From contig OZ076409.1 in NCBI GenBank assembly GCA_964187785.1, forward strand, positions 45,014,001-45,078,000: a stretch of 64,000 bases of DNA, written 5' to 3'. Positions within the stretch are counted from its first letter, which is position 1, and the number at the start of each line of letters is the position of its first letter. The position numbers and the translations under genes are program-made. Under the pieces are notes generated by a model. That model did no database searches. It was not told where the DNA came from and was given only the letters and a program-made list of their open reading frames with translations. Below are positions 1 to 64,000 of this stretch, one piece after another. The DNA is from Amphiscolops sp. MND2022. Lineage: Eukaryota.

Positions 1-1534
1 TAATTTCTTCAGCTGGAGTTTTACCATTCATTTCACTTACCGTGTATGGCGCTGAAAATCAAATAAATGACATTCAAAGTTCAAGAACTAACAGACATTC
101 AATTTTTGTAAACCCCCAGCAGGCCCTGCTCGCATACAGCGTGTAATTGAGATCGAAAGTTTGCGCCGCTATGGAAACAGCGTTGTCATTCTTTCTATCT
201 CTCCAGTAGCATGATAAAAGCGAACTCCAAAGATCGAGTATAACGTGGTGAGACGAATGCCAGCGCTTTTTTCGACCATACGCCTCCTCCTCAGTCAAAC
301 GCAAATTACTTCGGGTATAACGTCAAAAGTTCGGATATAGCGTACTGTGACAAATGGGAGTCTCGAACATCACCTCCAAAAGTCGGATAGTATTTAAAAA
401 AATATTGGGATATATATTGAGGAAACCTAATTTCGGACAAAAAATGAGTGCCGAAAATTTTAACCTTTTGAGATTTTTCAACATCCATTCTGTTGCAAAA
501 TATTAAAACATATGACGGGGGACATTAATAATTTTTCGAAAAGGAGATATGAGAATTTTGAGCAGTCCCATAGTGCCGAAAAATGTAAAAGGGAGAACAA
601 TTTGGGATTTTTAGCATCCATTATGTTGCAAAATAAATTTAAAAAATTTAAGGGAAGTTTTCGGAACCTTGTGAAGGGACCGTAGTTTTGTGTAGCATTT
701 AGGTCGCCCCGCAACGAAGGAGTTTCATTTTCAACTAGTAAAATTTGACAGTTCTTCGTTTCGGTTTCAATGCTTCAATTTTATTGGGTCAGCAAAAGGA
801 TTTTCTTTTGTCAGAAAGGATCAAAATACATTATTGCGAGAGCCTATAATTTGGTTCTTGGCGGCAAGACTTGAACTCGATAAGAAACATGGTCAGATTT
901 CTTTATTAGAAACATTGAATCCAGTTGTTTCATGCAACTTAATTTTTCCATGCATTTTACTTCCACATTTGACATAGTTTTATTGAGGCACTGGCGCACG
1001 GAAAGTTGTGGTCTTCTCCAAAAATGCTTGAAAATGTGGACCTCAAAAGATGCGTCACATATATTAAGTAAGTAGGGAAGAGCCAAGTCGGCGCTGACCA
1101 ATTATTGGATCACGGTGCCAACAAATCCAATCATGAGCACAAGACCGCCAAATTACGTAATGACAAACGAAATGAACTTCGAGGCCCCGCTAAATTAGTG
1201 GAGGTGGAGAAAAGAGTTTTTTGAATCGATCATCCAATTCAAAATATGCACGCTAATTATTACACGAGATTGATTTTTCAAGCCATTATCATCACTTGCT
1301 CCGTTTTGTGGCATATAATGAGTCAAGCTTCATACGTTCGACTACCCATGCGAAAATCATACACAGCAATAGATCATTACTGAAATAGAAAAATTATATT
1401 TTTAAATTGAAGCATGAAGATTGTTTGAAGCCTCATCAGCTTATACTTCATAGGAGGTCAACCTACAACTGAAGCCATGTATTGAAAATAGACCCAAGTT
1501 TCATTTTGAAAATAAAAATTGGAAGTAAACTTAC

Positions 1535-2084
1535 CCAAATTAAGTGTTATAGGTTGTCCGCCATTGGAGCCGTTTAAAGCAGATGCCGGAAGTTGAACCA
1601 CGTATTGCACGTCACCACCAGAAGTTGAATGTCTTTTTTGGTTATTTTTATTAGCTTCCTCGCGGGGGACAATGTCTATTAAGAAATCAAACATATCGTA
1701 TTTAGAAACAGCAGAGGCAACATCGTTCTTCTGTAAGGTTCTTCGTTTACTCTCTTCTGTATGTATCCACGCCCTGGTTGTTAACTCAGCCACAAACAAC
1801 TCACAGGCCTTGGCGAAAATGATGGGAGCTTCAGCTGATATCATCTTAACATCTTCGTCTAGTTTCATTATTTTCTTTATTCTCGCCAAAGGTAATTCCT
1901 GATCCTTGAAGTCAGTGTTTGGATTCAAATTCATACAATCCTCCATGCAGCGATGCCAGAAAGTGTCCAGGAGATGTTGACCTTCATTTGTTGGCTCTTC
2001 AAGAACAGCTGTGGTTTCAAGGCCAGCCTCCGTTTTTATAAAAGTTGCAGAATTGCTATGCGATGGTATCATTGTCATGTCAGT
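1535..2084 (-). CDS. NFYC: Nuclear transcription factor Y subunit gamma (NF-YC), main coding exon
   Basis: ORF 1458..2096 contains ELPLARIKKIMKLDEDVKMISAEAPIIFAKACELFVAELTTRAWIHTEESKRRTLQKNDVASAVSKYDMFDFLIDIVPR, the NF-YC histone fold. The exon is bounded on the minus strand by acceptor TTTCAG| (2085) and donor G|GTAAGT (1534). Further exons are not resolved. Confidence 0.93.
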
Positions 2085-2614
2085 CTGAAACAGCAAGTCA
2101 AACTTTCGTATTTGCTAGCTATAACTTCTTGCAGCAGTTTGAAAATTCATTGCACCTCTGAGTCAGCGGAAACCACTAGCGGCGAACAATGTTACGTCCT
2201 TCAAAAGCATGAATTAGGAATAACTATTATGTTGTCATCCCTGGAAATTCATCATGGAAATTCCGCATTTAAGCATTCAAAACGCTGATTTTGAAATTGA
2301 AAATTGTGACGGAAGCTTCAGGGAAAATTCATACAGCAACTGCAAAGTCAAGGGCCAACATAATATCATGAAGTATTAGCAATGTCACCCAACTATCGGC
2401 CACCAACCTTTATGACTTGATGATCGAATCAAAACTCACAAAAACGTATACCACAGTCAAATAAATCTTTAAAAAATCTTTTTGAAGTTTTAATTCAAGA
2501 AAGTAATCTATCAAACATCTATCAATAGCATCTCGATCGAACTCTTCAAAAGAAAAAAACCTACTGCCATTAGATTTTAAAATTAAATTAACGCGTTTTT
2601 GTCGCGTCCAATTC

Positions 2615-3991
2615 TCATACTGATTTGGAAAGGAGGAAGGAGGCCATTAATGGTAAATGGTCAGAAGGCTGCAGTGGATTCGGTAGACCTCCTCTTGAAT
2701 AAAGCTCTCCACCGGTCAGCAATCCTAAGCGACACAGAACACCCAATTGTGCGCCTTTTTGAGGTCGGGAATAGAAAATGTAATCCAAAGTTTCACAGCA
2801 TTTATCATGGAAGGAAGTAATTTCAGGATATTCGGGGAAGCGCAATGATTGGTGATTATAAACACTTGTGAAATTGAAATGGTGGCTCAGTTTAGACCCT
2901 ATCAAATTACAGCTATTTCGGTCATTTCTGTCAGAGGGGGGAAGACTGATGAATCGACAATTACTACCGATTCCAACGTGGTTAGGAAGGAGGGGTTCAT
3001 CGAGGAAATGTCCACTTTTATGATGTCCCATTCCAGCTATTTGGGGACCAGTAAAAAGCGTGTAGTCAAGGTTTCCGTTGACAAGAAAATTATAAAGTGG
3101 AGAGAATGGAACAGAATTGAAATCCCCACATAGTACAAAAGGTATACTATTTCTGACGAAAGGTCCCTTTTTCGAAGAGGATCCATCAGTCTCCTGCTCT
3201 TCTTGCATCAGTTTATTTGCTTCCGCCAACAGGAGAGCCAACTGCGATAGCTTAATTTCGCCTCTTTTTGGATTGAAAAGTAGATGTGTAGTTGCGATGC
3301 AAACTTTTAAATCAGGATGTGATAGCGGAGATAAGAGAGCAACAAGGCCAACATTGTCGCGGTTTAAATTGTGTACATCTTTACGAAAAAACTCCACTTT
3401 TTTGTGCTTAAGCAGTTTGAAACTCTGATTGTTGAACATCACGAGACAACCATCCGATTTATCACCTGTTCGCTTTTGATACAAACAAGAGTATCCCATA
3501 GATTCGAAAACATCTTTGAGATCAGCCTCGTAATGGTCACCCTGGACTTCCTGCAGACAGACAATGTGTGGGTTATAGAAACGCAACTCCAGAAGAAGTC
3601 TGTATCGTCTATTAAACCATGATAAACTTTTGCCATTCACATTAGAGTATAACTCTGCTTTATTGGCTTCCAATAGTTCTTGAGCGAGTATGTTATAACT
3701 AAGTATTGAAAACTCATATCCTGGATACTTTTCTGGAGAAGCAAAAAAGCGTGATCCTAAACTGGAAAACTCCCATGTTCTTCCACACATGAACTCTGCG
3801 TAATCCGTAGACATGTGCACTGAATTCAGCAACCCAAATCGATTTCCAACGAAGGACGATTTTTTATAGAACGCAGAGGAGCAAATACAATTGGAAACTG
3901 GGCGGGCTTGATTCAACTTGGAGAACTGTTTATGCATCCGATGCAACCAGAGCTGCAAAAACTTCTGAAAAAAATTATGGACCTGCGGCAT
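2615..3991 (-). CDS. ANGEL: Angel homolog (CCR4/nocturnin-family EEP phosphatase), intronless, 458 aa
   Basis: EEP motifs SYNILAQ, CLQEV, THLLFNPKRGEIKLSQL, CGDFNS, TLDYIFY and PSDHLPL. The RGEIKLSQLALLLAE segment is Angel-like. Confidence 0.9.
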   Translation of the reverse strand: MPQVHNFFQKFLQLWLHRMHKQFSKLNQARPVSNCICSSAFYKKSSFVGNRFGLLNSVHMSTDYAEFMCGRTWEFSSLGSRFFASPEKYPGYEFSILSYNILAQELLEANKAELYSNVNGKSLSWFNRRYRLLLELRFYNPHIVCLQEVQGDHYEADLKDVFESMGYSCLYQKRTGDKSDGCLVMFNNQSFKLLKHKKVEFFRKDVHNLNRDNVGLVALLSPLSHPDLKVCIATTHLLFNPKRGEIKLSQLALLLAEANKLMQEEQETDGSSSKKGPFVRNSIPFVLCGDFNSVPFSPLYNFLVNGNLDYTLFTGPQIAGMGHHKSGHFLDEPLLPNHVGIGSNCRFISLPPSDRNDRNSCNLIGSKLSHHFNFTSVYNHQSLRFPEYPEITSFHDKCCETLDYIFYSRPQKGAQLGVLCRLGLLTGGELYSRGGLPNPLQPSDHLPLMASFLLSKSV

Positions 3992-4749
3992 GTGTTCTAG
4001 GAACAGCGAGTGACGTGTTCGAAAAAATTTACTAATTCAGTTTTTACCATATTTCAATGAATTGAAACAGCGACTCTACAAAATTAAGGTGGTCTGTATT
4101 GGTTTATTGGGTTCTAACGGTTGCCTGGGATAATGGCTGGTATGAGTATCAGAATTTTAAATAGTCTCTGTCTATTTGCTTTTAGTGTTTCTTTCGGCAG
4201 ACTACCGTTGGGTGCCATCTCCCCACAACATGACCCACTTGGCACAAAAATAATGACAGATTATTGCTATTTAAGAGAGGGAAAATTTATTGCATATAGA
4301 GATGAAAGCCAATCAATGAAAAATGGCGACTTGATATTAGGACTGAAAATCAACTACAGCGGTAAGCGCTTATAACAACCTCCATTTTTGCTCATCAAAG
4401 ACAATGAATCTGAAACTATCTCAAGCTACGCAGAGGTTTTTTGCTATCCTCTTTTTTCCCACTATCAGAGGTGATCCATTGGACCTCCGAAAAAACAAAT
4501 GGGAACGGCCCAAGTCGGCGCCATATCTAAGGCTCAACAGCGGCAAGAAACTGGCGCATCATACGGAGCAAATGTGCAGACCAATGGGGTCGTCTCGGCA
4601 TCCCCACTCTGATCCTACTTTACAAAACAGTAATTCTTCCACAAATAATGTACGCTGCACCAATCTGGAGACATAAAAATACCTCCGATCTCAAAGTTTC
4701 AGAATATAAGTCGATAGATATTGTCTATCACCTCCTATTGCTACTAGTG

Positions 4750-5440
4750 AGGATAAATGGTCACTTGGCTTAATGCCATTTGGCTTAATACAATTGGTCA
4801 CTTGGCTTAATTTTTTTAAGCTAAGTGTCTCGGGTATTGGTCACTTGACTTAAAGTCATTTGACTTAAAACCATTTAGTTGAAAACACGTGGCAGACTTT
4901 GTCGAATTTATCTTTATAATGTAGTCAGCGTATTATTATAACGGGGACCAGGAACAGTATCTAAAGGAATAGTATCGATATAGTAACGATATGATTGGTC
5001 AAAACATCCTCATCCATGTCAGTTTGAGTTATCGGATTGGTTTAGATATTATTCCCTTAGATACTATTCCTAACACTCTATTATAACATGTCATATCAAG
5101 TACCCCTCGGATATGTCCCCATTTCCTCCAGTGACATGCGGCCCCTTGGGGCCGCTTATATTCCAATCTTGCTAAGCGAGGTCGAACAGGAGCAAAGACC
5201 TAGAGGGAACGAAGATCACGAAGCGATCGTAGTGGGAGCTGGTCTTTGCGACGGTGAGGGCGAGCGTGCATACACCGCATATGCCCCACATTATGATACT
5301 TGTGTGAGTTGACATATTTATTCCTTGAGTTGAAATGGAGTTGGCTTTATTTTGTGGTCACTTGGCTTAAAATTTTTAAGCCATATGAAAGGACGAAAAA
5401 ATTAAGCCAAATGGTATTGAGCAAAGTGACTGGTAACCCT
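4750..5440. repeat. Inverted-repeat (MITE-like) element built from TGGTCACTTGGCTTAA units
   Basis: Several GGTCACTTGGCTTAA copies at 4758-4870 and 5355-5370, and reverse-complement TTAAGCCAA/AAGTGAC copies near 5400-5439. The same motif family occurs at 10757-11273. Confidence 0.5.
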
Positions 5441-5543
5441 AGTGAGGTCCGGCTAGGAATTCCTCCTCTGCACTTGGACGGCGACTCGCTCGACATCAAA
5501 TTTCTAATCAAAGCTACCTTACAATCCGACCTTGTCTCAACAG

Positions 5544-5546
<3 letters not shown>

Positions 5547-5592
<46 letters not shown>
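5547..5592. repeat. (AT)n microsatellite abutting an assembly gap
   Basis: Perfect AT run directly before the N block. Confidence 0.98.
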
Positions 5593-5792
5593 NNNNNNNN
5601 NNNNNNNNNNNNNNNNNNNNNNNNNNNNNNNNNNNNNNNNNNNNNNNNNNNNNNNNNNNNNNNNNNNNNNNNNNNNNNNNNNNNNNNNNNNNNNNNNNNN
5701 NNNNNNNNNNNNNNNNNNNNNNNNNNNNNNNNNNNNNNNNNNNNNNNNNNNNNNNNNNNNNNNNNNNNNNNNNNNNNNNNNNNNNNNNNNNN
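5593..5792. other. Assembly gap (200 N)
   Basis: Run of N. Confidence 1.
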
Positions 5793-5879
5793 TGTACACC
5801 TATGCACCTATGACCTATGAATACATATCTATATTCAACACCAAAGTAAATTAACTTCTTTTCTTTCATCATCTTCCCC

Positions 5880-8800
5880 CTAATCAGTCAGCAGGCTTTA
5901 CCAACAGCGGATCTCGAGTGAATGATTTTGTTATGGAAGACATCGGTCAGTGGGCTTTTCCCTCGGTTCAGCCATAACGTGTTTAGATATGTGGATATCA
6001 ATTCAGAGGTTTAACCACTTTCGTATGTGTTGGTCAGTTTGCAATGCCTTCTCCAGAAACGTTCGAGGACGCAACTATTGCTGAGATTTTGGGTTAAGGC
6101 TTGGTTGTGATCTGCCAGGTTGTTTTTTGGCTTCGTTTTGAACAAAAATTGGACTGCTAAACTGGCAGAACTAGTCAATTGGCAGGATTCCGGTGAGAAC
6201 TTCAGCTGTGGTACTATTTAGTGTTAACAATTTTTGATGATCGGTCTCAGGATAACATTTTGGAAAAGTTGTAGTAATTTGATATTCTTTTGTGCCCATA
6301 TTGCTCATAATGTTGCTCCATATTAACCTTTAAATTGTATGACAATTCGGTAAAGTCAGAGAACTGTCGGTAAGGTAATGCTTCACTTGGTGCTGCAATG
6401 CTTTTGGAGGACATGCCAGTTTCGCATAACTTTGGCAACTGAGATTTCAATGTGTTGTATGTAGTTGAGTTTAGGATCGATGAAAAATCCCCTTGAAAAT
6501 TGGAAAGAAGGAAACTGTTTCGGAAAATGTCGGCAGGGTGCCGACAAACTATCGGGAGGCCAAACGGATTACCGAAACGATATCTGCACATCAATTTACT
6601 GAAAAGTCGAAAACTTTTCAGGGGTCAAAAAAATCGTGGTCGGCATTAGCAAACAATATCAATAATGCCGTTGTGCTCACCATAACCAAAGACGAAAACA
6701 ATTCCCTCAGTAAGACAGTCAGCAGACGTATGAACAAATTGCCTATGCAATGCGCGGTATCGATGAGACAAAAGGACCAGATACTCTCCCTAAAAGACGA
6801 TTTAGAAGTGATAACAGTGAAACATTTTAGCTGAAAAGACACCCAAAAATATTCGAATTTTCAACAACAATATGTCGTCCAGACGCATATGACAAGACTC
6901 GGCCGTACCATCACTCCATTTTTGACCAACTGAGTGGATCATTCATCCAACGAGCGGCGATCAAAACTCACGGCAGTCATGGTCATTCCGGCCAATTTCA
7001 TCCAACTTCGACAATCATCTATTAAAGAATCTCAGCAAAACTATTGCAAAACTGGCCATCCGAATCGCAACTTCGAAATATATATAATCTGCACAACCCC
7101 TAAATTGTTGGTTAGTCTGACAAACTTGTTTTTAGGCACACGATAACGGTTCTGTGAAAATGAAAAAGCAGTTGAAGGTCTGTAAGTTATAACCTCAGGG
7201 ATTTTGCGTCTTTACGTGTAAAGTACTGCCTCGAAAGAGCCGTTTCCTTTCTTGTCTAATTTCTGAACGTCCAGAATCTGTTAGGAAACTTATTAGGCTC
7301 GTGTTCCAAGCACGTGAATAGATAATTTCCGTGGCTAGTCCGGGCGCACAAAACTGCTCGTACACGAGGGAAGAAAGTAAGTAGTGCAGGACTGATTCTG
7401 TATCTACTCTACAAGGGCGAAGTGGAGCCTCCGCTCGCCCCATTTCGTATGCATCGTCTGCCAGTTCCACGTTGCAAATCAAAAAGAGCTTATTGATAGT
7501 TGTTTTCACGTGTCTGCTTATCGTTTTTGAATAGGCAATCTCTTCCAATTAAATTTGAGTGATTGAACAATCTAGTGGGGTAGTCCTGAAAACGTTCTTG
7601 AATATTCTGTTCTATCTAATTTCACGTACTCATGGCATGTTGTCACCGTGTAACCAATATGTTGCAACTATTTTGAAGCTCCCTCAAAACTTGAGGTTAT
7701 GCGCCGATCTACTGTATCGGTAGTTTTTCCGTGCTTTGCGGAGTTTTCGGCTTTTGCAAATTTTCGAGTTCTTCGCACCAATACGATTGCGAGAAGCAAC
7801 AGATCTTATTCATTGAAAAATGTTGTTCTGAAGCTGTTTGAATTGCTTTTTTCAGTAGCAACCAGGAAGATTCGGCGTCCATTGCCTTGAAATCTATCCC
7901 GGTTGTTAGTAGGCTTTTCACACACTCGTAGAAGCATTCCCAATTGGCGTCCTTTGGGTCTTTTTTAATTTCAGCCACGGGAAGGTGTCTTCTCGTCAGA
8001 AGGTGTCCCCTCGTAGAAGGTGTCCCCTGACATGATAAGGAGGCCAATGACACTGCTCCTGTTGGTTAACACAAATAGGGTTGTCCGTGTTTGAGGACCT
8101 TAATGACCCTGGAGGAGTCGTATCGTGCTTCCACTAGAGTTCTGTCGTGCTCATTTTTCAATCTGTCTCCACAAATTGAGTGTCTAGTAATAATATCACT
8201 CGCTCGTAGAAGTTCGTGGTTTTGTTTAGTGGAAAAGGTCATCGCTTCCTCGAGCTGACCGATAAAAGTTTGTAGTTTTGGTGAGCAGGTTGGTGGAAGG
8301 CAGACAGCTTCAATGAAATTGGTATTTTGCTAATAGTGACAATGGCCCAGACAGAGTCAATCGGAGCGTTTAAGTTTTTCAGCACGTGAGTGATATCTTT
8401 TTCTGAATAAAATAGAAGTCCTCCTTGACCTGTCGTCCCACAGAATATAATGTCAGAATATTTAAATATTTCATGTGCTGATAGTTCTCGGTGAGTCTCC
8501 GTTAACAACACTGCATGGGGCTTCCCTTGGTTCAAGTGAAAAGATAACGCAGTTGTGCAATGAGTGCTTAATCCTGCCATATTTACTTGCATTATGCGTG
8601 CCATGTGTTCTCAGTGATGAGTTTGTCAATTTTGTCTTGTAATTGCTTTCGTAGGGGTTCCAATAGGCACTGATATAACTTTTTTATAGTCTTCAGGTAG
8701 ACAGGACAACCTCTCGATATCTAAAGAGGTTTGTTCCAGACAGTTAACACATTTGTAATTTTGCTCCGAATGGTGACAAACATCGGAATTATGATTCTCT

Positions 8801-9760
8801 GCACATTTATCACATTTTGGACTCAATTTGCAAGATGGTGCTCTTTGACCAAATTTCTGGCATTTGAAGCATCTGGTCACGTGATTATCTGGTTTCTCGA
8901 TTTATTCGGTAGGTATGAAAAACAACTGGTTGTCAAGTTGCTCTAAAACTTGTTCCGCCAGCGTCTCATCCCTGATTCCTGTGTCGACTACTCTCATAAT
9001 TAGAGCACTATCCAGGCGTTTTTCTTTTGAGTTTGAAACTCTAGTATCTGTACCCATGGCATCTTTATTCCATTTTTGCATAATATCAGCTTCTTTGTCT
9101 GCGGAATCGAATTCCAAAGGACCTTTCCTCTACTATTCCTGGAAGCATGGATTAGTATTTTATTTGGGAAGTCTTTGGCGAACGCTTTTTGATGTTGCCA
9201 TACTGTTGGCAAGGCTGCTGTCTGACTTTTCCAGAAGAACATCTGTTCGATCGATTGCGAAGCTTTTTTTCCATAAGCTGGGATAACATGACTGCACATT
9301 TGGCTGCGTTTTGAGCTGTGTTAGTGTAATGCTGTGTTGTTGAACGTTTTAGTTCAACTCCATCGAGGTAGGCTTCAGGCCAGTAACTGTTGATTCACAT
9401 GCAATGCAATCGTCCTGAATGCCTTCAATTCTTTCAAAACTTTCAGAAACTACGGATCCTTTCCTGCAATCCCATCTGCCACCATGTGTTTGATTGTCAT
9501 TAGGTTTTCTTTCTAGTTCAAGACGCAAGTTTGGAAACCCTTTTTGCACTGTCGTTTTCACTGTGCGTCTGCATTGTTTACAGAACAACATCCTCCCTTC
9601 AATTTCGTTTAACTCATCGATCTGTTGTTTTGTGAGTCCCACGCAGTTGCCGTGGGACCATTTTGCACTGGCGTCGAAGAAAATTGCCGCCTCGTTTTCA
9701 ATGGTATGAGGGCAACTGATACTTATCCTTTTTGGTTGATTTTTTTGTTACGGTCACTCA
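5880..9760 (-). mobile_element. Heavily degenerate LINE (PHD-like plus CCHC ORF1, APE-RT ORF2)
   Basis: Minus-strand fragments: LFCKQCR (9349..9642); triple knuckle CFKCQKFGQRAPSC/CDKCAENHNSDVC/CVNC (8626..8880); APE start MARIMQVNMAGL...LLTETH (8239..8604). Many stops and frameshifts. Confidence 0.75.
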
Positions 9761-10756
9761 TTGCCTGGCTTTTTAACAAAGATACCTACTGAGACACTGA
9801 AGTCCATTAAGTGCATAAGCTAAATAAACAGTTTTGAGTGGCTTATTTTAAGCAGACGACTGCTTTTTTTCTGGGTTTTCTTTCTTCTTACCTGAGTCGG
9901 TTTTTCCAGAAGGATCGGTTTCCGCGGTCCAGATTTCTAAGGTTGTTCCGGTTCTTCAATGTAGTATGAAGTAAATTGCGGCCAGTTTCAATATTCGGGT
10001 GTATATTCTTGAGATCAGAAACAAAATTTGGGTTGTTTCTTTTCCGGGTTGACGTGCGACATGTCGTTACGTCCAGAATAACAAGCCCCTTGCTTTTTAA
10101 CTTTTGCAGAATAACTGGTGAGTTTGCGATTTGGACGTAAAGAAAAGCTGGTATCCTGTTTTGGACCGAAAACAGGATGTCCAGCAATTTATCTGTCTGG
10201 CAGTGTCCGTTACCATTGCTTCCACGTTTGGAAATGGAATTGCTGATCTTGTAAAGCCAATTTATCATTTTTTCGGTTCTACTTTTCAGTGATAAGTTTT
10301 GGATTTTATTCCTAGGGTCGAAGACGCGTGGTTTTAAAGATAAACCACGAATTGTCAGGATATTTTATTTCCATCGCTTTTGCTTGAGGCGTTCTAACGA
10401 ATTAAAGCGTTGCCGCAAGTGATCAACGTCTCTGCAACTGATTCCCTTGTAGGCGTTCGCAAACCAGTCAAGGGTCAATCCAGATCCAAAAGATTCAAAG
10501 ATGTGTTAAGCAACCAGATGTTCTTTCAGTTTCAATAAATCTCTCTAAATCTTTTCAATACGTCTATCACATAAAGTAGGCTGCATTACAACACTGAGTT
10601 TGATAACAAACTTGAGCTTCATCACAACACGCAACTTCGAAAAAGGACAGAAACCACCTAAAAAACAATAACCCTCGTGGTTTATTTCCATGTGACTACA
10701 CCCAGGCCCATAATGGGATCGACTAAAGCTTTGGCTGCAGGTTAAAACCTGTGTTA

Positions 10757-11273
10757 GGTTTTAAGTCACTTGGCTCAAAATCATTTGATCAAGCTATTTG
10801 CTCTGGTCAATTGGTTGAGTAATTTTACAAGAAATGACCACAAATTCAGCCAAGTCAATTCTGACTCAAGCAATAGCTGAAAACGACCTCTTAAAGATCA
10901 AAACTTAATAGAGTTTTCTACAAAACGTTTAGCAAAATGTGACGAAATGTTCAGCATTTTTGGCTCGGCCGCTTCAATCCTTTCGCCAAGTAGCAATATT
11001 GGAGAATGATCATATGGCACGTCTCTCTGTTGTGCTCCGTTCCTGCATTTAGGTCACAAGTGGTATGTGAACATGGCTGACTACGTCAAAACAATAAATT
11101 CGACAGAATTTTCCTCGCGTTTCCAGTTTAGTGGTTTTCAGACAAATGGGATAAGGTCACGTGGCGATTTACCTGAGAAATTTGGCTTCAAACAAACAAT
11201 TAAGCCAAGTGACCATATGCATTATGTCAAATGACTTTGGGCCAAACAACTTTAGGCCAAGTGTTCACTTACC
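10757..11273. repeat. Second MITE-like inverted-repeat element of the GTCACTTGGC family
   Basis: AAGTCACTTGGCTCAAA at the left; TTAAGCCAAGTGACCA and TTAGGCCAAGTGTTCACTTACCC at the right. Confidence 0.5.
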
Positions 11274-11369
11274 CGGCCACTTATGAGAGGAAGAAGCACT
11301 TTGAAACGTTTTCATTCGGCCCATTTTATCAAAGTGAGCCTGACTATTACAGTGGCAAGTTTTTTTTCT

Positions 11370-11900
11370 TTTTTTGTCAGACCACAGGATGTATGCGTAG
11401 TGGACACTTTTTGTAAAGAACTACTAATCTACTGGACCGGCAAAGGAAAAGTTAGTGGAAGGGGTCCCCCCTTTCGTGTACTCAATTTTTAACGTAAGTT
11501 ACAAAACCTTACGGGACTACTCAGAGTACTATGAATTTTTTTGTCGGCACTGTGCGACGTTTTTTTTCGAACTTTTTTTTTGTCGCCGAAGGGTCCGTCC
11601 TACAAGTTTCTTGATATTTTCTAGCAGACTGAAGTTTCATAAGAACCCAATTGGTCTCCTCTTTCTAGTTTTTCGGAACTAAAAGACCGTTTCAAAATTC
11701 TCAATTTTCTTTTTTTGAAAATTTTTTCAAAAATAAAAAAAATTAATGTCTCCAAAGGCTCCCCCTTCAACTGTTTTGACATTTTGAAACAGACTGGATT
11801 TGAAAAAGTCTAAAAGGCCCTCCTTTTTACAATTTTAAAAACTTTGCGCCTTTTGAGCCTTAGATATAGCTCCGACGTAAGACGTTCCCGACTTGTTTCA
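11370..11900 (+). repeat. Dispersed T-rich non-autonomous repeat
   Basis: GTGGACACTT...GAACTACTAA...GGACCGG head shared with 60639-60680. GGTCCCCCTTTC/TTTTTTGATATTTTGCAACA-type modules are shared with 58300-58700 and 61200-61550. Its end resembles the reverse complement of 4495-4545. Confidence 0.6.
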
Positions 11901-11969
11901 ATAACCTCAACCTTCTAGGCCAAGATGATCAATGTTGTCTAGGTGAAAAACGTTGCATTGTACATGCTA

Positions 11970-13745
11970 TTCCTTCCCTCCGTGATGTCTCCGAAACACC
12001 AGAAGCTGAAACCAATCTCTTGATAGACGGAAAAACGCGGTAATTATCCTAATAGACCAGTTAGCCTCAAGGAACATCAGGAAAATCAGTCCATCGCTGT
12101 TTGACAATATTGAAAACTCATTCAATGAGCCATCCCCACTGTTCGTTGAGAGCGAAACTCTAATGTCACAGGAAAGGACAACACAAGATGACCTATTGAC
12201 AAAGGCCATGTACGGCGGCGTGGCACTGCTGCTCTTGATGAAATTGATGAAAGAAGACAAGGTCACTCACAAACGGTACGTCGATGATGGCAATGCCGTC
12301 GGAAGAACCCAATCACTCAAAAGCCTACAAGAGAAGCGAAAAAACATAACCCAGGTTTTAGACACAACGAACATCATCGCGAAAGGGCCTTTGTTCAAAA
12401 AACTCGATCAGCCTTCGCAAATTGCGAAATGGCCATAACAACAGGACATCAAGTCCTAGGATCGATAATCGGGTGCGAGTCTACAAGCAACATTTTCCAG
12501 GAAGAGTCTGCTGCAACTCCATAATTGTTTTTGACTCTATAATTGTCAAAACTATCCCAGCGCGCTAATAAATCCCCTCAAAATGTATACCATTCTTACA
12601 CCGAAGGCTTTTGAAACAAGCTCTCTTTTCTGTCCAGAACAACCCTCAAAATGGACTGCTACGTACTACAGAGAGAAGAAAAGGTTTCGGAAGAATTGAT
12701 ATCCCCAATCACTGGCGCGAGTATTCATAATGAATATCATTGCCTGCTTTTCTCTCTACCACTGAAAATGGTGGTCGGAACATTGCCCTTTGTGAAGACC
12801 AAACAGGAGATTCCGATTGGTTCAAGACAGTGAGTTAATGTTTCAACCATGGAAACCCAATAATTGCTCAAACCCTCAAAAATAATCTTACCAGACTCCA
12901 AAAAAAGAACAACTCAAAAACAACGCTTGAAAACTAACGTTTTCACTGACGAAGTCTATGCAATTGAGCACCCCTCTGAAAAAGGAGCCTCTAGTGGGCT
13001 CAACGTTTTGACGCTACGGAGATATGAATTCGAGCTGACTAAATCAGAGTTTCGAGACGGCTTGTCGTTTTGCTCTGGATGAAAACCAAACAACAACCCT
13101 AGTGTATATCCTTGCGGAGAAAAGTTTACTTCGTCTCATGCCTTGCACTGTGCCAAAAGCCGTTATACTCACAAGCGTATTATCAAAATCCGCGACACTT
13201 TCGCAATGCTCATCGACAATGTTTGCTATGAAATGAAGATTTAGCTCGAACGTCAGCCGTTATCAGGCGAGTCATTCGATGACAAATCATCAACCACAGA
13301 TGGAGCCAGGTTACACATAAAAACCAAAGTTTATGAACTCCAATTTTACTCGTACATTTTTGACTTGAATATTGCCATTTCACTGGCAAAATTATGCCGA
13401 AAAAACAACCGAGATGTCTACAAATCTCAAGAAGCTTCAAAAAATTTACAAATGAACAACAGGTCATTGACGTGGAGAACAGATTTTTTTAATCCGCTCG
13501 TTTTTGCAACCACTGGATGAGCAACCCCGTCACCGTGCAAAGTCATGACGACAATCGGTCAGAAAACGAGCTACAATACTTCCTAGCCATACGCCGATGC
13601 CATGGGATACATCAGGACAAATGTGGAATTTGGGTTGTTCTGGAGATCTATCTTTTGCTCAACAGGGTTTAGGTCACTCAAAAGTTCAACTCCGGCTGTG
13701 GAGTCATCCATGAGTACCATTGTAAAGGAGGAGAGGCTTTCAGAT
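11970..13745 (+). mobile_element. Degenerate CRE-like non-LTR retrotransposon (RT plus restriction-like endonuclease)
   Basis: Fragments SQERTTQDDLLTKAMYG (GTTQGDPL-like), YVDDGNAVG, EKGASSGLNVL...LTKSEFRDGL, and a degenerate PCGEKFTSSHALHC zinc motif, typical of CRE-clade elements. Confidence 0.7.
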
Positions 13746-14119
13746 TTGACAGGACTCAGGGCGACACAGACATGCTTGTGACGGCTGCTTGCCCTTATCT
13801 TGCGCTGAAGCTCGACAGGTTTTACGCCGCCGTGATCCGTTGCTTAGTACTGTGGACCGTTACTGACCAAATCCTGGTTTTCTTGTTTCAAAGGACTGTT
13901 TCTTTTGGCTGGTGGGTCCAAAATGACCCGTAGGTCCTTCTGGGGGGCCTGCTTTACTTTAGGGTGGATCTGCTGAGACCCGTCAACAAATTTCCTTTAC
14001 TATATTGTCACGCGCTCCGGCTCTCCAACTATGAGAGTAACTACTACAGCAATTCAGTTGTCCAAATCTCTTTATAGTAAAGATATAAATGTGGTTTAGA
14101 ATTCTACAGTAATAATATG

Positions 14120-15290
14120 TGTCGCATCCACCAAGATGCGATGGTTCCGTGGTGCAGCTTTGAAGAGGAACAGATGATAGACTCATTTCAACAAACTCTC
14201 CAAAACTTTGCTGAACCCGGTTTATATGAGGTCTTAAAACTCAATGTTGTTTAGTCTCGAAAGTCATGTAAATATGATATTTATATTATGATTGTTGTGA
14301 ATAGACCTTCATCATAGTGCTAACACACCTTCATTGCTTCATTGAGAACCCTAGTTTGAATAGTTCAATGAGTTATCTCATTGCCTGATCATATATTCTA
14401 AAGGTCCTAATGCGTCTAGATTCATAATCAGATAGTAATCTACTTCTTAGCTAGTACAATTATGCGGTACTATGCGGATTGAGGTGTGACGTATACTCGT
14501 CATTATGCGTTTTTACTAGTATCATTATGCGGCATTATACGTTTCAAGGTGTAACGAGTATGCGGCATTATGCGCTTTTCATAAAAACTTTATACGGCAT
14601 CCTGCGAACTAGTAGTGACGCATACTCGTCACTATGCGGTTCTCGCGGAACTTGTTAAATAAATCCAGCACGAGTTAAAATGTCATCTAGAAGCCATTTC
14701 AATTACAAATGAAGGTCATCTTTAGAGATTCCCAGGGTTCATTAGTTTCTTTTCCCAATCATACTGTAATGATGTCATGTAATTGTGCTATTTTTATAAT
14801 ATAACGTCATTGGACGTAATTCTATTTTTGTCTCGATTTCATACAATGACTCCCATAAAAAGGAGTGTCATGATTTTTGGATTTTGTTCGGAGTTTTCAA
14901 TCAGAGAGATTCATTAAGAATCCAACCTTCATCAAGTGCAGTTACTTTCTCAAATAACTGTAAAACTTTGATTTCGCCACTGTAAAACTTCAGATTTGCT
15001 TCTCTTGTGGGATATAAGACTAATTCAAATTCTTCTCCAAAAGGCAGAAAACATTTTCACTTGAGAATAAAATAAGAAATAAACGAAGCCGAAGGTCTAG
15101 AAGACCTGAGACACCGTCCCCAGTCAGAGAAGTGGAAGTAACACAAATAGAAACCCCTAAAACAGGTAATGAAGCTTTAATTGATCTTAGTATTGTTGCC
15201 CAAGGAAATTTAGGTGAAAATAGCTCTGAAAACCAGTTAACCGAACCTAGTCAAATAAGCAATGAGATGCAAGTTTGGACCCAAATCATG
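14120..15290 (+). repeat. 5' LTR plus leader plus gag start of element A
   Basis: 1171 bp, roughly 97% identical by eye to 28643-29814. The true LTR end is uncertain; a candidate is ...TTCATCA at ~14314/28837, followed in copy 2 by the PBS-like TGGTGC. Confidence 0.88.
14461..14640. repeat. TATGCG(G) motif array 1 (also at 28984-29164)
   Basis: About 7 TATGCG copies plus TATACG variants; contains the hairpin TAGTGACG-catact-CGTCACTA. Confidence 0.85.
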
Positions 15291-16747
15291 GAACAAAAGA
15301 ACAACGATAGGATTGAAAAGATGAGAGAAGAAATGGAAAACAAACTTGAAGCGATTCTAAAGGAAATAAAATCCAATAAGAGTGCATCCACAGTAACTAA
15401 TCCTAGGTCGGATATAAACGAAATGCGAGAAAGCCAAACTTCGGGATCCAAATGGGGTAGATCTATAGGAGTTCATGCATCTAATAACGAAAACTCTGAT
15501 TCCGAGAACGACGACTATCCTCTTAGAGCATCTAAAATGAAGGACTTGAAACATCCTGCTAAACCCTTCTTTGAAACTGAAACAGACTTAGACCAAATAG
15601 AGCTTTCAAATGAAGAATCCGAACAAGAGGATTATCACATGGTGACAGGAGCCAACCGACAACTCCATAGACAGAGCTCACAAAAGCTAAATGATACAAT
15701 TAGATCCCATGCTGTCCAAAATACAACGAACTCAATAACACAACCACTTGATCCAGTTAATCAAATTGCTCTTGCAATGGAGAAATTGGCCAACAAAAAC
15801 TCTCCCCAATCACTTTTTCACCCCAAAAATACACTCACCTTCAATGGGAAAAATGAGAAAAACGAGAAATTCGAATATTTTGAGGACTTGTTCCATACAA
15901 CATTACGAATGCAACCAAACTTAACAGAGGAAATGAAAATAAACCTTTTCCACGCCCATCTGAGAGGTTTGGCACTTAAAACTTTTAAAAACATACAAAG
16001 AACTCCCACCACGACGTTGGAAGACATTTTAAAAGTCTTTCGCCGAAAATATGTGAAACCAGAGTCCAGTGCATCTGCTAAACGTAGATTCAACAGACTC
16101 TTTTTCGACCCAGAAAACCAAAAACTCCCAGACTTCTTAGAAGAACTCCAAGCAAGTGCTGAAAAAGCGTTCGGGGACAATGCCCACCAAATGATAGAGA
16201 ACCTACTCTATGCCAAAATGCCTCCCCACCTCAAAAAGTCCATTAACCAAGCTTGTCTTGAGAATGGCACTTACGATCAAATTGTCAAACACCTTGAAAG
16301 AGAAATGGAACTTAACGGCCTAGAAGCAGATGACACACTCGTCAAAACTCAAATGACCGTTACTAAAAAAGAACAAAATACTGAAAAAACCAACAAAAAC
16401 AAACTGACAAAACCAAAAAACAAACTCCAAAAACAGTACCTGATAAAACCCTCGAAAACGACCAATGCCGTTACTGCAAGGAGACAGGTCACATGATGAC
16501 TGACTGTCCCAAATTAGCCAAACGACGCAAACTTGAGGAAGATCCGGAAGCCGAAAAATGTCAAAATTGCAACACCCTAGGACATGATGAAGAAAACTGT
16601 TACTTCGGAGCCAATATGGAAAATCGTCCAACCAAATGGAACCTCACAGAAGCTCAGAAAAAAGTCATTGAAAACTACAAACAAGCCAAAAAACCTATAA
16701 AACCAAAAATGGAACACCAAAAATCCTCGTCGAAGAATTTAAACTAG
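15072..16747 (+). pseudogene. gag: gag of element A (start codon mutated, one frameshift near 16400)
   Basis: Capsid-like FEYFEDLFHTTL...AHLRGLALKTF. Two CCHC knuckles (CRYCKETGHMMTDC, CQNCNTLGHDEENC) lie in the frame of 16493..16747. The intact start MGNKRS is seen in the 3' copy at 29596. Confidence 0.85.
16738..16744 (+). other. -1 ribosomal frameshift slippery heptamer T TTA AAC at the gag/pol junction
   Basis: Directly precedes gag stop TAG (16745-47). The -1 frame (FKLETPR...) is open and continuous with the pol ORF at 16813. Confidence 0.8.
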
Positions 16748-19700
16748 AAACGCCACGCCTTTACACAAAATCACCACAAAAACCAAACTCAATTGATGAC
16801 TGGCAGCATCAGTTGAACCCAAAACCTATAAAAACATCAGCCTGTGAAGCTGACTCAATAACAGAAAATTTACAACAGTTAACTCTAGAAACTCAACCTG
16901 AAGACTTATACGAACTCTTACACGATGCACCAGACAACTACTTTCCTGAACAATCCAACAGCGCTGAAAGTGACCCAAACCCAGAAATCCAACACAGAAC
17001 AAAACACCACGTAACAATAAAAACTTCTTGCAATAATGCGAAACAACCTCTTTTAAATGAAGACCTCACGGAACATAGACAATTTGATAAGGAACGAAAC
17101 TTATCATATCTCCCAATTTCAACCTCTTTAACATTGAAGCGAAAACGCCACTTGTACTACATTCCGATGGACTTCGAAAAACTCACGCTTGATGGTCTCA
17201 TTGATACTGGAGCTCTCACAAGTGCAATCTCAGAACAAGACCTCAACAAAATCAAATTGCTCGCCAATGAGGCAATAAAAGAAACCGGTCCCCCACCGAA
17301 CTTCCAAATTATGGTGGCAAATGGACAACTAGAAGTCCCCATCGGTACGGTACTACTAGAAATTGAAGTGGCCGACTTCATGTTAAAAGAAAACTTCATC
17401 ATCATGAAAAATCTACCGAACCCACTAATCGGATTGTGTTTCCTCCGGAGAAATAACGCAAATTTCGATGTCACACAGGGTATCCTAATCATCCCCTATC
17501 TATCAATGCAACTTAAACCAGAAACACAAACATCAATACGGCAAGCAACACCATTATTTGCTGAAAATACCTACACCTTACAACCAGGCGAAACACTCGC
17601 CATCGCAAGCAGAATGCCCCATTCGATGGATCATAATGCCACTGGCATAGTCACCCCATCGCAACAATATGAAAATCACGATAGTATTTTCATCACTGCA
17701 TCGCTCAGCACTGTCAACAACAATGCTATCGGCTATCAAATCATCAACTTCTCTGAACTACCAGACACCATTACAATGGACACCCATTTAGCAGATTTCG
17801 AGATTTTAACACCAGAACAAATCAAACATATACAACCAGTGGACCCCGCATTGTTATCGTTTATGATTCAACACGAAGAAACAACAGAGGTCCACATAAA
17901 CGAACTTCTTAAAGTACCACAACAAAATCCCGAGCAGGAGACCTACTGGTTCCCTACTCCTGATGAACCAGGCGACCCTGCAACATATACCCCAATTCAG
18001 CAACGCATCTATCAAGAGCTTCTTGATCTACAAGAACTCGAGAAACTAAACCCAAATGATAACAACTCCTCAAGAAAAACATTTCTTTCAAACTTCGACT
18101 GGTCTGATACAACACTCGGCCCAGCCGAACGACAAGAAATTGAGGAAATTCTCATCGAATTTCACGACATCTTTGCCAGACATCGTTCCGATATCGGAAT
18201 AAACCGCGAATTCAAAGTGAAATTAACGCCGAATGATGACAGACCTGCTTACAGCCAAAGTCTGCCAACTCCTATCAGTCTCAAAGATGATATCACAGTA
18301 GAACTCGCACTTCTACACAAGTACGGTATCATTACAACTTTACCTTTTTCCAAATACGCCAGCCCAATTTTTGCACAGCGCAAACCCAACGGGCGTCTTA
18401 GACTTTTAGTAGACCTCAGAAAGATTAACAACCTCATCACTGAAAATTACACCAATAACAATCACCCGGTAAGCACTTTATCAGATGCAGCACAACATAT
18501 GGCAGGGAAGAAACTGTTCTGCAAGTTGGATTGCTCACAGGCTTATCACTGCCTCCAGATGGCAGATTACCAATCCATTCAAATGCTAGCCTTTAATTTT
18601 GCCAGTAGAACATTTGCTTATCGTCGTCTTGCTCAAGGCCTCTCTAGATCACTTTCTGCATTTTCAAGCTTTATGAGAGAGTACCTAGATCGAGCAATTA
18701 AAGCTGACCAATGTGCCCAATATGTCGATGACATTGGCATAGCGGCAAACGACACAAAACAACTCTGCATAAATATCAAAACTGTCTTTGAATGCATTCG
18801 CAATGCAGGACTAAAACTCTCCATGTCAAAATGTCACTTTGGCGTCAAACAAGTCGACTTCCTAGGGCGTACAATAACACCAGACGGAGTCGCCTCACAA
18901 GCGGTTAAAACCACACAGATTTTCTATCAAAACTCCGATTCCCCAAGTCAAAGAAAGTGTTGCAAAGGTATATTGGATTTCTAAATTATTATCGAAACTA
19001 CATACCACGCCTTTCAGAACGGCTTTCTCCGTTCTTCAAACTCCTCAAAGAAACCTCCAAATTCTACGTACCCACAAACTTGGTAGAAGCCTTCACCAAC
19101 CTCAACAAACTTCTGGAAAATTCCTGCCAATTAGCATTAAAACAACCACTGAAAAGTAAACAACTTATAGTCATGTCCGACGCAAGTTTCACAGCAGCAG
19201 GATATGCTATCATGATCGAAGACGACCCGAACCAAAAACTTCAATCTAAACGAAAAACGTATGCACCCATTGCATTTGGTTCAAAAACCTTTAACCCAAC
19301 ACAAACTAAAAAGTCAATATATGCGAAAGAATTCCTTTCCATATATTTCGCATTTGTAGAGTTTGGACACCTTATGTGGGGAAGTACCTTCCCAGTCATA
19401 GTCTTCACTGACAATCGATCAGTAACACGCTTTTTTCAAGCAAAAATGATTCCACCAGCACTCTGGAACGCGTGCGATTACGTCTTACAATATAATTTCG
19501 TAATTGCTCATGTAGCTGGATCAATGAACACAGCAGCTGACTTCTTATCTAGAACAGAAGTTGACCCAACTGAAAAACTAGAAATGACAATCCGCAATGA
19601 CATTCACACCAAAGCTATTGAGGTGAATATCCAATCAACCGGAATTGTAGACGAAGAGCAAATTTACATTCTACCCGAAGTTGAAATTGACGAAAATCAA

Positions 19701-21619
19701 CTTTGGGAAGAGGAACAAAATATTCGAAACCAAGCTCAAACAGAAACACACAATGAACCAGAAACTGACGTCTCTGAACTACAACAATTTCACAAACCCA
19801 CATCGGGGTTGATCTCAATCTCATCAGGATACTTTAAAGATAATGCAAGAATTCGCCTCGAGCAGAACAACGACATCGTCCTTAGAAATCTGAGAGCAAA
19901 ACTTGAAGGAAACCCATTTGACGAAAACGAATTGGCGTCCGATTATAGATACCAACACTACTTACAAAACATAACCCGAATAGAAATAAAACAGGAAGTC
20001 CTTACACGCAAAAACTACACTGACACAGGAACCATATCTCATTACCAAATTCTCTTACCGATCCAACTTCTAGAAGAATTTCTTCAAGCCCTACATGGTC
20101 ACAATTCAAACCACCCAGGAATCACCAAGATGATTCAAGAAGCCCGACAAAAATACTACTACCCATGTATGGCTAAATACATCAAAAAATGGGTCAGTAA
20201 CTGCCAAGTGTGTATCCAAACAAAACGCATTAACAATGATCTTCTCAGACCTGAACTCTTAAATTGCCCAGAATGGGATCTTGGTCCAGAGGACATTCTG
20301 CAAATGGATATTTTGCCAAACCTCCTCCCAAGCGGAGGCTATGACCATATCATCACGGCGATAGATGTCTTCTCAAAATATTTGTTTGCTTACCCTGTAA
20401 CTCGCATCAATGCCACAACGGTGTCAAGAGTTATCATGGACATACTATGCAAGCACACTTACCTTCCTACAACGATAATCACAGATTTAGGCACTCAATT
20501 CAATGCGCAAATAACGCACGAAGTTGCAGCAGTGCTAGGAATTGAACTTAAACAAGCAACAATGAAACATGCTCAAACGATAGGACTCCTTGAGAGAACC
20601 CATGCTTCAGTCAAAACACACCTGAAAGCTGCAACAGGTGAATTCAGGAATAACTGGCATAAGTATCTACCGTTGGCAGTCCTAAACCACAATACAACGT
20701 ATCATGCATCACTCGGTTGCGAGCCTTCACGAGTTTTCCATGGTAGAATACCACATAATATCCTAGACTACAAACTTGGATATAACCCTAACCCACGATA
20801 CCAACCACAGACTGATGTGGCTGAAGAAATCCAAAAACGTATGAAAATCCTTCTAGATCAAACCAAGAAGAACATCATGCAATCTTATCTCAAATACAAA
20901 GCCTACTATGATAGGTAAGCAAAAGCAGCTCCGCTCGAAACGACAGACTATTGTTACATCCTCAACCCAAAAGCTGATACTCAAGCGACAAAAATACCAA
21001 TCCGAGAATTCAGATGGTGTGGACCATATAAAGTGGAAAAAGTACTCCCTAACAAAAATTATATTGTCCGGAGACTTGGCACTAACAAAACGCAATTACT
21101 ACACAGGATCCGGCTGCGGAAATTTATTCCACAAGCCACATTGGCAGATATTTTTGTTCGTGAAACTGATTGGCAAAAAGATGATCAAACGCCTATAGCA
21201 AATGATGATCTATAAGCCCAATCATGGAACACAAATTTTGGAACGAACCCGTTTGAAGACGGGCCGTCAGAGTTTTCTCAGGACACTGACGATGCTGAAT
21301 ATGCTCCGATTCAAATACCCGAAAATAACCACCCGCCCTCCCCTGAATCTTCAAAAAATGGTGGGGGGAACCCAGTGGAACAGACCACTGAACCAGATCA
21401 AAATTACGACAATAACGAAAATGAAATTCCACAACACATCAGTGATGATGATGAAAAAACCCAAAAAGAACCAAATAATCCATCAGTTGATGATACCCAA
21501 AAAACCCCAGAAAACTCTCAAAACACCCCATTGAAGAAAAACCCATAAATACACGTGGTGAAAAATACAACTTACGCCCCAATCCCAACCCAAACTACTC
21601 TGACTCATACAGATATTAG
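16738..21619 (+). pseudogene. pol: pol of element A (PR, RT, RNase H, IN with GPY module), disrupted
   Basis: LIDTGA protease, YVDD RT, SDAS/FTDN RNase H, HHCC zinc finger and DDE integrase, WCGPYKV. Frameshift at ~18910-18957, stops at 20916 and 21213, frameshift at ~21540. Confidence 0.93.
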
Positions 21620-21802
21620 AACAAAAAACAGACAAACATCTTCTTTTTCCTCCCTTTTTCTTCTAATAAATAACAGGGAGAGTGCCTGTTTTTTATCAGT
21701 AATGACTAGCCTGTCATAAGATAAATACGTAACAAAAACAGATATCAAACAAAACAAAGAATGGAAAGAAAACAGTAATCAATTATACACTACAATCCAC
21801 AT

Positions 21803-24800
21803 TTAGTTTTTCTTGCTTTTCGCAAACTTGGAATTGGATTTCTTGCCGGTTTCTTCAACTGAGGAACTGGAACAGCGATTAAGCGATACACTAATCCTGC
21901 TCAGACTAGGATCAGGTGAAGGAGAACTGTTCACACTTCCAGTCCTGCTGACACTGGGGGTTGTTGTAGTCGACGAAACAATTGGCCTATCATGTTGCAA
22001 AACAGCCTTGCGATAACCAGTTTCAAGTTTTCCCAACAATGATGTTCTACGGGTAGCACTCCCCCTCATGAAATTCCAGATGGAGAATTTTCTATCTGCC
22101 AATAAATCGGCTCCACGACCCAAGAGGCGGAAAACCCGACTCACTGATTTGGGATCCCGATACAGGCTGGAAACATGAGGAATAGTGCTGTACGACATCT
22201 GAAGACTTTTAATGCAAGACTGAAAGTTTTCCTCACCAGACTCTAAATCGGCCATTGGAACAATAAATTCTGGAGGCATTACAACACGTGGAGGCAAACA
22301 TAAACATGAATACTTGAACAATTGAAACAGTTCGGGTCTACATTGAAGCTCATAGTGAGAAGTCAGAAATGTAATCCAATCATCGTACTCTGGAGAGTCC
22401 CCGGATCGCAATTTAACTGCTAATGATCGGTACTGACTAACAACCTTTACTTTAACACTTGAAGTAATCAAGTTAACAGAGACGAAATGGCTTGTCAGTT
22501 TTTCAATAGCGTCCGTGTGGTTGGCTTCCGGTCCAACAAGGATAACGGCAGGATCAAATGCTGACAGTCCTCTGATGAGTCTAGATTTGATGTTCCCATG
22601 TTCCAATAGTTGTCTGCAAAACGATTTAACAAAGCAAATAGACTGTTCAACAAATTTGCTGGGACGTGGCAATTTACTCGCAGTTACTAATTTGTGAAAA
22701 TCTGCGTTGAGCACGTACTCGTCCGTGGTTCTGTATGGCAAGTCTGCTTGATCTAAATCAAGCTGCAAAAAATAGTCCCAATCTGATATATTCCCAAGCG
22801 AGGAATCCGGTAAAATACTCTGAAGCTGGGAGTAAATAAAAATGGTAAACTGACTGAAGGCGCGAAATCCACAATCCACACTCTTCTGAACTTCAGAGAA
22901 CGCTGAGTTGTCTAAAACAACAAATAAGTTAAGTATACGATAGTCCTGCATTTTCACAAAACGAAAAGAACAAGAGTTAATTTGAAGAAAGCATCAGCGC
23001 CAAAAAAACGCGCGCGGAATTATTACAGTGGAAACCGACACATTAAAGCTGAATAATCAAGGATTACACGTCACTATGCGGAACGAGGCATAGCGACTAT
23101 ACGTCACTATGCGGAATCAGCTGGATGATTATACGTCACTATGCGCAACGAGGTGTAGCGACTATACGTCACTATGCGGAATCAGCTGGATGACTATACG
23201 TCACTATGCGGAACGAGGTGTAGCGACTATACGTCACTATGCGGAATCAGCTATATGACTATACGTCACTATGCGGAACGAGGTGTAGCGACTATACGTC
23301 ACTACGCGGAATCAGTTGAATGATTATACACCATTATGCGGAATGAGCTGAATAGCAATACAGAGCAATGTGGAACGAGATACAGCGAACATGCGTCACT
23401 ATTCGCAACCAGCAGAATGGTTATGCACCATTATATATACCGTGAAAGGAAAGATATACTAATTGTGCTTCAATGAATTTCGGAGAGATGAAAAGTCCGC
23501 TACAAAATGGAATTTGAATTTTGGGAATGAAAATACTTAGAAACTGTTACAACAATAGGTAGTATGGATAGAAAACAACTAACAATGGTCTAGGACACAG
23601 CGGATGACGAAGAGGCGGGCTATGTAAGCCGTGTCGAGGCGGAAACATTCATCCAAAGTGCTTGGCTAAAACGAAAGGATAACATGAAGATAAGGAAAAT
23701 ACGTATTTTTGGTCTCAAAAGAAACATGGTAAAGGAGAGCAAATAACCTCACGCATATGGAACCGATACGCAGGAAGCCTCGCGACTTGATTGAGGTGGT
23801 CAAGCACGTGATCCAAATTATTGGATAAAGTCTCTATAATTGATGATGCATCCTGAAGAGAATACTCCAAGCGGACTACACTCTAAAAGAAAAGGAAAAT
23901 CATACCTCGGAAACTTAGACGTTTAATTAAAACGAATATAGTATTTTAATTACTTTGTGTAGTAGTGGTAACTTCTTTAACCAATCTCGGTCCAAGGCCG
24001 TTCTCAATTTCATTAAGAGAAAGTCTAATATCGTTCGAAAGTCGTGGCGCTCAATGATTTGAGAAGTTGGTAACGCAAGGCTCTTCTCAAACTCTTCTGG
24101 CCCATATGAATTGACAACGGAAGATTGCTGTTTTCCTGGGAGACAGTTTGATAGACATTCACTTAACTTTTCACTGAAGTCAATGATGGCAACACAAGGT
24201 GGAGCTTCCTCAAAGAGACTGATGAATGATGAAACTGTCATCAGAGTTTTCCTTGGCATCAACATTCCCCGTGGTCCACTTCCCAAGCAAACGTGCTGTA
24301 ATACGTTCCCCGACCAGAAGTTGAGGATTAGGTACGTTGCTGTTGGGGTATGTTGCAAAGCGAAAGAGTAATGGCCAGATGCAGCGATCGCAGTGACACA
24401 ATATCCAACCAATTCTCGGAACATGTAGACGAAAATTCCCTATGAGACAAACAAAATGTTCCTTACTCACAGTAAATAAACTTACATTAAAGGGATTTCT
24501 ATGAAGGAAGTTCAGTTCAGATAGAAAATGAATACTGTCAATTGAGAAAGAACTACTAACAAAAAGTCGCTGTGGGCTCCAATTCTGTTCACACATCCCG
24601 CTGCTGGAGGCAAGACGAGACAGTTCATCATAGATGCCGGTCAGGCTTCTGATGTGCCCACCATGGCGAAGTCCGTGTTCGAGTATGCAGATCTGCGACA
24701 ATACTTTATCGGTGGGATTGGTAACAGCATTGAAATCTGGGACAGTCTCTTGTCCCACAAGGGGCCGGCATACGTCGAGTTGAGGAGCGATTGGGTAATT

Positions 24801-26239
24801 GTTTTTGACCTTTTTCTTGGCTTCTTGCAGTGAAATTCCATAGATTTCCCGTCCTTCTCTGTCGAAGAGGGCCATACCGGGTATCTCCATGCGCATCCGG
24901 TGCTCTTTCACTAAATGAGACTAGGTTTTGTAGTGAGATAGTAATTCAAGGCTACCTCTACTCATTAGAGAAAGTTCTACCCTGCATACCCGGCACCACC
25001 ATTTGTGTGGTGTTTTGTCTTTGTCGATGGGGCCAGTGGCAGAGAATCCCAGAAATGGATGTTTCTTAAGCATAGCCCCAGTCAAAGAATATTTTGGTCT
25101 GCGACGTTTCCCTCTTCCCATTGAGTGTCCTCCTTGTAATTCATCTGGATAAACGTCAGACGAAACAGGCTGTCCTATCTCTCCTTGACTAGATGAGGCG
25201 ACGTTGGGAGCAGTTTCAGTATCGTTTACAATGGTTAGGGTCAAAGCCTGACCTTCTCTAGTCTCTTCATTGAGGACATACTCTTGTGGGATACGTTCCA
25301 GGACTCTAGTTAATGCAAGGATCTCCCTCCTAGTGATGTTAATATTGCTATGAGGAGCATCTCGTATCACAACATTACTGAAGTTTCCTCCGTCAGCTGG
25401 AGATAGTACTGGAAGCTCATTATGGGGTGGTACATTTTGCTCCGTAACGTGGGTCATAGCATGTTCAAGCCCAGAACCAGTTCCTCGAGGTAGGTATTGA
25501 CTATAATGTGGAGAAAAGGCTCGAGCTGTTTCTGAATCCATGAAGCTTTCCACTATCTCACGACTAATGTTTGCATAGGAGCTCTCCATGTCTCCCATGG
25601 GGGCCGTTTCTTGCTCAGGGTTGGTTAGAATAGTGGTGCGGAAGTTTTCAGTTGTGAGTTCTTGATGATTAGCCCCGGTTGCTATTGGAGTATCAACGGG
25701 GGTGTTCTCGATTGTGGTTTCCACACTAATTTCTTCATGGATTTGAAGCGAAGCAGTACTTGGGGATTCAAGTGATTCCGAGATGACAGGAAATTTAGGA
25801 GAGGATGTTTGCAGGGGTGTATAAACCTTGACCGGGGATTGAGTTGAATGTAATTCACTGGCCTCTAGTTCAACTGAAACAAATGATCCAGTTAACAAAA
25901 CAAAATTATGCAAGTGGAAGCTTAAATTGACTGAAACCGGACGCGGGAACAGGAAATGTATGAAAACCGGAAGCCACTTAGAAATTGGAAACGGAAACGT
26001 TTCAAAAGAATCTGAAATTGATCCGATGAACAAGGATCATTTTCACGTATGAGTATGGCCAACTCAACAAACCGAAATTTCACTGAATCAACCAAACTAG
26101 AATTATATTGAAAGTTGGACTTGCCTGGATCAGACCAGAAAGATGGATTATAATTCCTCCCTCCACCGTAACGACGAGGTGATTGCTCTTCTTGCGTCCC
26201 TTTCTCCCCAGATAAACTCTGTTCCTGTTTTCCCTCCAT
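21803..26239 (-). CDS. Predicted six-exon antisense gene (~1,079 codons): zinc finger plus degenerate hAT-transposase-like fold; one in-frame TAG in this copy
   Basis: Exons 26239-26125, 25873-24561, 24439-23954, 23882-23748, 23665-23584, 22911-21803. Four GT-AG introns and one GC-AG intron, all phase-compatible. WWCRVC...LLSHYKT*SH zinc finger; YSFALQHT and RPELFQLFKYSCLCLP resemble hAT core and dimerisation segments. Exon 1 is the least certain. Confidence 0.78.
23062..23345. repeat. Tandem array 2: alternating 32/33 bp units (65 bp dimer), core GACTATACGTCACTATGCGGAA
   Basis: Unit starts at 23095, 23127, 23160, 23192, 23225, 23257, 23290, 23322. The spacer alternates between TCAGCTGGAT and CGAGGTGTAGC types. 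Confidence 0.95.
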
Positions 26240-26640
26240 CCGAAAGTGATGTAAAGAAGGGGATAGTGGATCGTGGTTAAAAAATAAAAGATATACTCTA
26301 CAAATAAAGCATATAAGGTTGAAAATAAAGCTGAAATCGGTGAAGGGTAAAATGAGTAGATTGAACTGCAATGTTTTGTGAACTCTGGACTGATATACTA
26401 TTTTGACTATATGACTGTTTGACAAATGATGAAGTACCAAAGGCGTGGCGTAACAAGGCAAAGGCAAAGAGCAAATGATGCAAGCTTGCGCAAAAGTGCA
26501 AAGAAATACTGGAATCTGATTGGCTAATTCAATATCAATTACGTCTGCCAGCGTGATTGATTGACTCATTGTGGATCTGGGTGTGAAAATACATGCAAAT
26601 GCGTTAATATGAACCAAATTGGAATGATTTATATGCTAGA

Positions 26641-26853
26641 GTATACGGCAGTATGCGGATCGACTGAAGGCGAATATACGGCAGTATGCGGAATTGCCGT
26701 GACGAGTACGCGGCAGTATGCGGAATTGCAGTGACGAGTACGCGGCAGTATGCGGAATTGCAGTGACGAGTACGCGGCAGTATGCGGAATTGCAGTCAAG
26801 GACTATGCGGCACTATGCGGATCGAGTAGTGACGCGTACTCGGCATCATGCGG
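26641..26853. repeat. Tandem array 3: 32 bp units GACGAGTACGCGGCAGTATGCGGAATTGCAGT
   Basis: Three near-perfect copies from 26701 plus degenerate flanking copies. Confidence 0.95.
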
Positions 26854-27666
26854 TTTTCGCTGAATGCATTTAAAAGGAGTGGATTAATGTCGTCAATGAT
26901 TAGAAGCGTATGAATGGAATAGTATTTTGTAAAATAATGAAGAAACTACATACTCTTAATGACAAGACATATGTGATATTAATAATGTGCCAATACAAGA
27001 CCGGCGCTCTTTTGATTTTGATATGTTTTTAGAAGTCTAGTCTGCTGGTACATTTTGCAAGTTTTCCTGAATGGATTTACCAACAAACATGAAAACCTAT
27101 TTGCTCTATTGCTAACCCTGTTGCATGTTTCAAATGCGGGACTGGGGTTAAACAATGTTTTTCTTAAAAATAAACTTTGATTCTGTAACGATGTGAAACT
27201 GAAGTGGAAAATTTACTTTAACCTCTTTCATTTTCATGTAAACTTGGTCATGTAAGAATAAATAAAATCACTTTTGAGTTGTTTCAATGAATATTTCCAT
27301 GAAAATATTTCCTGATTAGTTACTCTGAAGTTAGGAAGAATTTGTTTATCTATCATTTAAACGTATGAAGAAAGCTATAAGCTTTGATGATGGGTGATGA
27401 TCAGTAAAGGCGTTAACTGAAACACCTTTTATGGAAATTGTTTACTACTCGTTGTGAATGAAACCCGAAAACCTACTACCTACGAAATCCTTACAAGGAT
27501 GTCTGTAGGATCAGAACATGACAAGCAATTTTTCCGCGGGTTTTCATCCAAAATCAAGAGGAAGAAGAAAATCGATCACCATATGGTCTTTGCAATCTCA
27601 TAAATCAGTTGCCTTCTAAAATCTTTGAAAATCTGAAATAATCAGTGGTTTCTCTGCAAATCAAAA

Positions 27667-28686
27667 ATGGAAAAACTCCAATTTAATACTGATGTAAATT
27701 CGCTATACTCCCTAATATCCCCTGATGTGGTGGATGTTTCGAGCGAGTCAGAATATAGCTTCTCAATGGCTTCCGGAGATATTGCTCAGCTTGACGAAAG
27801 ATTTCGAATTAATACAACTGGGAGTAACCTGATGTCGGCATTCATGGGCTCAACATTGGCTTCGTTATATGTGGATCCAGCCAATACAGCAGAACAGAAT
27901 GAGTCTGTAAGTGACACAGGGACACAGATAGAACAAGACCTGATGGAGTTGTTAGGGGAACCGCAAGAAGATACAATGATTTCCCCAAGTTCATTCATAG
28001 ATAGTGAGTTTGAAGAAGGGAATTTGTTCCCCTGGACGCTGGGTAATACCCCTCCTGAAGACACAAACAATTATGGTCGGCCTACCGCCAGGGTTCCCCC
28101 TACCCAAAGACTGAACCCCAGTGCAGGTGGAATATTGCCAAGGCCAGACCCCACTTACCCACCTAACTACAGGCCAGAGACATCTGATTTTCAGCACACG
28201 CAACCTAGTGAACCCATGGATCAAGAGCTACGCAGAGATATAGCTCCCACTCAAAGTACACTGAATGCAGTGCAAGGATTTAATTTGTCACCTGCGTTCT
28301 TCCCCATCCCAATGAGGGAAGCTCCCATTGAGAACCGACAGATCACAGTTCAACCTATGGTGCAGTTAGGCTTTCCCTTTCATGTGACCCACAGCACGAA
28401 TATCATGCTGATCCCTGCAAGAGAAAGACAAAGCATGAGACTGCTGCCAACCGTCATGTCAAATGTGGCGGGTTACTGCGACATATGTGGTAAGAGCTAC
28501 GATCAAATTGCACTGGAAACGTTGGGCGAGTACCTCATGGCAACTGAATACGAGGGAGAGACAGTGAAAGAAAGAGCGATTAGATCAAGAGCATTTATTC
28601 ATGGATTCGAAGCAGCCCAGTTCCTCTTTAAAAATGCGGGACTGTCGCATCCACCAAGATGCGATGGTTCCGTGGTGCAGCTTTGA
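27667..28686 (+). CDS. Orphan accessory ORF (339 aa) ending inside the 3' LTR
   Basis: AAAAATGG start context; intact; acidic and Pro-rich N-terminal part; C-terminal GYCDICGKSY segment and predicted helices. The last 44 nt lie in the LTR. Confidence 0.7.
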   Translation: MEKLQFNTDVNSLYSLISPDVVDVSSESEYSFSMASGDIAQLDERFRINTTGSNLMSAFMGSTLASLYVDPANTAEQNESVSDTGTQIEQDLMELLGEPQEDTMISPSSFIDSEFEEGNLFPWTLGNTPPEDTNNYGRPTARVPPTQRLNPSAGGILPRPDPTYPPNYRPETSDFQHTQPSEPMDQELRRDIAPTQSTLNAVQGFNLSPAFFPIPMREAPIENRQITVQPMVQLGFPFHVTHSTNIMLIPARERQSMRLLPTVMSNVAGYCDICGKSYDQIALETLGEYLMATEYEGETVKERAIRSRAFIHGFEAAQFLFKNAGLSHPPRCDGSVVQL

Positions 28687-29814
28687 AGAGGAACAGATGA
28701 TAGACTCATTTCAACAAACTCTCCAAAACTTTGCTGAACCCGGTTTATATGAGGTCTTAAAACTCAATGTTGTTTAGTCTCGAAAGTCATGTAAATACGA
28801 TATTTATATTATGATTGTTGTGAATAGACCTTCATCATGGTGCTAACACACCTTCATTGCTTCATTGAGAACCCTTGTTTGAATAGTTCAATGAGTTATC
28901 TCATTGCCTGATCATATACTCTAAAGGTCCTAATGCGTCTAGATTCATAATCAGATAGTAATCTACTTCTTAGCTAGTACAATTATGCGGTACTATGCGG
29001 ATTGAGGTGTGACGTATACTCGTCATTATGCGTTTTTACTAGTATCATTATGCGGCATTATACGTTTCAAGGTGTAACGAGTATGCGGCATTATGCGCTT
29101 TTCATAAAAACTTTATACGGCAACCTGCGGAACTAGTAGTGACGCATACTCGTCACTATGCGGTTCTCGCGGAACTTGTTAAATAAATCCAGCACGAGTT
29201 AAAATGTCATCTAGAAGCCATTTCAATTACAAATGAAGGTCATCTTTAGAGATTCCCAGGGTTCATTAGTTTCTTTTCCCAATCATACTTTTATGATGTC
29301 ATGTAGTTGTGCTATTTTTATAATATAACGTCATTGGACGTAATTCTATTCTTGTCTCGATTTCATACAATGACTCCCATAAAAAGGAGTGTCATGATTT
29401 TTGGATTTTGTTCGGAGTTTTCAATCAGAGAGATTCATTAAGAATCCAACCTTCATCAAGTGCAGTTACTTTCTCAAATAACTGTAAAACTTTGATTTCG
29501 CCACTGTAAAACTTCAGCTTTGCTTCTCTTGTGGGATATAAGACTAATTCAAATTCTTCCCCAAAAGCCAGAAAACATTTTCACTTAAGGATAACATGGG
29601 AAATAAAAGAAGCCGAAGGTCTAGAAGACTTGAGACACCGTCCCCAGACAGAGAAGTGGAGGTAACACAAATAGAAACCCCTAAAACAGGTAATGAAGCT
29701 TTAATTGATCTCAGTAATGTTGCCCAAAGAAATTTAGGTGAAAATAGCTCTGAAAACCAGTTAACCGAACCTAGTCAAACAAGCAAAGAGATGCAAGTTT
29801 GGACCCAAATCATG
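28643..29814 (+). repeat. 3' LTR plus leader plus truncated gag start (head of a tandem second copy)
   Basis: Copy of 14120-15290 including MGNKRSRRSRR...VWTQIM, then abruptly joined to LINE-derived DNA. Confidence 0.88.
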
Positions 29815-29827
29815 CTTTATTGTTTAC

Positions 29828-30056
29828 CCTGAATGCTTTTATTGTTTATCCAAATAATACCAGCTTAATGAATGCATATTGCAATCAGAACTTCCATGAG
29901 TCGTATAATAACGTGTTGACGAAATCCCCAGTTCCTGTTTGTATATTTACATATAGATACCCAGCAAAATTGTATCTTCCTGTTGATTTCCTTCCCGTGT
30001 TCTATATAATTAAGCTTCCGGTCCATCACTTGTCCAAGGACCTTGGTCTTTTCCAC
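29828..30056. repeat. 229 bp local duplication of LINE sequence 31118-31346
   Basis: Direct copy at offset 1290 with one mismatch seen. Confidence 0.95.
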
Positions 30057-33000
30057 CTAAAAAACTTTGGTCAAGGGACCTGCCTAAACGTGCAGTGATG
30101 AAATCCCATCAATAAATAAATATTGTAAGTGCGTCTCCAGATTACTGCACTGAACGATTTCGCAACAAATAGATTGACGAAATTATATCCATATGAATGT
30201 ATTCAATTATGATTGAGCCGTTATAGCTATAATTTCATTTAGCACGTATCCTTTTCCATACCTCATATACTTACAGTATCCAATAGCTCTATTTCAGTAA
30301 GGAGAAAAGTTGATGCTTCAGTCATTATCTCTGTACAAATCTTGAAAAATTTCGGGTTTCTGCTCCAAGATATGAGGAATGCATTTCCGTCTTACGTGTC
30401 ATTGAGTGCGATTCTTTGTCGCCCATAAATTCAGCTGCGAGGGACCTTTTCTCTTCATTAATAAATTTGCAATTTAGTAATAAGTGGTGGGAATTTCGAC
30501 TCCCATTACCACATGGACAGCTGGGAGAGTTGTATCTTCTGCTGTCGTACCGGTAGAGGAACTCCTTCATCAGATATTTGGGGTAGAACAGGCTCAAGAA
30601 TATTGTTTCATATTCTCGGGTTGTGCTGGGTGGGAGTTTCAATTTCGATTTACTGACTTTGGGAGAACCAAGGAAGCCTTCTATCTGGAATTGGTTGTCA
30701 ATTGAAGATTGCTATAATAATACTGTGTATATCTGTATTTGACCCTTTGTATATGAACAGGCTTTCACAGACTGTTGGGCAAATTGATCAAGTTGACCAG
30801 TCTCAATAATACTCCTGTCGTTTTCGTTGAAGCAGTCAGAAAATTGCTCTTTTTCCATTTTAGGAATTGCATGGCATCTTTAGCTTTGTTTGACAGAGAG
30901 CTGTGGCTGCAGTCAGAAAGATGTTTTGTGACAAAAATCTTCAGGGGGTCATCTTCCTGGGAGAACAGATTTAGTTTCAGAAGATGTTTTGTGGAATTTA
31001 CTTTATTGGCTACTGATATCGGAGGGATTCCAACGAAGGCTTCAGCTAGAGATTGTTTTATATGAAATACTGCCCCGATGGCCGACTTTAGCATTTTGTA
31101 CCACACTTTTTCTACCTCCTGAATGCTTTTATTGTTTATCCAAATAATACCAGCTTAATGAATGCATATTGCAATCAGAACTTCCATGAGTCGTATAATA
31201 ACGTGTTGACGAAATCCCCAGTTCCTGTTTGTATATTTACATATAGATACCCAGCAAAATTGTATCTTCCTGTTGATTTCCTTCCCGTGTTCTATATAGT
31301 TAAGCTTCCGGTCCATCACTTGTCCAAGGACCTTGGTCTTTTCCACGAATATTAGTGTATGATTTCCGAGCTTGACGGTTTCAGGGATCAAATCGGATTT
31401 TCCTCTGCTGTGCCAAAACATATAAACTCCGTTTTGGATGGGTTGCAATTTATTATCATACGCCAAGTTGAACTCCACAGGTTTAGGGACTGACAGACAG
31501 CATCTAAGTTATCCAAACATTCACCAGTAGTTACATCTGTTATCCTCAGGGTACCATCATCAGCAAATTTGAAAAACTGAATGACTTGACCATCAACGAC
31601 ATCTTGAGCAAGATCCCTGATAAAGAATTTGAAGAGTATGGGCGATAATGCCGAACCTTGAGAAGACCGAATTCTCTACATGCCCGAAGAATACCAATGT
31701 GGTCGTTAAGAATTAGTCTGGCTTTACGATTGAAAAGAAAATTATCTATGAGTTTCCACACATTTGATTTAACACCAACATCAGCAAGCTTCTTCATTAA
31801 GCCTTGCTTCCACACACTATCGAACGCTTTGCAAAATCTATAAAAAGGCAATTAGGTATGTACTTCTTCTTCAGTTCTTCCCGAATGTCGTTGTCAAGGT
31901 GGTTGAGGTACCTAATCGTGTTTCGTTTCTTTGTGAAACCGTCTTGATATACATCGTTGATTCCAGTGGCTTTGAAGAATTTCTCGTCTTGAGGCGATAA
32001 TTTTCTCAAACACTTTACCGATATACGAGGTTATCGGTATAGGTCTATATGATCCTGGATTGGTGTAATGTGGTTTTCCTGACCTTTTTGAGGAAGATAA
32101 CATCAGCAGTATCCCATACCCACTCACTGAGTTAAGGAGAGTTCTGATTAGCTCTACGGTTCTTACTCCCAGGTGTCTCAGCATGATTGGGTGGAATCCA
32201 TGGTTATCAAAGCTTTTGTCTGTCGTTTCATATATTTTGAAGAAGTTACGAACCTCTCCTGTTGTTATTTCGGAGCTCAAAAAGTTGTTACTTTCTTCAT
32301 ACAAAAAGTGCTACTGCCCTTTGTCGTGCTTCCCGTCTGCGTCTGAAATGGTGTTGTAAATTCTATTAACGTGATCATAAAAGACATCATCAAAATCTTG
32401 GCTGATTTCTATGAGGTGCCTTCCAGCAAAGAAGCTATCAAATAGAATATTCTCCTTCTCATTTGGATCTGTTGCAATGTTATCATTATTAGAGTGGAGC
32501 GGATCAACCTTGTTATCCGATTGACTTGCAAATAACCGATTAAACTCTTTTCAGAACTGCTTACATTGCGCAACATTGAGATTTCGTGTTTTATTGAGGA
32601 TGAATTACTGACACTCTGGTATTCTCATGGAAACAAACTTCTCCTTAGCTAAATCCATGATTGCTTCATTAGAGATCGTGTTCGTTTTCAGGTATGATTT
32701 CTTGGCAATCCTAAGGGCTTTTGATGCTTCTGTAAGTTCCTTTGTCCAGTATGGCTTGCATTGGGTTGACAATTTTTTACATTTTGAGAATTTCAGAGTA
32801 GCTTCAATGATAGTTCTATCGATGATTTTCCATTGGTCCTGTGTTGAGCTATTGTAGAAGTGGATTAAATCTTTTTCCAGAGATGATTCAACGAATTCAG
32901 ACCACCCTTCAAAGTCCATGCGGTCTAGATTGATCCTCAACTTGGGAGGTTGGTTTTGAGTACCGGAGTAGGTTATCTTCATGGTTGTACTTATTGGTAT

Positions 33001-35178
33001 ATGTCCGCGCTTTGGAGCTCCGGAAAACAGTTCGACAACTGGATCTGTCAAGAGGTTACTAAACAATGGTTCTAGATTATTAGAGCATATAACAAAGTCA
33101 ATGTTGCTATTCCTAATTGAGGATAGGAATGTTGGGTTCTCAGAGCTAATAATCGAGTATTCTCGGAAATTCCTCGTGGTATTGGTTGTCAATCTGATTA
33201 CCCCACAGGCGATTTCGAGCATTGTAGTCACCAAATTCTATAATTCTTTTTGCTTTGAGTTGGCTAGCTTGTTTCTTAGCTGATTCTAGACTTTTGATGA
33301 GTTCATTAACCGCTTCTAAGTTTAAGATGGACTGATCCAACAACATATCTGAAACCTTTTCCACAAACGAGACCCCAGGTAGTGTCTAAGTTCCTTTAAA
33401 CTTTTGATACTTGTGGTAATTGGTTGATACTAAACTTTCGAGAGTTGACATAAAGTGAGGCACCTCGGTTGAGGGGTTATTTGTGTCTGTGATCTAGTCC
33501 ATGGAGTTGGCCTTAAGGTTCGTCTTGTCCACGGTTAGAGATTCTTGTATTGCTAGTATATCCATACTTTTATCATGGCAGTACTTGTCTAGTGTAAATC
33601 TGCTTCGGTCCGACATACCGCCTATGTTGATAGAACAAAAGTTGATCGCCACTTCTGATGATCTTTTTCCACTATCCTTCTTTGTATTGTTATAAGCCAT
33701 ACTGATATCTTTGTTTAACTTCCTCTAGTTTTTGCTTCATTACCTTGCAGGATTTGTCTCCTGTCAGATGATTTTCTTTACAGTGAGAACATTCCAAGGT
33801 GTCACTGTCACATTCTTTCGTTTCGTGGTTCTCCTTGCCACATTTCTCACATTTTGGTTTTTTACTGTTGCATCTTCTTGCAATATGGCCAAAACCTTGA
33901 CATCGATTGCATTTAAGGACTCTCGTTGATGGTTTATTTTCCTCAATGATGTATCTTTGTTGGAAGCTTTTTATTCGATCATTGATGGCATCAACTAATT
34001 CCTTTCTCTCCCTGAATGTCACTTTTAGTGTTCCAGTGAATTCATTATCCCTCTTGAACAGCTCAACATTCGAGACATTGTAGCGACTTTTATGTTGTCC
34101 ACTAGTTCAGATTCTTCTACCTCTTCGTAGACATGTTTGATAATTCCAATTGTATGAAGAGTTTCTGGGGATACAATACCCTCGTTTCCTCCGAACAGTT
34201 CTTTACTCCAGTTAGCTTTGAGAGACTCTGCCTCTTCCTCAGTATCCAGTTCTATCTTTAAGGATCCTCCTGCTGTTATCCTACAGTTTTGAATAATCTT
34301 TCCTGGGTGTTTCTTGTTGAACTGTGAGCGTATATGTTTACTGTTCGTGATGTTGAGATCAGCAGGTATCCCCACAAGGATTGTTCGCTTATTCCTCCTG
34401 TTTCCTCGGTTTTCATCGTGTTCGTTTTGGACGTCTGCAACTGCTGCACAATCGTTTTAGATATTTCCGAGACATTTGATGGTTTTGTGCCCCTTGCCAA
34501 CATGGCGCTGTAAGATTTCACCTGTTCGACATTATCAGAAAACCCCTCAATCTTGTCATTTAATATTGAAACATTATTGCCAATATTTTTCAACTTTTCA
34601 GTTACTTGATCCATTGCTCGTTCAATGTGAGATATGTCTGGACAATTTGAGTTATCCTGACACGATTATCAACGCCATAGTAGCCCTTCAACTTTCGTCT
34701 TGCCAGTCTGGATGAATGGCAGGGGTGGGCGGAAGTAGGTCGAAGGAACGGGATCGAAATTCAGAGTTAGTCCTCATGTCGACATACCAAATTTTTGAAT
34801 GGGATCGAAACAACTCTGATCGAAATTTTTATAACGTAGTCAGATATGTTCACATACCCTTAGTGCCCTGAATGCAGAAGCGAAGCGGAGCGACGTGCCA
34901 TATGGCCATGCCACCATGTTGCTACTTGGCGAAGGGAGCGAAGCGACCGAACCATACAACAAATACGATAAAATTCGACCGCATTCCATTCGAACCCTGC
35001 AATTCGATCAAAAGGTTCGACCTCTGTCCTTTCGACCAGAAAAATTCGACCTATTTACAGCCACCCGAATGGCAGAACACTGACTGGCACCTTGGCACAG
35101 GTGAGGTGATACCACTTGGGGCAAATTCCACATTGAATGCTTCCTGTTTTGCATTCTCCGTTGCATATACCACATGGA
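30057..35178 (-). mobile_element. Degenerate LINE (ORF1 PHD plus 3 CCHC knuckles; ORF2 APE-RT-CCHC)
   Basis: PHD CGIC...IQCGICPKWYHLTC (35075-35175, split by a MITE); CNRCQGFGHIARRC/CEKC/CSHC knuckles; SINIGG, GDYNAR, YRPIPITSYIGKVFEKII, KAFDSVW, FADD, SPSCPCG...HHLLLNC. Confidence 0.9.
34723..35066 (-). mobile_element. Mutator-type MITE copy 1
   Basis: Imperfect ~22 bp TIRs GGGTGG...TAGGTCGAA; perfect 9 bp TSD GAATGGCAG (34714-22, 35067-75). Confidence 0.9.
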
Positions 35179-37781
35179 AGTTTTATTGAAAACCGCAGTT
35201 TTATTGATACATCACATCCCTTACTCAAGACTCAATCAACTCGAAGACACCTCTGTTGATAATGTTGTTTTGACTGTTGGGCTGGGCGAAATTAAGTTAG
35301 TTGTGTCTATTGCATATGTCAGACCCGATGACTTCGAAGGATTGAGAAGTACAATAAAAGTTATACAGAATTGCAAAACGTATGTTGACAAAAATTGCCT
35401 GAATGGTGCTCTTTTCTTTGGTGATCTCAATGCAAGACATACCTATTGGGGAAATAAATCGTGTACCTTGTTAGGAGAGGAACTAGTTCAAATAGCTGAC
35501 CACTTCAGCATTCTCAATGATGGTGAGCCTACATTTCTGGCAGCTACAGTGTTATCGATCTCTGCATTTGTTATGGGCCTCTGTTTGATAGATGTAAACA
35601 CTCTCTGTCTACGGATGAATTTGCTGAGCTGTTCACCGGTGCTCCACAGAGGGGTCATGTTCCTGTTATTATGAGATTGGAGCGTAGTAGCACCACTGAT
35701 AAGACCAAGAAATTATGGATTGAAAAAGCTGATTGGGTGGGTTGGTTTTCTTTCGTTGAGGGCCGAATAGATGATCTCATGGTTGTTGGGGACGACCCTG
35801 TTTTTCGTAGGAACGAGTTCAAGAATCTGCTGCACGAAGCTTCCCTTAGTCATATACCCCTCAAATGTGTTTCTGATCATAGTAAACCGTTTTGGAACTC
35901 TGACTTGACAGACGCAAGCAATGAACTCCGATTTTTACGCAAAAAGTTCAAGTACAAATCAAATTTTGAAAATGGACAAAAGCTAAAGGCAGCGAAGGAA
36001 CGTTTCAAAATTCTACTCAACAAAAGTGTAACTGAATGGATGGAAAACTACCTGTCATCGCTTGGGCATGAGAGAGGAAGAGAATTTTGGACTTCTTACA
36101 AGGCCTTACTCAACACTAAACATGAAGAAGTGGGTCTAATACGCAGTAAGGAAGAGAGACTTTTATATGCTCCAGAGCAAATAAGCAAAGAATTTGAAAC
36201 CACTATTTTCAGAGGAGAACATCTGAAAAAGCAAATTTTCAACGATGCAACACAACTACAAGTAGAAGCCAAAATAAATCAAACACATGATGGTCCTGAA
36301 CATGATATTGAAGTATTTCATGATGAAATTACTTTCGATGAATTGAAGAATGCAATTTTGAAATCAAGTAACACTAAATCTTTTGATATTGATGGTCTTC
36401 ATTTGACAATGATAAACAATTTGGGAACTAAAGCACTCCTTTTTCTGCTGAATATTTTCAATGCTTGCTGGGAGTATCATGTGTGGCCATGGACGGACTC
36501 ACGAGTCGCATTCATACGCAAGCCAAACAGAGATATGATGAATGCTCTTCATATCGACCACTTTCAATCTCCAGTCATATCGGCAAAACGTTGGAAAAAA
36601 TACTTGCAACCAGAATCAAATCGTATCTCGATGTGAATGGACTGCTTGGTGACGAGCAGGAGGGTTTCAGATCGAACAGACACCACTCGATCGCTCTCCA
36701 GACTACATCCCATGCTGGAAATTGCCAAACGTTCACGTTTACCGACGGCTCTGCTTAACATTGACCTCGAAAAGGCTTTCGATAGCGTGTGAGTGGACGG
36801 CCTTCTCTTTAAACTGTTGGAACACAATCTTTCTGGCAAAATGTATCAGATAATAAAATCGTTCTTAAAAACCAGATTCGCTTCAATTGAATTGAACGGA
36901 TACAAATCGCCGAAGTTTCAGATTGACATTGGCATTCCACAGGGAAGTGTGTTGTCACCATTACTCTTCATCATCTTCCTAAACGACTTCCTCAGTGATC
37001 AAACTCAAAAATTCAAGTTTGCTGACGATAGTTCTCTCATTGCGACTGGCAAGGATCCGTCAGAATTATCTGCCATCCTTCGAAAAACTTGTTCTGACAT
37101 CGAGAAGTGGTGTGCAGATTGGAGGATGTTAGTGAACGGAGGAAAAACTGAATTAATCCTTTTCAATTGCAAAGAGAATGACTTCGAACTCCCGTGCCTC
37201 AATGGTGATATATGTCAAGTTAAAAAAACAACAAAGTCTCTCGGAGTAATTATCGATAGCAAGCTCAACTACCGGGATCATTCTACTAAAACTATCGAGA
37301 GAGCAAAGCGAAATTGGAATATAATCAAGTCGTTATGCAATAGAAAATGGAGCCTTGCAGTTCCAACGCTAGTTCTGTTGTAAAAAATCACAATCTTACC
37401 CTCACTTTTTTATGCAGCACCAATTTGGCTTGAGAAAAACCTCAAATACGTCACAGCAGTACAGAACAATTTCATAAGGACAGTTTTTAGACACAGATTT
37501 TCGCCGAATATCGACTCGTGTCAAGTTCTGCTAGGAATGCCGCCTCTTGATCTTCTGAGTACAGCCATCAGCGTCAAATTTCTCCTGAAGCTCAAACTAG
37601 AAGACGATTTACTACATTGGACCCATGATGCATCTTCATCTTTTCCGGACAGTGTTGCTAACCTCCTGGAGTGTCATGTTACCAGATTCGGAAAGTTTTT
37701 GGGAATTCATAATTGTACGAGATACAAACAGCAAGATGTCAACCTTTTCATTAACCATCTTTGGAACCTCAAGTGGAAAAA

Positions 37782-38122
37782 GGGTGGCTGTAAATAGGTC
37801 GAATTTTTCTGGTCGAAAGGACTGAGGTCGAACCTTTTGATCGAATTACAGGGATCGAATGGAATGGGGACGAATTTTAAAGTATTTGTTGTATGGCTCG
37901 GTCGCTTCGGTCCCTTCGCCAAGTAGCAACATTGAGGCATGGCCATATGGCACGTCGCTCCGCTTCGCTTCGCTCCTGCATTCAGGACACTAGGGGTATG
38001 TGAACATATCTGACTACGTTTCGATACGAGTTGTTTCGATCCCATTCAAAAATTTGGTAATGTCGACCTGAGGACTAACTCTGATTTTCGATCCCGTTCC
38101 TTCGACCTATTTCCGCCCACTC
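37782..38122 (+). mobile_element. Mutator-type MITE copy 2
   Basis: Same family as 34723-35066; 9 bp TSD GTGGAAAAA/GTGTAAAAA. Confidence 0.88.
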
Positions 38123-38295
38123 GTGTAAAAATAATGACAACAGGTCATTTCTGAAATGTTACACCAGAACCAGGGTTTTCAATCTTATATACAATCTCAA
38201 TTTCAATCTCAATCTTTTTCTCTCCAATCTTAATCTCAATCTTTTTATCTGAAAAATTCAATATCAATCTCAATCTCAGTTTTTACTTCATCAAT

Positions 38296-38605
38296 TGATA
38301 TACCAGATATATATGTTGCTTGATTTTATATCATTCCCCCAACCCCCCGTATGTCTAGACTTTATAACAAATGCACTTCATCAATGTAACTGATTAATAT
38401 TCTAGACGTAAACTTGATGTACCCACTTTATATTCTGTACGATGCATTTTGATTTAGAACACAACTATAATTCATTCTTCACCAACCAGTTGTCTTCCTT
38501 TAAGACCTAATATCTGCAGCTCTATTAGTGTCTCTTAAAGTACTAAGATCAAATGAACATTCCATCTCTGTCCCACTGATCTATAGTAAGAACTCAAGTA
38601 CTTTA
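38296..38605 (+). repeat. 5' LTR of element B (310 bp)
   Basis: Differs from the 3' LTR by one substitution and one 2 bp indel, as read by eye. Confidence 0.96.
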
Positions 38606-38607
38606 AC

Positions 38608-38620
38608 TGGTGCGACCATC
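38608..38620 (+). promoter_or_regulatory. Candidate tRNA primer-binding site
   Basis: TGGTGCGACC lies 2 nt after the LTR end. The cognate tRNA is not identified. Confidence 0.65.
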
Positions 38621-38685
38621 TCGTTTCTTTCCTTTTCTACAACCAATTTTGTAATCCAAATTTTCTTCTCTTTCACAAAATCTTC

Positions 38686-38888
38686 TGTACTAATTACCCA
38701 ACGTGATTCGACCTCGTAGTCGGTACAAACGCAATTCTTCTTCTGTACTAATCACATATTGTGGTTCGACCTAGTAGTCGGTACATCAAAACTTTCTGTA
38801 CTAATCACCTTTTGTGATTCAGTTACACACTGGTACACTATCTTCTCTTGTACTAATCACCTTTTGTGATTCAGCTCCTGCTGGTACA
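38686..38888 (+). ncRNA. Four tandem structured RNA units (three-way junctions) in the 5' leader
   Basis: Units 38686-727, 38744-785, 38797-837, 38849-888: TGTAC-T-AATCAC-loop-GTGATT-stem3-GTACA, with compensatory and G-U changes. Confidence 0.8.
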
Positions 38889-39647
38889 ACCATTTCTTTT
38901 CTTATATTCATTTTTCATACTTGAACTCTCTAATATACCTTCCTTTTCGTTTTTGTCTCGCTCCTTTTTCTAACCCACATTTCTTCGCCACCACTTCCTT
39001 TCTCACAATTCTCCATATTATTTCATGCCTTCTTTGAATGACTCCGTTTGTATTTGTTTAATCCTCCTTTACATTTTTGGTCTTTGCGCAATTGTTTTGC
39101 TCCTTGTTGACAAACTCATCCTGCCTTTTATTCCCCACGCCTTTGAACAATATAGAACATCTTCACTTTAATAATTATATATGTTTCTCACTGAAAATCT
39201 TGCCACTATTATCCTTTTCGTTTCCTATATCTTTGCCATGATGGTTTTTTTGATGCTTCTCATTGAAAAAATCGTTGAATCTCTTTTCAACTAACTTCCC
39301 TTTCTTTTCCATTTTCCCTTTTTTCTTTCCCTATCACCTCCTTGATTTTTCCGCATATTTTATTAACACCTTCCCTATTCTTTCGTACCATTCTCCTTTT
39401 CCTCACTTTGTATGCACCTCCTCTTCCTTCACCCCACTCACCTCCTTGCCCTTTTCCAACTTCTTTTTCTTTCTCTTTTCCTCATAACTACATCCATATA
39501 TTTTTATCCCTCTTTCCTCTCCTTTTACACTTATCTTCGCCTCAAAATCCATCGGTACTTTCACCCTCTTCCTACTGAACCATCTATTCACCCTGACGTA
39601 ATTATGGATTGGATTTGGTTACATTTCAATCCTCATAAACATTCCTA

Positions 39648-42600
39648 ATGACTGATTCACATCTCCTTCTTCCACTTCTTTTCGCCCCAACCTCCTCTCA
39701 ACGTATTACCCGTGATATTTCACACACTCTTCTCCAATTCCTCAACAATCTTATCTATAATTCAACCACTCCTCTTTCTTTTGAAACCTACCCGGAAGAT
39801 ATTTACACTACCCCACTAATTCGTGATCATCATGATTCTTATTTATATTATATTGCCACCCATTCACTTATTCCAAATTCTGACGAACCTCCATTTTCTA
39901 TTCCGTTCACTTCTCCCACAACTCACTGTGATACTTTTCAAAAAAATATCCATCCCAATAATATTCAAATTCCAATCGCCCATGTATTTACAACTTTTCT
40001 AAACAACCTCCAAGAAAAAAATAACCTTCTACCTAAACATGTTTTTAACCCTTCCTCCATTCAAGAACTTCTTCAAAAGAAATCTCTTTTTGACCTTCCT
40101 AATATTGAACAATTTCGCTCTATTGAAAATAATCCTCACCATTGGCTTACCACAGATATACTTCAAATTCATCACTTTCAATATCAATTTTTCCAAAATA
40201 TTACCCTCAATAAAAATACCAAAGAACAAATTTAAATATACTCCCTTTTTCTTCGCAAATTTTTCCGACATAATTACCAACTAATTTGGCATTCAAAATT
40301 TCAAACTGCCTGTCAAAACTTTCCGCAACAATTCACTACTGATGAACTTCTACCTTTCCTCGATACTCCTGATAACCAACATCCCCACTATTATAACCTT
40401 CTTGATTTTCCTTCCTCTCATTTTGTATATCTTACCTATGATTCTAATAGTATTGATAAAAGCCTCAATCTTCCTCCTCCTCTTCGCCCTTATTTCCATC
40501 AACCCAATATTCCTCCTTCGAATGAGACACTTTCTACAGCTTCTATTCAAACTCTCTCTTCCTCGTCACATCCCGTGACAAATCCTACTTCATCTTTAAC
40601 TCGACATATCTCTCCCCCTACTTCTCAAGACACATCTTTAAACCACAACAATCCTCCTTCTACTTCTCAAATCACAACAATTCATAACAATCCTCCTCTC
40701 TCTCATTCACCCAAGCAATATACAACTCCTTCTAACACCCCACCTGCTGTTATTAGTAATCCCGTTCAACATTCAACTTTCCAAATTCCTTCATTAAACC
40801 CAATTCCACTTTCTTTAAATACCACTATGCCTGCTCAAATTTTTCTCAAAATCCTCCATCTTCTTCTACTCAAAACCATTCTACTCTTCAAACAACTTCT
40901 TCCACAACCCAATCTACATCCTATAACCCTTATATTTCTCTTTATCCTACCTTTCAAAATTTCCCCACTAACTCTTTTCAACCCCCTCCAAATCCCCCTA
41001 ATTCGCTCCCTCCCACTTCCACATTATCATTCAATCCTTCTTCCTCTTATCCTTCAATTCCTTTTTCAACCACTCCTTCTGTTCCTTTTGCTGCACTTTC
41101 CGACCCTATTAAACTTTTCGATGGCTTAGATCATACCTATCCTCCAGAAAAATTCTTAGCCCACCTCAGCGCACGTGTTACATTTCAACTTGGACCTCAA
41201 CCTGTCGATATTCACTCATATTTAACTTGGCATTCTCGCCGAATGTCTCTTCTGTATTGTTCCCTCACAGGAACTGCTTCCAATTGGTATGACCGTCTCC
41301 CACAAGTTTATAAAGATGATTGGTCATCCTTTCTTCAAATTTTCAAGAAACAATTCTATTCCCAAAAACACGCATATCATGCTCAAATTGAAGCCCTTTC
41401 CCTTCTTAAAAAGGATAATGAAAATGTCCGTCACTTCGCTCTTAAAGTCGAAACCCTTGTAAAACAAGGTTGGTACAATGAATATCCTTCAACGATTAAT
41501 CTTAAATGTAATGAAATTTTTACCCGTGGTCTCCCTAAAAAATTAAAAGATTTCGCTAACAAACGTCAAGTTAAACATATTTCAAGTTCTTTAGAACCAT
41601 CAATCCCATTTCATTCTCTCGTTAATATGGTTGATTCCGAAGACATTACTCTTGAAAAAATTAAAACTCAAGAACTTTCCCTTGAAATTAACAATTTGTC
41701 TAATACTTTCCAACAGAATACAACAATTCAAGATTCTCCTCCAGAACCTCCACAAGTTCAAGTAATGGATCCTAATAATAAATCAAAACCCCAATTCAAA
41801 AAATATTGTTCATTCTGCCATAAAAATAATCACTCTGTTTCAACTTGTTTCCGCCGTCTCAATATGCTTAAAGAATCAAAACCACAATCTAGATCTCCGA
41901 CTCCCACATTTTATCAACATTTTAAAAATCCTTCCAATAAACCTCATTATTCTCGCCACCGTAGTCGAAGTTATAGTAACCCTCCTCGCAAATCTTCTCG
42001 CGACACTCGTTATCAATCCCGTTCCTATTCACGTTCACATTCACGTCCCCGGTATAATACTAAAACCTACTCCCGAACATATTCGCCTTATCACAATCGT
42101 GATAGATCTCGATATGATAAACATTATAACCATACTCAATATAAACCATATTCTTCTACACGCTCATATTATAGTTCTAATTCCTCCCGTAGTCCATCTA
42201 GATATTACCCTCGTTCTCGTGAACGTTCCTCAAATTTTAACACCTCTACCTTCAACAGATATAATTCTCCTTATCGTCCTCCTTCTAAACCACGTAATGA
42301 TCGCTATCGTAGTAGGTCTCATTCAAACTCGCACAATCATCCTCAAACCCAATACAAACCCTGTATAAATCTTACACATCCATCTACACCACCTCCTCAA
42401 ACCAACTCCCAAACAGAATCTATTTTTGAAATCAATATGTATCATCCTAATATCTCCTCGCCCCAATCTTCTTCCACTTCCTCTGAACATGCTAATGCTA
42501 TTACACCTTCCACTTGGTTCGTTAATCTATATATTTTCAAACCTAGTGAAGATACCTCTATTCCTTCTAAATTAGAACTCTTATTTCTTCTTGACAGTGG

Positions 42601-45600
42601 TGCATCCATTTGTGTTTTAAATTTACCCACTTTTACCATTTTAGCTGAACACTTCTTAAAATGTTCAACACATTCTCCACATCAAAACGAATACAAAACG
42701 TTAACTGTTGCCAATAAATCCGAAGTACCCATTCTTCATAATATAATACTTACACTCCATACTTCTCTTAATGGAAATACTCGTACCCTTGTTATTCCTT
42801 TTGCAGTCGCAAATATTAAGTTCAACATTCTTGGAACTCCCTTCTTCGAAAAATATGTTAAAACTCTTAATATTGAAAACATGTTCCTCACATTTAACAC
42901 TCCACACGAATCTCGTATTAACACTCTCCCTTTTACAGCCCATAAGGAAAAAGATTATCCATATTTTTCATATATATACACTATTAATGTTAAAAACAAA
43001 ATTTATATTAAACCCAATGCATCGCAAATTATTCATTTCCCTATTCAACCGACACTCCCGCTCACATTTAAAACCTCCGACAATGAAGTTATATTTCCTT
43101 CTACACCTCATCCATTTTTTAATACACGCTTCAATTCCACCTTTAATTTTCTTCAAGTCTATCACAATGTTAAAACTGAACCTTCAACCTGTTCTGTCAT
43201 CATTCAAAATATTACACTTCACTCCGCTACCCTTACTCCTGGATATATTGGATATATTGAAGTTCCTGCCACAAACATTCAACCCTCTCACTATAAAGTA
43301 AATGATGTACATTCTTTAATACATTCCGTATTCCATTCTTATTATCCTGATCTTTCAGAACCAAAACCTCCCCGTAGACGTTCTTCTCTCCGCAATCCTC
43401 AAATTGAAATAAACAATTTGCAGCCTTCCCAAATTTTAACACGACCCCTTCCACCTTTACCATATTCACCAGATACCCAACAATTTCTTAACAAATTTAA
43501 ATTTCAATATTCAGATGTTTCTGATGAAGAATATTTACAACTGTGTTCCATTCTTGTCAAATACCGCACATGCTATGCAACACATAAAAATGATGTTGGC
43601 CAAATAGCTACCCCTTTTCGAATTAGCCTTAAACCCAATGCTAAACTTCAAACCCAACGTCCTACCAAAGTTCCTATTCATTATAGGGAAAAATTGAAAA
43701 AACTTCTCGATGAATTAGAAAAACACAATATCATTCGCCAAATTGGTTCCACCCCCTCCGATAAATCCATTTATGGTACCACGTTTTTAAATCCTCTCAT
43801 CATCATCCCCAAAGGAGACACTATTAAAGTTGTTTTAGACGCACGTCATCTTAACTCTAATACCGATCAATCTTTTGAATCTTGGCCTATTGAACCTTTA
43901 GCCCCCCAACTTGCACGCGCTAACAAAAAATTTAAATCCGCTATCGATCTTATGTATGCTTATGCTCACGCTCCATTAGATGAAGAAACTATTACTTTAA
44001 CCAGTTTCTCCTCCGGTGACAAACTTTACGCTTTTATTCCTGGATTTTATGGTCTTAAAGGCCTACCTAATTTTTTTACCAAACAGATGTATCCATTTTT
44101 CCAAAAACTTATTGACCACGGCTTTGCACTAGTCTATATTGATGACATTCTTCTTCTCGCCCATACCAAACCTCATATGTTAAATTTAATAGAACAACTT
44201 CACCAAATTTGTCAAACAAATAATCTTAAAATTGCCCCTGAAAAATCTTTCTATATTTTTCTTACTGTTAAATTTCTTGGACATGAAATTGGCAATAACA
44301 CCATTAAACCTATTTCTTCCAAAATTGATGCTATTCACCAAATAAAAACACCTACTTCTAAAACTGAATTAATGCGCTTCATCGGATCAATGAATTTTTA
44401 CTCTAAATTCATCAATAAACTTCATATTTCTTTGAAACCTTTTTACACTCTTCTCCATGATGACATTTCATTTGAATGGACTCCTGAGTTAGACAAACTC
44501 TTTAATCAAATTAAACTCTCTCTTTCCAAAGATGCAGAACTTGCTATTCCCAATACTACCCATCCATTCTACATAACAGTAGACGCCTCTTTAATAGGTT
44601 TAGGCGCAGTTTTATTTCAACCGAACTCCAAAAACAAAATGCAAATAATTTCTTATATTTCTCGTATTTTAACAACCCAAGAACAAAAACTCTCTACTTA
44701 TGATAGAGAACTTTGTGCTATTACCTTTGCCCTTTCCCAATATGAAGTTATTATTATTGGCTCCAAATTTCCTATAACTGTCTTTACAGATCATAACCCT
44801 ATTCTTTTCCTCTTCACACGCAAAGGCAACCTAACTCCTAGACAATACAAAACTCAAATGCTATTAACCAAATTTTCAAACTTACAAATCATTCATACCG
44901 CTGGTACAAACCTTACTGTAGCTGATATGCTCAGTAGAGATTTTTCAACTATTAATGCTAAAACTTGCCAACTCCACCATAAAACTCTTCCTCCTCATAT
45001 TGATTTCCTACAACTCAAACAAAATAATATTTTGAAACCTATTCATTATCTCGTAAAACATGAAGATGTACTCCCTACACAAAAAAATGATTCACACTTA
45101 ATATTAGCCGGTTATGGTGATGATCAATTTACACTCCGTATCCAAGATAAAGGCAATGTTGTTAAATATACTCCTCGTGACTCCTTTTCTTTTCAATCTG
45201 TTTCCTCATTTTTAAATAAATACAAAAAACCTGTCAAAAACAAAGTTAAAACTCTCCTCCACGAAAACCCTCTTTTAAACGAAACTGATTTATATGACAC
45301 AGACGATCCTGTTCTTAAACAAATTCCTCAACAATATTCACAAACATCTCATGAACTTCACACCCTTTTTACAGAAGTACAACATCACTATTTTAACGAC
45401 ATTAATTTGTCACAAGATATCCTAACCAACTTTATAAACTCCCCTCCTTTTATTAATCATAATCTTCACAGTAATGCTATAACACCAACTTCCCCAAAAA
45501 CCATAAATACTCAATCTTTGCTATTTTTTGACCCTTCCTTCTTTGCCCACCGTAAGGCATTTGACAATTTTTTCCTTCTTTCTGACACCTTCTTAACATT

Positions 45601-47562
45601 ACCCATCCTACTTCAAGCCCAAAAGGATGATCCTGTTCTTTCTACAGTATATACATGGTTAAAACGAACACAGAGACCTCACTCTTTGACCCCAAATATT
45701 AAAGCAATTTCTTTTTTAAATACATATTACAAACAATTCCAACATCTATATCTAGACCCAAACTCTCACCTCATCCAATATTATACCCCCAATTCTCGAA
45801 TTTTTGAAGAAATTTTTATTAAAACTCAACCCTCTATTAACCAGACACGTATATGTTTACCATTTAAACTTTTTTATGCCGCATTTACTAAAACACATTC
45901 TCATTGCCACTCCGGTGAAAAACTCTCTATTAAAACTTTTAACCAATTTTATTTTATTCCTCATCTACCTTTATGGTTCTCAATTTTCATCCATGACTGT
46001 ATTGACTGCCAGACAAACAAGCATTTTCCAATTAAACCCCAAAACATTTCTCCTCCCCTTCCCTTTTATGAAAACGCTACTCACTTTAATTACCGGATTT
46101 CTATGGACACTAAAGGTCCTATTTCCCCATCTTCTCAAAACAACTCCTATATTTTTGTTATTATTGACGCATTTAGTCATTTCGTCGTTACTAACCCAGC
46201 TCCTAACATTAATTCCAAATATGCAATTCAAACTCTTCTCCATCATTGGATCACAAAGTTTGGTCCCCCTCAGTATCTTGTCACAGATCGAGGTACTGAA
46301 TATATTAATCAAGACATGGCTCATCTTTGTTCTCTCTTTCATATTAACCATTCACCTCGAACTCCCTATTCACCATGGACCAATGGTTTGGTCGAAGTCC
46401 AAAATAGAAACCTTGGAACTCATCTCCGGATATTTTTACAAAATCCTCCTACTAACTGGTCATTTCAAACTCAAATGTACGCATATGCTCATAATACAAC
46501 ACCTCTTTCTCAGCTTAAACTTTCTCCATATCAGATCGTTTTTCATACCCATCCTCGCATACCTCTCACCTTTTCCCTTAATCTACCTCGAGATACTCAA
46601 AAAAATTGTATTGCAACTTATTGCGAATCTCTTTCTCCTCATTCACATTATAGTACTCAAGATCTTAACCCATTTTTTCATTCTCTTCTTGACAAACCCA
46701 TCTCCTCGTGGCTTTTAGCAGCTGAAACCGCAATGTTAGAAATATATTCAACTGTTCACCGCCATATAAACCATAAACTCAATTCCCAAAGTTCTACATT
46801 TGAAACAACCCATTTGAAACAACTACCTCTTAATACTTTCGTTATACATACAAACTTTAAACCAGTTAATTTTTCAAAAAGCTCAAACCTCTCCGAATTG
46901 GCCCATATAAAGTACTTAAACATCTTTCTGAAGTAACTTACGAGCTCCTTTCTCAAGATGGCTCTACATTTCAAACTCACCGAAATCATATTCTGCCATA
47001 TTACCCTAAAGAACCTATAATTTTTCCATACATTAAACATTATCATTCTACCCCTTCTCTTATTAACAACCCTGATACTGACTCTTACCAAGATACCTTT
47101 TCTCAATTCTCCTCTTTAGATTTACAACATAATTCTAATTCTTCTCAGACTCCTCCTTCCTCCAAATCCAAACACTTTAACAGCTTCCCCCCTTCCATTC
47201 CTAACTACCAAAACCTTTCACATTATTCTTCCTTACAAGATCATTTAGACCATATTCCTTCCTCTACTACCAAACCTTTACAATCTTCCTCCTCTCAAGA
47301 TAATCTTGATAATACAATAGACTCTCACGATTCAGATTTTGAAATGCTTCCAAATCCTATTTATTATTCAAACTCCTCACCTAACTCTTTCCCTCAGTTC
47401 TTTCCTCGTGTTGCTGATTCTCCTGATACTTCTTCATCTTCTCTACTTGAATCCCCCAACGAACCAATTTACCAACGAGCTCCTCATTCCCCATACAATT
47501 TACGTTCACTCCCTCCTCGACATTATAATTCATCCAAACCAAACATTAGCTTTCCTCCTTGA
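39648..47562 (+). pseudogene. gag-pol: gag-pol of element B (1897 aa intact core 41243..46936; disrupted N-terminus; frameshift at ~46878)
   Basis: Capsid SLTGTASNWY, knuckle CSFCHKNNHSVSTC, RS-rich tract, LLDSGAS, YIDD, VDAS/FTDH, H-H-C-C and D,D35E integrase. RIGPYKV tail continues in frame to 47562. Confidence 0.93.
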
Positions 47563-47808
47563 TTAATATTCATTTTTTATTTGGATTTTCTCTCTCCTAT
47601 TGTCCTCAGTCTAAACTTTTTTAAGTTCGACATGTGACAATCTAATTAACTATTTTCTTCTAGTTCCATCTCCCCATTCTATCTCAGAAACACAAACTGA
47701 ACGGTTGCTCTCATCAAGACTGTTGCTTTCATCAAGACTTGTTGTCATACAGAAACCATTAACATACAAAATTTAATCTTCAATTCTTTTCCTTTAATTC
47801 ATTCATCA

Positions 47809-49236
47809 TTGTCTCTACTTCCAAAACTAATAACTTTTCATCCCTTCCTATTTAATAATAATCTTAAAAATTTGTTTTTTCCTTTTGTTTCCATCCTGGA
47901 TCTCACTGTATTCTTGTCCGACTCCTCCTCTCGAACCTCTTCTACCGTTTCAACTGACATTATACCTTCTTCACAAACTTCTGTATCAACTCAACAACCT
48001 CCTTTAAATCCTATCCCAATTACCCCTTCTTTAGATACCACCCCTGTTAATACTCCAACCCATACTCCTCTTCAAACCTCCGTACCTCAACAAACTCAAA
48101 CTTCTCTAACTCTTCCACTCTCTGACACAGAATTTCCTTTTGACATAACCCCTAATCATTCTCCACCTTCCTCTTCCTTTCATATTCCTGATCCAAGTGA
48201 CATTAACCCTACTCTTCTTCGAAATATTAATAACCCCACTCTTCCTCGATTAAAACTTATCCCTACTTCTATAAAATCTTTTCGCCGTCGCTCCCAATTA
48301 GATAATTCTCTTTCTATCCCTCCACCTTGTTCTCACACCTCTACTAAGTCTTCTTTACCTCCTCCTAAACCTCTTAAAATCCCCGTACTTGAATCTATTG
48401 ATTCACTCCAGAAAAAATCAGATTTGAGTGAGATCGATTCAACTACTTCCTCTCTTCTTTACCCACGTCTTCCACTTTCCAATTCTGCTTCTAAATATAC
48501 AACTTCTTCCTTAGATAATCTTCTTGACACTTCCTCTGAATCTACTATTCGCCCTCCCCTTCGTCATAGATATAATCTCCGTAATAACCGTCGTCCTTCT
48601 CCTTCCCTTGCAAGCACTAACTCTTCTCTTTTACGCCACCACGCTCAATCTCTTTCTTCAGACTCCCTTTCAAACGCAGAAAACACTCCTACTTCTGGAA
48701 TTGACACTGTCTTTTCTCAACGTTCCTCTATTTCTTCTTATAATCATACTGGTCATCTTTTCTCTCGCCCAACTTCTCAAAATTCCAGTCTTCTTTCATC
48801 TGACAATCACTTACTTAACATTGATCTTACCACTGATCAATATTCTACTCCTCCTACACCTAATCGTGTCGATTATCCTCTAATTGTAAATCATACACTT
48901 GTTAATAGCCCTCGCCAAGATCCTCGTTTTCTTTATCTTGCCACTCATAAACTTAATTCAAATCTCCATATTTCCGACACACGTCGTCGTAAAGAATTTC
49001 TCCGTCTCGAAGAACCGAGTCTAGAACTTAAATTTGAAATCAACGTCAAATTCCATAACTTAAGTCCTCATCCCATTCCTTCCCATACAACAGTAAATTT
49101 TAAATCTCTTCCCCATCCATTTATTGCCACCAATCTTAGTCTTTTTGTTAGTGATCATCCACCATTTCGTCTTTTACACGGTTCAATTACTTTTCTTAAT
49201 ACCCTCACCTTTTTAAAATACACTGCCCAATTTTAA
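47809..49236 (+). CDS. Accessory ORF X (about 475 codons, S/P/T-rich; start codon uncertain)
   Basis: Long stop-free frame between pol and env that ends 2 nt before the env ATG. It has no ATG at its start and contains RYNLR. Confidence 0.55.
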   Translation: MSLLPKLITFHPFLFNNNLKNLFFPFVSILDLTVFLSDSSSRTSSTVSTDIIPSSQTSVSTQQPPLNPIPITPSLDTTPVNTPTHTPLQTSVPQQTQTSLTLPLSDTEFPFDITPNHSPPSSSFHIPDPSDINPTLLRNINNPTLPRLKLIPTSIKSFRRRSQLDNSLSIPPPCSHTSTKSSLPPPKPLKIPVLESIDSLQKKSDLSEIDSTTSSLLYPRLPLSNSASKYTTSSLDNLLDTSSESTIRPPLRHRYNLRNNRRPSPSLASTNSSLLRHHAQSLSSDSLSNAENTPTSGIDTVFSQRSSISSYNHTGHLFSRPTSQNSSLLSSDNHLLNIDLTTDQYSTPPTPNRVDYPLIVNHTLVNSPRQDPRFLYLATHKLNSNLHISDTRRRKEFLRLEEPSLELKFEINVKFHNLSPHPIPSHTTVNFKSLPHPFIATNLSLFVSDHPPFRLLHGSITFLNTLTFLKYTAQF

Positions 49237-49238
49237 AA

Positions 49239-51932
49239 ATGTTCTTCCTTTTTTTCAACTCACTCTATTATTTTCTCCCTTCCCTTCTCTTGGTACTTTC
49301 TCAAAATTCTCCATCTTCCGATCATGTAGATCCCAATGATCCCCATATTTCAGACCTTTTAGTCTCTCACTATGATTGCTCTAAACAACATAATTTAAGA
49401 CAGTTTAGTCTTACCCGAGTACAACCATGCGTTCAAGCCCCCTCTGCTTTTGAAACAACACGCGCTATTGTCAATGTTTTCGTTCGTGCTAAAGCTAGAC
49501 GCCTCCGCGCTTGGACGTGTGAAGCATACGTAAAACGAGAAAAATTTGTCTGTGCCCAATCTGATTACAAATATCGTCGTCATGACCGTACGGACTATCA
49601 TCAGAATACCATGGAACGTCCTCGTACTCTTGATCCAACCGAATGTAAACACGCTATTCGTCATTTAAACGGAACTCATAATCCTCAACTCGATGCTTTT
49701 AATTATTCCAATTCTTTTACCTTTTTCAATGATATTCGAAAACAACGCCTTTTAGAAACAAAACAACCTCCTTTTCGTATTACTAAACTCAATACTTATC
49801 ATTATGGTGCTTTTGCTTGGATCACCAATTCACAATTAGTATTAAACTCAACTCTGGAAGAAAAAGCTGTTTGCTGGGACCGCTATGAATATATTATTGA
49901 AAAAGACAGTTGGTCTCTCATTGTAAAAGAAATTGAAATCACTTATGATGACAAAGAAAATAAATTAATATATCATGGACATACTTTACCTTGCCTCCAC
50001 GACGATGGTTTTTGTAAACCAACAATATTAACACCTTTCACCATTGTTTTGTTTCCTGAAGACCTTTGTTTAATTTTCTCTATTCATTCCTTTATTGGTC
50101 GAATGTCTAAACTCAATAACCGCTATTGGCTTGAAACTGAACATTTTTTCAATAATCATTCCTCTACTGAGTCAACCAATTCTCCTTACCACGATACCAA
50201 ATCTCAAACACGTCTTTCTCGCTTTGAAATTTTTCCTGAAAACAAAATGTTTTGCAATAAACCTACCCCCTTACATCTTACGCAATATCCTGACTTGTTT
50301 GTAACGTACACCGAAGGTTTTAATATGCAAACTGGTAAACATAATCCTCTTCAACTTCCTCAAGACGAACAATACAACCAACTAACCACCCAGTTAATAT
50401 CTGGAAAATTAATTCATACTAAAGATAAACTTCTTTTCCCTGCCCTAAATTCTTCGAACAACTTCGCCACCATCGATTATGAAGCTCATATTAACACTAA
50501 ACTTGATTACTCAATAAATCATGTTTTTAAAAGCATGTCTGTTGCTGAACTTAACACTCTTCACACTATATGTGAAGTCGAACGTACTCAACTTTTAACC
50601 ATACTCGCTTTGTCTGTTAAAAATCCACAACTTGGTGGTTTCCTCTTAACTCAAAATCGTAGCAACTTTTTATATGTTGAAGGCTCTACTGCCTGGTTAT
50701 ATGACTGTCCTCATCACCTTTCACCTCTCTATATTGCTGACAAATGTTATGACAAGATTCCTGTCAATTATCTTGACACTGTCATGTATGTAGATCCTAT
50801 TACACGTCAAACTTTTGAATATGCTAACCAAATACCTTGTGAAAATAATCCTCAAAATGTTATTTCTCTTGACCCAGACACCGATCAATATTACGTTCTA
50901 ACTCCTCAACCTATTAAAAAAGATCCCCCTCTTCTTTTTGAACCAACTCAAATTCAAACCGCTATTAGCCCGAATACTTTCACCGCTCAAGACGCTGGCA
51001 TTTATTCACAAAAAGAATTAAAACATTTTTGGAATCGAGTTTTATTCACTAAACACTCTGATAATACTCTCCAGCTTCTCGGAAAAGCTATCAGTTATGA
51101 ATTCATGAATCAACAATCTGACAATTCCTTTCCTAGTAATCCTTATCGATCACTCCGAATTGGTCTTCATGACTACATGTTAAACCTGACCCCATTCTTC
51201 TCTCCTGACTGGTTTACTAATGCTTTCATCAAACTTTTTGGCTATCCATGCTATATTTTAACTCAATGTGGAATATACTTCTCTACTGCTCTTTTTCTAC
51301 AATTCGCTTTCAATGCACTTTTTAGTATTTACCGTTCATTCACTGTTCGAAATCTCCTTAAAAAACAAATTTCCGTAATAACTGCCTTAGGATTTGGTTT
51401 CTTTGGCACTATTACCAAAACCATGATGACTGCTATGATTAAATCAACTCATTCATCATCAGATTCTGATGATTCTGATTCTCCTCATTCCCCTTTAGCA
51501 AACAATAATACCACGTCTTCCAGTTTTAAACCTCGTCCTTCTAAATATCATACAAATATTAAAACAAAACTTCTTAGTTTAAAAAATAAAAATCCCATGA
51601 AAAGAAGTTCACCAAACTCTTCACCTATTAAAACCCCCTCTTCCTCGATATTTCATGCTACTTCCATTAATCCTACACACCCCCCTAACACCGAAGACTA
51701 TTCGCCTCCACCTCCAAATTATAATTCTCACCTTTCATCTCATAATAATCTTTCTTTACAACACTCCCAATTACCTTCATTATCTTCTCCCCCTATTTTC
51801 ATAATTCTCCTCTTCCTGATGACACTAATTGTGATAACTCTTCTACTGATTCCCCCATTCATACTCTCTGGCAATCTACTAAAATTTACCCTCCTACTCC
51901 ACCACCAATTAAAACTAATGACATTCCGTTAA
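49239..51932 (+). CDS. env: Envelope glycoprotein, chuvirus-G/herpes gB-like (class III fusogen); tail probably frameshifted near 51800
   Basis: Signal peptide; HYDCSK...FSLTRVQPC; CEVERTQLLTILAL...NP; CYDKIPV...YVDPITR...IPC cysteine pattern; several N-x-S/T sequons; C-terminal TM; S/P-rich tail. Confidence 0.85.
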   Translation: MFFLFFNSLYYFLPSLLLVLSQNSPSSDHVDPNDPHISDLLVSHYDCSKQHNLRQFSLTRVQPCVQAPSAFETTRAIVNVFVRAKARRLRAWTCEAYVKREKFVCAQSDYKYRRHDRTDYHQNTMERPRTLDPTECKHAIRHLNGTHNPQLDAFNYSNSFTFFNDIRKQRLLETKQPPFRITKLNTYHYGAFAWITNSQLVLNSTLEEKAVCWDRYEYIIEKDSWSLIVKEIEITYDDKENKLIYHGHTLPCLHDDGFCKPTILTPFTIVLFPEDLCLIFSIHSFIGRMSKLNNRYWLETEHFFNNHSSTESTNSPYHDTKSQTRLSRFEIFPENKMFCNKPTPLHLTQYPDLFVTYTEGFNMQTGKHNPLQLPQDEQYNQLTTQLISGKLIHTKDKLLFPALNSSNNFATIDYEAHINTKLDYSINHVFKSMSVAELNTLHTICEVERTQLLTILALSVKNPQLGGFLLTQNRSNFLYVEGSTAWLYDCPHHLSPLYIADKCYDKIPVNYLDTVMYVDPITRQTFEYANQIPCENNPQNVISLDPDTDQYYVLTPQPIKKDPPLLFEPTQIQTAISPNTFTAQDAGIYSQKELKHFWNRVLFTKHSDNTLQLLGKAISYEFMNQQSDNSFPSNPYRSLRIGLHDYMLNLTPFFSPDWFTNAFIKLFGYPCYILTQCGIYFSTALFLQFAFNALFSIYRSFTVRNLLKKQISVITALGFGFFGTITKTMMTAMIKSTHSSSDSDDSDSPHSPLANNNTTSSSFKPRPSKYHTNIKTKLLSLKNKNPMKRSSPNSSPIKTPSSSIFHATSINPTHPPNTEDYSPPPPNYNSHLSSHNNLSLQHSQLPSLSSPPIFIILLFLMTLIVITLLLIPPFILSGNLLKFTLLLHHQLKLMTFR

Positions 51933-52335
51933 CTTCTGTCAATACTAATTTTGACCCACCTGACAGTCCTGTCAAAGTTTATTCTTCTTGTCGCTTCCCT
52001 CCAGAATAATATATTTACCTTTAATTTTCTTAATTCTCACTCTGAATCTTAAATACCCTAACCCAATTATATTTCCATACTAATATTGTATCTTTTCTCC
52101 ATATAATTAAACCTACTTCCTTTTTCATTTGTCGTCATTCTTGCTTTCACTCTAGTTACTCCTACCCACTTTCTCCAAACAATTTTCTTGAACTTTTCTA
52201 TACATCTTACTTTCATCTAAATTCATACAATCTTTTCTAAATAGAAAACACACATTCGTATAACCTTATCCAAACGCACATTCGCATAATTTTCACCCTT
52301 TCAACTATTCATTTCTACCTTCTTTCCACACAAAA

Positions 52336-53817
52336 ATGGCCACTATCAATCCTGAGGAAGAACTTCTTTCCAGTATTGCATCTTTGTCACCCCCTCTTTC
52401 TCTTAAATCTGGTACTCCTGATCTTCCCCTTGCCAATGATCTCCTTCCATCTAATTTTAACAATACTCCCGAACCTACTGTACCTACTACAAATAATTCC
52501 ACCATTTCTCAATCTAATAAACCATCTTCGAATAATCTTAAATCTCGTCATTCTCCTACTCCCCCTCCAAATAATCTTCATTTTACTATTGATAATCATC
52601 CTATTCCTCCTAAAAAGAAATATAATATCCTCGAAGATCCTGTTTTTATTGATTCTGGTATTTTACCTCCAACTCTTCAACCATTAAAAACTCCTTCTCA
52701 ATCAAATACAATGACTGACGAAGTCCTCCGTACTCATCCAAATTTTAAAGCTAACCTCCCTTCATTTTTCATGACCCCTACTTCTTATAAATTTCGTTTT
52801 CCTCAAGATCGTAGTTTTGACCACTATGTTGCTTATGCTTCCAAAAATCTACCACAACTCGCCTATTGGCAAAACAATCGTGTTCGTTTCTTCCAATTCC
52901 AATTCAACCTTCTTAAACCAACCCAACATGATTTAAATACCAATCCCAATGATATAACCACAACTCCCTCTGTTAAAAAACTTCACCACCAAACCTATCA
53001 ACTTTTTCTTCAACACAAACACCCTCAAAACTTCATCTTCCAAAATCATAAATTTACTTCTCCATTTTCATACCATTCTCACTATTCTTTAAACCACCTC
53101 TTCACTATTGGAACAATTCGTAAATATGATCCTGTAAAATAATATTTTGTTCTCTCTTCCTATCATGATCCTACTCGGCCGTTATTTGTCCCTCAAGAAG
53201 CACTTAATGTCATTGATGACTTTTTACTTCCTACACACATTCCCAACGCTGTTTCAAATTTCTTCCCAAAAATGAATAAATTAGTAGAAACTCCTCTCGA
53301 TGATCATTCTCGTTCACTCTACACAGCACTAGTTCACAAACACTATTCTCTGGCACAACTCAATTTTATTATCGCAAAACTTTCCTCTTTTATTCTCAAA
53401 AAACAATACAAATATTTCTCATTAAACATCTCAGATGAAATTCTCCAAACTCTTCCTAAACATACTCCTCCTAATACTACGTCTGAACCTTCTCACACTA
53501 CAATAATCCCTCCTTCATCTAATTCATATGTTCTCCAGACTACCAATCCTAATGTGTGCATAAATTCTTTCTCTTGTCCAACAGACAAATTTGTCTCAGA
53601 AATACTTACTCTTCTCCGTCCACATGTTGAAATCGCCCCTAATACTGATCCTTTTGTTATTTTAAACCACATCTTTGACACTTTCCGTAATCTTCAATCT
53701 CTACTTCAACTACACTCAACTGATATCCAAAATTTAACGATCTCTACAATTCATGTCAACGATTTTCTTAAAAAACTTGTTCTACTTGAAACTCCTCCTC
53801 AATTCACTTCCTCTTAA
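52336..53817 (+). pseudogene. Accessory ORF Y (~493 codons, one internal TAA at 53140)
   Basis: ORFs 52336..53142 and 53272..53817 are in the same frame, separated by a single stop; AAAAATGG start context. Confidence 0.65.
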
Positions 53818-54483
53818 ACCTCTCTCTTACTGGTAAACACTTTCTTTCTTTTAATTCCTTTTCACAAAAAATTTTTTTTTCAATCGACTGGATAACAAAT
53901 TTCCATAGATAACAAATTTCCATCTTATCTTTTTCGACCTCTTATTCAATTAACATAGATATTACATCTTTCACTCCTTATTAACATATATCATCTTCCT
54001 TCTCACTTTTGACACTCTTTCCTATTGTTTCCTCTACTCCTTAATAAATTAACTTGACTTTTTCACTTGTTCTTTCAATAAATGTTGACACTATCCTCAT
54101 AATATCTTCTAACATTATTAACTTTTGACAATCTTTTTCCAATTTTCTCTTTCATTTGCTTTTCCAACTCTCTTCAGATCACTCCTCTTTTGAATATCAA
54201 ATTCTAAATCTTCTACTGAATACCCACATTTCCGTTTTTGTCACGCTTATACTATCAGGTATAATATGTTTCAAATAACTTTCCAACTTTTCAAACACAA
54301 ATTCAACAAGTATTTTACACCTCTTTCTTTTTTCGTATTTTCAATTCTATCATATATTCCTCCTTTAGAATCAATAAATTCACCACAACACTTTCTCTAT
54401 ATTAAAACTTTCTCTATATTAAATTACTCTACATACTATAAAAATAATCATAATCCAACATTATCATTTATTCTGTTTCAGTA

Positions 54484-55389
54484 ATGACATCTTATCCTCC
54501 TTCGACATTGGCATATCCTCTTCTCACTCAACTTCTGGACTCTTCGCTGCCTTTCCCTGTTTCTTCCACTTCTTCAACATTCACTCTTCCAACTGTTGCC
54601 GCTACCTCTTCATCATCCCCCATTGTTTCATCATCTGCATCATCCACTGTGGCATCTGTGATATCATCCAATGTTGCATCTATAACATCTGCTGTTTCAC
54701 TATCACCCATTCCTTCTTTTGTCAATACTACAGCTTCAAATACATCTGCCTCAACTACACTTCCAGTGCTTTCTTCTTCTATTTCGTCTCCAGTTTCATC
54801 GATCGAGTCTTCTTTCTTCCTCCATCCCAAAGATGCTGTTGCCACTTCTCCACACTTCCAACAATATTCAGCCGTCCGCCAATTGACCCGTGATCTTCAA
54901 CAGAAAAAACCCAAGCATCCCAGACGTCCACACTTGCCTTCCGATATAATTCATCAACCTGTTCGTCGACTGGTCCACACAGTGGTCTATAAACAAAAGT
55001 TGAACCAGTATATAGATGCACTCAAATTGTATGAAAAACACATTGATGAACTTATTGAACAAACTACTTTTGAATTAGATAAAATTAATAATAAACCCCC
55101 CCTTTCAAAATTGCGAAAATTTAAAACGCCTCAGTCCATGCAATTATCCCCTCTATCTATTCAAATCCCTTCTAATAATTGCTATAACCATTATAATTGT
55201 TTCTCCTCTAATACTCTCCATTGTTCACATGTTCCTATCAACTATGCTATTCATTCACATTTTCCTCCCCCTCCACCTTCCCCGGCCTTAATCCCCATTC
55301 GCATTGAAGCCATAACCCCCACTTTTCAACCTCCCTCCCCTCTAAACGATTTAGACCAGTTGGTAACTTCGTTGAACGACGTTGATTAA
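54484..55389 (+). CDS. Accessory ORF Z (301 aa; S/T-rich N-terminus, central coiled-coil-like helix, Pro-rich C-terminus)
   Basis: Intact ATG..TAA, directly preceded by a splice-acceptor-like TTCTGTTTCAG. Confidence 0.62.
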   Translation: MTSYPPSTLAYPLLTQLLDSSLPFPVSSTSSTFTLPTVAATSSSSPIVSSSASSTVASVISSNVASITSAVSLSPIPSFVNTTASNTSASTTLPVLSSSISSPVSSIESSFFLHPKDAVATSPHFQQYSAVRQLTRDLQQKKPKHPRRPHLPSDIIHQPVRRLVHTVVYKQKLNQYIDALKLYEKHIDELIEQTTFELDKINNKPPLSKLRKFKTPQSMQLSPLSIQIPSNNCYNHYNCFSSNTLHCSHVPINYAIHSHFPPPPPSPALIPIRIEAITPTFQPPSPLNDLDQLVTSLNDVD

Positions 55390-56700
55390 AGAATCATTGA
55401 TTAAATATTTTTTGAAATTTTATCATCCATATTTTGACCATATTCACTTTGTCTGTTTTCAAACACATCTTTTAACCCCCCCATGTTTTTCTTGACCCTT
55501 ATAACCTCTACTATTGTACTATACCTTCCATTTTATCTAAAATTTTCAAAATTTCCTCACTAAAATTTCCCATTTTTTTCCCAAAATCTGCTTGTAACTT
55601 CGGTTCTAACAAATCAATTTTTTCAAATTCTATCTTAGCATGATGCTTTTGACCTACTTACTCTTAAATGCTGGAGCTATCCATTTTCTTCCCTTTTCTT
55701 CACCATTAATAAACTTTTTGAACCATAACTCCAAATTTTTTCTCTTCCTCCCAAAACATTTTTTGACTTTACTCCTCTTTAACTTCAATTCAACAAAATA
55801 TCTCCTTTTTAATTTTACTCCTACTCATCATATGTTCAAACCTACTTACCTCGGTATCTAACTCTTCTTCACTTGCTTTTTAACGAACTAAATTTGCGTG
55901 ATCAAAACATTTCTTCCATTTTCTCAATTGAAAAAATACCTGCTACGTGATATAAATTTGAACAAATATTGACTCATATGGCTTTGTTTTCGCTCAAAAT
56001 TTGCTTTCTTACGCCGCCTCTTTGCTTTGAAATTCTGACGTCTCATTTTAGTTGATTAAAAAGGCCCATAAGACAAACGCTTAGTTAAAAAACAACTGAG
56101 AATCTTCGGCTTCTTGCATGAATTTCCTAGTCAATTAGGCTGTCAAATTTTGCCATCTCTCACTTTTCATGTTCTCCTCCTTGTCAATCAAACTTTTACC
56201 GCCTCGGAAGATACTAACTCATTCGTCCTGTACAAAATTTTCATGAAATCTGAAACAATTTTGCTGAATTCGTAACCAACATGAACATGTCGAATTTCAA
56301 ATATTGAACTGAAAATAAACAAAAATAAAATTTTTCTTCTTCCTCTTCTCCCTTTCCTATTCTCTCATGTATTCCTGACCTATTAACTAAAGTTAATACA
56401 TCACTCCCTTGAAGATACTTTTATCTACACTAAACATCAAAAAATGCCCGTAACTCACGAAAGGAAAGATATGAAGACAACCCTATCATTAAAAATTTTT
56501 TTATTATTTTTCACAAAATATATGAAGACAACTTTTCAAATGAAAACCCCTATTGCAAGATTATTAAAATTCCTCCTTTTTCTTTCTCTAAACATATTGA
56601 ACTAAACTCCAACCTTTTTAATGGAACCCCAATTTCCAAGATACCTTTTAACAATAACCCTAAAAAAATTTCTTTTCTCTTTTTTCAAAACCCGGTCGGA

Positions 56701-57008
56701 TGATATACCAGATATATATGTTGCTTGATTTTATATCATTCCCCCAACCCCCCGTATGTCTAGACTTTATAACAAATGCACTTCATCAATGTAACTGATT
56801 AATATTCTAGACGTAAACTTGATGTACCCACTTTATATTCTGTACGATGCATTTCGATTTAGAACACAACTATAATTCATTCTTCACCAACCAGTTGTCT
56901 TCCTTTAAGACCTAATATCTGCAGCTCTATTAGTGTCTTAAAGTACTAAGATCAAATGAACATTCCATCTCTGTCCCACTGATCTATAGTAAGAACTCAA
57001 GTACTTTA
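56701..57008 (+). repeat. 3' LTR of element B (308 bp)
   Basis: Copy of 38296-38605, followed by TSD CAAT. Confidence 0.96.
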
Positions 57009-57661
57009 CAATCTTTCAATATTTTTCGAGTTATTTTAACAAAATGCCAAAAGACAATCTTTTTATTTGAAAATTGTAACAGTGAATCTGTTTTAGACTT
57101 CTATGATTACTCTAAAATGAAAACGAAGCCTGGCCCTGGTTGAAGTTGGTATGCATATAAACAATTGATTTTTGTTGCCTTTGTTTGTCAGCTTCGATAA
57201 CGCGTATAGATGCCATCAGAAAACTGAACTTGCCCCACCAAGCTTTCAATTTTTTTTCAATCTTATAAAGTATTGTCAATCTCAATCTCAAACTTGTTTT
57301 CGAGGACCTTGTCAATCTCAAGTTCAATCTCAATCTTTGTTTTTCAATCTCAATCTTGAAAATTTGCTGAGATTGAAAACACTGACCAGAACCCCACCAA
57401 CTTGTAACGCTATATCGTCCCTTTTCAACCTTCAAAGGTATGAAGCCATCAAAATTTGTGAAATGCGGTATCGGCAATTCTTTCTCTTTAGCCGATTACG
57501 CTTGGAAAAATTGGCAGACGGAATCTCCGATGTGTCATTGTGGCAAAAGTGAAGAGACTACAGAACATTTCTTTCTGGCATGTGGACTATACCAAGACAT
57601 CAGACCTGAAGACATTGACTCACTGAATCTCCTTGACCCTGATGATTGCAATACCTTTGTC

Positions 57662-58011
57662 GGGTGGCTGTAAATAGGTCGAATTTTTCTGGTCGAAAGG
57701 ACAGAGGTCGAACCTTTTGATCGAATTGCAGGGATCGAAAGGAATGCGGTCGAATTTTATCGTATTTGTTGTATGGCTCGGTCGCTTCGCTCCCTTTGCC
57801 AAGTAGCAACATTGAGGCATGACCATATGGCACGTCGCTCCGCTTCGCTTCGCTCCTGCATTCAGGGCACTAGGGGTATGTAAACATATCTGACTACGTT
57901 ATAAAAAATTCGATCCGAGTTGTTTCGATCCCATTCAAAAAATTTGGTATGTCGACCTGAGGACTAACTCTGATTTTCGATCCCGTTCCTTCGACCTACT
58001 TCCGCCCACCC
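57662..58011 (+). mobile_element. Mutator-type MITE copy 3
   Basis: Same family; 9 bp TSD ACCTTTGTC/ACCATTGTC. Confidence 0.88.
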
Positions 58012-58126
58012 ACCATTGTCAACTACATCTCACATTCAACGAAATTAAAAGGAATCGTATAACTCTCATCATTAAATCCTAACTTAACTTTATTCAACTC
58101 TCAATGCTCTCTTCGTACTATTTATT

Positions 58127-59150
58127 ACACTTGCGATAAGCAAGTGTTATGGGAAAGTGCGGGTGCTTTTTTTTCCGCGCGACAACTCTCTGATTTCACG
58201 CGGCAACTCGCACGTTTCACGCGTTCGTGGTCTAGTGGTAAGATGCTTGCTTTTCAACCCAGAGGTTTCGTGTTCGAACCCGTGGGTATGCGCTAATTTT
58301 TTTACAAGTATTCCGAAGCAGAAGGTTCTGACGTTTTTCGGCACTATGAGACTTTTCGGCTTTGTGAGACTTTTTTTCGGCTTTGTGAGACTTTTTTTCG
58401 AAATTTTTTAAATGTCCCCAAAGAGTCCTCCTTTCAATTTTTATGATATTTTGCAAGAGAACGAATGATAAAAAATCCCAAAGGGTCCCTTTTTCAGATT
58501 TTTCGGCACTATGAGACTGTTCAAAATTCTATTTTTTTTTCAAAAATTTTTCAGACTCCCTTATTTTTTTCAAAAATTTTTTAATGTCCCCAAAGCGTCT
58601 TCCTTTCAATTTTTTGATATCTTGCAACAGAACGAATGTTATAAAGTCCTAAAGGGTCCCTTTTTCACATTTTTTGGCACTATGCGACTTAGCGGAAACT
58701 TCAAAAAAATTCGGAAAATTTTTTCTCAATTTTTAGTTTTAAAAGACCGTTTTTTTAAGGACCGATCTTTTTTCTATGCGATTTTTTTAAAATTTGATTT
58801 CACCGAAGCCCCTGCTCAATTTTTACAAGAAACGAAACGTTTTGCGAGAGGACTCCTCAAGGCTTTGCGACTTACCGGAGACCATCAAAAATGTTTTCGA
58901 AAAATTTTGAAATTTTTTTTCTTCTATTTTCTGTTTAAGGATTTCCGTTGAGAAAGAATGGGTTTTTTGCTGTTTTCAGTTGGGAAAGAATGGTTTTCGA
59001 GGCTTACGCGTTTCCCTTCGGGTATTTTTTGGCGCTGTAAAATTGATGAAATTTAAATCTCCTTTTACCCTTGGTTTTCCGTATGATATTGCTTATTTGG
59101 TTTTCTTCAAAAGTTTGCAAGTCTTTGCGAAGCACGGCTTCGCCTCTGTG
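58127..59150 (+). mobile_element. Non-autonomous Helentron/DINE-1-like element with an internal tRNA-like segment
   Basis: 5' palindrome CACTTGC-GATAA-GCAAGTG; 3' subterminal inverted copy TTGCAAGT followed by hairpin GCGAAGC-acg-GCTTCGC; T-rich flanks; A/B-box segment at 58221-58293. Confidence 0.72.
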
Positions 59151-59784
59151 TCAAATTAGTAAACGAGGTCAATTACAACCAACAGCTTGTGCAGTTCATG
59201 GAATCAGGTCCTCCACTCAAGTGTCGTTTGATTGGTGTCTAAACGTAATGTCGATGAATGTTTAGCAGTCATGTTTGTAAATATTTATTATTTCAATTTT
59301 TGTATTGTCTCCCTTTGTACCATTTAGGTTTCAATTTGTATATGCGGTTGTTGGTCTCAATTTTCGTTCCAAATTCATTTCTTTTTCTTTAAATGTAAAT
59401 TTTGTTCAAATTTTGGAAAAGTTTGCCTTGCAATTTCTGTTAGTAGAGTATTAATAAATCAATTTATTACTTCGTTATTGCTACCCTTTTCTCTCTTAGA
59501 CAGTTCACCGTGCCTTTTCAATAGTAGAAATTGGTACAAAACAAAGCTTTCTGGAAAAGCCACACTTTACAAGAGAAGGCATATTGATTTATCCTCACAA
59601 CTGACAAATAACGATCAACAGACCCATCTGATTGAGAATTGCAGATGAAACAAGCTATGGAAACCCTGACGAGAAATCATTGAGCTCAATATTTTGGAAT
59701 TTTTCATTGGAAAGCTTGTCATAAAAATTAAGAAAGCCTCGGAAACGCAATACTTTAAACTTGATTTCAATGCTAAACCTATTT

Positions 59785-59950
59785 ACACTTGCGATAAGCA
59801 AGTGTTATAGGAAAGTGCGAGTGTTTTTATCCGCACGACAATTCGTGTCAGCCGGAATTCAGGCGTTCATGGTCTAGTTGTAGGATGCTTGTTTTTCAAC
59901 GCAGAGGCTTTGTGTTCGAATCGGTGCGTATTCGCTAATTCTTTTTCAAG
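59785..59950 (+). mobile_element. Partial copy of the Helentron-like element
   Basis: Same 5' palindrome and tRNA-like segment. Confidence 0.7.
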
Positions 59951-61023
59951 CCGTGCTGCTTCCAATCTATATTAGCCGCGGCTTCTAGTGATGATACCGA
60001 ATGCGTTTTATTATTCATTTCTGCGATAGCAGAAACAATATTGAAATCTGAATTATTGAACTTTTTTTCAGTTCAATTTTTGTGATTTTGAGTACCCACT
60101 GAAGATATTTTGTTTGTCAGTGAGTATAAGCGTGAGATTTAAATTTTTCTAGCTGCCGACAACAATTCGTTTCCCGTGCGATGGAACGAGCGAGTGGTAA
60201 TTATGCTTTGGTACATAGAGTTATTGAAACGAAGCGAACGAGTGTTTTTTTGTTCGCCGAGAGCTTCGCCTGCATTCAAATGCGAATACGAAATTTCGCC
60301 TACGCTTAGTCCGAGAATTTTCTTTAGTCCGAGAATTCAAGGCGGTGTGAACTTGTACAGTGAATAATGGTGCGCTATATAAGTCATTAAGATATGCTTC
60401 TATTATTGAACATGAAAGCCTAAAAGTAGAAATGAAACTGCCCCCACAGGGGCCTATTTTGAGAATGTTTTCACTTTAGTATGCCGCCTATTTTGGTCTT
60501 CTGGGCGCTTCCCCCTAAAGGTTTTCTTATTTCGGAACTCGAATTGTTTTTGTGCTATTTTTAGTCGGCGCATTTCAATGAGCGCGACTGTTACAGTGGC
60601 AAGGTTTACTTTCTTCGTCAGATAACAATGTGTTCATAGTGGACACTTGTTACAGAACTACTAAATTACGGGACCGGGCAGCGGAAACTCATCTAAGTTA
60701 GTGCAAAGGGTCCCCTTTCATTTATTCCATTTTAAACAAAACATACAAAGCCGGACGAAACTAAAGTGTCCCCCTTTTCGATTTTTTTCAGCACTGTGAG
60801 CTATTTTTCGAAAATTTTTTATTGTCTCTAAAGGGTCTTCGATATTTTGCAACAAATTGGATGTTAAAAAAGCCCAAAGGGCCCCTCCTTTGAAATTTTT
60901 TGGCATTGTGAGATTTTTCAAAGTGCTTTTTTTTCGTGTTAAAATTAGCTTTTCTCAGCACGTTATATCCGAATTTCGTTTTTTTTAAGACCGGCGTTTT
61001 TCCATGTGAGTTAGTGACTTATT

Positions 61024-62110
61024 ACACTTGCAATAAGCAAATGTTATGGGAAAGTGCGGGTGTTTTTTTTCCGCGCGACAACTCTCTCGTTTCAGCCCGC
61101 AAGTCGCAGAGCTCAGGCGTTCATGGTCTAGTGGTAAGATACATGCTTTCAACCCAGAGGGTTCGTGTTCGAACCGGTGCTTATGCGGTAGTTTTTTACA
61201 AGCATTCCGAAGCAGATGGTTTCCTATTTTTTCGGCACTGAGACTCCCCCTTTTCGGTTTTGTGAGACTTTTTTTCGAAAATTTTTTAATGTCCAAAAGG
61301 GTCCTCCCTTCAATTTTTTCCATATTTTGCAACAGAACGAATGTTAAAAAATCGCAAAGCGTCCCATCTTTCAGATTTTTCGGCACTATGAGACTTCCTG
61401 TTGTTTTTGTTGTTTTTGCAAATATTTTAAAATCTCCCCTTCAATATTTTGATTGAATTTTGCAACAGAATAGATATTAAAAATCTCAAAGGGTCTCTCT
61501 TTTACAGATTTCAGCATTGTGAGATTTTTCAAAATGAATATTTTTTGCTTTAAATTAGGTTTTCTTGCCCAGTACGCTATTTCCGAATTTTGTTTTTTTT
61601 CAAAGACCGGTGATTTTTTCTATGCGACTTTTTTCCAATTTGTTTTCATCAAAGCCCCCCCCCTCAAATTTTACTAGTAACAAAACGTTTTGCGAGCATA
61701 AAGGCCTTGTCAGTGTTTTCGGCTCTATGCGACTTACCGGAAACCTTTATCAAAACTTTCGAAAAAGAATCCTCAGTTTTTATTTTTTGAGAGGATCTCG
61801 GATGAGATAGATGGGCTTTTTGCTATTTCCAGTTGAGGAAAATGGTTTTCGAGTCTTATGCGTATCCCTCCGGGTATTTTTTGGCGCTTTAAAATTGAAT
61901 AAATTTTAACATTATTGTTCTTTTACACATGGTTCTCCGTATGATACTGCTTAATTGGGTTTTTCTTCAAAAGTTTGCAAGTGTTTGCGAAGCTTGGCTT
62001 CGCCTCTGTGTTACACTTGCGATAAGCAAGTGTTATGGGAAAGTGCGGGTGTTTTTTTTCCGTGCGACAACTCTCTGATTTCACGCGGCAACTCGCACGT
62101 TTCACGCGAG
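61024..62110 (+). mobile_element. Full copy (61024-62010) plus tandem partial copy (62013-62110) of the Helentron-like element
   Basis: Same termini; the end CTCTGTG is followed by TT and a new ACACTTGCGATAAGCAAGTG head. Confidence 0.72.
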
Positions 62111-62134
62111 TAGTGGTGGTGTGTATGCCTTGAG

Positions 62135-64000
62135 TTTTCAGCGTAGTCGGGTCCTAAATTAAAGTAGAAAAACATTTTGGTTGGTGGGGCTCGAACTCGC
62201 GCCGGTGGGGTCGGAGTCAGATGGCTTACCACTGGGCCACGGTGAGCTGAAATAGCTTGATTTATACTTTCATATAAAGCGTTCTGAGCTCGTAGCGGCG
62301 TTTACATCAGTTTGCTGAGTATGTATTAATGGGTAGGAGGTATTTCTGCACCAATTTAAAAATGAAATTGCGTTTCAAAGATACATATACAGAAGATCGA
62401 TTGCATATACCCAGTATATGCTCATGTATATCCAATCTCACCCGCTTTTGACTAGTGTTAGGGTTCTATCTCTTGGAAGGGATCACGTATAGCTTACATA
62501 TGCCAAAGTATTACCAGACTTAGACACTTTTGAATGTTGTTAGCCTTCGATAAATTGGGAGATAGAGTGTATATACCCAGTGTATGCTCCTGTATGTCCA
62601 ATCTCAGACACTTTTGACTAGTGTTAGCGTTCTTTAGCTTGGAAGAGATTACGTATAGCTTACATATGCCAATGTATAACCAGTCATAGACACCTTTGAA
62701 TGTTGTTAGCATACTATAAAGCGGAAGAGAGACTGTATATACCCGCTATATGCTCATGTATATCCAATCTCACCCGTTTTTGACCAATGTTAGGGTTCTA
62801 TCTCTTGGAAGAGATCACGTATAGCTTACATATGCCAAAGTATTACCAGACTTAGACACTTTTGAATGTTGTTAGCCTTCGATAAATTGGGAGATAAAGT
62901 GTATATACCCAGTGTATGCTCCTGTGTGTCCAATCTCAGACACTTTTGACTAGTGTTAGCGTTCTTTAGCTTGGAAGAGATTACGTATAGCTTACATATG
63001 CCAATGTATAACCAGTCAAAGACACCTTTGAATGTTGTTAGCATACTATATAGCGGAAGAGAGACTGTATATAACCAGTGTATGCTCCTGTATGTCCAAT
63101 CTCAGACACTTTTGACTAGTGTTAGCGTTCTATAGCTTGGAAGAGATTACGTATAGCTTACATATGCCAATGTATAACAAGTCATAGAAACTTTTGACTG
63201 TTGTTAGCATACTATATACCAAAAAATAAACTGTATACACCTAGTACATGCTGATGTATAACTAATCTCAGACACTTTTGGCTAGTGTTAGCGTTCTATA
63301 ACTTGAAAGAGATTACCTATAGCTTACATGTGCCAAAGTATACCAATCTTAGACACGTAGTTTTCAACGTAGTCGGGTCCTAAATTAAAGTAGAAAAACA
63401 TTTCGGTTGGTGAGGCTCGAACTCGCGCCGGTGGGGTCGGAGTCAGATGGCTTACCACTGGGCCACGGTGAGCTGAAATAGCTTGATTTATACTTTCATA
63501 TAAAGCGTTCTGAGCTCGTAGCGGCGTTTACATCAGTTTGCTGAGTATGTATTAATGGGTAGGAGGTATTTCTGCACCAATTTAAAAATGAAACTGCGTT
63601 TCAAAGATACATATACAGAAGATCGATTGCATATACCCAGTATATGCTCATGTATATCCAATCTCACCCGCTTTTGACTAGTGTTAGGGTTCTATCTCTT
63701 GGTAGGGATTACCTATAGCTTACATATGCCAATTCATAACCAGTCCTCGACACTTTTGAATGTTGTCAGCATACTATATACCGGAAGATAGACTGTATAT
63801 ATCCGGTATTAGCTTATGTATATCCAATATCAGACATTTTTGGCTAGTGTTAGCGTTCTATATCTTGAAAAATATTACGTATGGCTTACATAGACCAATG
63901 TATAACCTGTCTTAGACACTTTTGAATGTTTTTAGCCTTCGATAAATTGGAAGATCGACTGTTTATACCCATTGTAAGCTCATTTATATCCAATCTCACC
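62135..64000 (-). repeat. 1226 bp-period tandem unit: tRNA-like head plus 84/82 bp satellite (166/332 bp higher-order repeat)
   Basis: Head at 62179-62247 recurs at 63405-63473 (minus-strand TGGCCCAGTGG and GTTCGAGCC). Satellite monomers start at 62405, 62489, 62571, 62655, 62737. Confidence 0.85.

Follow-up and report, generated by a model that had tools for sequence, protein, structure and literature searches.

What reads the TATGCGG arrays of a retrotransposon that also carries, on its antisense strand, a gene for a zinc-finger protein? We addressed this question in a 64-kb stretch of Amphiscolops sp. MND2022 (contig OZ076409.1, positions 45,014,001 to 45,078,000), which as a whole is called the window here. 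The element at 14120..29814 is a Ty3/Gypsy LTR retrotransposon by domain order and LTR features: Pfam found the Ty3/Gypsy order of protease, RT, RNase H and integrase in pol, and TG..CA LTRs together with a primer-binding site were seen across 48 LTR pairs, with 5-bp target-site duplications visible in most rows. The 5' LTR of the window copy is 97.7% identical to its 3' LTR at 28643-29814, and full LTR pairs with 5-bp target duplications are present in other copies of the element. The main features are listed here, with clades as given below.

14120..15639, + strand: 5' LTR, about 1.52 kb, TG..CA; the N-terminus of Gag is encoded in its 3' part
15640..15650, + strand: primer-binding site TGGTGACAGGA, identical in clades A-C, where it likewise follows the 5' LTR
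15024..16747, + strand: gag, with a CCHC knuckle; Pfam PF03732 (weak) and PF00098; frameshifted in the window copy
16672..21548, + strand: pol (protease, RT, RNase H, integrase), from Pfam and ORFs; broken by a frameshift and stops
26442..26570, no strand: conserved promoter-like block with GGCGTGGC, CCAAT box, CTGCCAG and TGACTCA
27667..28686, + strand: 339-aa sense ORF overlapping the 3' LTR, with an acidic N-part and a conserved CxxC C-part
28643..29812, + strand: 3' LTR, shortened in the window copy; the LTR array recurs here at 28981-29163

The first-pass annotation had spoken of a leader repeat, which proved to be the LTR (14120-15639, TG..CA, primer-binding site at 15640); since this repeat is a paired LTR, the two arrays in it are a single array in duplicate. 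The factor names for motifs in the promoter-like block, such as the CCAAT box, are labels that we presume to apply.

Conservation alone gave a model of the antisense gene, with a probable six exons and a product of about 1,079 aa.

26125..26239, - strand: exon 1, with the ATG; GC donor in the window's subfamily
24561..25873, - strand: exon 2, with an acidic S/T/P-rich stretch, a basic patch, a C-x2-C-x16-H-x5-H finger and a helical domain
23954..24439, - strand: exon 3, a predicted RNase H-like sheet without conserved catalytic Asp
23748..23882, - strand: exon 4, 135 nt in 35 of 37 aligned elements
23584..23665, - strand: exon 5, 82 nt in all 37 aligned elements
21803..22911, - strand: exon 6, 369 codons, the predicted hAT insertion/C-terminal part

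An in-phase ATG was present in exon 1 of 32 of the 37 aligned elements, and the exon 1 donor was GT in 28/37 and GC in 9/37. For exon 2, an acceptor at 26013 had been the first guess and was rejected in favour of 25874. The gene is under purifying selection: dN/dS of the clade A exons was 0.05-0.14. The finger pattern was invariant in 76 aligned rows. In the window copy the finger exon of the annotated zinc-finger protein is interrupted, the finger (24995-24915, - strand) having an in-frame stop at 24923-24921 between its two histidines.

We predict that the antisense protein is a hAT transposase without its catalytic acids; a hAT derivation with a BED-like finger was supported, as a prediction, by fold matches to Hermes and by Atlas finger scores. 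In a Foldseek search with a predicted model the six best matches were all Hermes (E 1e-3 to 3.5e-3, probability 0.97-0.99). VIA-align matched Hermes residues 142-376 (Z 7.4) and 368-609 (Z 5.1; exon 6) collinearly, modest scores that fall within the range of common folds; in the 142-376 comparison Hermes was in a tied top group, with double the aligned length, and in the 368-609 comparison it ranked first. The predicted models contain an RNase H-like core split by a helical insertion domain, again collinear with Hermes. In the Atlas the finger region scored 0.91-0.93 to zf-C2H2_12/zf-BED/FAM200 clusters, with no Pfam zf-BED match and no fold-search match of its own, and exon 6 scored 0.81-0.84, which serves as a lead only. 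With the sites of the DDE triad placed from the model, Asp was not one of the five commonest residues where strand 1 ends in 37 aligned rows, nor was any Asp conserved after strand 4, and hAT catalysis is predicted to have been lost. Pfam searches of the antisense exons and alignments, PDB sequence searches and Foldseek on exon 6 gave no match, and a search for longer proteins returned no full-length homologue. The genome's own hAT ORFs had no sequence match to the antisense protein, and a PF14291 search of the genome gave none, its control being silent too. No donor was found, since twenty PF05699 hAT loci of the genome had neither a profile match to the antisense protein nor arrays.

The window contains 28 copies of TATGCGG where 2.61 +/- 1.53 are expected, a count reached by 0 of 100 shuffles. 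As annotated, the arrays keep to one strand: 24 of the 28 copies form four + strand clusters, of 5, 7, 7 and 5 copies.

14458..14639, + strand: LTR array, 9 decamers with 5 exact TATGCGG; a TATA-like word follows about 160 bp downstream, at 14795
23062..23341, + strand: intron-5 array, 9 units alternating at 33/32 bp, in the intron 23583-22912
26639..26853, + strand: middle array, located between the divergent starts and beside the antisense gene's conserved promoter; 6-7 units of 32-33 bp

Their placement in the largest intron (672 bp) of the antisense gene and between this gene and the divergent 339-aa ORF also held. The unit had been misread: instead of a single core it comprises two decamers, spaced at 10 bp, and a 12-13 bp spacer, and the arrays hold about 9, 6-7 and 3-5 units rather than 7-9 copies each. 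A period of about 32 bp was found in the intron and middle arrays (32-33 bp) but not in the LTR array, which is irregular, has 5 exact cores only and was undetected by Tandem Repeats Finder. The arrays are CpG-rich (observed/expected 1.6-1.95 vs 0.8 in the element), but GC content is barely raised in the LTR array (42%, with 55% in the middle array and 41% in the whole element). Decamers are 71-79% alike among the three arrays of the window and spacers 27-42%, and the spacings of 10, 21-23, 32-33 and 43 match DNA helix periodicity.

We compared 44 clade A, 14 clade B and 10 clade C elements and 18 loci of the outgroup families D and E; the majority of elements were chosen by protein, not by array, and a sixth, more distant pol family was left out. 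Clade A has arrays in the intron of 44/44, the middle of 43/44 and the LTR of 44/44 elements, and clade B in 14/14, 13/14 and 14/14, with 0 in the coding controls of both. Clade C (LTR pairs 95.6-99.3% alike) keeps the antisense gene, with clusters in 1/10 introns, 0/10 middle regions and 7/10 LTRs (degenerate), and with 0-2 TATGCGG per oriented 20 kb. The gene was present in 17 of the 18 D/E loci, which had no array and no dense motif of their own in the three places; a de novo search for motifs in C, D and E gave no array. In the D/E LTRs, a GGAC-N-GTCC palindrome was dropped as a motif of their own, being also present in their integrase. Arrays are absent from the older lineages and, because the gene is older than the arrays, these would be a later amplification and not the reason for gene capture. 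An obligate gene-array circuit is not supported, since clade C and families D/E have the gene without arrays. Non-autonomous derivatives, in which the antisense gene and pol are absent, keep and enlarge an A-type LTR array. Arrays in relatives lacking the gene had been named in advance as evidence against self-targeting; these derivatives are formally such relatives, but they do not decide the matter because they also lack pol and depend on trans factors. Modules (LTR, antisense, 339-aa) have been shuffled within clade A, whereas across clades a single nearest neighbour (RT) was found among 68 elements, an absence of swaps that may reflect DNA divergence alone.

That the arrays are neutral minisatellites produced by slippage and template switching is exceedingly improbable. 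Their copy numbers vary widely and they are absent in C, D and E, as such an origin would allow, but their core is kept, in contrast to spacers and synonymous sites that approach saturation, their positions are fixed beside promoters, and the array pattern has 1,226 matches in the genome while the reversed pattern has 0.

Clade A and B arrays have a common half-site and unrelated spacers. Direct pairs at 10 bp accounted for 73, 40 and 29% of clade A sites in the three places vs 0, 0 and 7% of clade B sites, and inverted pairs at 21 bp for 76, 65 and 70% of clade B sites vs 0, 0 and 6% of clade A sites. Each clade thus has a pair geometry of its own, common to the three places: head-to-tail at 10 bp in A and inverted at 21 bp in B. 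This specificity, with unrelated spacers, favours an element-encoded reader; one host factor in one genome would have no need of two grammars. As to the expected co-variation of motif and finger, geometry differs between A and B and arrays are missing in C-E, but across only three clades the half-site does not follow finger similarity, since finger core identity is 78% for B-C and 65% for A-B and trees group B with C. Three finger positions are common to A and B and changed in C.

Our best explanation, to which we assign a probability of about 50%, is that the arrays are clusters of paired TATRC[G/A/T]G half-sites and putative sites of the element's own antisense protein, a BED-like finger reader and activator of the LTR and the internal divergent promoter. 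The sequence evidence puts the odds of self-binding at about even; we infer a double-stranded DNA reader, its identity, and activation over repression. A Gypsy lineage would have gained the antisense gene from a hAT transposase whose catalysis was lost, and clades A and B would have amplified the protein's sites as arrays, reduced again in C. The protein would read half-site pairs with its finger and, once bound, switch on both promoters. In the passages cited, the Hermes BED domain binds short subterminal repeats cooperatively (PMC10368747), and transposases and TnpA activate cognate copies (10.64898/2026.08.24.746577). We see a little less than an even chance that a DNA-transposon enzyme was captured, disarmed and used as a Tat/Tax-like transactivator, with a private grammar per clade (head-to-tail vs head-to-head pairs) that non-autonomous parasites exploit by array enlargement.

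A possible but rather doubtful alternative makes the arrays homotypic enhancers for a host factor recognising TATGCNG, with the antisense protein acting elsewhere (chromatin, integration targeting or competitor restriction). Consistent with this, the half-site is identical in A and B though their antisense proteins are only 35-41% alike, the gene is kept under selection without arrays in C, D and E, the promoter-like block with its host-type motifs is common to all five lineages, and tandem enhancer repeats are common in LTRs. However, such a factor must tolerate both geometries, each spread to three places with unrelated spacers; no host motif matched, and the whole word TATGCGG was absent from the literature searched. 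The GCM site, ATGCGGGY, does not fit most array copies. It is quite unlikely that the reader is a different product of the element (the 339-aa protein, Gag or integrase), whether or not the antisense protein takes part. The 339-aa ORF, which has no transmembrane stretch, is kept in all five lineages (A-E), clade-specific in sequence and under selection, and its acidic N-part could serve as an activation domain, but it has no Pfam match, Pfam recognised no DNA-binding domain, and array grammar differs between clades whose integrase and RT are 84-89% alike. We consider it highly improbable that the arrays act as RNA signals for packaging, export or splicing: clade A arrays all lie on the genomic-RNA strand and those in the clade B intron form strong folds (z -3.7 to -13), but the B folds are equal on both strands and palindrome-like, the A folds are inconsistent (z +2.3 to -3.0), and the half-site occurs in both orientations with helical spacing.

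The annotation had further proposed anti-silencing. In its strict VANC-type form, in which the protein strips DNA methylation from CpG-rich arrays, this agrees with a layout like that of VANC targets in the passages of PMC5735166 and with a CpG in every clade A half-site. Between the 48 LTR pairs, however, CpG transitions (64/3928, 1.63%) were little above those at other C sites (276/22981, 1.20%), CpG observed/expected was 0.83-0.95, and many clade B half-sites lack a CpG. A CpG mutability of only 1.36-fold argues, indirectly, against heavy methylation and, with so little methylation signature, VANC-type demethylation is very unlikely. Anti-silencing may instead be directed against histone or piRNA marks. 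What is supported is that the arrays, like VANC targets, are selected cis-elements in non-coding DNA, including the antisense gene's own intron.

As far as the cited passages go, Arabidopsis VANDAL/VANC (PMC5735166) shares with our element a candidate self-encoded regulator and a short motif in same-orientation tandem repeats of non-coding DNA, including in the regulator's intron, with family-specific variants. VANDAL is a plant Mutator DNA transposon whose VANC removes methylation, whereas here a Gypsy element with little methylation signature has a predicted hAT-derived protein, putative binding and lineages with gene but no arrays; Pfam found no VANC or Mutator domain in it. Spm TnpA and transposase-derived regulators include a catalytically dead transposase proposed as a sequence-specific activator of both cognate and non-autonomous copies, described in class II plant elements, in a text without the words LTR and retrotransposon (10.64898/2026.08.24.746577); here a class II protein would sit inside a class I element. 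Hermes, in the passages of PMC10368747, has the order predicted here (finger and helical domain, then RNase H-like sheet and helical insertion) and binds paired short repeats cooperatively; our gene differs in that it lacks both a conserved catalytic Asp and flanking terminal inverted repeats, has a roughly 300-aa N-terminal extension and is replicated by reverse transcription. Retand/Tat Gypsy elements, in the passages of PMC11963269, PMC7264820 and PMC5418596, are alike in their long region between pol and 3' LTR, conserved antisense gene (TRP28/PMD), family-specific arrays, non-autonomous forms and proposed regulatory role; they have another domain (Pfam searches gave no PF04195 match for TRP28 here), occur in flowering plants only and have, in those passages, no motif common to the LTR and the internal arrays, while our element combines a six-exon gene model, hAT-like over its full architecture, with a divergent sense ORF.

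The literature searched offered no precedent for an accessory gene, spliced by its gene model, under selection and predicted to derive from hAT, that has been inherited together with pol in five or more Gypsy lineages within a single genome. If binding is true, a non-plant LTR retrotransposon would encode its own sequence-specific regulator, and the genome would offer a natural experiment with matched protein-array pairs (A, B), array-free lineages (C-E) and array-only parasites, in which the role of antisense accessory genes, and of tandem repeats lying between pol and the 3' LTR, becomes directly testable.

The window contains 28 copies of TATGCGG where 2.61 are expected, and 24 of the 28 lie on the plus strand in four clusters, bearing out the same-orientation arrays described in the first-pass annotation. 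The arrays are indeed made of tandem units, but the unit is not the single core proposed there: it is a pair of decamers (10-bp half-sites with a TATGCGG-type core) set 10 bp apart, and a spacer of 12-13 bp closes each unit. Between the window's arrays, decamers were 71-79% alike and spacers 27-42%. Genome-wide, an exact two-unit pattern gave 1,226 matches and the reversed pattern 0.

The Pfam domains of the retrotransposon carrying these arrays follow the Gypsy order (gag, protease, RT, RNase H, integrase). Comparison of ten close copies placed its ~1.5 kb terminal repeat at 14120-15639; the 3' repeat of the window copy ends early, at 29812. In the 48 elements with a detectable LTR pair, the LTRs had TG..CA ends followed by TGGTGACAGGA and were 95.6-100% alike, and most of these elements had 5-bp target duplications. 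Since the terminal repeats are paired LTRs, what had been read as two separate "leader" arrays is a single LTR array present in both copies. The Gag frame begins within the LTR (window 15073-15639 and 29596-29812) with a conserved Met-Gly-Asn-Lys/Arg-Arg, which we take to be myristoylation-like, ~190 codons ahead of the primer site; this start is intact in the 3' LTR of the window copy and altered in its 5' LTR, and dN/dS was 0.17-0.21. AAATGCGGGACT occupies the purine-tract position just before the 3' LTR (28632), with a second copy upstream of the divergent sense 339-aa ORF (27132). Elsewhere, the window holds a broken non-LTR element (31155-34665), dispersed tRNA-like short repeats (58118-62138) and a 166-bp satellite (62392-64000).

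On the minus strand, codon periodicity and conserved splice sites predict an antisense gene of six exons (3,240 nt, 1,079 aa) when 37 elements are aligned, four of the first 41 being omitted for rearrangement or missing anchors. AG was present at the five acceptors in 36, 34, 37, 35 and 37 of the 37 elements; GT was found at donor 2 in 37/37 and at donor 5 in 36/37, and donor 1 was GT in 28 and GC in 9. The introns measure 251, 121, 71, 82 and 672 bp, and the intron array sits in the last, confirming its earlier assignment to the largest intron. Exon 2 was open in 21/37 elements, and the window copy has a stop within its BED-like finger at a place open in 8/8 close copies. An exon 6 search yielded 121 scored matches, 62-100% alike, among 6,732 candidates. 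Median dN/dS in clade A, taken from 8-40 pairs per region and only from pairs with dS 0.3-2, was 0.05-0.14 for the finger, the end of exon 2, exon 3 and exon 6; clades B and C supplied 1-8 pairs. Intron 1 (window 26124-25874) contains the strongly conserved blocks CTGGCCAG, GAAACGTTTCCG and ATTTCCTGTCCCCGCGTCCGG, and part of this region is retained in one non-autonomous derivative.

Elements chosen by exon-6 protein searches, 68/71 of them mappable, fell into three clades, and RT, integrase, exon 3, exon 6 and the 339-aa ORF all recovered each clade as monophyletic. From one clade to another, RT was 85-89% and the antisense exons 35-41% similar. Clusters were scored in intron, middle and LTR.

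Elements with half-site clusters (four or more half-sites), by region
Clade A: intron 44/44, middle 43/44, LTR 44/44
Clade B: intron 14/14, middle 13/14, LTR 14/14
Clade C: intron 1/10, middle 0/10, LTR 7/10
Coding controls: 0 clusters

Next to exon 6, ten additional A-like loci had 7-17 half-sites. Searching with integrase led to two outgroup families (64-67% alike), which carried the antisense gene in 17/18 loci; TATGCGG occurred there 0-1 times per strand in 9.5 kb, and the 13 mapped loci had no half-site cluster. Outgroup-rooted integrase and finger trees gave (A,(B,C)) with support of 0.90 and 0.84. Thus, on these sequence comparisons, the antisense gene predates the arrays, and clade C most simply lost them. 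One outgroup locus (L212:2216-3826) has a different 537-aa antisense frame, unmatched by the exon profiles. Modules shuffle freely within clade A (L001-L080, L129-L138): 53/794 pairs had exon 6 <72% but the 339-aa ORF >85% alike, and 21 pairs had exon 6 >90% but the LTR ORF <70% alike.

Site grammar, counted from TATGCGG anchors only and as percentages of distinct sites, differed between clades. A head-to-tail site 10 bp upstream accompanied 73% (intron), 40% (middle) and 29% (LTR) of sites in clade A, and 0%, 0% and 7% in clade B; an inverted site 21 bp on accompanied 76%, 65% and 70% in clade B, and 0%, 0% and 6% in clade A. This clade-specific pair geometry, together with the unlike spacers and the lack of a consistent RNA fold in clade A arrays, points to a double-stranded DNA binder as reader. 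Such geometry would fit an element-encoded reader better than the main rival, a shared host factor reading the arrays, which we regard as rather unlikely. Against an element-encoded reader, however, speaks finger similarity: the core of B is 78% similar to C and 65% to A, and only three positions are common to A and B but changed in C, in a comparison whose three clades are too few to test motif-finger co-variation.

The antisense protein had no match among Pfam and PDB sequences. In Atlas, a protein-cluster resource, the finger region scored 0.91-0.93 to hAT-type N-terminal fingers, its best matches (0.94-0.95) being unnamed clusters. An AlphaFold model from finger to exon 3 (natural read-through copy, pLDDT 75, 24 intron-coded residues included) contained an RNase H-like sheet; its six best Foldseek matches were all Hermes, a hAT transposase, and VIA-align matched Hermes 142-376 over 159 residues (Z 7.4, rmsd 5.5), level with three RNase H-like matches that were shorter. 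For the exon 6 model (pLDDT 80), Foldseek returned no matches and VIA-align put Hermes 368-609 at the top of 48,161 chains, over 177 residues (Z 5.1, rmsd 6.0). The single scores are modest, and it is the collinearity of the two Hermes matches that supports the hAT assignment. No conserved catalytic Asp was found in the protein, which these models predict to be a dead hAT transposase. The literature searched, which included PMC5735166, PMC11963269, PMC7264820, PMC10368747, PMC5418596 and 10.64898/2026.08.24.746577 and lay outside Repbase and most subscription papers, held no LTR element with a hAT-derived antisense gene, although Repbase or those papers may have one on record.

The system of arrays and predicted antisense gene is real, selected and unusual. 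Its layout works like that of VANC and TnpA, plant transposon-encoded regulators, although the element belongs to neither system. C-to-T differences between LTR pairs affected 1.63% of CpG sites as against 1.20% of the remaining C sites, and CpG observed/expected was 0.83-0.95, values that make heavy germline methylation of the elements unlikely. The arrays are therefore probably CpG-rich as a side effect of the motif, and the suggested VANC-like anti-silencing in the strict sense is a weak analogy.

We give roughly even odds (0.5) to the proposal as a whole, that the antisense protein reads the arrays and raises element transcription. The antisense gene would be started by host-type promoter motifs, which are common to all five lineages. 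The protein made from it, as a multimer, would bind the paired sites in three places: ahead of the LTR TATA word, between the two divergent promoters, and inside the gene's own intron. It would increase transcription by way of its acidic N-terminus or together with the 339-aa protein, which is also acidic. On the sense side, window 27425-27540 holds the promoter-like conserved words CCTTTTATGG, TGTTTAC and TTTTCCGCG, presumably CArG, Fox and E2F sites.

Array-only derivatives may borrow the antisense protein. Among ten loci picked by arrays alone, 9/10 were short derivatives in which neither pol nor antisense exons lay near the array and the main cluster held 11-39 decamers, and A-type geometry occurred in 10/10; one was an element of 3.9 kb that has LTRs, a target duplication and a primer site. 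Derivatives (L081-L098) are abundant and 2.5-3.9 kb long; their hybrid arrays are enlarged, and some of these derivatives lie in tandem.

Follow-up and report, generated by a model that had tools for sequence, protein, structure and literature searches.

The 64,000-nucleotide stretch of DNA that we analysed (the window) holds a disrupted Ty3/Gypsy element with an env gene, in a host that is likely an acoel worm; its features are collected in Table 1. As originally predicted, LTR, primer-binding site, leader, gag/pol, X, env, Y, Z and LTR follow one another on one strand over 18.7 kb, and all long frames are on the plus strand, the longest minus-strand frame reaching 123 aa. The predicted near-identity of the LTRs and the intact target-site duplication were also found, as 307 of 308 aligned bases are identical between the 5' and 3' LTRs (with an additional 2-nt indel) and CAAT is present on both flanks; a 4-bp duplication accompanies eight of the nine sister copies retrieved with both LTRs, the ninth reading N. 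The primer-binding site, TGGTGCGACCA, lies 2 nt downstream of the 5' LTR and recurs in families 2 and 3, and the host carries a tRNA-Leu TAA array on C11 that was found with a looser tRNA pattern, a first pattern having returned none. The leader folds with z = -4.26 (none of 100 shuffles as good), and its hairpin repeats are likely a packaging signal. The true leader is ~1.04 kb long, and positions 39648-41129 do not belong to it but encode the Gag N-terminus. The leaders of families 2 and 3 contain a different ~46-nt tandem triplet, none is evident in family 4, and a search of the leaders for a clear splice donor found none. A polypurine tract is absent before the 3' LTR, its place being taken by a run of pyrimidines together with the conserved motif CCCGGT; such a tract does not by itself define the Ty3/Gypsy family.

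Table 1. Features of the element and its flanks, in window coordinates.
Feature	Position	Strand	Basis or occurrence
Left target-site duplication, CAAT	38292..38295		
5' LTR, 310 nt, TG...TA	38296..38605	+	
Leader, with four ~55-nt hairpin repeats at 38676-38872	38606..39647	+	
Primer-binding site, 11 nt, able to pair with the 3' end of host tRNA-Leu(UAA)	38608..38618	+	
Gag-Pol, interrupted in this copy (one stop, two frameshifts)	39648..47562	+	Pfam, PDB match, motifs, open as one frame in sister copies
ORF X, 446 aa, lacking ATG; start likely CUG	47896..49236	+	
env, 3' end frameshifted here	49239..51932	+	PF24664, E 8.4e-28
ORF Y, ~493 codons, one internal stop here	52336..53817	+	
GT-AG intron, 649 nt, from Y stop to Z start	53833..54481	+	
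ORF Z, 301 aa; ATG overlaps TAA (TAATG), 2 bases past the splice acceptor	54484..55389	+	
CCCGGT motif, conserved, at the expected polypurine-tract site	56687..56700	+	Families 1-3
3' LTR, 308 nt	56701..57008	+	
Right target-site duplication, CAAT	57009..57012		

Gag-Pol comprises, in order, an orphan N-terminal domain, a capsid-type gag, one CCHC-like knuckle, protease (PR), reverse transcriptase (RT, with YIDD), RNase H and an integrase (IN) that carries GPY/SH3 followed by an S/P-rich tail with the motif YNLR. The PR-RT-RNase H-IN order is accompanied by Gypsy-type domains, the best PDB match is Ty3 Gag-Pol (E 1.6e-47), with caulimoviral and spumaviral chains ranking lower, and no BEL/Pao or Copia family is listed among the Pfam matches of the element. 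RNase H gives one Gypsy-type match only, with retroviral chains scoring far below Ty3, and the bridge between RNase H and integrase is ~330 aa long. The N-terminal domain lies inside a single 2,640-aa frame in a sister copy and is homologous in the three other families; it matches no Pfam family above cut-off.

The window copy is disrupted at five places, by two stops (40233-40235 in gag and 53140-53142 in Y) and three frameshifts (at ~40.8-41.1 kb in gag, at ~46.9 kb in the integrase and near the 3' end of env), and it cannot encode Pol or full Y. The insertion had been described as recent, which the near-identity of the LTRs favors, but this was overstated for a copy already broken in five places. 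A second LTR element in the window has no X, Y, Z or env in common with it. Four families in the genome, with element lengths of 17.7-18.7 kb, share the order gag-pol, X, env, Y, Z, and their env proteins are 50-54% identical to that of the window; sister copies encode one ~2,640-aa Gag-Pol followed by X, env, Y and Z. Homologues of X and Y are present in each of the four families and align at ~36% (36% identity for Y of the window family against families 2 and 3). Between natural open frames, dN/dS is 0.10-0.18 for X, 0.09-0.15 for Y and 0.21-0.22 for Z (0.09 in the Z core), as compared to 0.09-0.13 for pol and env, and all whole-gene selection tests gave Fisher p < 1e-12. The expectation that X, Y and Z are open and under purifying selection was therefore supported, as was that of an invertebrate retrovirus-like lineage with a complex accessory gene set, since the layout recurs in four families ~50% apart. 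No description of the window family was found in the literature searched, which lay outside Repbase and subscription journals, and a library entry is possible; nor did the same literature yield a paper on envelope-glycoprotein LTR retrotransposons in acoels.

The env product, 897 aa long in the window copy and 923 aa in its sisters, matches PF24664 (Monjiviricetes_fusion) at 97 bits against a cut-off of 27, a family that we take to be linked to the chuvirus/gB fusion proteins. This link is partly supported by PMC13524379. The ectodomain of the window protein contains 16 cysteines, of which 15-16 are conserved in the other families, and PPxY occurs in all four env tails. In a crude scan with a hydropathy threshold of 1.6, three of four proteins exceed the threshold at the N-terminus (signal peptide) and only one of four at a C-terminal membrane anchor. 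A furin site was sought in the env proteins and not found, and comparison with PDB sequences gave no match at E <= 1.

Upstream of env, X occupies a frame of 511 codons stop to stop in the window and is composed of a disordered half, which contains YPxL and YNLR, and a folded C-terminal domain of ~140 aa. Methionine is absent from every X in the four families. At the aligned start, A-x-x-CTG-G is present in 38 of the 39 distinct copies in which the site is visible (23/23, 6/6, 5/5 and 4/5), and in 96/96 family-1 places found when the codon was left free in the search, although these copies are kin and do not represent 96 events, and those of families 2-4 were picked for good env matches. CTG accounts for only 0.4-2.2% of Gag-Pol leucine codons, and in families 1, 2 and 4 X contains no CTG besides that of the start. 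Between this codon and env there are no ATGs in family 1 (9-15 expected) and 2-3 in the other families (11-24 expected), all of which, in the reference copies, form uORFs of 1-17 codons. The conserved CTG and the missing ATGs imply, as read from sequence, a message for X and env that likely starts X at CUG and is read by leaky scanning; the CTG in its strong context had not featured in the original prediction. Leaky scanning past AUG-free ORFs is described for rice tungro bacilliform virus (RTBV) in the extract of PMC5902531. In family 4, X is open in only one of five copies. YNLR and an aligned YPxL occur in all four X proteins and PSAP at residue 9-10 in three, X of the window family being the one that lacks it; per shuffled X, chance rates are 7% for YxLR, 14-16% for YPxL and 3-5% for PSAP. 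YNLR forms the core of the nucleosome-binding sequence of foamy virus Gag (extracts of PMC6021111, PMC6042332 and PMC12125541). The X model (pLDDT 84) has no fold match at E <= 0.001 in the PDB or BFVD, the best being VIA (Z 3.0), blanks that do not prove a new fold, and no Pfam family matches X above cut-off. ESM Atlas gave no usable match for X or Y, and a comparison of X, Y and the Gag N-terminal domain indicates that they are not paralogues.

Downstream of env, Y spans 292 codons stop to stop in the window and is a single open frame in six of ten sister copies, and the Z frame extends over 311 codons stop to stop. Twenty genomic places match the Y-Z exon junction, and all 15 of those checked lack precisely the sequence of a GT-AG intron: the 649-nt intron is precisely missing in 5/5 family-1 places found, and the matching 296-nt family-2 intron in 10/10 loci checked of 15 found, whereas the family-3 junction was not among these 15 matches. 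A G|GTAA donor is located 3-15 nt past the Y stop in all four families. These intron-less integrated copies, which add to the original prediction, are genomic fossil evidence of splicing. The structure model of Y is poor (pLDDT 60, pTM 0.28). At its residues 160-230, the fold search listed 50 matches, nine of which, the two best among them, are chromo or chromoshadow domains (Z 3.8-4.7, rmsd ~3-3.7 over 56-60 residues). These values are at background level and were obtained on a low-confidence model, and they give a weak chromodomain-like hint. The Y model has no match in BFVD, and the Y sequence has none in Pfam or the PDB; one weak IMG/VR match outside the conserved part of Y was dismissed. 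For Z, no Pfam family scored above cut-off, and a TscT match was rejected (E 0.043, 14.7 bits against a cut-off of 27). Family-1 Z has no detectable homology to Z of families 2-4 (hhalign 0.3%), and the sequences suggest that this third accessory slot may be replaced between families.

It is practically impossible that X, Y and Z are frames left open by chance on a strand poor in G and rich in C. G makes up just 8.5% of the strand and the frames abound in S, P and T, as such an origin would have it, but their lengths exceed those in all 300 mononucleotide and all 300 Markov shuffles (0/600 per region), X and Y align across families, and dN/dS far below 1 already refutes the idea. X could also belong to a Gag/Pol fusion, as its final exon, reached by splicing or read-through, the CTG being kept as a DNA or RNA signal, for example an internal promoter such as Penv, which drives env in the Oikopleura Tor elements (extract of PMC4402516). 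We regard this as quite improbable, even though X of the window is in frame with the end of Pol and has no stop in the 65 codons that precede the CTG, the sequence surrounding this codon is likewise well conserved, and a pyrimidine-tract AG at 47662, a candidate X acceptor, is kept in 17/17 family-1 copies (no copy with a non-AG pair there was found, which is uninformative on its use). In three lineages (subfamily 1b and families 2 and 3), however, an in-frame stop is positioned 6-8 codons upstream of the CTG with no AG between, so that no canonical splice can feed the X frame from upstream; moreover, selection acts on the half of X that directly follows the CTG (dN/dS 0.11), and only scanning accounts for the avoidance of ATG in every frame.

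The expression scheme could be the same and X be a Rev- or CERV-like nuclear export factor for the unspliced genome, as opposed to a budding and chromatin adaptor. The genomic RNA retains usable splice sites, the situation that makes Cer1 need CERV (extract of PMC10309623), and the folded domain of X has a conserved Arg/Lys-rich helix and no membrane segment, but we consider this role rather unlikely, as both the motifs resembling late domains and the likely co-translation with env speak for a role in assembly, and the packaging and integration of spliced genomes implies export without strict need of the Y-Z intron. Somewhat less probable still is a counter-defence function of Y and Z against piRNA or heterochromatin silencing, with Z as a fast-replaced slot in an intracellular element for which env is dispensable. 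The turnover of Z between families would fit, as might the weak chromo hint, Rhino, SUV39H1 and Oxpecker being among the best rows of the Y fold search; yet selection on env equals that on pol (dN/dS 0.09-0.12), and in families 2-4 the best-scoring copies have a mostly open env.

With the layout, the selection, the tRNA-Leu primer site and the precise intron loss in integrated copies all observed, we favor the reading that three additional genes, all held under purifying selection, are present in these families and are probably expressed as in complex retroviruses. Full-length RNA would almost surely be translated into a single Gag-Pol polyprotein, gag and pol being joined without a stop or frameshift. 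From a subgenomic RNA starting after pol, it is very likely that a minority of ribosomes would start X at the CUG and the rest scan ~1.3 kb to the env AUG. Splicing would place Z beside the Y stop, and because this creates the stop-start TAATG in the window family, Z would probably depend on reinitiation or on a spliced RNA of its own. X may plausibly be a free-standing p12/p6-like adaptor, an assignment made with some reserve, that would recruit ESCRT for budding through PSAP and YPxL, together with PPxY of the Env tail, and dock on nucleosomes via YNLR. More doubtful, if still plausible, is a nuclear role for Y, which might act through its chromo-like barrel as a transactivator or anti-silencer, like foamy virus Tas. 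Env would take particles from soma to germ or stem cells, and broken copies such as that of the window would spread on proteins from other copies. We tentatively propose, short of thinking it probable, that acoels host independently evolved infectious complex retroviruses outside Retroviridae, in which one RNA would yield both a class III fusogen and a CUG-started protein for budding and chromatin tethering, splicing would add two nuclear regulators, and the families, filling much of the genome, may pass from cell to cell and so enter stem and germ cells.

Accessory genes with multi-layered translation and splicing are a mark of complex retroviruses. The present element has accessory genes beyond gag, pol and env under selection and, judged from the intron-less integrated copies, additional spliced RNA for one intron, and is likely an invertebrate parallel to these viruses. 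Foamy viruses carry the accessory genes tas and bet downstream of env, where Y and Z lie here. They and foamy-like fish ERVs resemble the window element in a size near 17 kb and the YNLR nucleosome anchor (extract of PMC6431247), but have a Retroviridae pol and a different env, and YNLR is here carried by X and by the tail of the integrase instead of Gag. The HSV/gB-type 'ancient errantiviruses' (Chary and Hayashi, eLife 2026, extract of PMC13524379) share the Ty3/Gypsy pol, a cysteine-rich fusion env with a signal peptide (putative in the window element), the order gag-pol-env and many near-identical copies, and a tRNA-Leu primer-binding site occurs among them; the window element adds three genes, a 1.7-kb pol-env gap, a length of 18 kb and a 2,640-aa Gag-Pol. 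The word 'accessory' is absent from the searched text of that paper. The original prediction had allowed typical Gypsy elements at most gag, pol and env, which is an overstatement given the published extra ORFs in Cer1 (CERV), bdelloid rotifer elements (ORF3s), Burro and Ogre. Cer1 of C. elegans is likewise a Gypsy-type LTR element with no gag-pol stop and a novel accessory protein from spliced RNA; however, CERV is a single accessory protein of shown function, no common Pfam family was seen (the sequences being compared by Pfam and not directly), and the extract of PMC10309623 contains no CUG-env arrangement. The Burro, Ogre and rotifer elements are also large or extra-ORF Gypsy elements (extracts of PMC6431247 and PMC5408684), but in Burro env and host-like domains are embedded in one polyprotein, and the rotifer ORF3s are recognizable enzymes, whereas X, Y and Z match no known family. 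Tor is another marine-invertebrate LTR element, with env expressed by splicing or an internal promoter, and accessory genes are not mentioned for it in the extract of PMC4402516. ORFs I-III of RTBV combine a non-AUG first ORF with an AUG-free stretch to the downstream ORF and tolerate short uORFs (extract of PMC5902531), although there an AUU start is used on the pregenome of a plant pararetrovirus and here a CUG ahead of env. Odin elements (extract of PMC9040795), which have no env and a dual RNase H, do not match.

The same organization in a Gypsy lineage, kept across families 50% apart, suggests that such complexity evolved more than once. It likely extends env-bearing elements to acoels, a group left out of the published errantivirus survey: Xenacoelomorpha is not among its groups in the extract of PMC13524379, and five xenacoelomorph genus names gave no matches in its supplements. 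LTR elements make up about half of one sequenced acoel genome (extract of PMC9911081), and according to the same paper ~30% of the genes of one acoel undergo spliced-leader trans-splicing. The X C-terminal domain, Y and the Gag N-terminal domain represent three protein families without known relatives, one of them with a confident model and no fold match. Finally, because annotation based on ATG would miss a CUG-started X, other elements may contain overlooked genes of this kind in the interval from pol to env.

Going by its pol, the element belongs to Ty3/Gypsy: Pfam domains for gag, RT, RNase H and integrase are arranged as in Gypsy, and Ty3 Gag-Pol is the top relative of pol among solved structures. 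The env matches the Monjiviricetes fusion glycoprotein (Pfam, E 8.4e-28). The originally described single-strand layout, near-identical LTRs and target-site duplication are all borne out, as the LTRs (310 and 308 nt) agree in 307 of the 308 bases aligned, CAAT borders the element on both sides and the long frames share one strand. tRNA-Leu(UAA) genes of the same genome have a 3' end complementary to an 11-nt primer site just 3' of the 5' LTR. The leader is structured as proposed, with four hairpin repeats (folding z -4.26), but its extent had to be reduced to ~1.04 kb because the seeming leader ORFs belong to the Gag-Pol frame of a sister copy. This frame, uninterrupted at 2,640 aa in one of the 10 first-fetched sister copies, takes in both the window's apparent leader ORFs and the integrase tail; the window copy itself carries five lesions (two stops and three frameshifts). 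Y is a single frame of ~500 aa in 6 of the 10. Another sister copy, L027, has ~2 kb of gag tandemly duplicated internally. No polypurine tract is present ahead of the 3' LTR at 56687-56700, and a CCCGGT motif conserved there in families 1-3 suggests an unusual plus-strand priming site. The first ~280 aa of Gag form an orphan domain that is conserved in all four families (39-42%), has no Pfam match and is possibly matrix-like; dN/dS over the entire N-terminal extension is 0.31.

Features of the window
Feature	Position	Strand	Remark
NF-YC-like histone-fold gene	1458-2114	-	host gene
angel homologue	2615-4036	-	host gene
Second LTR element	14120-about 29800		ends approximate
Second element, gag-pol	15024-20918
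Orphan frame	21803-22993	-	3' of second gag-pol
Orphan frame	24921-26036	-	3' of second gag-pol
Orphan frame	27637-28686	+	3' of second gag-pol
Dispersed repeat, third copy	34720-35068		inverted
LINE remnants	35527-37797
Dispersed repeat	37782-38120
Element	38296-57008	+	all long frames plus
Gag N-terminal orphan domain	39648-40500
Integrase tail	47300-47562
X	47896-49236	+
Y	52336-53817	+
Z	54484-55389	+
Dispersed repeat	57662-58009		direction as at 37782
Tandem array	62133-64000

The env query retrieved 58 relatives, among them three large clusters at 49-54% identity, each corresponding to one family of the window's genome. Family 1, that of the element, occupies at least 96 genomic places, and near-identical env copies number at least 50, 50 and 63 in the three further families (copies scored, hence lower bounds). 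The order gag-pol, X, env, Y, Z recurs in both copies compared for family 2, in both for family 3 and in all three for family 4, with Y interrupted in one family-4 copy; element length is 17.7-18.1 kb in families 2 and 3. X and Y can be aligned over all four families (~36% identity). For Z, the alignment is good between families 2 and 3 (61%) and weak between these and family 4 (17%, not significant by phmmer), and no likeness was detected between family-1 Z and Z of the other three. Divergent relatives of X (ENA proteins P0124 and P0106) are 52-64% identical in the C-domain. Two ENA relatives of Y, P0268 (a cluster of 29 members, on long contigs) and P0150, were not found in the window's genome, where identity to the best match reaches only 30-33% and 44-50%, respectively; Y therefore likely occurs in another organism too.

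Pairwise counts on natural open frames of two family-1 subfamilies put dN/dS at 0.10 and 0.14 in X, at 0.10 and 0.09 in Y and at 0.21 and 0.22 in Z, as compared with 0.09 in both pol and env; constraint is weaker at the S-rich start of Z (0.46). Between families 2 and 3 the values were 0.18 (X), 0.15 (Y), 0.13 (pol) and 0.12 (env), with pN 0.26 versus a saturated pS of 0.78 for Z. None of 600 shuffles per region gave a frame as long as X, Y or Z. The low ratios (0.09-0.22 in family 1) thus argue against unconserved, compositional frames, the outcome on which the original prediction was to fall, and a layout with three accessory genes recurs in all four families.

X contains no methionine in any family. 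At the start of its homology all four families carry A-x-x-CTG-G, an optimal start context, which is found in 23/23, 6/6, 5/5 and 4/5 distinct copies of families 1-4 with the site in view (seven loci where it is truncated or missing were excluded). A search pattern that left the codon unconstrained returned CTG in 96 of 96 family-1 places. The elements are G-poor, CTG accounts for 0.4-2.2% of Gag-Pol leucine codons, and in three families the candidate start codon is the sole CTG within X. A stop lies 6-8 codons 5' of it in three lineages, with no AG in between. From the CTG to the env ATG, family 1 has no ATG in any frame versus 9-15 expected, and ATGs in the other families open short uORFs only. 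This is most simply explained by a bicistronic RNA in which some ribosomes would start X weakly at the CUG and others would scan through to env; such a CUG-env message is likely. Leaky scanning of this kind has been demonstrated for rice tungro bacilliform virus (PMC5902531); for the element the scheme is read from sequence.

Y and Z appear to be joined by splicing. One sister copy, full-length and with LTRs that are identical, is missing precisely the segment from the GT after the Y stop through the AG before the Z start. This intron-less state occurs at five family-1 places, precise in 5/5, in two subfamilies 86-88% apart, and therefore arose independently at least twice. The junction predicted for family 2 was matched at 15 places, and a 296-nt GT-AG intron is exactly absent in 10/10 of those checked; a donor lies 3-15 nt 3' of the Y stop in all four families. 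Judging from these integrated copies, element RNA is thus transcribed and spliced at Y-Z and remains competent for reverse transcription and integration. After splicing, an in-frame TAA overlaps the Z ATG in family 1 (TAATG), a stop-start of the type that signals reinitiation (PMC5902531); in families 2-4, Z starts ~70-90 nt 3' of the acceptor.

The functions of X, Y and Z and the infectivity of the element are putative. One half of X is disordered, and fold searches with its C-terminal domain (model pLDDT 84) gave no match. The disordered half conserves YNLR and an aligned YPxL in 4/4 families, PSAP occurs at residue 9-10 in 3/4, and PPxY is present in the env tails of all four; we take PSAP to be a TSG101 site and YPxL an ALIX site. 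In foamy-virus Gag, YNLR forms the core of the sequence through which the protein binds the acidic patch of the nucleosome (PMC6021111, PMC6042332, PMC12125541), and MLV p12 couples a late domain with a chromatin tether. We tentatively prefer to regard X as a free-standing p12/p6-like adaptor, though the odds are somewhat against even this reading; a Rev/CERV-like exporter seems unlikely. The integrase tail also ends in YxLR in 3/4 families, as in X, and may provide a second nucleosome anchor. The Y model is poor, and its best-predicted beta segment gives only a hint of a chromodomain-like fold (9 chromo/chromoshadow domains among the 50 matches listed, with Z at background). The searches made with Z gave no functional lead.

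In its layout the element resembles complex retroviruses. Its closest system is the HSV/gB-type ancient errantiviruses, in which env has a class III fold that is putative here; Xenacoelomorpha are not among the groups covered by the survey of Chary and Hayashi (PMC13524379). The statement that Gypsy elements have at most gag, pol and env was too strong, as extra ORFs are known from Cer1 CERV (PMC10309623) and from rotifer ORF3s, Burro and Ogre (PMC5408684, PMC6431247). Searches of the open literature yielded no description of families 1-4, of an acoel element with env or of a gene that starts at CUG and precedes a Gypsy env. The element is real and richer than originally described: its three accessory genes are under selection, integrated copies preserve fossil traces of splicing, and X and env likely share a message with a CUG start.

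Elsewhere in the window, a second long LTR element (repeat ~1.17 kb, 97.7% identical) also holds 65-nt and 32-nt tandem arrays, and its three orphan frames have no Pfam match and do not resemble X, Y, Z or env. Among named relatives of the angel homologue, that of the acoel Convolutriloba macropyga scores best (55%, 476 bits), with no other animal above 281 bits; by this one gene, the host is likely an acoel. Two dispersed-repeat copies, 94-95% identical, lie on both sides of the element, and the terminal array consists of 166-nt units (82+84) within a 1,226-nt duplication.

Follow-up and report, generated by a model that had tools for sequence, protein, structure and literature searches.

A 64-kb stretch of the genome of Amphiscolops sp. 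MND2022 (OZ076409.1:45,014,001-45,078,000, hereafter the window) carries, just behind the primer-binding site (PBS) of a retroelement, a series of short repeated units that look capable of folding as RNA, and the question raised by this locus is whether the array is real and, if so, what it is for and what reads it. The host of the array is an 18.7-kb env-bearing Ty3/gypsy LTR element, here called family A, the parts of which lie in the window as follows.

38292-38295, + strand: left target-site duplication (TSD) CAAT, the same four letters standing at 57009-57012
38296-38605, + strand: 5' LTR with TG...TA ends, which are fixed by the TSD
38608-38617, + strand: PBS, starting two bases after the LTR end
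38686-38727, + strand: unit 1, P3 CGAC/GUCG, private U-G in P2
38744-38785, + strand: unit 2, P3 CGAC/GUCG, lineage-fixed U-G at the third P2 pair
38797-38837, + strand: unit 3, P3 CAGU/ACUG
38849-38888, + strand: unit 4, P3 CAGC/GCUG
39025-39171, + strand: small hydrophobic ORF 1, 48 aa, with the first AUG after the PBS
39181-39294, + strand: small hydrophobic ORF 2, 37 aa
39412-39648, + strand: small hydrophobic ORF 3, 78 aa
39648-47562, + strand: gag-pol region, split over several frames in the window copy
49200-51932, + strand: env-like ORF, Pfam Monjiviricetes_fusion, E 8.4e-28
52264-53817, + strand: ORF-X, an orphan accessory gene common to family A and the sister families B and C, stop-interrupted in the window copy
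54454-55389, + strand: ORF-Y, a fast-diverging accessory gene
56701-57008, + strand: 3' LTR, near-identical to the 5' LTR

The original prediction of four tandem three-way-junction units of 40-42 nt behind the PBS is confirmed on the + strand, the array starting 78 nt beyond the PBS start, and the same goes for the anatomy of the unit, which consists of a 5-bp P1, one unpaired U, a 6-bp P2 and a 4-bp P3 with zero nucleotides at the other two junctions. A three-way-junction descriptor applied to the + strand of the whole 64 kb matches the four units and an AT microsatellite and nothing else, and ten Markov resamples of the window gave one match of the unit geometry in total. The sense strand of the element is very G-poor (GC skew about -0.5), and G makes up 15% of the array against 3-4% of its flanks. 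Loops and linkers had both been described as freely varying, and this is true of the loops but not of the linkers, which are pyrimidine-rich and have conserved letters before P1. Indeed UCUG is found immediately before P1 in 151 of 210 distinct units (72%), the corresponding figure for the G positions of the element body being 3.2%, although the former frequency is inflated since the scan matrix that collected the units contained UCUG columns.

The element fits the env-carrying Ty3/gypsy elements of PMC13524379, as far as the available part of that source describes them, the class being assigned by features and with their sequences outside our RT tree. It has two LTRs (its 5' LTR aligns with 56701-57008, 238 nt being 100% and 76 nt 99% identical), a TSD and a PBS; its gag-pol runs from an orphan N-terminal domain through CA, one CCHC knuckle with an Arg/Ser-rich tail, PR, RT and RNase H to IN, and pol is followed by a fusion-protein ORF (Pfam PF24664) that is present in A, B and C and in the two D families scanned. 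Both gag-pol and ORF-X are interrupted in the window copy. The pattern of LTR end plus PBS has 309 matches in the genome compared with 8 in controls, and in families B, C, E and D the LTR is likewise followed by the first 9 letters of this PBS. A search for the primer tRNA found no tRNA genes in the window, and a term search of 7 supplements of PMC13524379 found no occurrence of the PBS sequence. The termini are TG...TA and not TG...CA, a two-base spacer stands 5' of the PBS, and no purine-rich tract precedes the 3' LTR (56686-56700 inspected). Between pol and env lies a 511-codon open frame (47701-49236) which is Ser/Pro-rich, lacks an early AUG and belongs to no Pfam family. The element is nested inside another repeat, which in turn is flanked by direct repeats of 94-95% identity standing 19.9 kb apart (37782-38120 and 57662-58009), and another Ty3/gypsy element, unrelated to it and lacking the units, occupies 15024-20918 of the window.

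Upstream of gag there are eight AUGs and three small ORFs, with the array 5' of the first AUG. Small ORF 1 is retained across subfamilies and a similar ORF is found in C and E; more generally, two or three small hydrophobic ORFs occur in leaders of A, B, C, E and D (L192:3510-3985, L199:2728, L203:3550, L207:3909). They recall the transmembrane sORF2 of MDG1 elements as presented in the available part of 10.1101/2025.03.14.642691, yet the elements here also have env.

The array is by no means confined to this copy. A degenerate core pattern, in which pairing was not forced, has 1,381 matches in the genome as opposed to 1 for the reversed control. In a PBS-anchored sample of 83 sites, read from 100 listed among the 309 matches of LTR end plus PBS, at least one unit lies within 800 nt in 78 of the 83 and 68 have 3-8 units; the number per site ranges from 1 to 8 and is usually 3-8, and the first unit is mostly found 41-80 nt from the PBS start. 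Among the five unit-less sites, L055 is a chance match inside gag and L081 is a deletion, and the latter was dropped as an informative array-less lineage, its deletion junction being single-copy. Neither an amplified non-coding derivative retaining the array nor an amplified family with an internal deletion was found in 40 stretches, which held 1 internally deleted element. Public viral and metagenome contigs gave 53 lone pattern matches (5 viral, 48 in metagenome stretches), which we take to be due to chance since they occur one each, none is an array and 7 of the 53 fold under a loose descriptor. A look-up in sequencing runs listed no RNA holder. All leaders compared come from one genome, in which the more distant relatives P0039 and P0143 were not found with the queries used. 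At two loci read (L062:6296; L098, - strand:3964) family B copies are inserted in older family A copies.

A position-matrix scan of the PBS-anchored sample collected 373 units with 210 distinct sequences, and conserved cores are favored in this set since the matrix was built on the core. In the 31 units recurring at two or more loci, 453 of 462 pair cells are held (448 Watson-Crick and 5 G-U) with differing loops. When these 31 units are aligned with 60 random singletons out of 179, 90.5% of the cells pair, compared with 86.7% in shuffles (0/500), and 90 cells are changed on both sides where shuffles lead one to expect 35 (0/500), but since the units are related these double changes reflect few events, and the number of pairs with a double-sided change is not above that of shuffles (6 versus 4.9; 158/500). 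Slid controls pair in 20-43% of cells. Covariation is seen only at pairs 2-4 of P3 and at pairs 3 and 6 of P2, while P1, the junction U (198/210), the first pair of P3 and the remaining pairs of P2 scarcely change; P1 shows no covariation in the unit alignment, and RNAalifold on the decayed unit set retains only three P3 pairs. The compensatory changes reported for P3 are borne out across subfamilies, the unit-3 position reading CAGC/GCUG in sister subfamilies. That selection acts on structure rather than sequence is on the other hand not supported: a folded RNA indeed seems to be selected, but P1, the junction U, most of P2 and the first P3 pair hardly vary, which argues that the core sequence is selected too. 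Judging from this pattern of variation we can conclude that the array is real and that both its fold and its core sequence are under selection.

Which partner P1 takes up is less clear-cut. Folded alone in ViennaRNA, units 2-4 are three-way junctions, whereas in the fold of the array, computed without coaxial stacking, P1 pairs with the previous unit at 0.74, 0.29 and 0.89 and within-unit closure is at 0.08 or less. The named structures score -39.8 for all junctions, -36.7 for neighbor hairpins and -47.5 for neighbor hairpins plus the outer pair. Since its GUAC core is self-complementary, P1 can find a partner in its own unit, in the preceding one or in a second RNA, and the gain predicted for a homodimer is -7.5 kcal/mol. 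P1 may accordingly pair with the neighboring unit rather than close the junction in such models, but within-unit closure is supported by the terminal half-sites being conserved like the internal ones (64/68 and 60/68 versus 258/291 and 257/291, counts which are biased by the matrix) and by units of the sister families, which close within the unit with covariation. A dimer initiation site, which calls for a palindrome of at least 6 nt exposed in an apical loop, is not apparent, the sole palindrome noted being the 4-nt GUAC inside P1 and the loops being free to vary.

With respect to the strand, the fold z-score of the region against shuffles is -3.25 on the + and -4.85 on the - strand. The G-U wobbles of P2 had been put forward as evidence for the + strand, and this stands for the U-G of unit 2, which is lineage-fixed, 51 of 60 U-G units holding the second place in the array. 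It does not stand for the AAUUAC of unit 1, which is private (1 of 30 loci read) and, being confined to the window copy, is no strand evidence. C-A+ is isosteric with U-G, and at the P2 position of the unit-2 U-G, C-A is found in 16 of 373 units, mostly of older subfamilies, and U-G in 60. Singleton units contain 120 G-U versus 97 A-C, and one G-U is common to families C and E (11 loci). Sense-strand RNA is therefore favored by these wobbles, but the support for the strand is modest.

RT homologues led to further families in the same genome, and in an RT tree of 27 rows, which is without family E and without the published errantivirus sequences (PMC13524379), family A forms a group with C and B (80% and 77% identical to it, respectively) at 100/100, while the D families lie apart with 44-47% RT identity to A. 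The Gag N-terminus of family E is 64% identical to that of C. In family B, 22 of 22 leaders contain 4-8 hairpins built around a conserved 5x2 internal loop, the lower stems being ACCG/CGGU or ACUG/CAGU and hence compensatory. Family C has 5 bulged hairpins in 5 of 5 leaders, and 3-4 hairpins of the C type are found in 7 of 7 family E leaders with the PBS in the stretch, an eighth locus being without a PBS there; these C/E hairpins have a 3' bulge of 6-7 nt and lower stems that are again compensatory, CUGAC/GUCAG or CCAAC/GUUGG. The arrays of A, B, C and E are all within about 600 nt of the PBS, have pyrimidine-rich linkers and are richer in G than their flanks by a factor of about two to four. 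What is new here, as far as these leaders tell, is that tandem covarying units differ between sister families at the same place in the leader. In family B a conserved, GC-richer structured stretch lies directly 3' of the array (L166, about PBS+590 to +800).

Comparable repeats were found in 0 of 7 D leaders, one D family having gag begin about 40 nt 3' of the PBS, and yet the array-less D families are abundant and have long open ORFs. Two further observations concern the D leaders: a GC-rich and strongly folding stretch of ~250 nt that separates the small ORFs from gag in several D families (L199:3080-3330 and the same region of L201, L205 and L208), an IRES-like candidate without an Rfam match at gathering score, and in another D family (L209-L211, PBS to about +330) a long multi-hairpin leader with a long-range closing helix. 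In two D families env is followed by a MATH/TRAF-domain ORF (L215:6155-7090 and L216:8276-9265), with Pfam E-values of 2.4e-9 and 2.4e-22, and the N-terminus of one of these is weakly PAM2-like.

As for the proteins, ORF-X is 32-34% identical overall among A, B and C, and tblastn found no match to it in the D stretches read (L197-L211, L214-L217), of which the downstream ones come from 4 D families. It has no Pfam family and no ESM Atlas match, its core model has a pLDDT of 43.8, and the alignment reveals no conspicuous arginine-rich motif. A Gag N-terminal domain of 300 residues is likewise common to A, B and C and without a match in the D stretches read; it belongs to no family, and Foldseek at E <= 0.001 matched nothing in PDB or BFVD (model pLDDT 49.6, pTM 0.51). 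Identity between A and the sister families is 63-66% for CA, 67-70% for the knuckle and 29-41% for the Arg/Ser tail.

The motif had not been recognized from the sequence, and Rfam agrees, giving nothing at gathering score in 7 loci and weak unrelated matches at loose E-values for the window leader and 3 loci. A reading of the letters GUUCGA as a tRNA T-loop or B-box was dropped, since UUCAG stands there in half of the units, with a compensating change in the stem. Literature searches, the coverage of which excludes most subscription papers, found no report of such a repeated, family-specific RNA array. The array is thus uncatalogued, and if the packaging reading argued below is right it works like a retroviral psi.

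Comparison with such systems extends to the available parts of the papers cited. In HIV-1, the core signal for encapsidation is a tandem three-way junction (PMC7599994) and shares with the array the 5' leader position, the tandem junctions and a proposed multivalent binding of Gag/NC, but it is one long-range, non-repeated fold with exposed guanosines, whereas here there are 3-8 autonomous repeats of 40 nt with all G predicted to be paired. The psi of MoMuLV and FIV resembles the array in having several UCUG that are paired in the monomer, as well as self-complementary stems that re-pair (PMC7599994, PMC13736810), and MoMuLV has a single CCHC knuckle as does family A Gag; unlike in these viruses, no register shift that frees G is predicted here, GACG kissing hairpins are absent from A and UCUG is not general in the sisters. 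Ty3 belongs to the same superfamily and has short palindromes near its 5' end, but it uses one 6-nt palindrome and ill-defined packaging regions, and a repeated module is not seen in the part of PMC11381356 consulted. The errantiviruses with class III (HSV/gB-type) env have the same gag-pol-env order, Ty3/gypsy pol, fusion env, LTRs and PBS (PMC13524379), but the element here is 18.7 kb long with extra ORFs on both sides and a PBS that is absent from their supplements. The LTR search of that study excluded spacings over 14 kb, and the terms 'RNA structure', 'stem-loop' and 'UTR' are absent from its main text.

Our preferred reading, which we would give a probability of about 45%, is that the element's own Gag reads the array as a packaging signal, one that is multivalent and specific to the family. 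Its place in the 5' leader near the PBS is that of a psi, and this position favors a packaging site, since the dimerization and packaging sequences of retroelements sit in the structured 5' end (PMC11381356, in the part available). Covarying stems that carry an invariant core and leave the loops free furthermore resemble what one would expect of a protein site. Each unit would fold into its P2 and P3 hairpins, with P1 either sealing the junction or pairing instead with a neighbor or a second RNA, and each would be one candidate site for the own Gag, so that several Gag might load side by side and nucleate a capsid on that RNA. The motif would be family-specific because co-resident families would otherwise package each other's RNA, and a reader encoded by the element seems preferable to a host factor, as the latter would be expected to see one motif and not three. 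In the parts of PMC7599994 and PMC13736810 available, UCUG serves as the site for FIV Gag and for the NC of MoMuLV, which has a single knuckle, and family A Gag also has one CCHC knuckle, but ViennaRNA predicts the G of UCUG to be paired in either fold, its unpaired probability being at most 0.04, and in the sister families only part of the C/E and B units contain UCUG. With knuckles that are 67-70% identical between A, B and C, NC by itself can hardly account for three motifs, and specificity would rather come from the fast-changing parts of Gag, that is the orphan N-terminal domain and the Arg/Ser-rich tail. The abundance of the array-less D families means on the other hand that arrays are not needed for packaging in the group at large.

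The reader may also be sought outside Gag. RRE/Rev and TAR/Tat are virus-specific systems in which structured sites with bulges or internal loops are loaded multivalently, and the array could by analogy be a response element for ORF-X or ORF-Y, the loading of several units promoting export of unspliced RNA, its stability or transcription. The B and C units, being internal-loop and bulged hairpins, are indeed shaped like TAR and RRE sites, the elements themselves are complex, having env as well as a number of additional ORFs, and ORF-X is present in A, B and C and unmatched in the array-less D stretches. The Gag N-terminal domain is however distributed identically, so that co-occurrence does not single out ORF-X, the downstream comparison with D covers only 4 families, and the missing Pfam and Atlas matches, the low-confidence model and the lack of an evident arginine-rich motif do not help the case. 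The array differs from RRE and TAR in being made of discrete repeats directly behind the PBS and in that its cognate protein is a candidate. We consider an accessory reader, though it is the main rival, unlikely. A host protein of the SF1 or Quaking-like type, binding the array to control splicing, retention or translation, is suggested by the heptamer UACUAAY, present in every unit, which is the branch-point or STAR-protein motif. A heptamer of this branch-point type occurs in 4 of 4 window units and 5, 3 and 2 times in a B, a C and an E array, respectively, against resampled means of 0.5-0.8, but the enrichment is overstated because tandem copies are not independent. In family B it sits in the apical loop, but one B subfamily (7 loci) breaks it there, and in A and C it is buried in stems. 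CAG-type A units do present a CAG after the heptamer at branch-point distance, but this AG is absent from CGAC-type units and covaries with the stem, and there are 0 spliced-type joints among the DNA loci fetched. Since a host protein would also leave three different folds unexplained, we find this quite improbable.

Nor need the array act as sense RNA or by binding a protein at all. The regulatory regions of Drosophila gypsy, ZAM and Idefix are built of tandem repeats. Errantivirus LTR and 5' UTR regions of Drosophila, those of the three elements included, contain DNA insulators and enhancers according to the part of PMC1885662 available, and are thus a precedent for regulatory sequence at this end, although they act as DNA, whereas the compensatory stems of the array point to RNA. 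A role as DNA or on the minus strand (enhancer, insulator, minus-strand DNA hairpins), or even function-less upkeep by template switching in reverse transcription, would agree with the minus strand folding at least as well as the plus strand, with the recurrence of C-A, which is G-U on the minus strand, in older subfamilies and with the nearly balanced singletons. A DNA-binding factor would on the other hand need neither compensatory stems nor half-sites spaced by about 3 to 19 nt, the unit-2 U-G is kept across subfamilies with diverged loops and the C/E G-U is kept as well, both on the sense strand, and G-rich structured arrays persist on a G-poor strand in three motif families, all of which makes such a role improbable. 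An element for translation of the small ORFs or gag (IRES, shunt or brake) could be supposed from the array preceding the first AUG and so many AUGs and small ORFs preceding gag, but D families have comparable small hydrophobic upstream ORFs and no array, a 60-codon ORF begins before the array in family B and the number of units varies from 3 to 8, and there is accordingly little to be said for it. Ribozymes are frequent in retroelements, and the three-helix architecture with its conserved core might bring to mind a small self-cleaving ribozyme in each unit. However, the junction has a single unpaired nucleotide, there is no match to the hammerhead or any other Rfam ribozyme, and cleavage just 3' of the PBS would presumably sever the genomic RNA, so this notion can hardly be taken seriously.

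If the packaging reading is followed further, it is conceivable, but on the whole rather doubtful, that a clade of giant, complex retroelements uses the array as a modular RNA barcode, in which 3-8 copies of a family's own aptamer-like fold are read by the orphan Gag N-terminal domain or by ORF-X, and fold and reader turn over together and so keep co-resident RNAs apart. The selection of self-RNA is poorly defined in Ty3/gypsy elements, even with regard to the packaging signal of yeast Ty3, in the part of PMC11381356 available. Discrete repeats of 40 nt with natural covariation, a copy-number series of 3-8 and three sister motifs here make cognate versus sister binding directly testable. The barcode, if true, would amount to a code of recognition between RNA and protein that is new and has no fewer than three natural pairs orthogonal to one another, and if its readers are the orphan Gag domain or ORF-X, these would be new RNA-binding folds that provide natural orthogonal pairs of tag and protein of the MS2/PP7 kind.

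Follow-up and report, generated by a model that had tools for sequence, protein, structure and literature searches.

What does the 897-codon ATG-initiated open reading frame at 49239-51932 (+) encode, and what kind of element carries it? It lies in a 64,000-nucleotide stretch of the genome of a marine acoel worm (the window, to which all coordinates refer), and an earlier note, made from the letters of the sequence, read it as a chuvirus/gB-type class III fusogen serving as env of a Gypsy element, and proposed an independent capture by that lineage. The frame is evidently a real env-type gene, as it matches PF24664 (Monjiviricetes_fusion) with an E-value of 8.7e-28 and a score of 97 bits, where the cut-off is 27, and its conserved cysteines and sequence blocks likewise argue against a chance frame. 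We put at about 80% the probability that it is the env of a recently inserted 18.7-kb Gypsy element, that its product is a class III fusogen, as predicted, and that it is preceded by a CUG-started frame, ORF2, with env likely reached by leaky scanning.

The Gypsy element and its copies

The host of the frame is a Ty3/Gypsy LTR element of 18,713 bp, with the following features in the window:

38292..38295 (+), left target-site duplication CAAT (right copy at 57009-57012)
38296..38605 (+), 5' LTR, 310 nt, termini TG...TA, 99.0% identical to the 3' LTR (one mismatch, one gap)
38608..38618 (+), primer-binding site, 11 nt that can pair with the 3' end of host tRNA-Met(CAT)
39648..47559 (+), gag-pol, one 2,635-codon ORF in uninterrupted copies
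47635..49238 (+), ATG-free stretch of 1.6 kb (all frames), running up to the env ATG
47896..49236 (+), ORF2, 446 codons without ATG, starting at CTG (ATC-CTG-GAT)
49239..52009 (+), env, predicted class III glycoprotein of the gB/chuvirus-G type; in frame over 49239-~51795, remaining tail in another frame
52336..53826 (+), ORF4, 495 aa where uninterrupted; in the window copy a stop interrupts it at 53140-53142
54484..55389 (+), ORF5, 301 aa, low complexity, no family
56685..56700 (+), pre-LTR motif AAAACCCGGTCGGA at the expected position of the polypurine tract
56701..57008 (+), 3' LTR, 308 nt

Target-site duplications of 4 bp are also present in 16 of the 17 other two-LTR copies. The LTR termini are TG...TA in family A and TG...CA in families A2 and C; TG...CA is usual for Ty3/Gypsy elements, and is not a defining trait. 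The tRNA-Met match spans 18 nt in families C and D, and a CCCGG/CCGG core like that of the AAAACCCGGTCGGA motif lies upstream of the 3' LTR in families A2, A3, A4, B2, C, and D. We note that the same terminal bases also occur on a tRNA-Val(TAC), so that the 11-nt primer-binding site fits both tRNAs.

The gag-pol product has a long N-terminal extension followed by capsid, a CCHC knuckle, protease, RT, RNase H, integrase with a GPY/F-SH3 region, and an S/P-rich tail. In the window copy it is broken by a stop at 40233-40235 and by frame switches near 40766-40844 and 46870-46876, and a further switch near 51791-51800 puts the final ~45 residues of env out of frame; env is 916-923 aa long in uninterrupted copies (18 of the 20 sampled), and a strong hydrophobic stretch at 843-888 is restricted to the window copy. 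The window copy is thus a defective member, with gag, the integrase tail, the env tail, and ORF4 all broken, of a family that is still young. The family has about 200 copies in the acoel genome, and all 144 of the env matches scored are at 93-100%. Both LTRs are present in the fetched stretches for 17 of the 20 sampled copies, 14 pairs being identical and three at 99.0-99.7%. Among these 20 copies, which had been chosen for open env frames, env is full in 18 and gag-pol in 11, and gag, pol, and a gB-type env therefore occur as uninterrupted multi-copy ORFs at the level of the family, though not in the window.

Comparison of two subfamilies (dS 0.7–1.2) gives dN/dS values of 0.04 for the env ectodomain, 0.10 for ORF2, 0.05 for ORF4, 0.23 for ORF5, and 0.02 for RT, which at the level of sequence comparison show purifying selection on all five ORFs. 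ORF4 is conserved in four families, and a search recovered 47 relatives, none of them named; its profile found nothing below E 0.2 in PDB sequence searches. Neither ORF2, ORF4, nor ORF5 matches a Pfam family above the cut-off, and the ORF2 and ORF4 profiles find no homologue in families B-E or the metagenome loci. A MATH ORF is present in the sister families C-E.

The glycoprotein and its carrier

The sequence features of env largely agree with those described in the earlier note. Eight cysteines are invariant among 15 aligned sequences, and the cysteines and motif blocks are maintained across these relatives at identities down to 28%. The blocks themselves are present (YDCSKQHNLRQFSLTRVQPC at residues 45-64, CEVERTQLLTILALSVKNP at 445-463, and CYDKIPVNYLDTVMYVDPITRQTFEYANQIPC at 503-534), but the two longer patterns proposed fit only with altered spacing, and the exact regular expressions matched nothing. 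The proposed signal peptide corresponds to a hydrophobic N-terminus (residues 1-22, Kyte-Doolittle 1.87), and the proposed transmembrane anchor to moderately hydrophobic segments at 673-691 and 711-729, both as judged by hydropathy. The features expected of class III proteins are all found, as conserved cysteines and as a predicted N-terminal signal and C-terminal anchor. Seven N-glycosylation sequons lie upstream of residue 670, and there is no R-x-K/R-R furin site in env. PPPPNY is found in the tail at 823-828, as claimed; the PPxY motif is retained in all six sequences from four families, and PPxY or YPx-hydrophobic motifs occur in the tails of 22 of 32 env rows (one protein being counted twice).

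A class III fold of the gB/chuvirus type is supported by the PF24664 match, the AlphaFold model, and fold searches. The model has a pLDDT of 77.9 (38.7 for a first model built on a shallow alignment of 33 close sequences), and includes a 46-residue central helix, with hairpin tips as the lower-confidence parts. The ESM Atlas neighbours of env are Monjiviricetes G, rhabdovirus G, and gB; the best 10 BFVD matches are all glycoproteins of negative-strand RNA viruses or unnamed, led by a chu-related G at E 1.3e-26, with chuvirus and xinmovirus G ahead of herpes gB; and herpes gB accounts for all 33 of the PDB fold matches listed (best E 3.7e-12). VIA comparison with gB gives Z 11.8 over 429 aligned residues with an rmsd of 15, while domain IV alone gives Z 9.3 with an rmsd of 3.7, and Mokola G gives Z 7.7. 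The global fit to gB is loose (TM 0.27-0.31, rmsd 13-27 Å), as expected because the model is a monomer of uncertain conformation; TM to the best viral models is 0.37-0.45. Sequence identity is only 12-15% to viral G and 8-11% to gB, and PDB sequence searches with env and its profile returned nothing below E 0.2. As the best structural matches are class III, rather than class I, class II, or non-fusogen proteins, env is predicted to be a class III fusogen of the gB/chuvirus-G type.

The carrier is a Ty3/Gypsy element, as the earlier note had it. Pfam matches in gag-pol are to RT_RNaseH, rve, Retrotrans_gag, and SH3_Tf2-1 (PF17917/PF17919/PF03732/PF24626), the pol order (PR-RT-RNase H-IN) is that of Ty3/Gypsy, and the best PDB match of the RT/RNase H region is Ty3 Pol (E 8e-37), followed by caulimovirus-type and foamy Pol. 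The RT joins that of a second Gypsy element in the window, apart from BEL; ten env-carrying RTs lie on one side of a branch with support of 99 and seven BEL RTs of the same genome on the other, in quick-search trees with in-genome references only, no named Gypsy clades, and seven of eight BEL rows (one was dropped, its motif not being found). The same-genome BEL RTs score E > 1 against that of the element. BEL/Pao identity is rejected by this tree and by the lack of any BEL family, including PF05380 (Peptidase_A17), in the Pfam search of pol. Two other identities were set aside: Troyka, which has 3-bp target-site duplications and CG...CG termini (as given in PMC12440569) in place of the 4 bp and TG...TA seen here, and an endogenous chuvirus fragment, as env has gag-pol and LTRs around it and lacks an accompanying L or N gene.

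In 10 families env goes together with one and the same RT clade, and its nearest relatives, at 25-35% identity, also lie behind that clade; the two metagenome contigs of sufficient length (L084 and L094) have that RT clade upstream of env. A pattern scan of viral contigs gave 28 matches and no relatives. The env and RT trees, both from quick searches, agree on a coarse split of the families of this genome into an A group and a C/D/E group. Because viral G is so much more distant than the retroelement-linked env proteins, and these share one RT clade, the association appears to be old, and we infer that the env-pol pairing is inherited rather than freshly captured, whichever way the transfer originally went. 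The proposal of a new, independent capture is thus not supported, since env accompanies a single RT clade both within this genome and beyond it, and the premise that env of this type is mainly a BEL/Pao trait is not borne out by the survey of Chary and Hayashi (eLife 2026, PMC13524379), which reports it as widespread in Ty3/gypsy.

An AUG-free reading frame ahead of env

The region 47635..49238 contains no ATG, whereas 1000 dinucleotide shuffles average 9.7 ± 2.6 and none reaches 0. ORF2, which occupies most of it, has an S/P/T-rich N-terminal part with a conserved (L/I)YPxL motif and a conserved C-terminal domain of ~130 aa, encoded at 48844-49233; PDB sequence searches with ORF2 profiles gave nothing below E 0.2, and an ESM Atlas search with the C-terminal domain gave no usable match. 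Lack of methionine in ORF2 is weak evidence when taken alone, because methionine is scarce (0.4-0.8%) in the low-complexity ORFs of this element. The candidate start codon is the sole CTG among the 58 leucine codons of ORF2, it is present in 21 of 21 family-A copies, and none of 767 leucine codons in four pol ORFs is a CTG in strong context. The start CTG recurs, as predicted beforehand, in A3 (two of three copies, the third having CTT at the site and a broken ORF2) and in A4 (three of three), so that a strong-context CUG opens ORF2 in four diverged families; it is at this very codon that homology sets in, and in-frame stops lie 7-44 codons upstream. Exact ORF2-start sites genome-wide number 202 with CTG and none with CTA, CTC, CTT, or TTA, these 202 being near-clones and not independent events. 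Two distant copies (75-77% identical) have ATG and GTG at the start site, with frames of 455 and 453 codons, and two to three ATGs in the stretch. The stretch is completely AUG-free in family A only; A2, A3, and A4 have two to four out-of-frame ATGs (frames of 1-34 codons), with P values for depletion of 0.003-0.08. A hairpin 3' of the CUG is not consistent (z +0.2 to -2.4).

Read-through from pol into ORF2 is rejected, as the frames differ and 126-342 nt containing stops lie between; one of three matches to the ATG/GTG pattern (L105) is a chance match outside the element; and a Met-free ORF before env in L094 is not a homologue of ORF2 and has 19 out-of-frame ATGs, and was hence not counted as support. 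From these sequence patterns, we consider it likely that ORF2 initiates at the CUG and that env is reached by leaky scanning.

Alternative readings and a possible mechanism

Three other explanations must be weighed, of which one concerns the origin of env, one its present role, and one the start of ORF2. A relatively recent, independent capture of a chuvirus (Jingchuvirales) G by a Gypsy lineage, as a parallel to the BEL/Pao capture known from the mosquito element Anakin, would suit the best BFVD neighbours, which favour chu-related and xinmovirus G over herpes gB, and the Pfam family of env; no local BEL donor is seen either, because none of eight BEL stretches of the acoel genome has an env-like ORF of at least 180 aa. 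We nonetheless regard it as very unlikely, given the gap in identity between viral and retroelement-linked proteins, the shared RT clade in L084 and L094, the concordant coarse split of the trees, and the argument in PMC13524379 that gB-type env in Ty3/gypsy is ancient and inherited. It also seems distinctly unlikely that the glycoprotein keeps its fold while having lost particle entry, acting instead as a cell-cell fusogen or a receptor-blocking factor for element or host: the missing furin site and only moderate hydrophobic anchors would allow this, and solo chuvirus-like glycoproteins have been proposed as blocking factors in mosquitoes (PMC7642597), but env stays in multi-copy, recently inserted elements in every family examined, is under selection as strong as that on the other element genes, and mostly retains its PPxY or YPx-hydrophobic tail motifs.

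The third explanation accepts ORF2 but starts it from a spliced upstream exon (or by frameshift), with env on its own mRNA and the CTG acting as an RNA signal. Candidate pyrimidine-rich AG sites do lie 30-240 nt upstream of the CUG in A, A2, and A4, spliced-leader trans-splicing occurs in acoels (PMC9911081 reports it for 30.2% of the genes of one species), Tor elements are described as producing env RNA by splicing or an internal promoter (PMC4402516), and sister families tolerate a few ATGs in ORF2. It is unlikely even so, as homology begins exactly at the CTG in four families, just downstream of stops, the natural alternatives at that site are ATG and GTG, and no AG is aligned at a fixed place ahead of it.

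The full-length RNA would yield gag-pol as one polyprotein. If ORF2 does start at the CUG, as we prefer, a shorter RNA beginning upstream of 47896, made by cis-splicing, spliced-leader trans-splicing, or an internal promoter, would be scanned so that a minority of ribosomes start ORF2 while the rest traverse 1.3 kb of AUG-free sequence to the env AUG, which would set a low ORF2-to-Env ratio. The PPxY of the env tail and the (L/I)YPxL of ORF2 may recruit budding or sorting machinery, and Env trimers could fuse membranes, so that the predicted fusogen would let particles of the element bud off and enter further cells by fusion, with germline or stem cells as the likely targets. A wider reading, which we offer tentatively and as possible rather than probable, is that an undescribed clade of giant 'complex' Gypsy retroviruses of 17-19 kb lives in acoels. 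Its members would have a class III env, lack a polypurine tract, possess several conserved accessory genes (including a TRAF-like one in sister families), and express a CUG-initiated gene and env from a single RNA by leaky scanning. In that case ORF2, with its YPxL, small folded domain, and position directly before the glycoprotein, would be a putative matrix-like budding adaptor, and the enveloped particles might be more like negative-strand RNA viruses, spreading among cells of the worm's stem-cell system.

Comparison with known systems

The closest known systems are the HSV/gB-type errantiviruses of PMC13524379, whose survey reports such env genes in Ty3/gypsy across most animal phyla, as common as the F-type, widespread and ancient, with 114 gypsy elements containing homologues of the mosquito BEL chuvirus-like glycoprotein, and argues for a Pre-Cambrian origin. 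As described there, they share with the acoel element a Ty3/gypsy pol, the gag-pol-env order, a gB-like env of class III that has a signal peptide and an anchor, a furin site that is not always present, many near-identical copies, and an env diverging with pol. Because Gypsy elements with gB/chuvirus-type env are already in print, the pairing alone is a useful gap-filler; what is new is the host phylum, the five-ORF 18-19 kb layout, and the AUG-less conserved ORF between pol and env. The survey taxa, as given there, do not include Xenacoelomorpha, and five acoel/xenoturbellid names are absent from seven of its supplement files, in which Oikopleura and Schmidtea are found; among the papers listed by our literature search for acoel env-carrying elements there is likewise none. 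The filters stated in the survey (at most 1 kb between pol and env, at most 10 kb in total) would exclude the acoel element, whose pol and env are 1.7 kb apart with an additional ORF between them, and whose 18.7 kb include three accessory ORFs; the words 'non-AUG', 'accessory', and 'splic-' are absent from the main text of the survey.

These differences matter in several ways. A deep bilaterian branch absent from the survey as described is added; env elements of 17-19 kb, with young copies numbering in the hundreds, are concealed by size and gap filters, just as AUG-based annotation would overlook ORF2; and a CUG-started ORF before env offers a testable route by which an LTR retrotransposon could express more than three genes. 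Acoels are laboratory-tractable, and the question that PMC13524379 leaves open, of movement of a retroelement between cells by a lone gB-type protein, can be studied in them.

Anakin (Dezordi et al. 2020, PMC7642597), as presented there, is likewise an LTR element with a chuvirus-G-like env after pol, but its carrier is BEL/Pao, from which the acoel element is separated by its RT and the absence of Peptidase_A17. Jingchuvirales and xinmovirus G and herpesvirus gB share the predicted fold and PF24664, whereas the acoel env has a long P/S-rich tail with PPxY and sits in a retroelement without L or N. Burro of planarians and Ogre of plants, as outlined in PMC6431247, are also giant Gypsy elements with accessory ORFs, and Burro has env homology and a MATH/TRAF domain, recalling the MATH ORF of families C-E; its env is however part of one huge polyprotein, placed in frame between gag and pol, and its LTRs measure several kb, while in the acoel element env follows pol as an ORF of its own and family A LTRs are 310 nt. 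Non-AUG starts with leaky scanning are described in PMC3542737 for rice tungro bacilliform virus ORF I-III, MLV CUG glyco-Gag, and aquareovirus FAST, and no other CUG or non-AUG accessory ORF before env in an animal LTR retrotransposon was among the cases listed by our literature search. ORF2 shares with the cases treated there a near-cognate start in strong context and, after it, a long stretch poor in AUG that leads to the next gene. It differs from them in being a probable instance from an animal LTR retrotransposon, where the accessory ORF lies directly before env.

An env-carrying Ty3/Gypsy element

The env gene lies in an 18,713-bp LTR retrotransposon, flanked by a CAAT target-site duplication, in which the element strand is C-rich and G-poor (G = 8.5%).

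Features of the family A element (window positions)
38296-38605, 5' LTR, TG...TA ends, 99.0% identical to the 3' LTR
47896-49236 (+), ORF2
49239-52009, env
56701-57008, 3' LTR, TG...TA ends

The family has the gene order gag-pol, ORF2, env, ORF4, ORF5. Its primer site matches 11 nt at the 3' end of a host tRNA-Met(CAT), an end that a tRNA-Val shares; in sister families C and D the match to tRNA-Met is 18 nt. A search of the genome gave 144 scored env matches, all of them at 93-100% identity, and the exact ORF2-start pattern occurs at 202 sites. Among 20 copies sampled from the better-scoring env matches, and thus biased to open env frames, both LTRs are present within the fetched stretches in 17; the pair is identical in 14 of these and 4-bp duplications accompany 16, while full gag-pol (~2,635 codons) is found in 11 of the 20. 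In the window's copy, gag is interrupted by a stop and a frame switch, and the tails of integrase and env as well as ORF4 are also damaged. The element is real and young, and as a class III env-carrying Ty3/Gypsy it is of a known kind.

The domain order in pol is PR-RT-RNase H-IN. The Pfam families matched are of Gypsy type, Peptidase_A17 is not among them, and of the solved structures Ty3 Pol scores best against the RT-RNase H (E 8e-37). Eighteen RT cores, all from this genome, were placed in a quick tree (one BEL row dropped, long branches flagged), in which ten env-carrying RTs and the window's second Gypsy are separated from seven BEL RTs with support 99. The carrier is therefore Gypsy and not BEL/Pao, as the earlier note had it. 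An unusual RT motif, GFYGLxGLPNFF (43601-45001), is common to all of the env families and to the metagenome contig L084, standing in this clade in place of the common PFGLxNAP.

A polypurine tract is absent upstream of the 3' LTR (56685-56700) and from the same site in families A2-A4, B2, C and D; a conserved AAACCCGG-like motif occupies that position in all of them, which suggests an unusual plus-strand primer. The 5' leader past the primer site (38680-38890) contains four short repeats of the CTTCTGTACTAATCAC...GGTAC type, possibly packaging hairpins.

The env protein and its inheritance

The env frame claimed at 49239-51932 is found there, with 897 codons and the env motifs described; the spacing of two is slightly different. 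It matches Pfam PF24664 (Monjiviricetes_fusion; 97 bits, E 8.7e-28), with a predicted anchor region at residues ~673-729. Comparison with uninterrupted copies places a frame switch near 51791-51800, so that only the window's copy has these ~45 terminal residues and, at 843-888, a strongly hydrophobic stretch. The PPPPNY (PPxY) at residues 823-828 is inside the true tail; PPxY is kept in 6/6 A-group tails. Of the 26 remaining rows, 14 have a YPx-hydrophobic motif in the tail; the ectodomains, though much longer, gave three matches in this comparison.

The final ectodomain model (80 diverse sequences, pLDDT 77.9; first model, 38.7) combines long beta hairpins with a helix of 46 residues, a crown rich in beta structure and a further helix at the C-terminus. 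In Foldseek, the viral models that score best are glycoproteins of chu-related viruses, a tick chuvirus and xinmoviruses (E 1e-26 to 1e-22; TM 0.37-0.45, identity 12-15%), and among the PDB matches listed all are herpes gB (E 4e-12 onward). VIA-align gives Z scores of 11.8 for gB and 7.7 for Mokola G, and the ESM Atlas result agrees. With PF24664, these support the proposed gB/chuvirus-type class III fold. To the extent that predicted structure is a guide, env would work like a class III fusogen, with putative trimer formation and membrane fusion.

The earlier note also proposed independent capture of this env by a Gypsy lineage, on the premise that such envs are known mainly from BEL/Pao. The genome holds at least nine further env families: A2, A3 and A4 (env identity 50-54%; 17.7-18.5 kb) and B, B2, C, D, D2 and E (27-31%; 12-19 kb). 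Wherever the stretch includes the RT, it belongs to a single clade (RT identity 44-74%). Eleven metagenome env loci were found, nine too short or without pol, and the two contigs long enough for context both have the same RT type upstream of env. Quick RT and env trees, the comparison that had been suggested, agree in separating the A group from the C/D/E group, and no env was seen in eight BEL stretches of this genome. The env-RT pairing is, on present sequence comparisons, old and inherited. Chary and Hayashi (PMC13524379) report Ty3/gypsy elements with a gB-type env from most phyla, among them 114 gypsy elements retrieved by baits of the type of Anakin, a mosquito BEL/Pao element. Neither the premise nor independent capture is thus supported.

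A probable CUG-started gene between pol and env

ORF2 is an ATG-less open frame of ~450 codons that recurs across copies under purifying selection (dN/dS 0.10; C-domain 0.04). Its first codon is CTG, in ATC-CTG-GAT (-3 purine, +4 G), in 21/21 family A copies, and this is the sole CTG among its 58 Leu codons; the element's pol uses CTG in 1/254, and strong-context CTG accounts for 0/767 Leu codons across four pol ORFs. Family A2 has the same pattern, and A3 (2/3 copies) and A4 (3/3) carry that CTG, as predicted beforehand. Frames opened by CTG span 410-446 codons, and homology begins at that codon. A genome-wide search for the ORF2-start pattern with synonymous CTA, CTC, CTT or TTA returned no copy, and two diverged copies with a different first base have ATG and GTG, both with full frames. 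Not one ATG occurs, whatever the frame, between 47635 and the env ATG (9.7 +- 2.6 expected).

Against this, sister families retain 2-4 short out-of-frame ATG frames, one A3 copy has CTT at the start site, a consistent hairpin after the CUG was looked for and not found, and the near-clonality of the copies weakens their number as support. We put the probability that ORF2 initiates at CUG at roughly 0.85, so that the element probably carries a CUG-started gene; that env is reached by leaky scanning is somewhat favoured. An (L/I)YPxL in ORF2 is kept in four families. This motif and the env-tail PPxY and YPx-hydrophobic motifs may be ESCRT late domains; for YxxL, a role in endocytosis is just as likely.

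Surroundings, sister families and known systems

A second, unrelated Gypsy occupies 14120-29430 (gag 15024-16496; interrupted pol 16672-20918), bounded by repeats at ~14120-14905 and ~28643-29429. It also contains 33/65-nt tandem repeats and, at 21803-26635, several ORFs in antisense orientation. A ~340-nt repeat lies on both sides of the env-carrying element (37782-38120 and 57662-58009, spacing 19.9 kb); it recurs inverted at 34720-35068, and a further copy lies at 10961-11094. Both strands of 32605-37383 carry non-LTR retrotransposon remnants, with frames resembling endonuclease and RT, and a satellite array of 166-nt units (82+84) fills 62133-64000. Host genes at 1458-4036 (-) are an Angel-2-like nuclease in a single long exon and a histone-fold ORF, presumably NF-YC-like; one host gene of the window has its best named relative in Convolutriloba macropyga (54%, against 43% or less for all others), which makes the host an acoel.

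Families C and D (copies L070/L056 and L071/L057) measure ~19.3 kb; their LTRs are 2.1-2.2 kb long, and ~4 kb separate pol from env. In one family C copy, 1,168 nt without ATG precede env. In one A2 copy (L069:800-2892) the ORF2 end and env start are tandemly duplicated. In the metagenome data, a distant element whose RT falls in the clade of these families has a 1,032-codon Met-free frame (L094:4632-7727) immediately upstream of env, with out-of-frame ATGs halved (19 vs 41.5); the frame shows no homology to ORF2. In families C, D and E, a coiled-coil and MATH (TRAF-like) ORF follows env and precedes the 3' LTR (PF21355, E 9e-23; L056:1368-2519, also in L050, L051, L054, L057, L075, L077 and L079). 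Burro elements have MATH/TRAF too (PMC6431247).

A subgenomic RNA for ORF2-env may come from splicing or an internal promoter, as described for Oikopleura Tor elements (PMC4402516), or alternatively from spliced-leader trans-splicing, which acoels use (PMC9911081). Set against the descriptions in the survey PMC13524379, what is new is the host phylum and the giant multi-ORF variant with its probable CUG-started gene: acoels are absent from the surveyed taxa, and the filters described there would leave out the layout found here.
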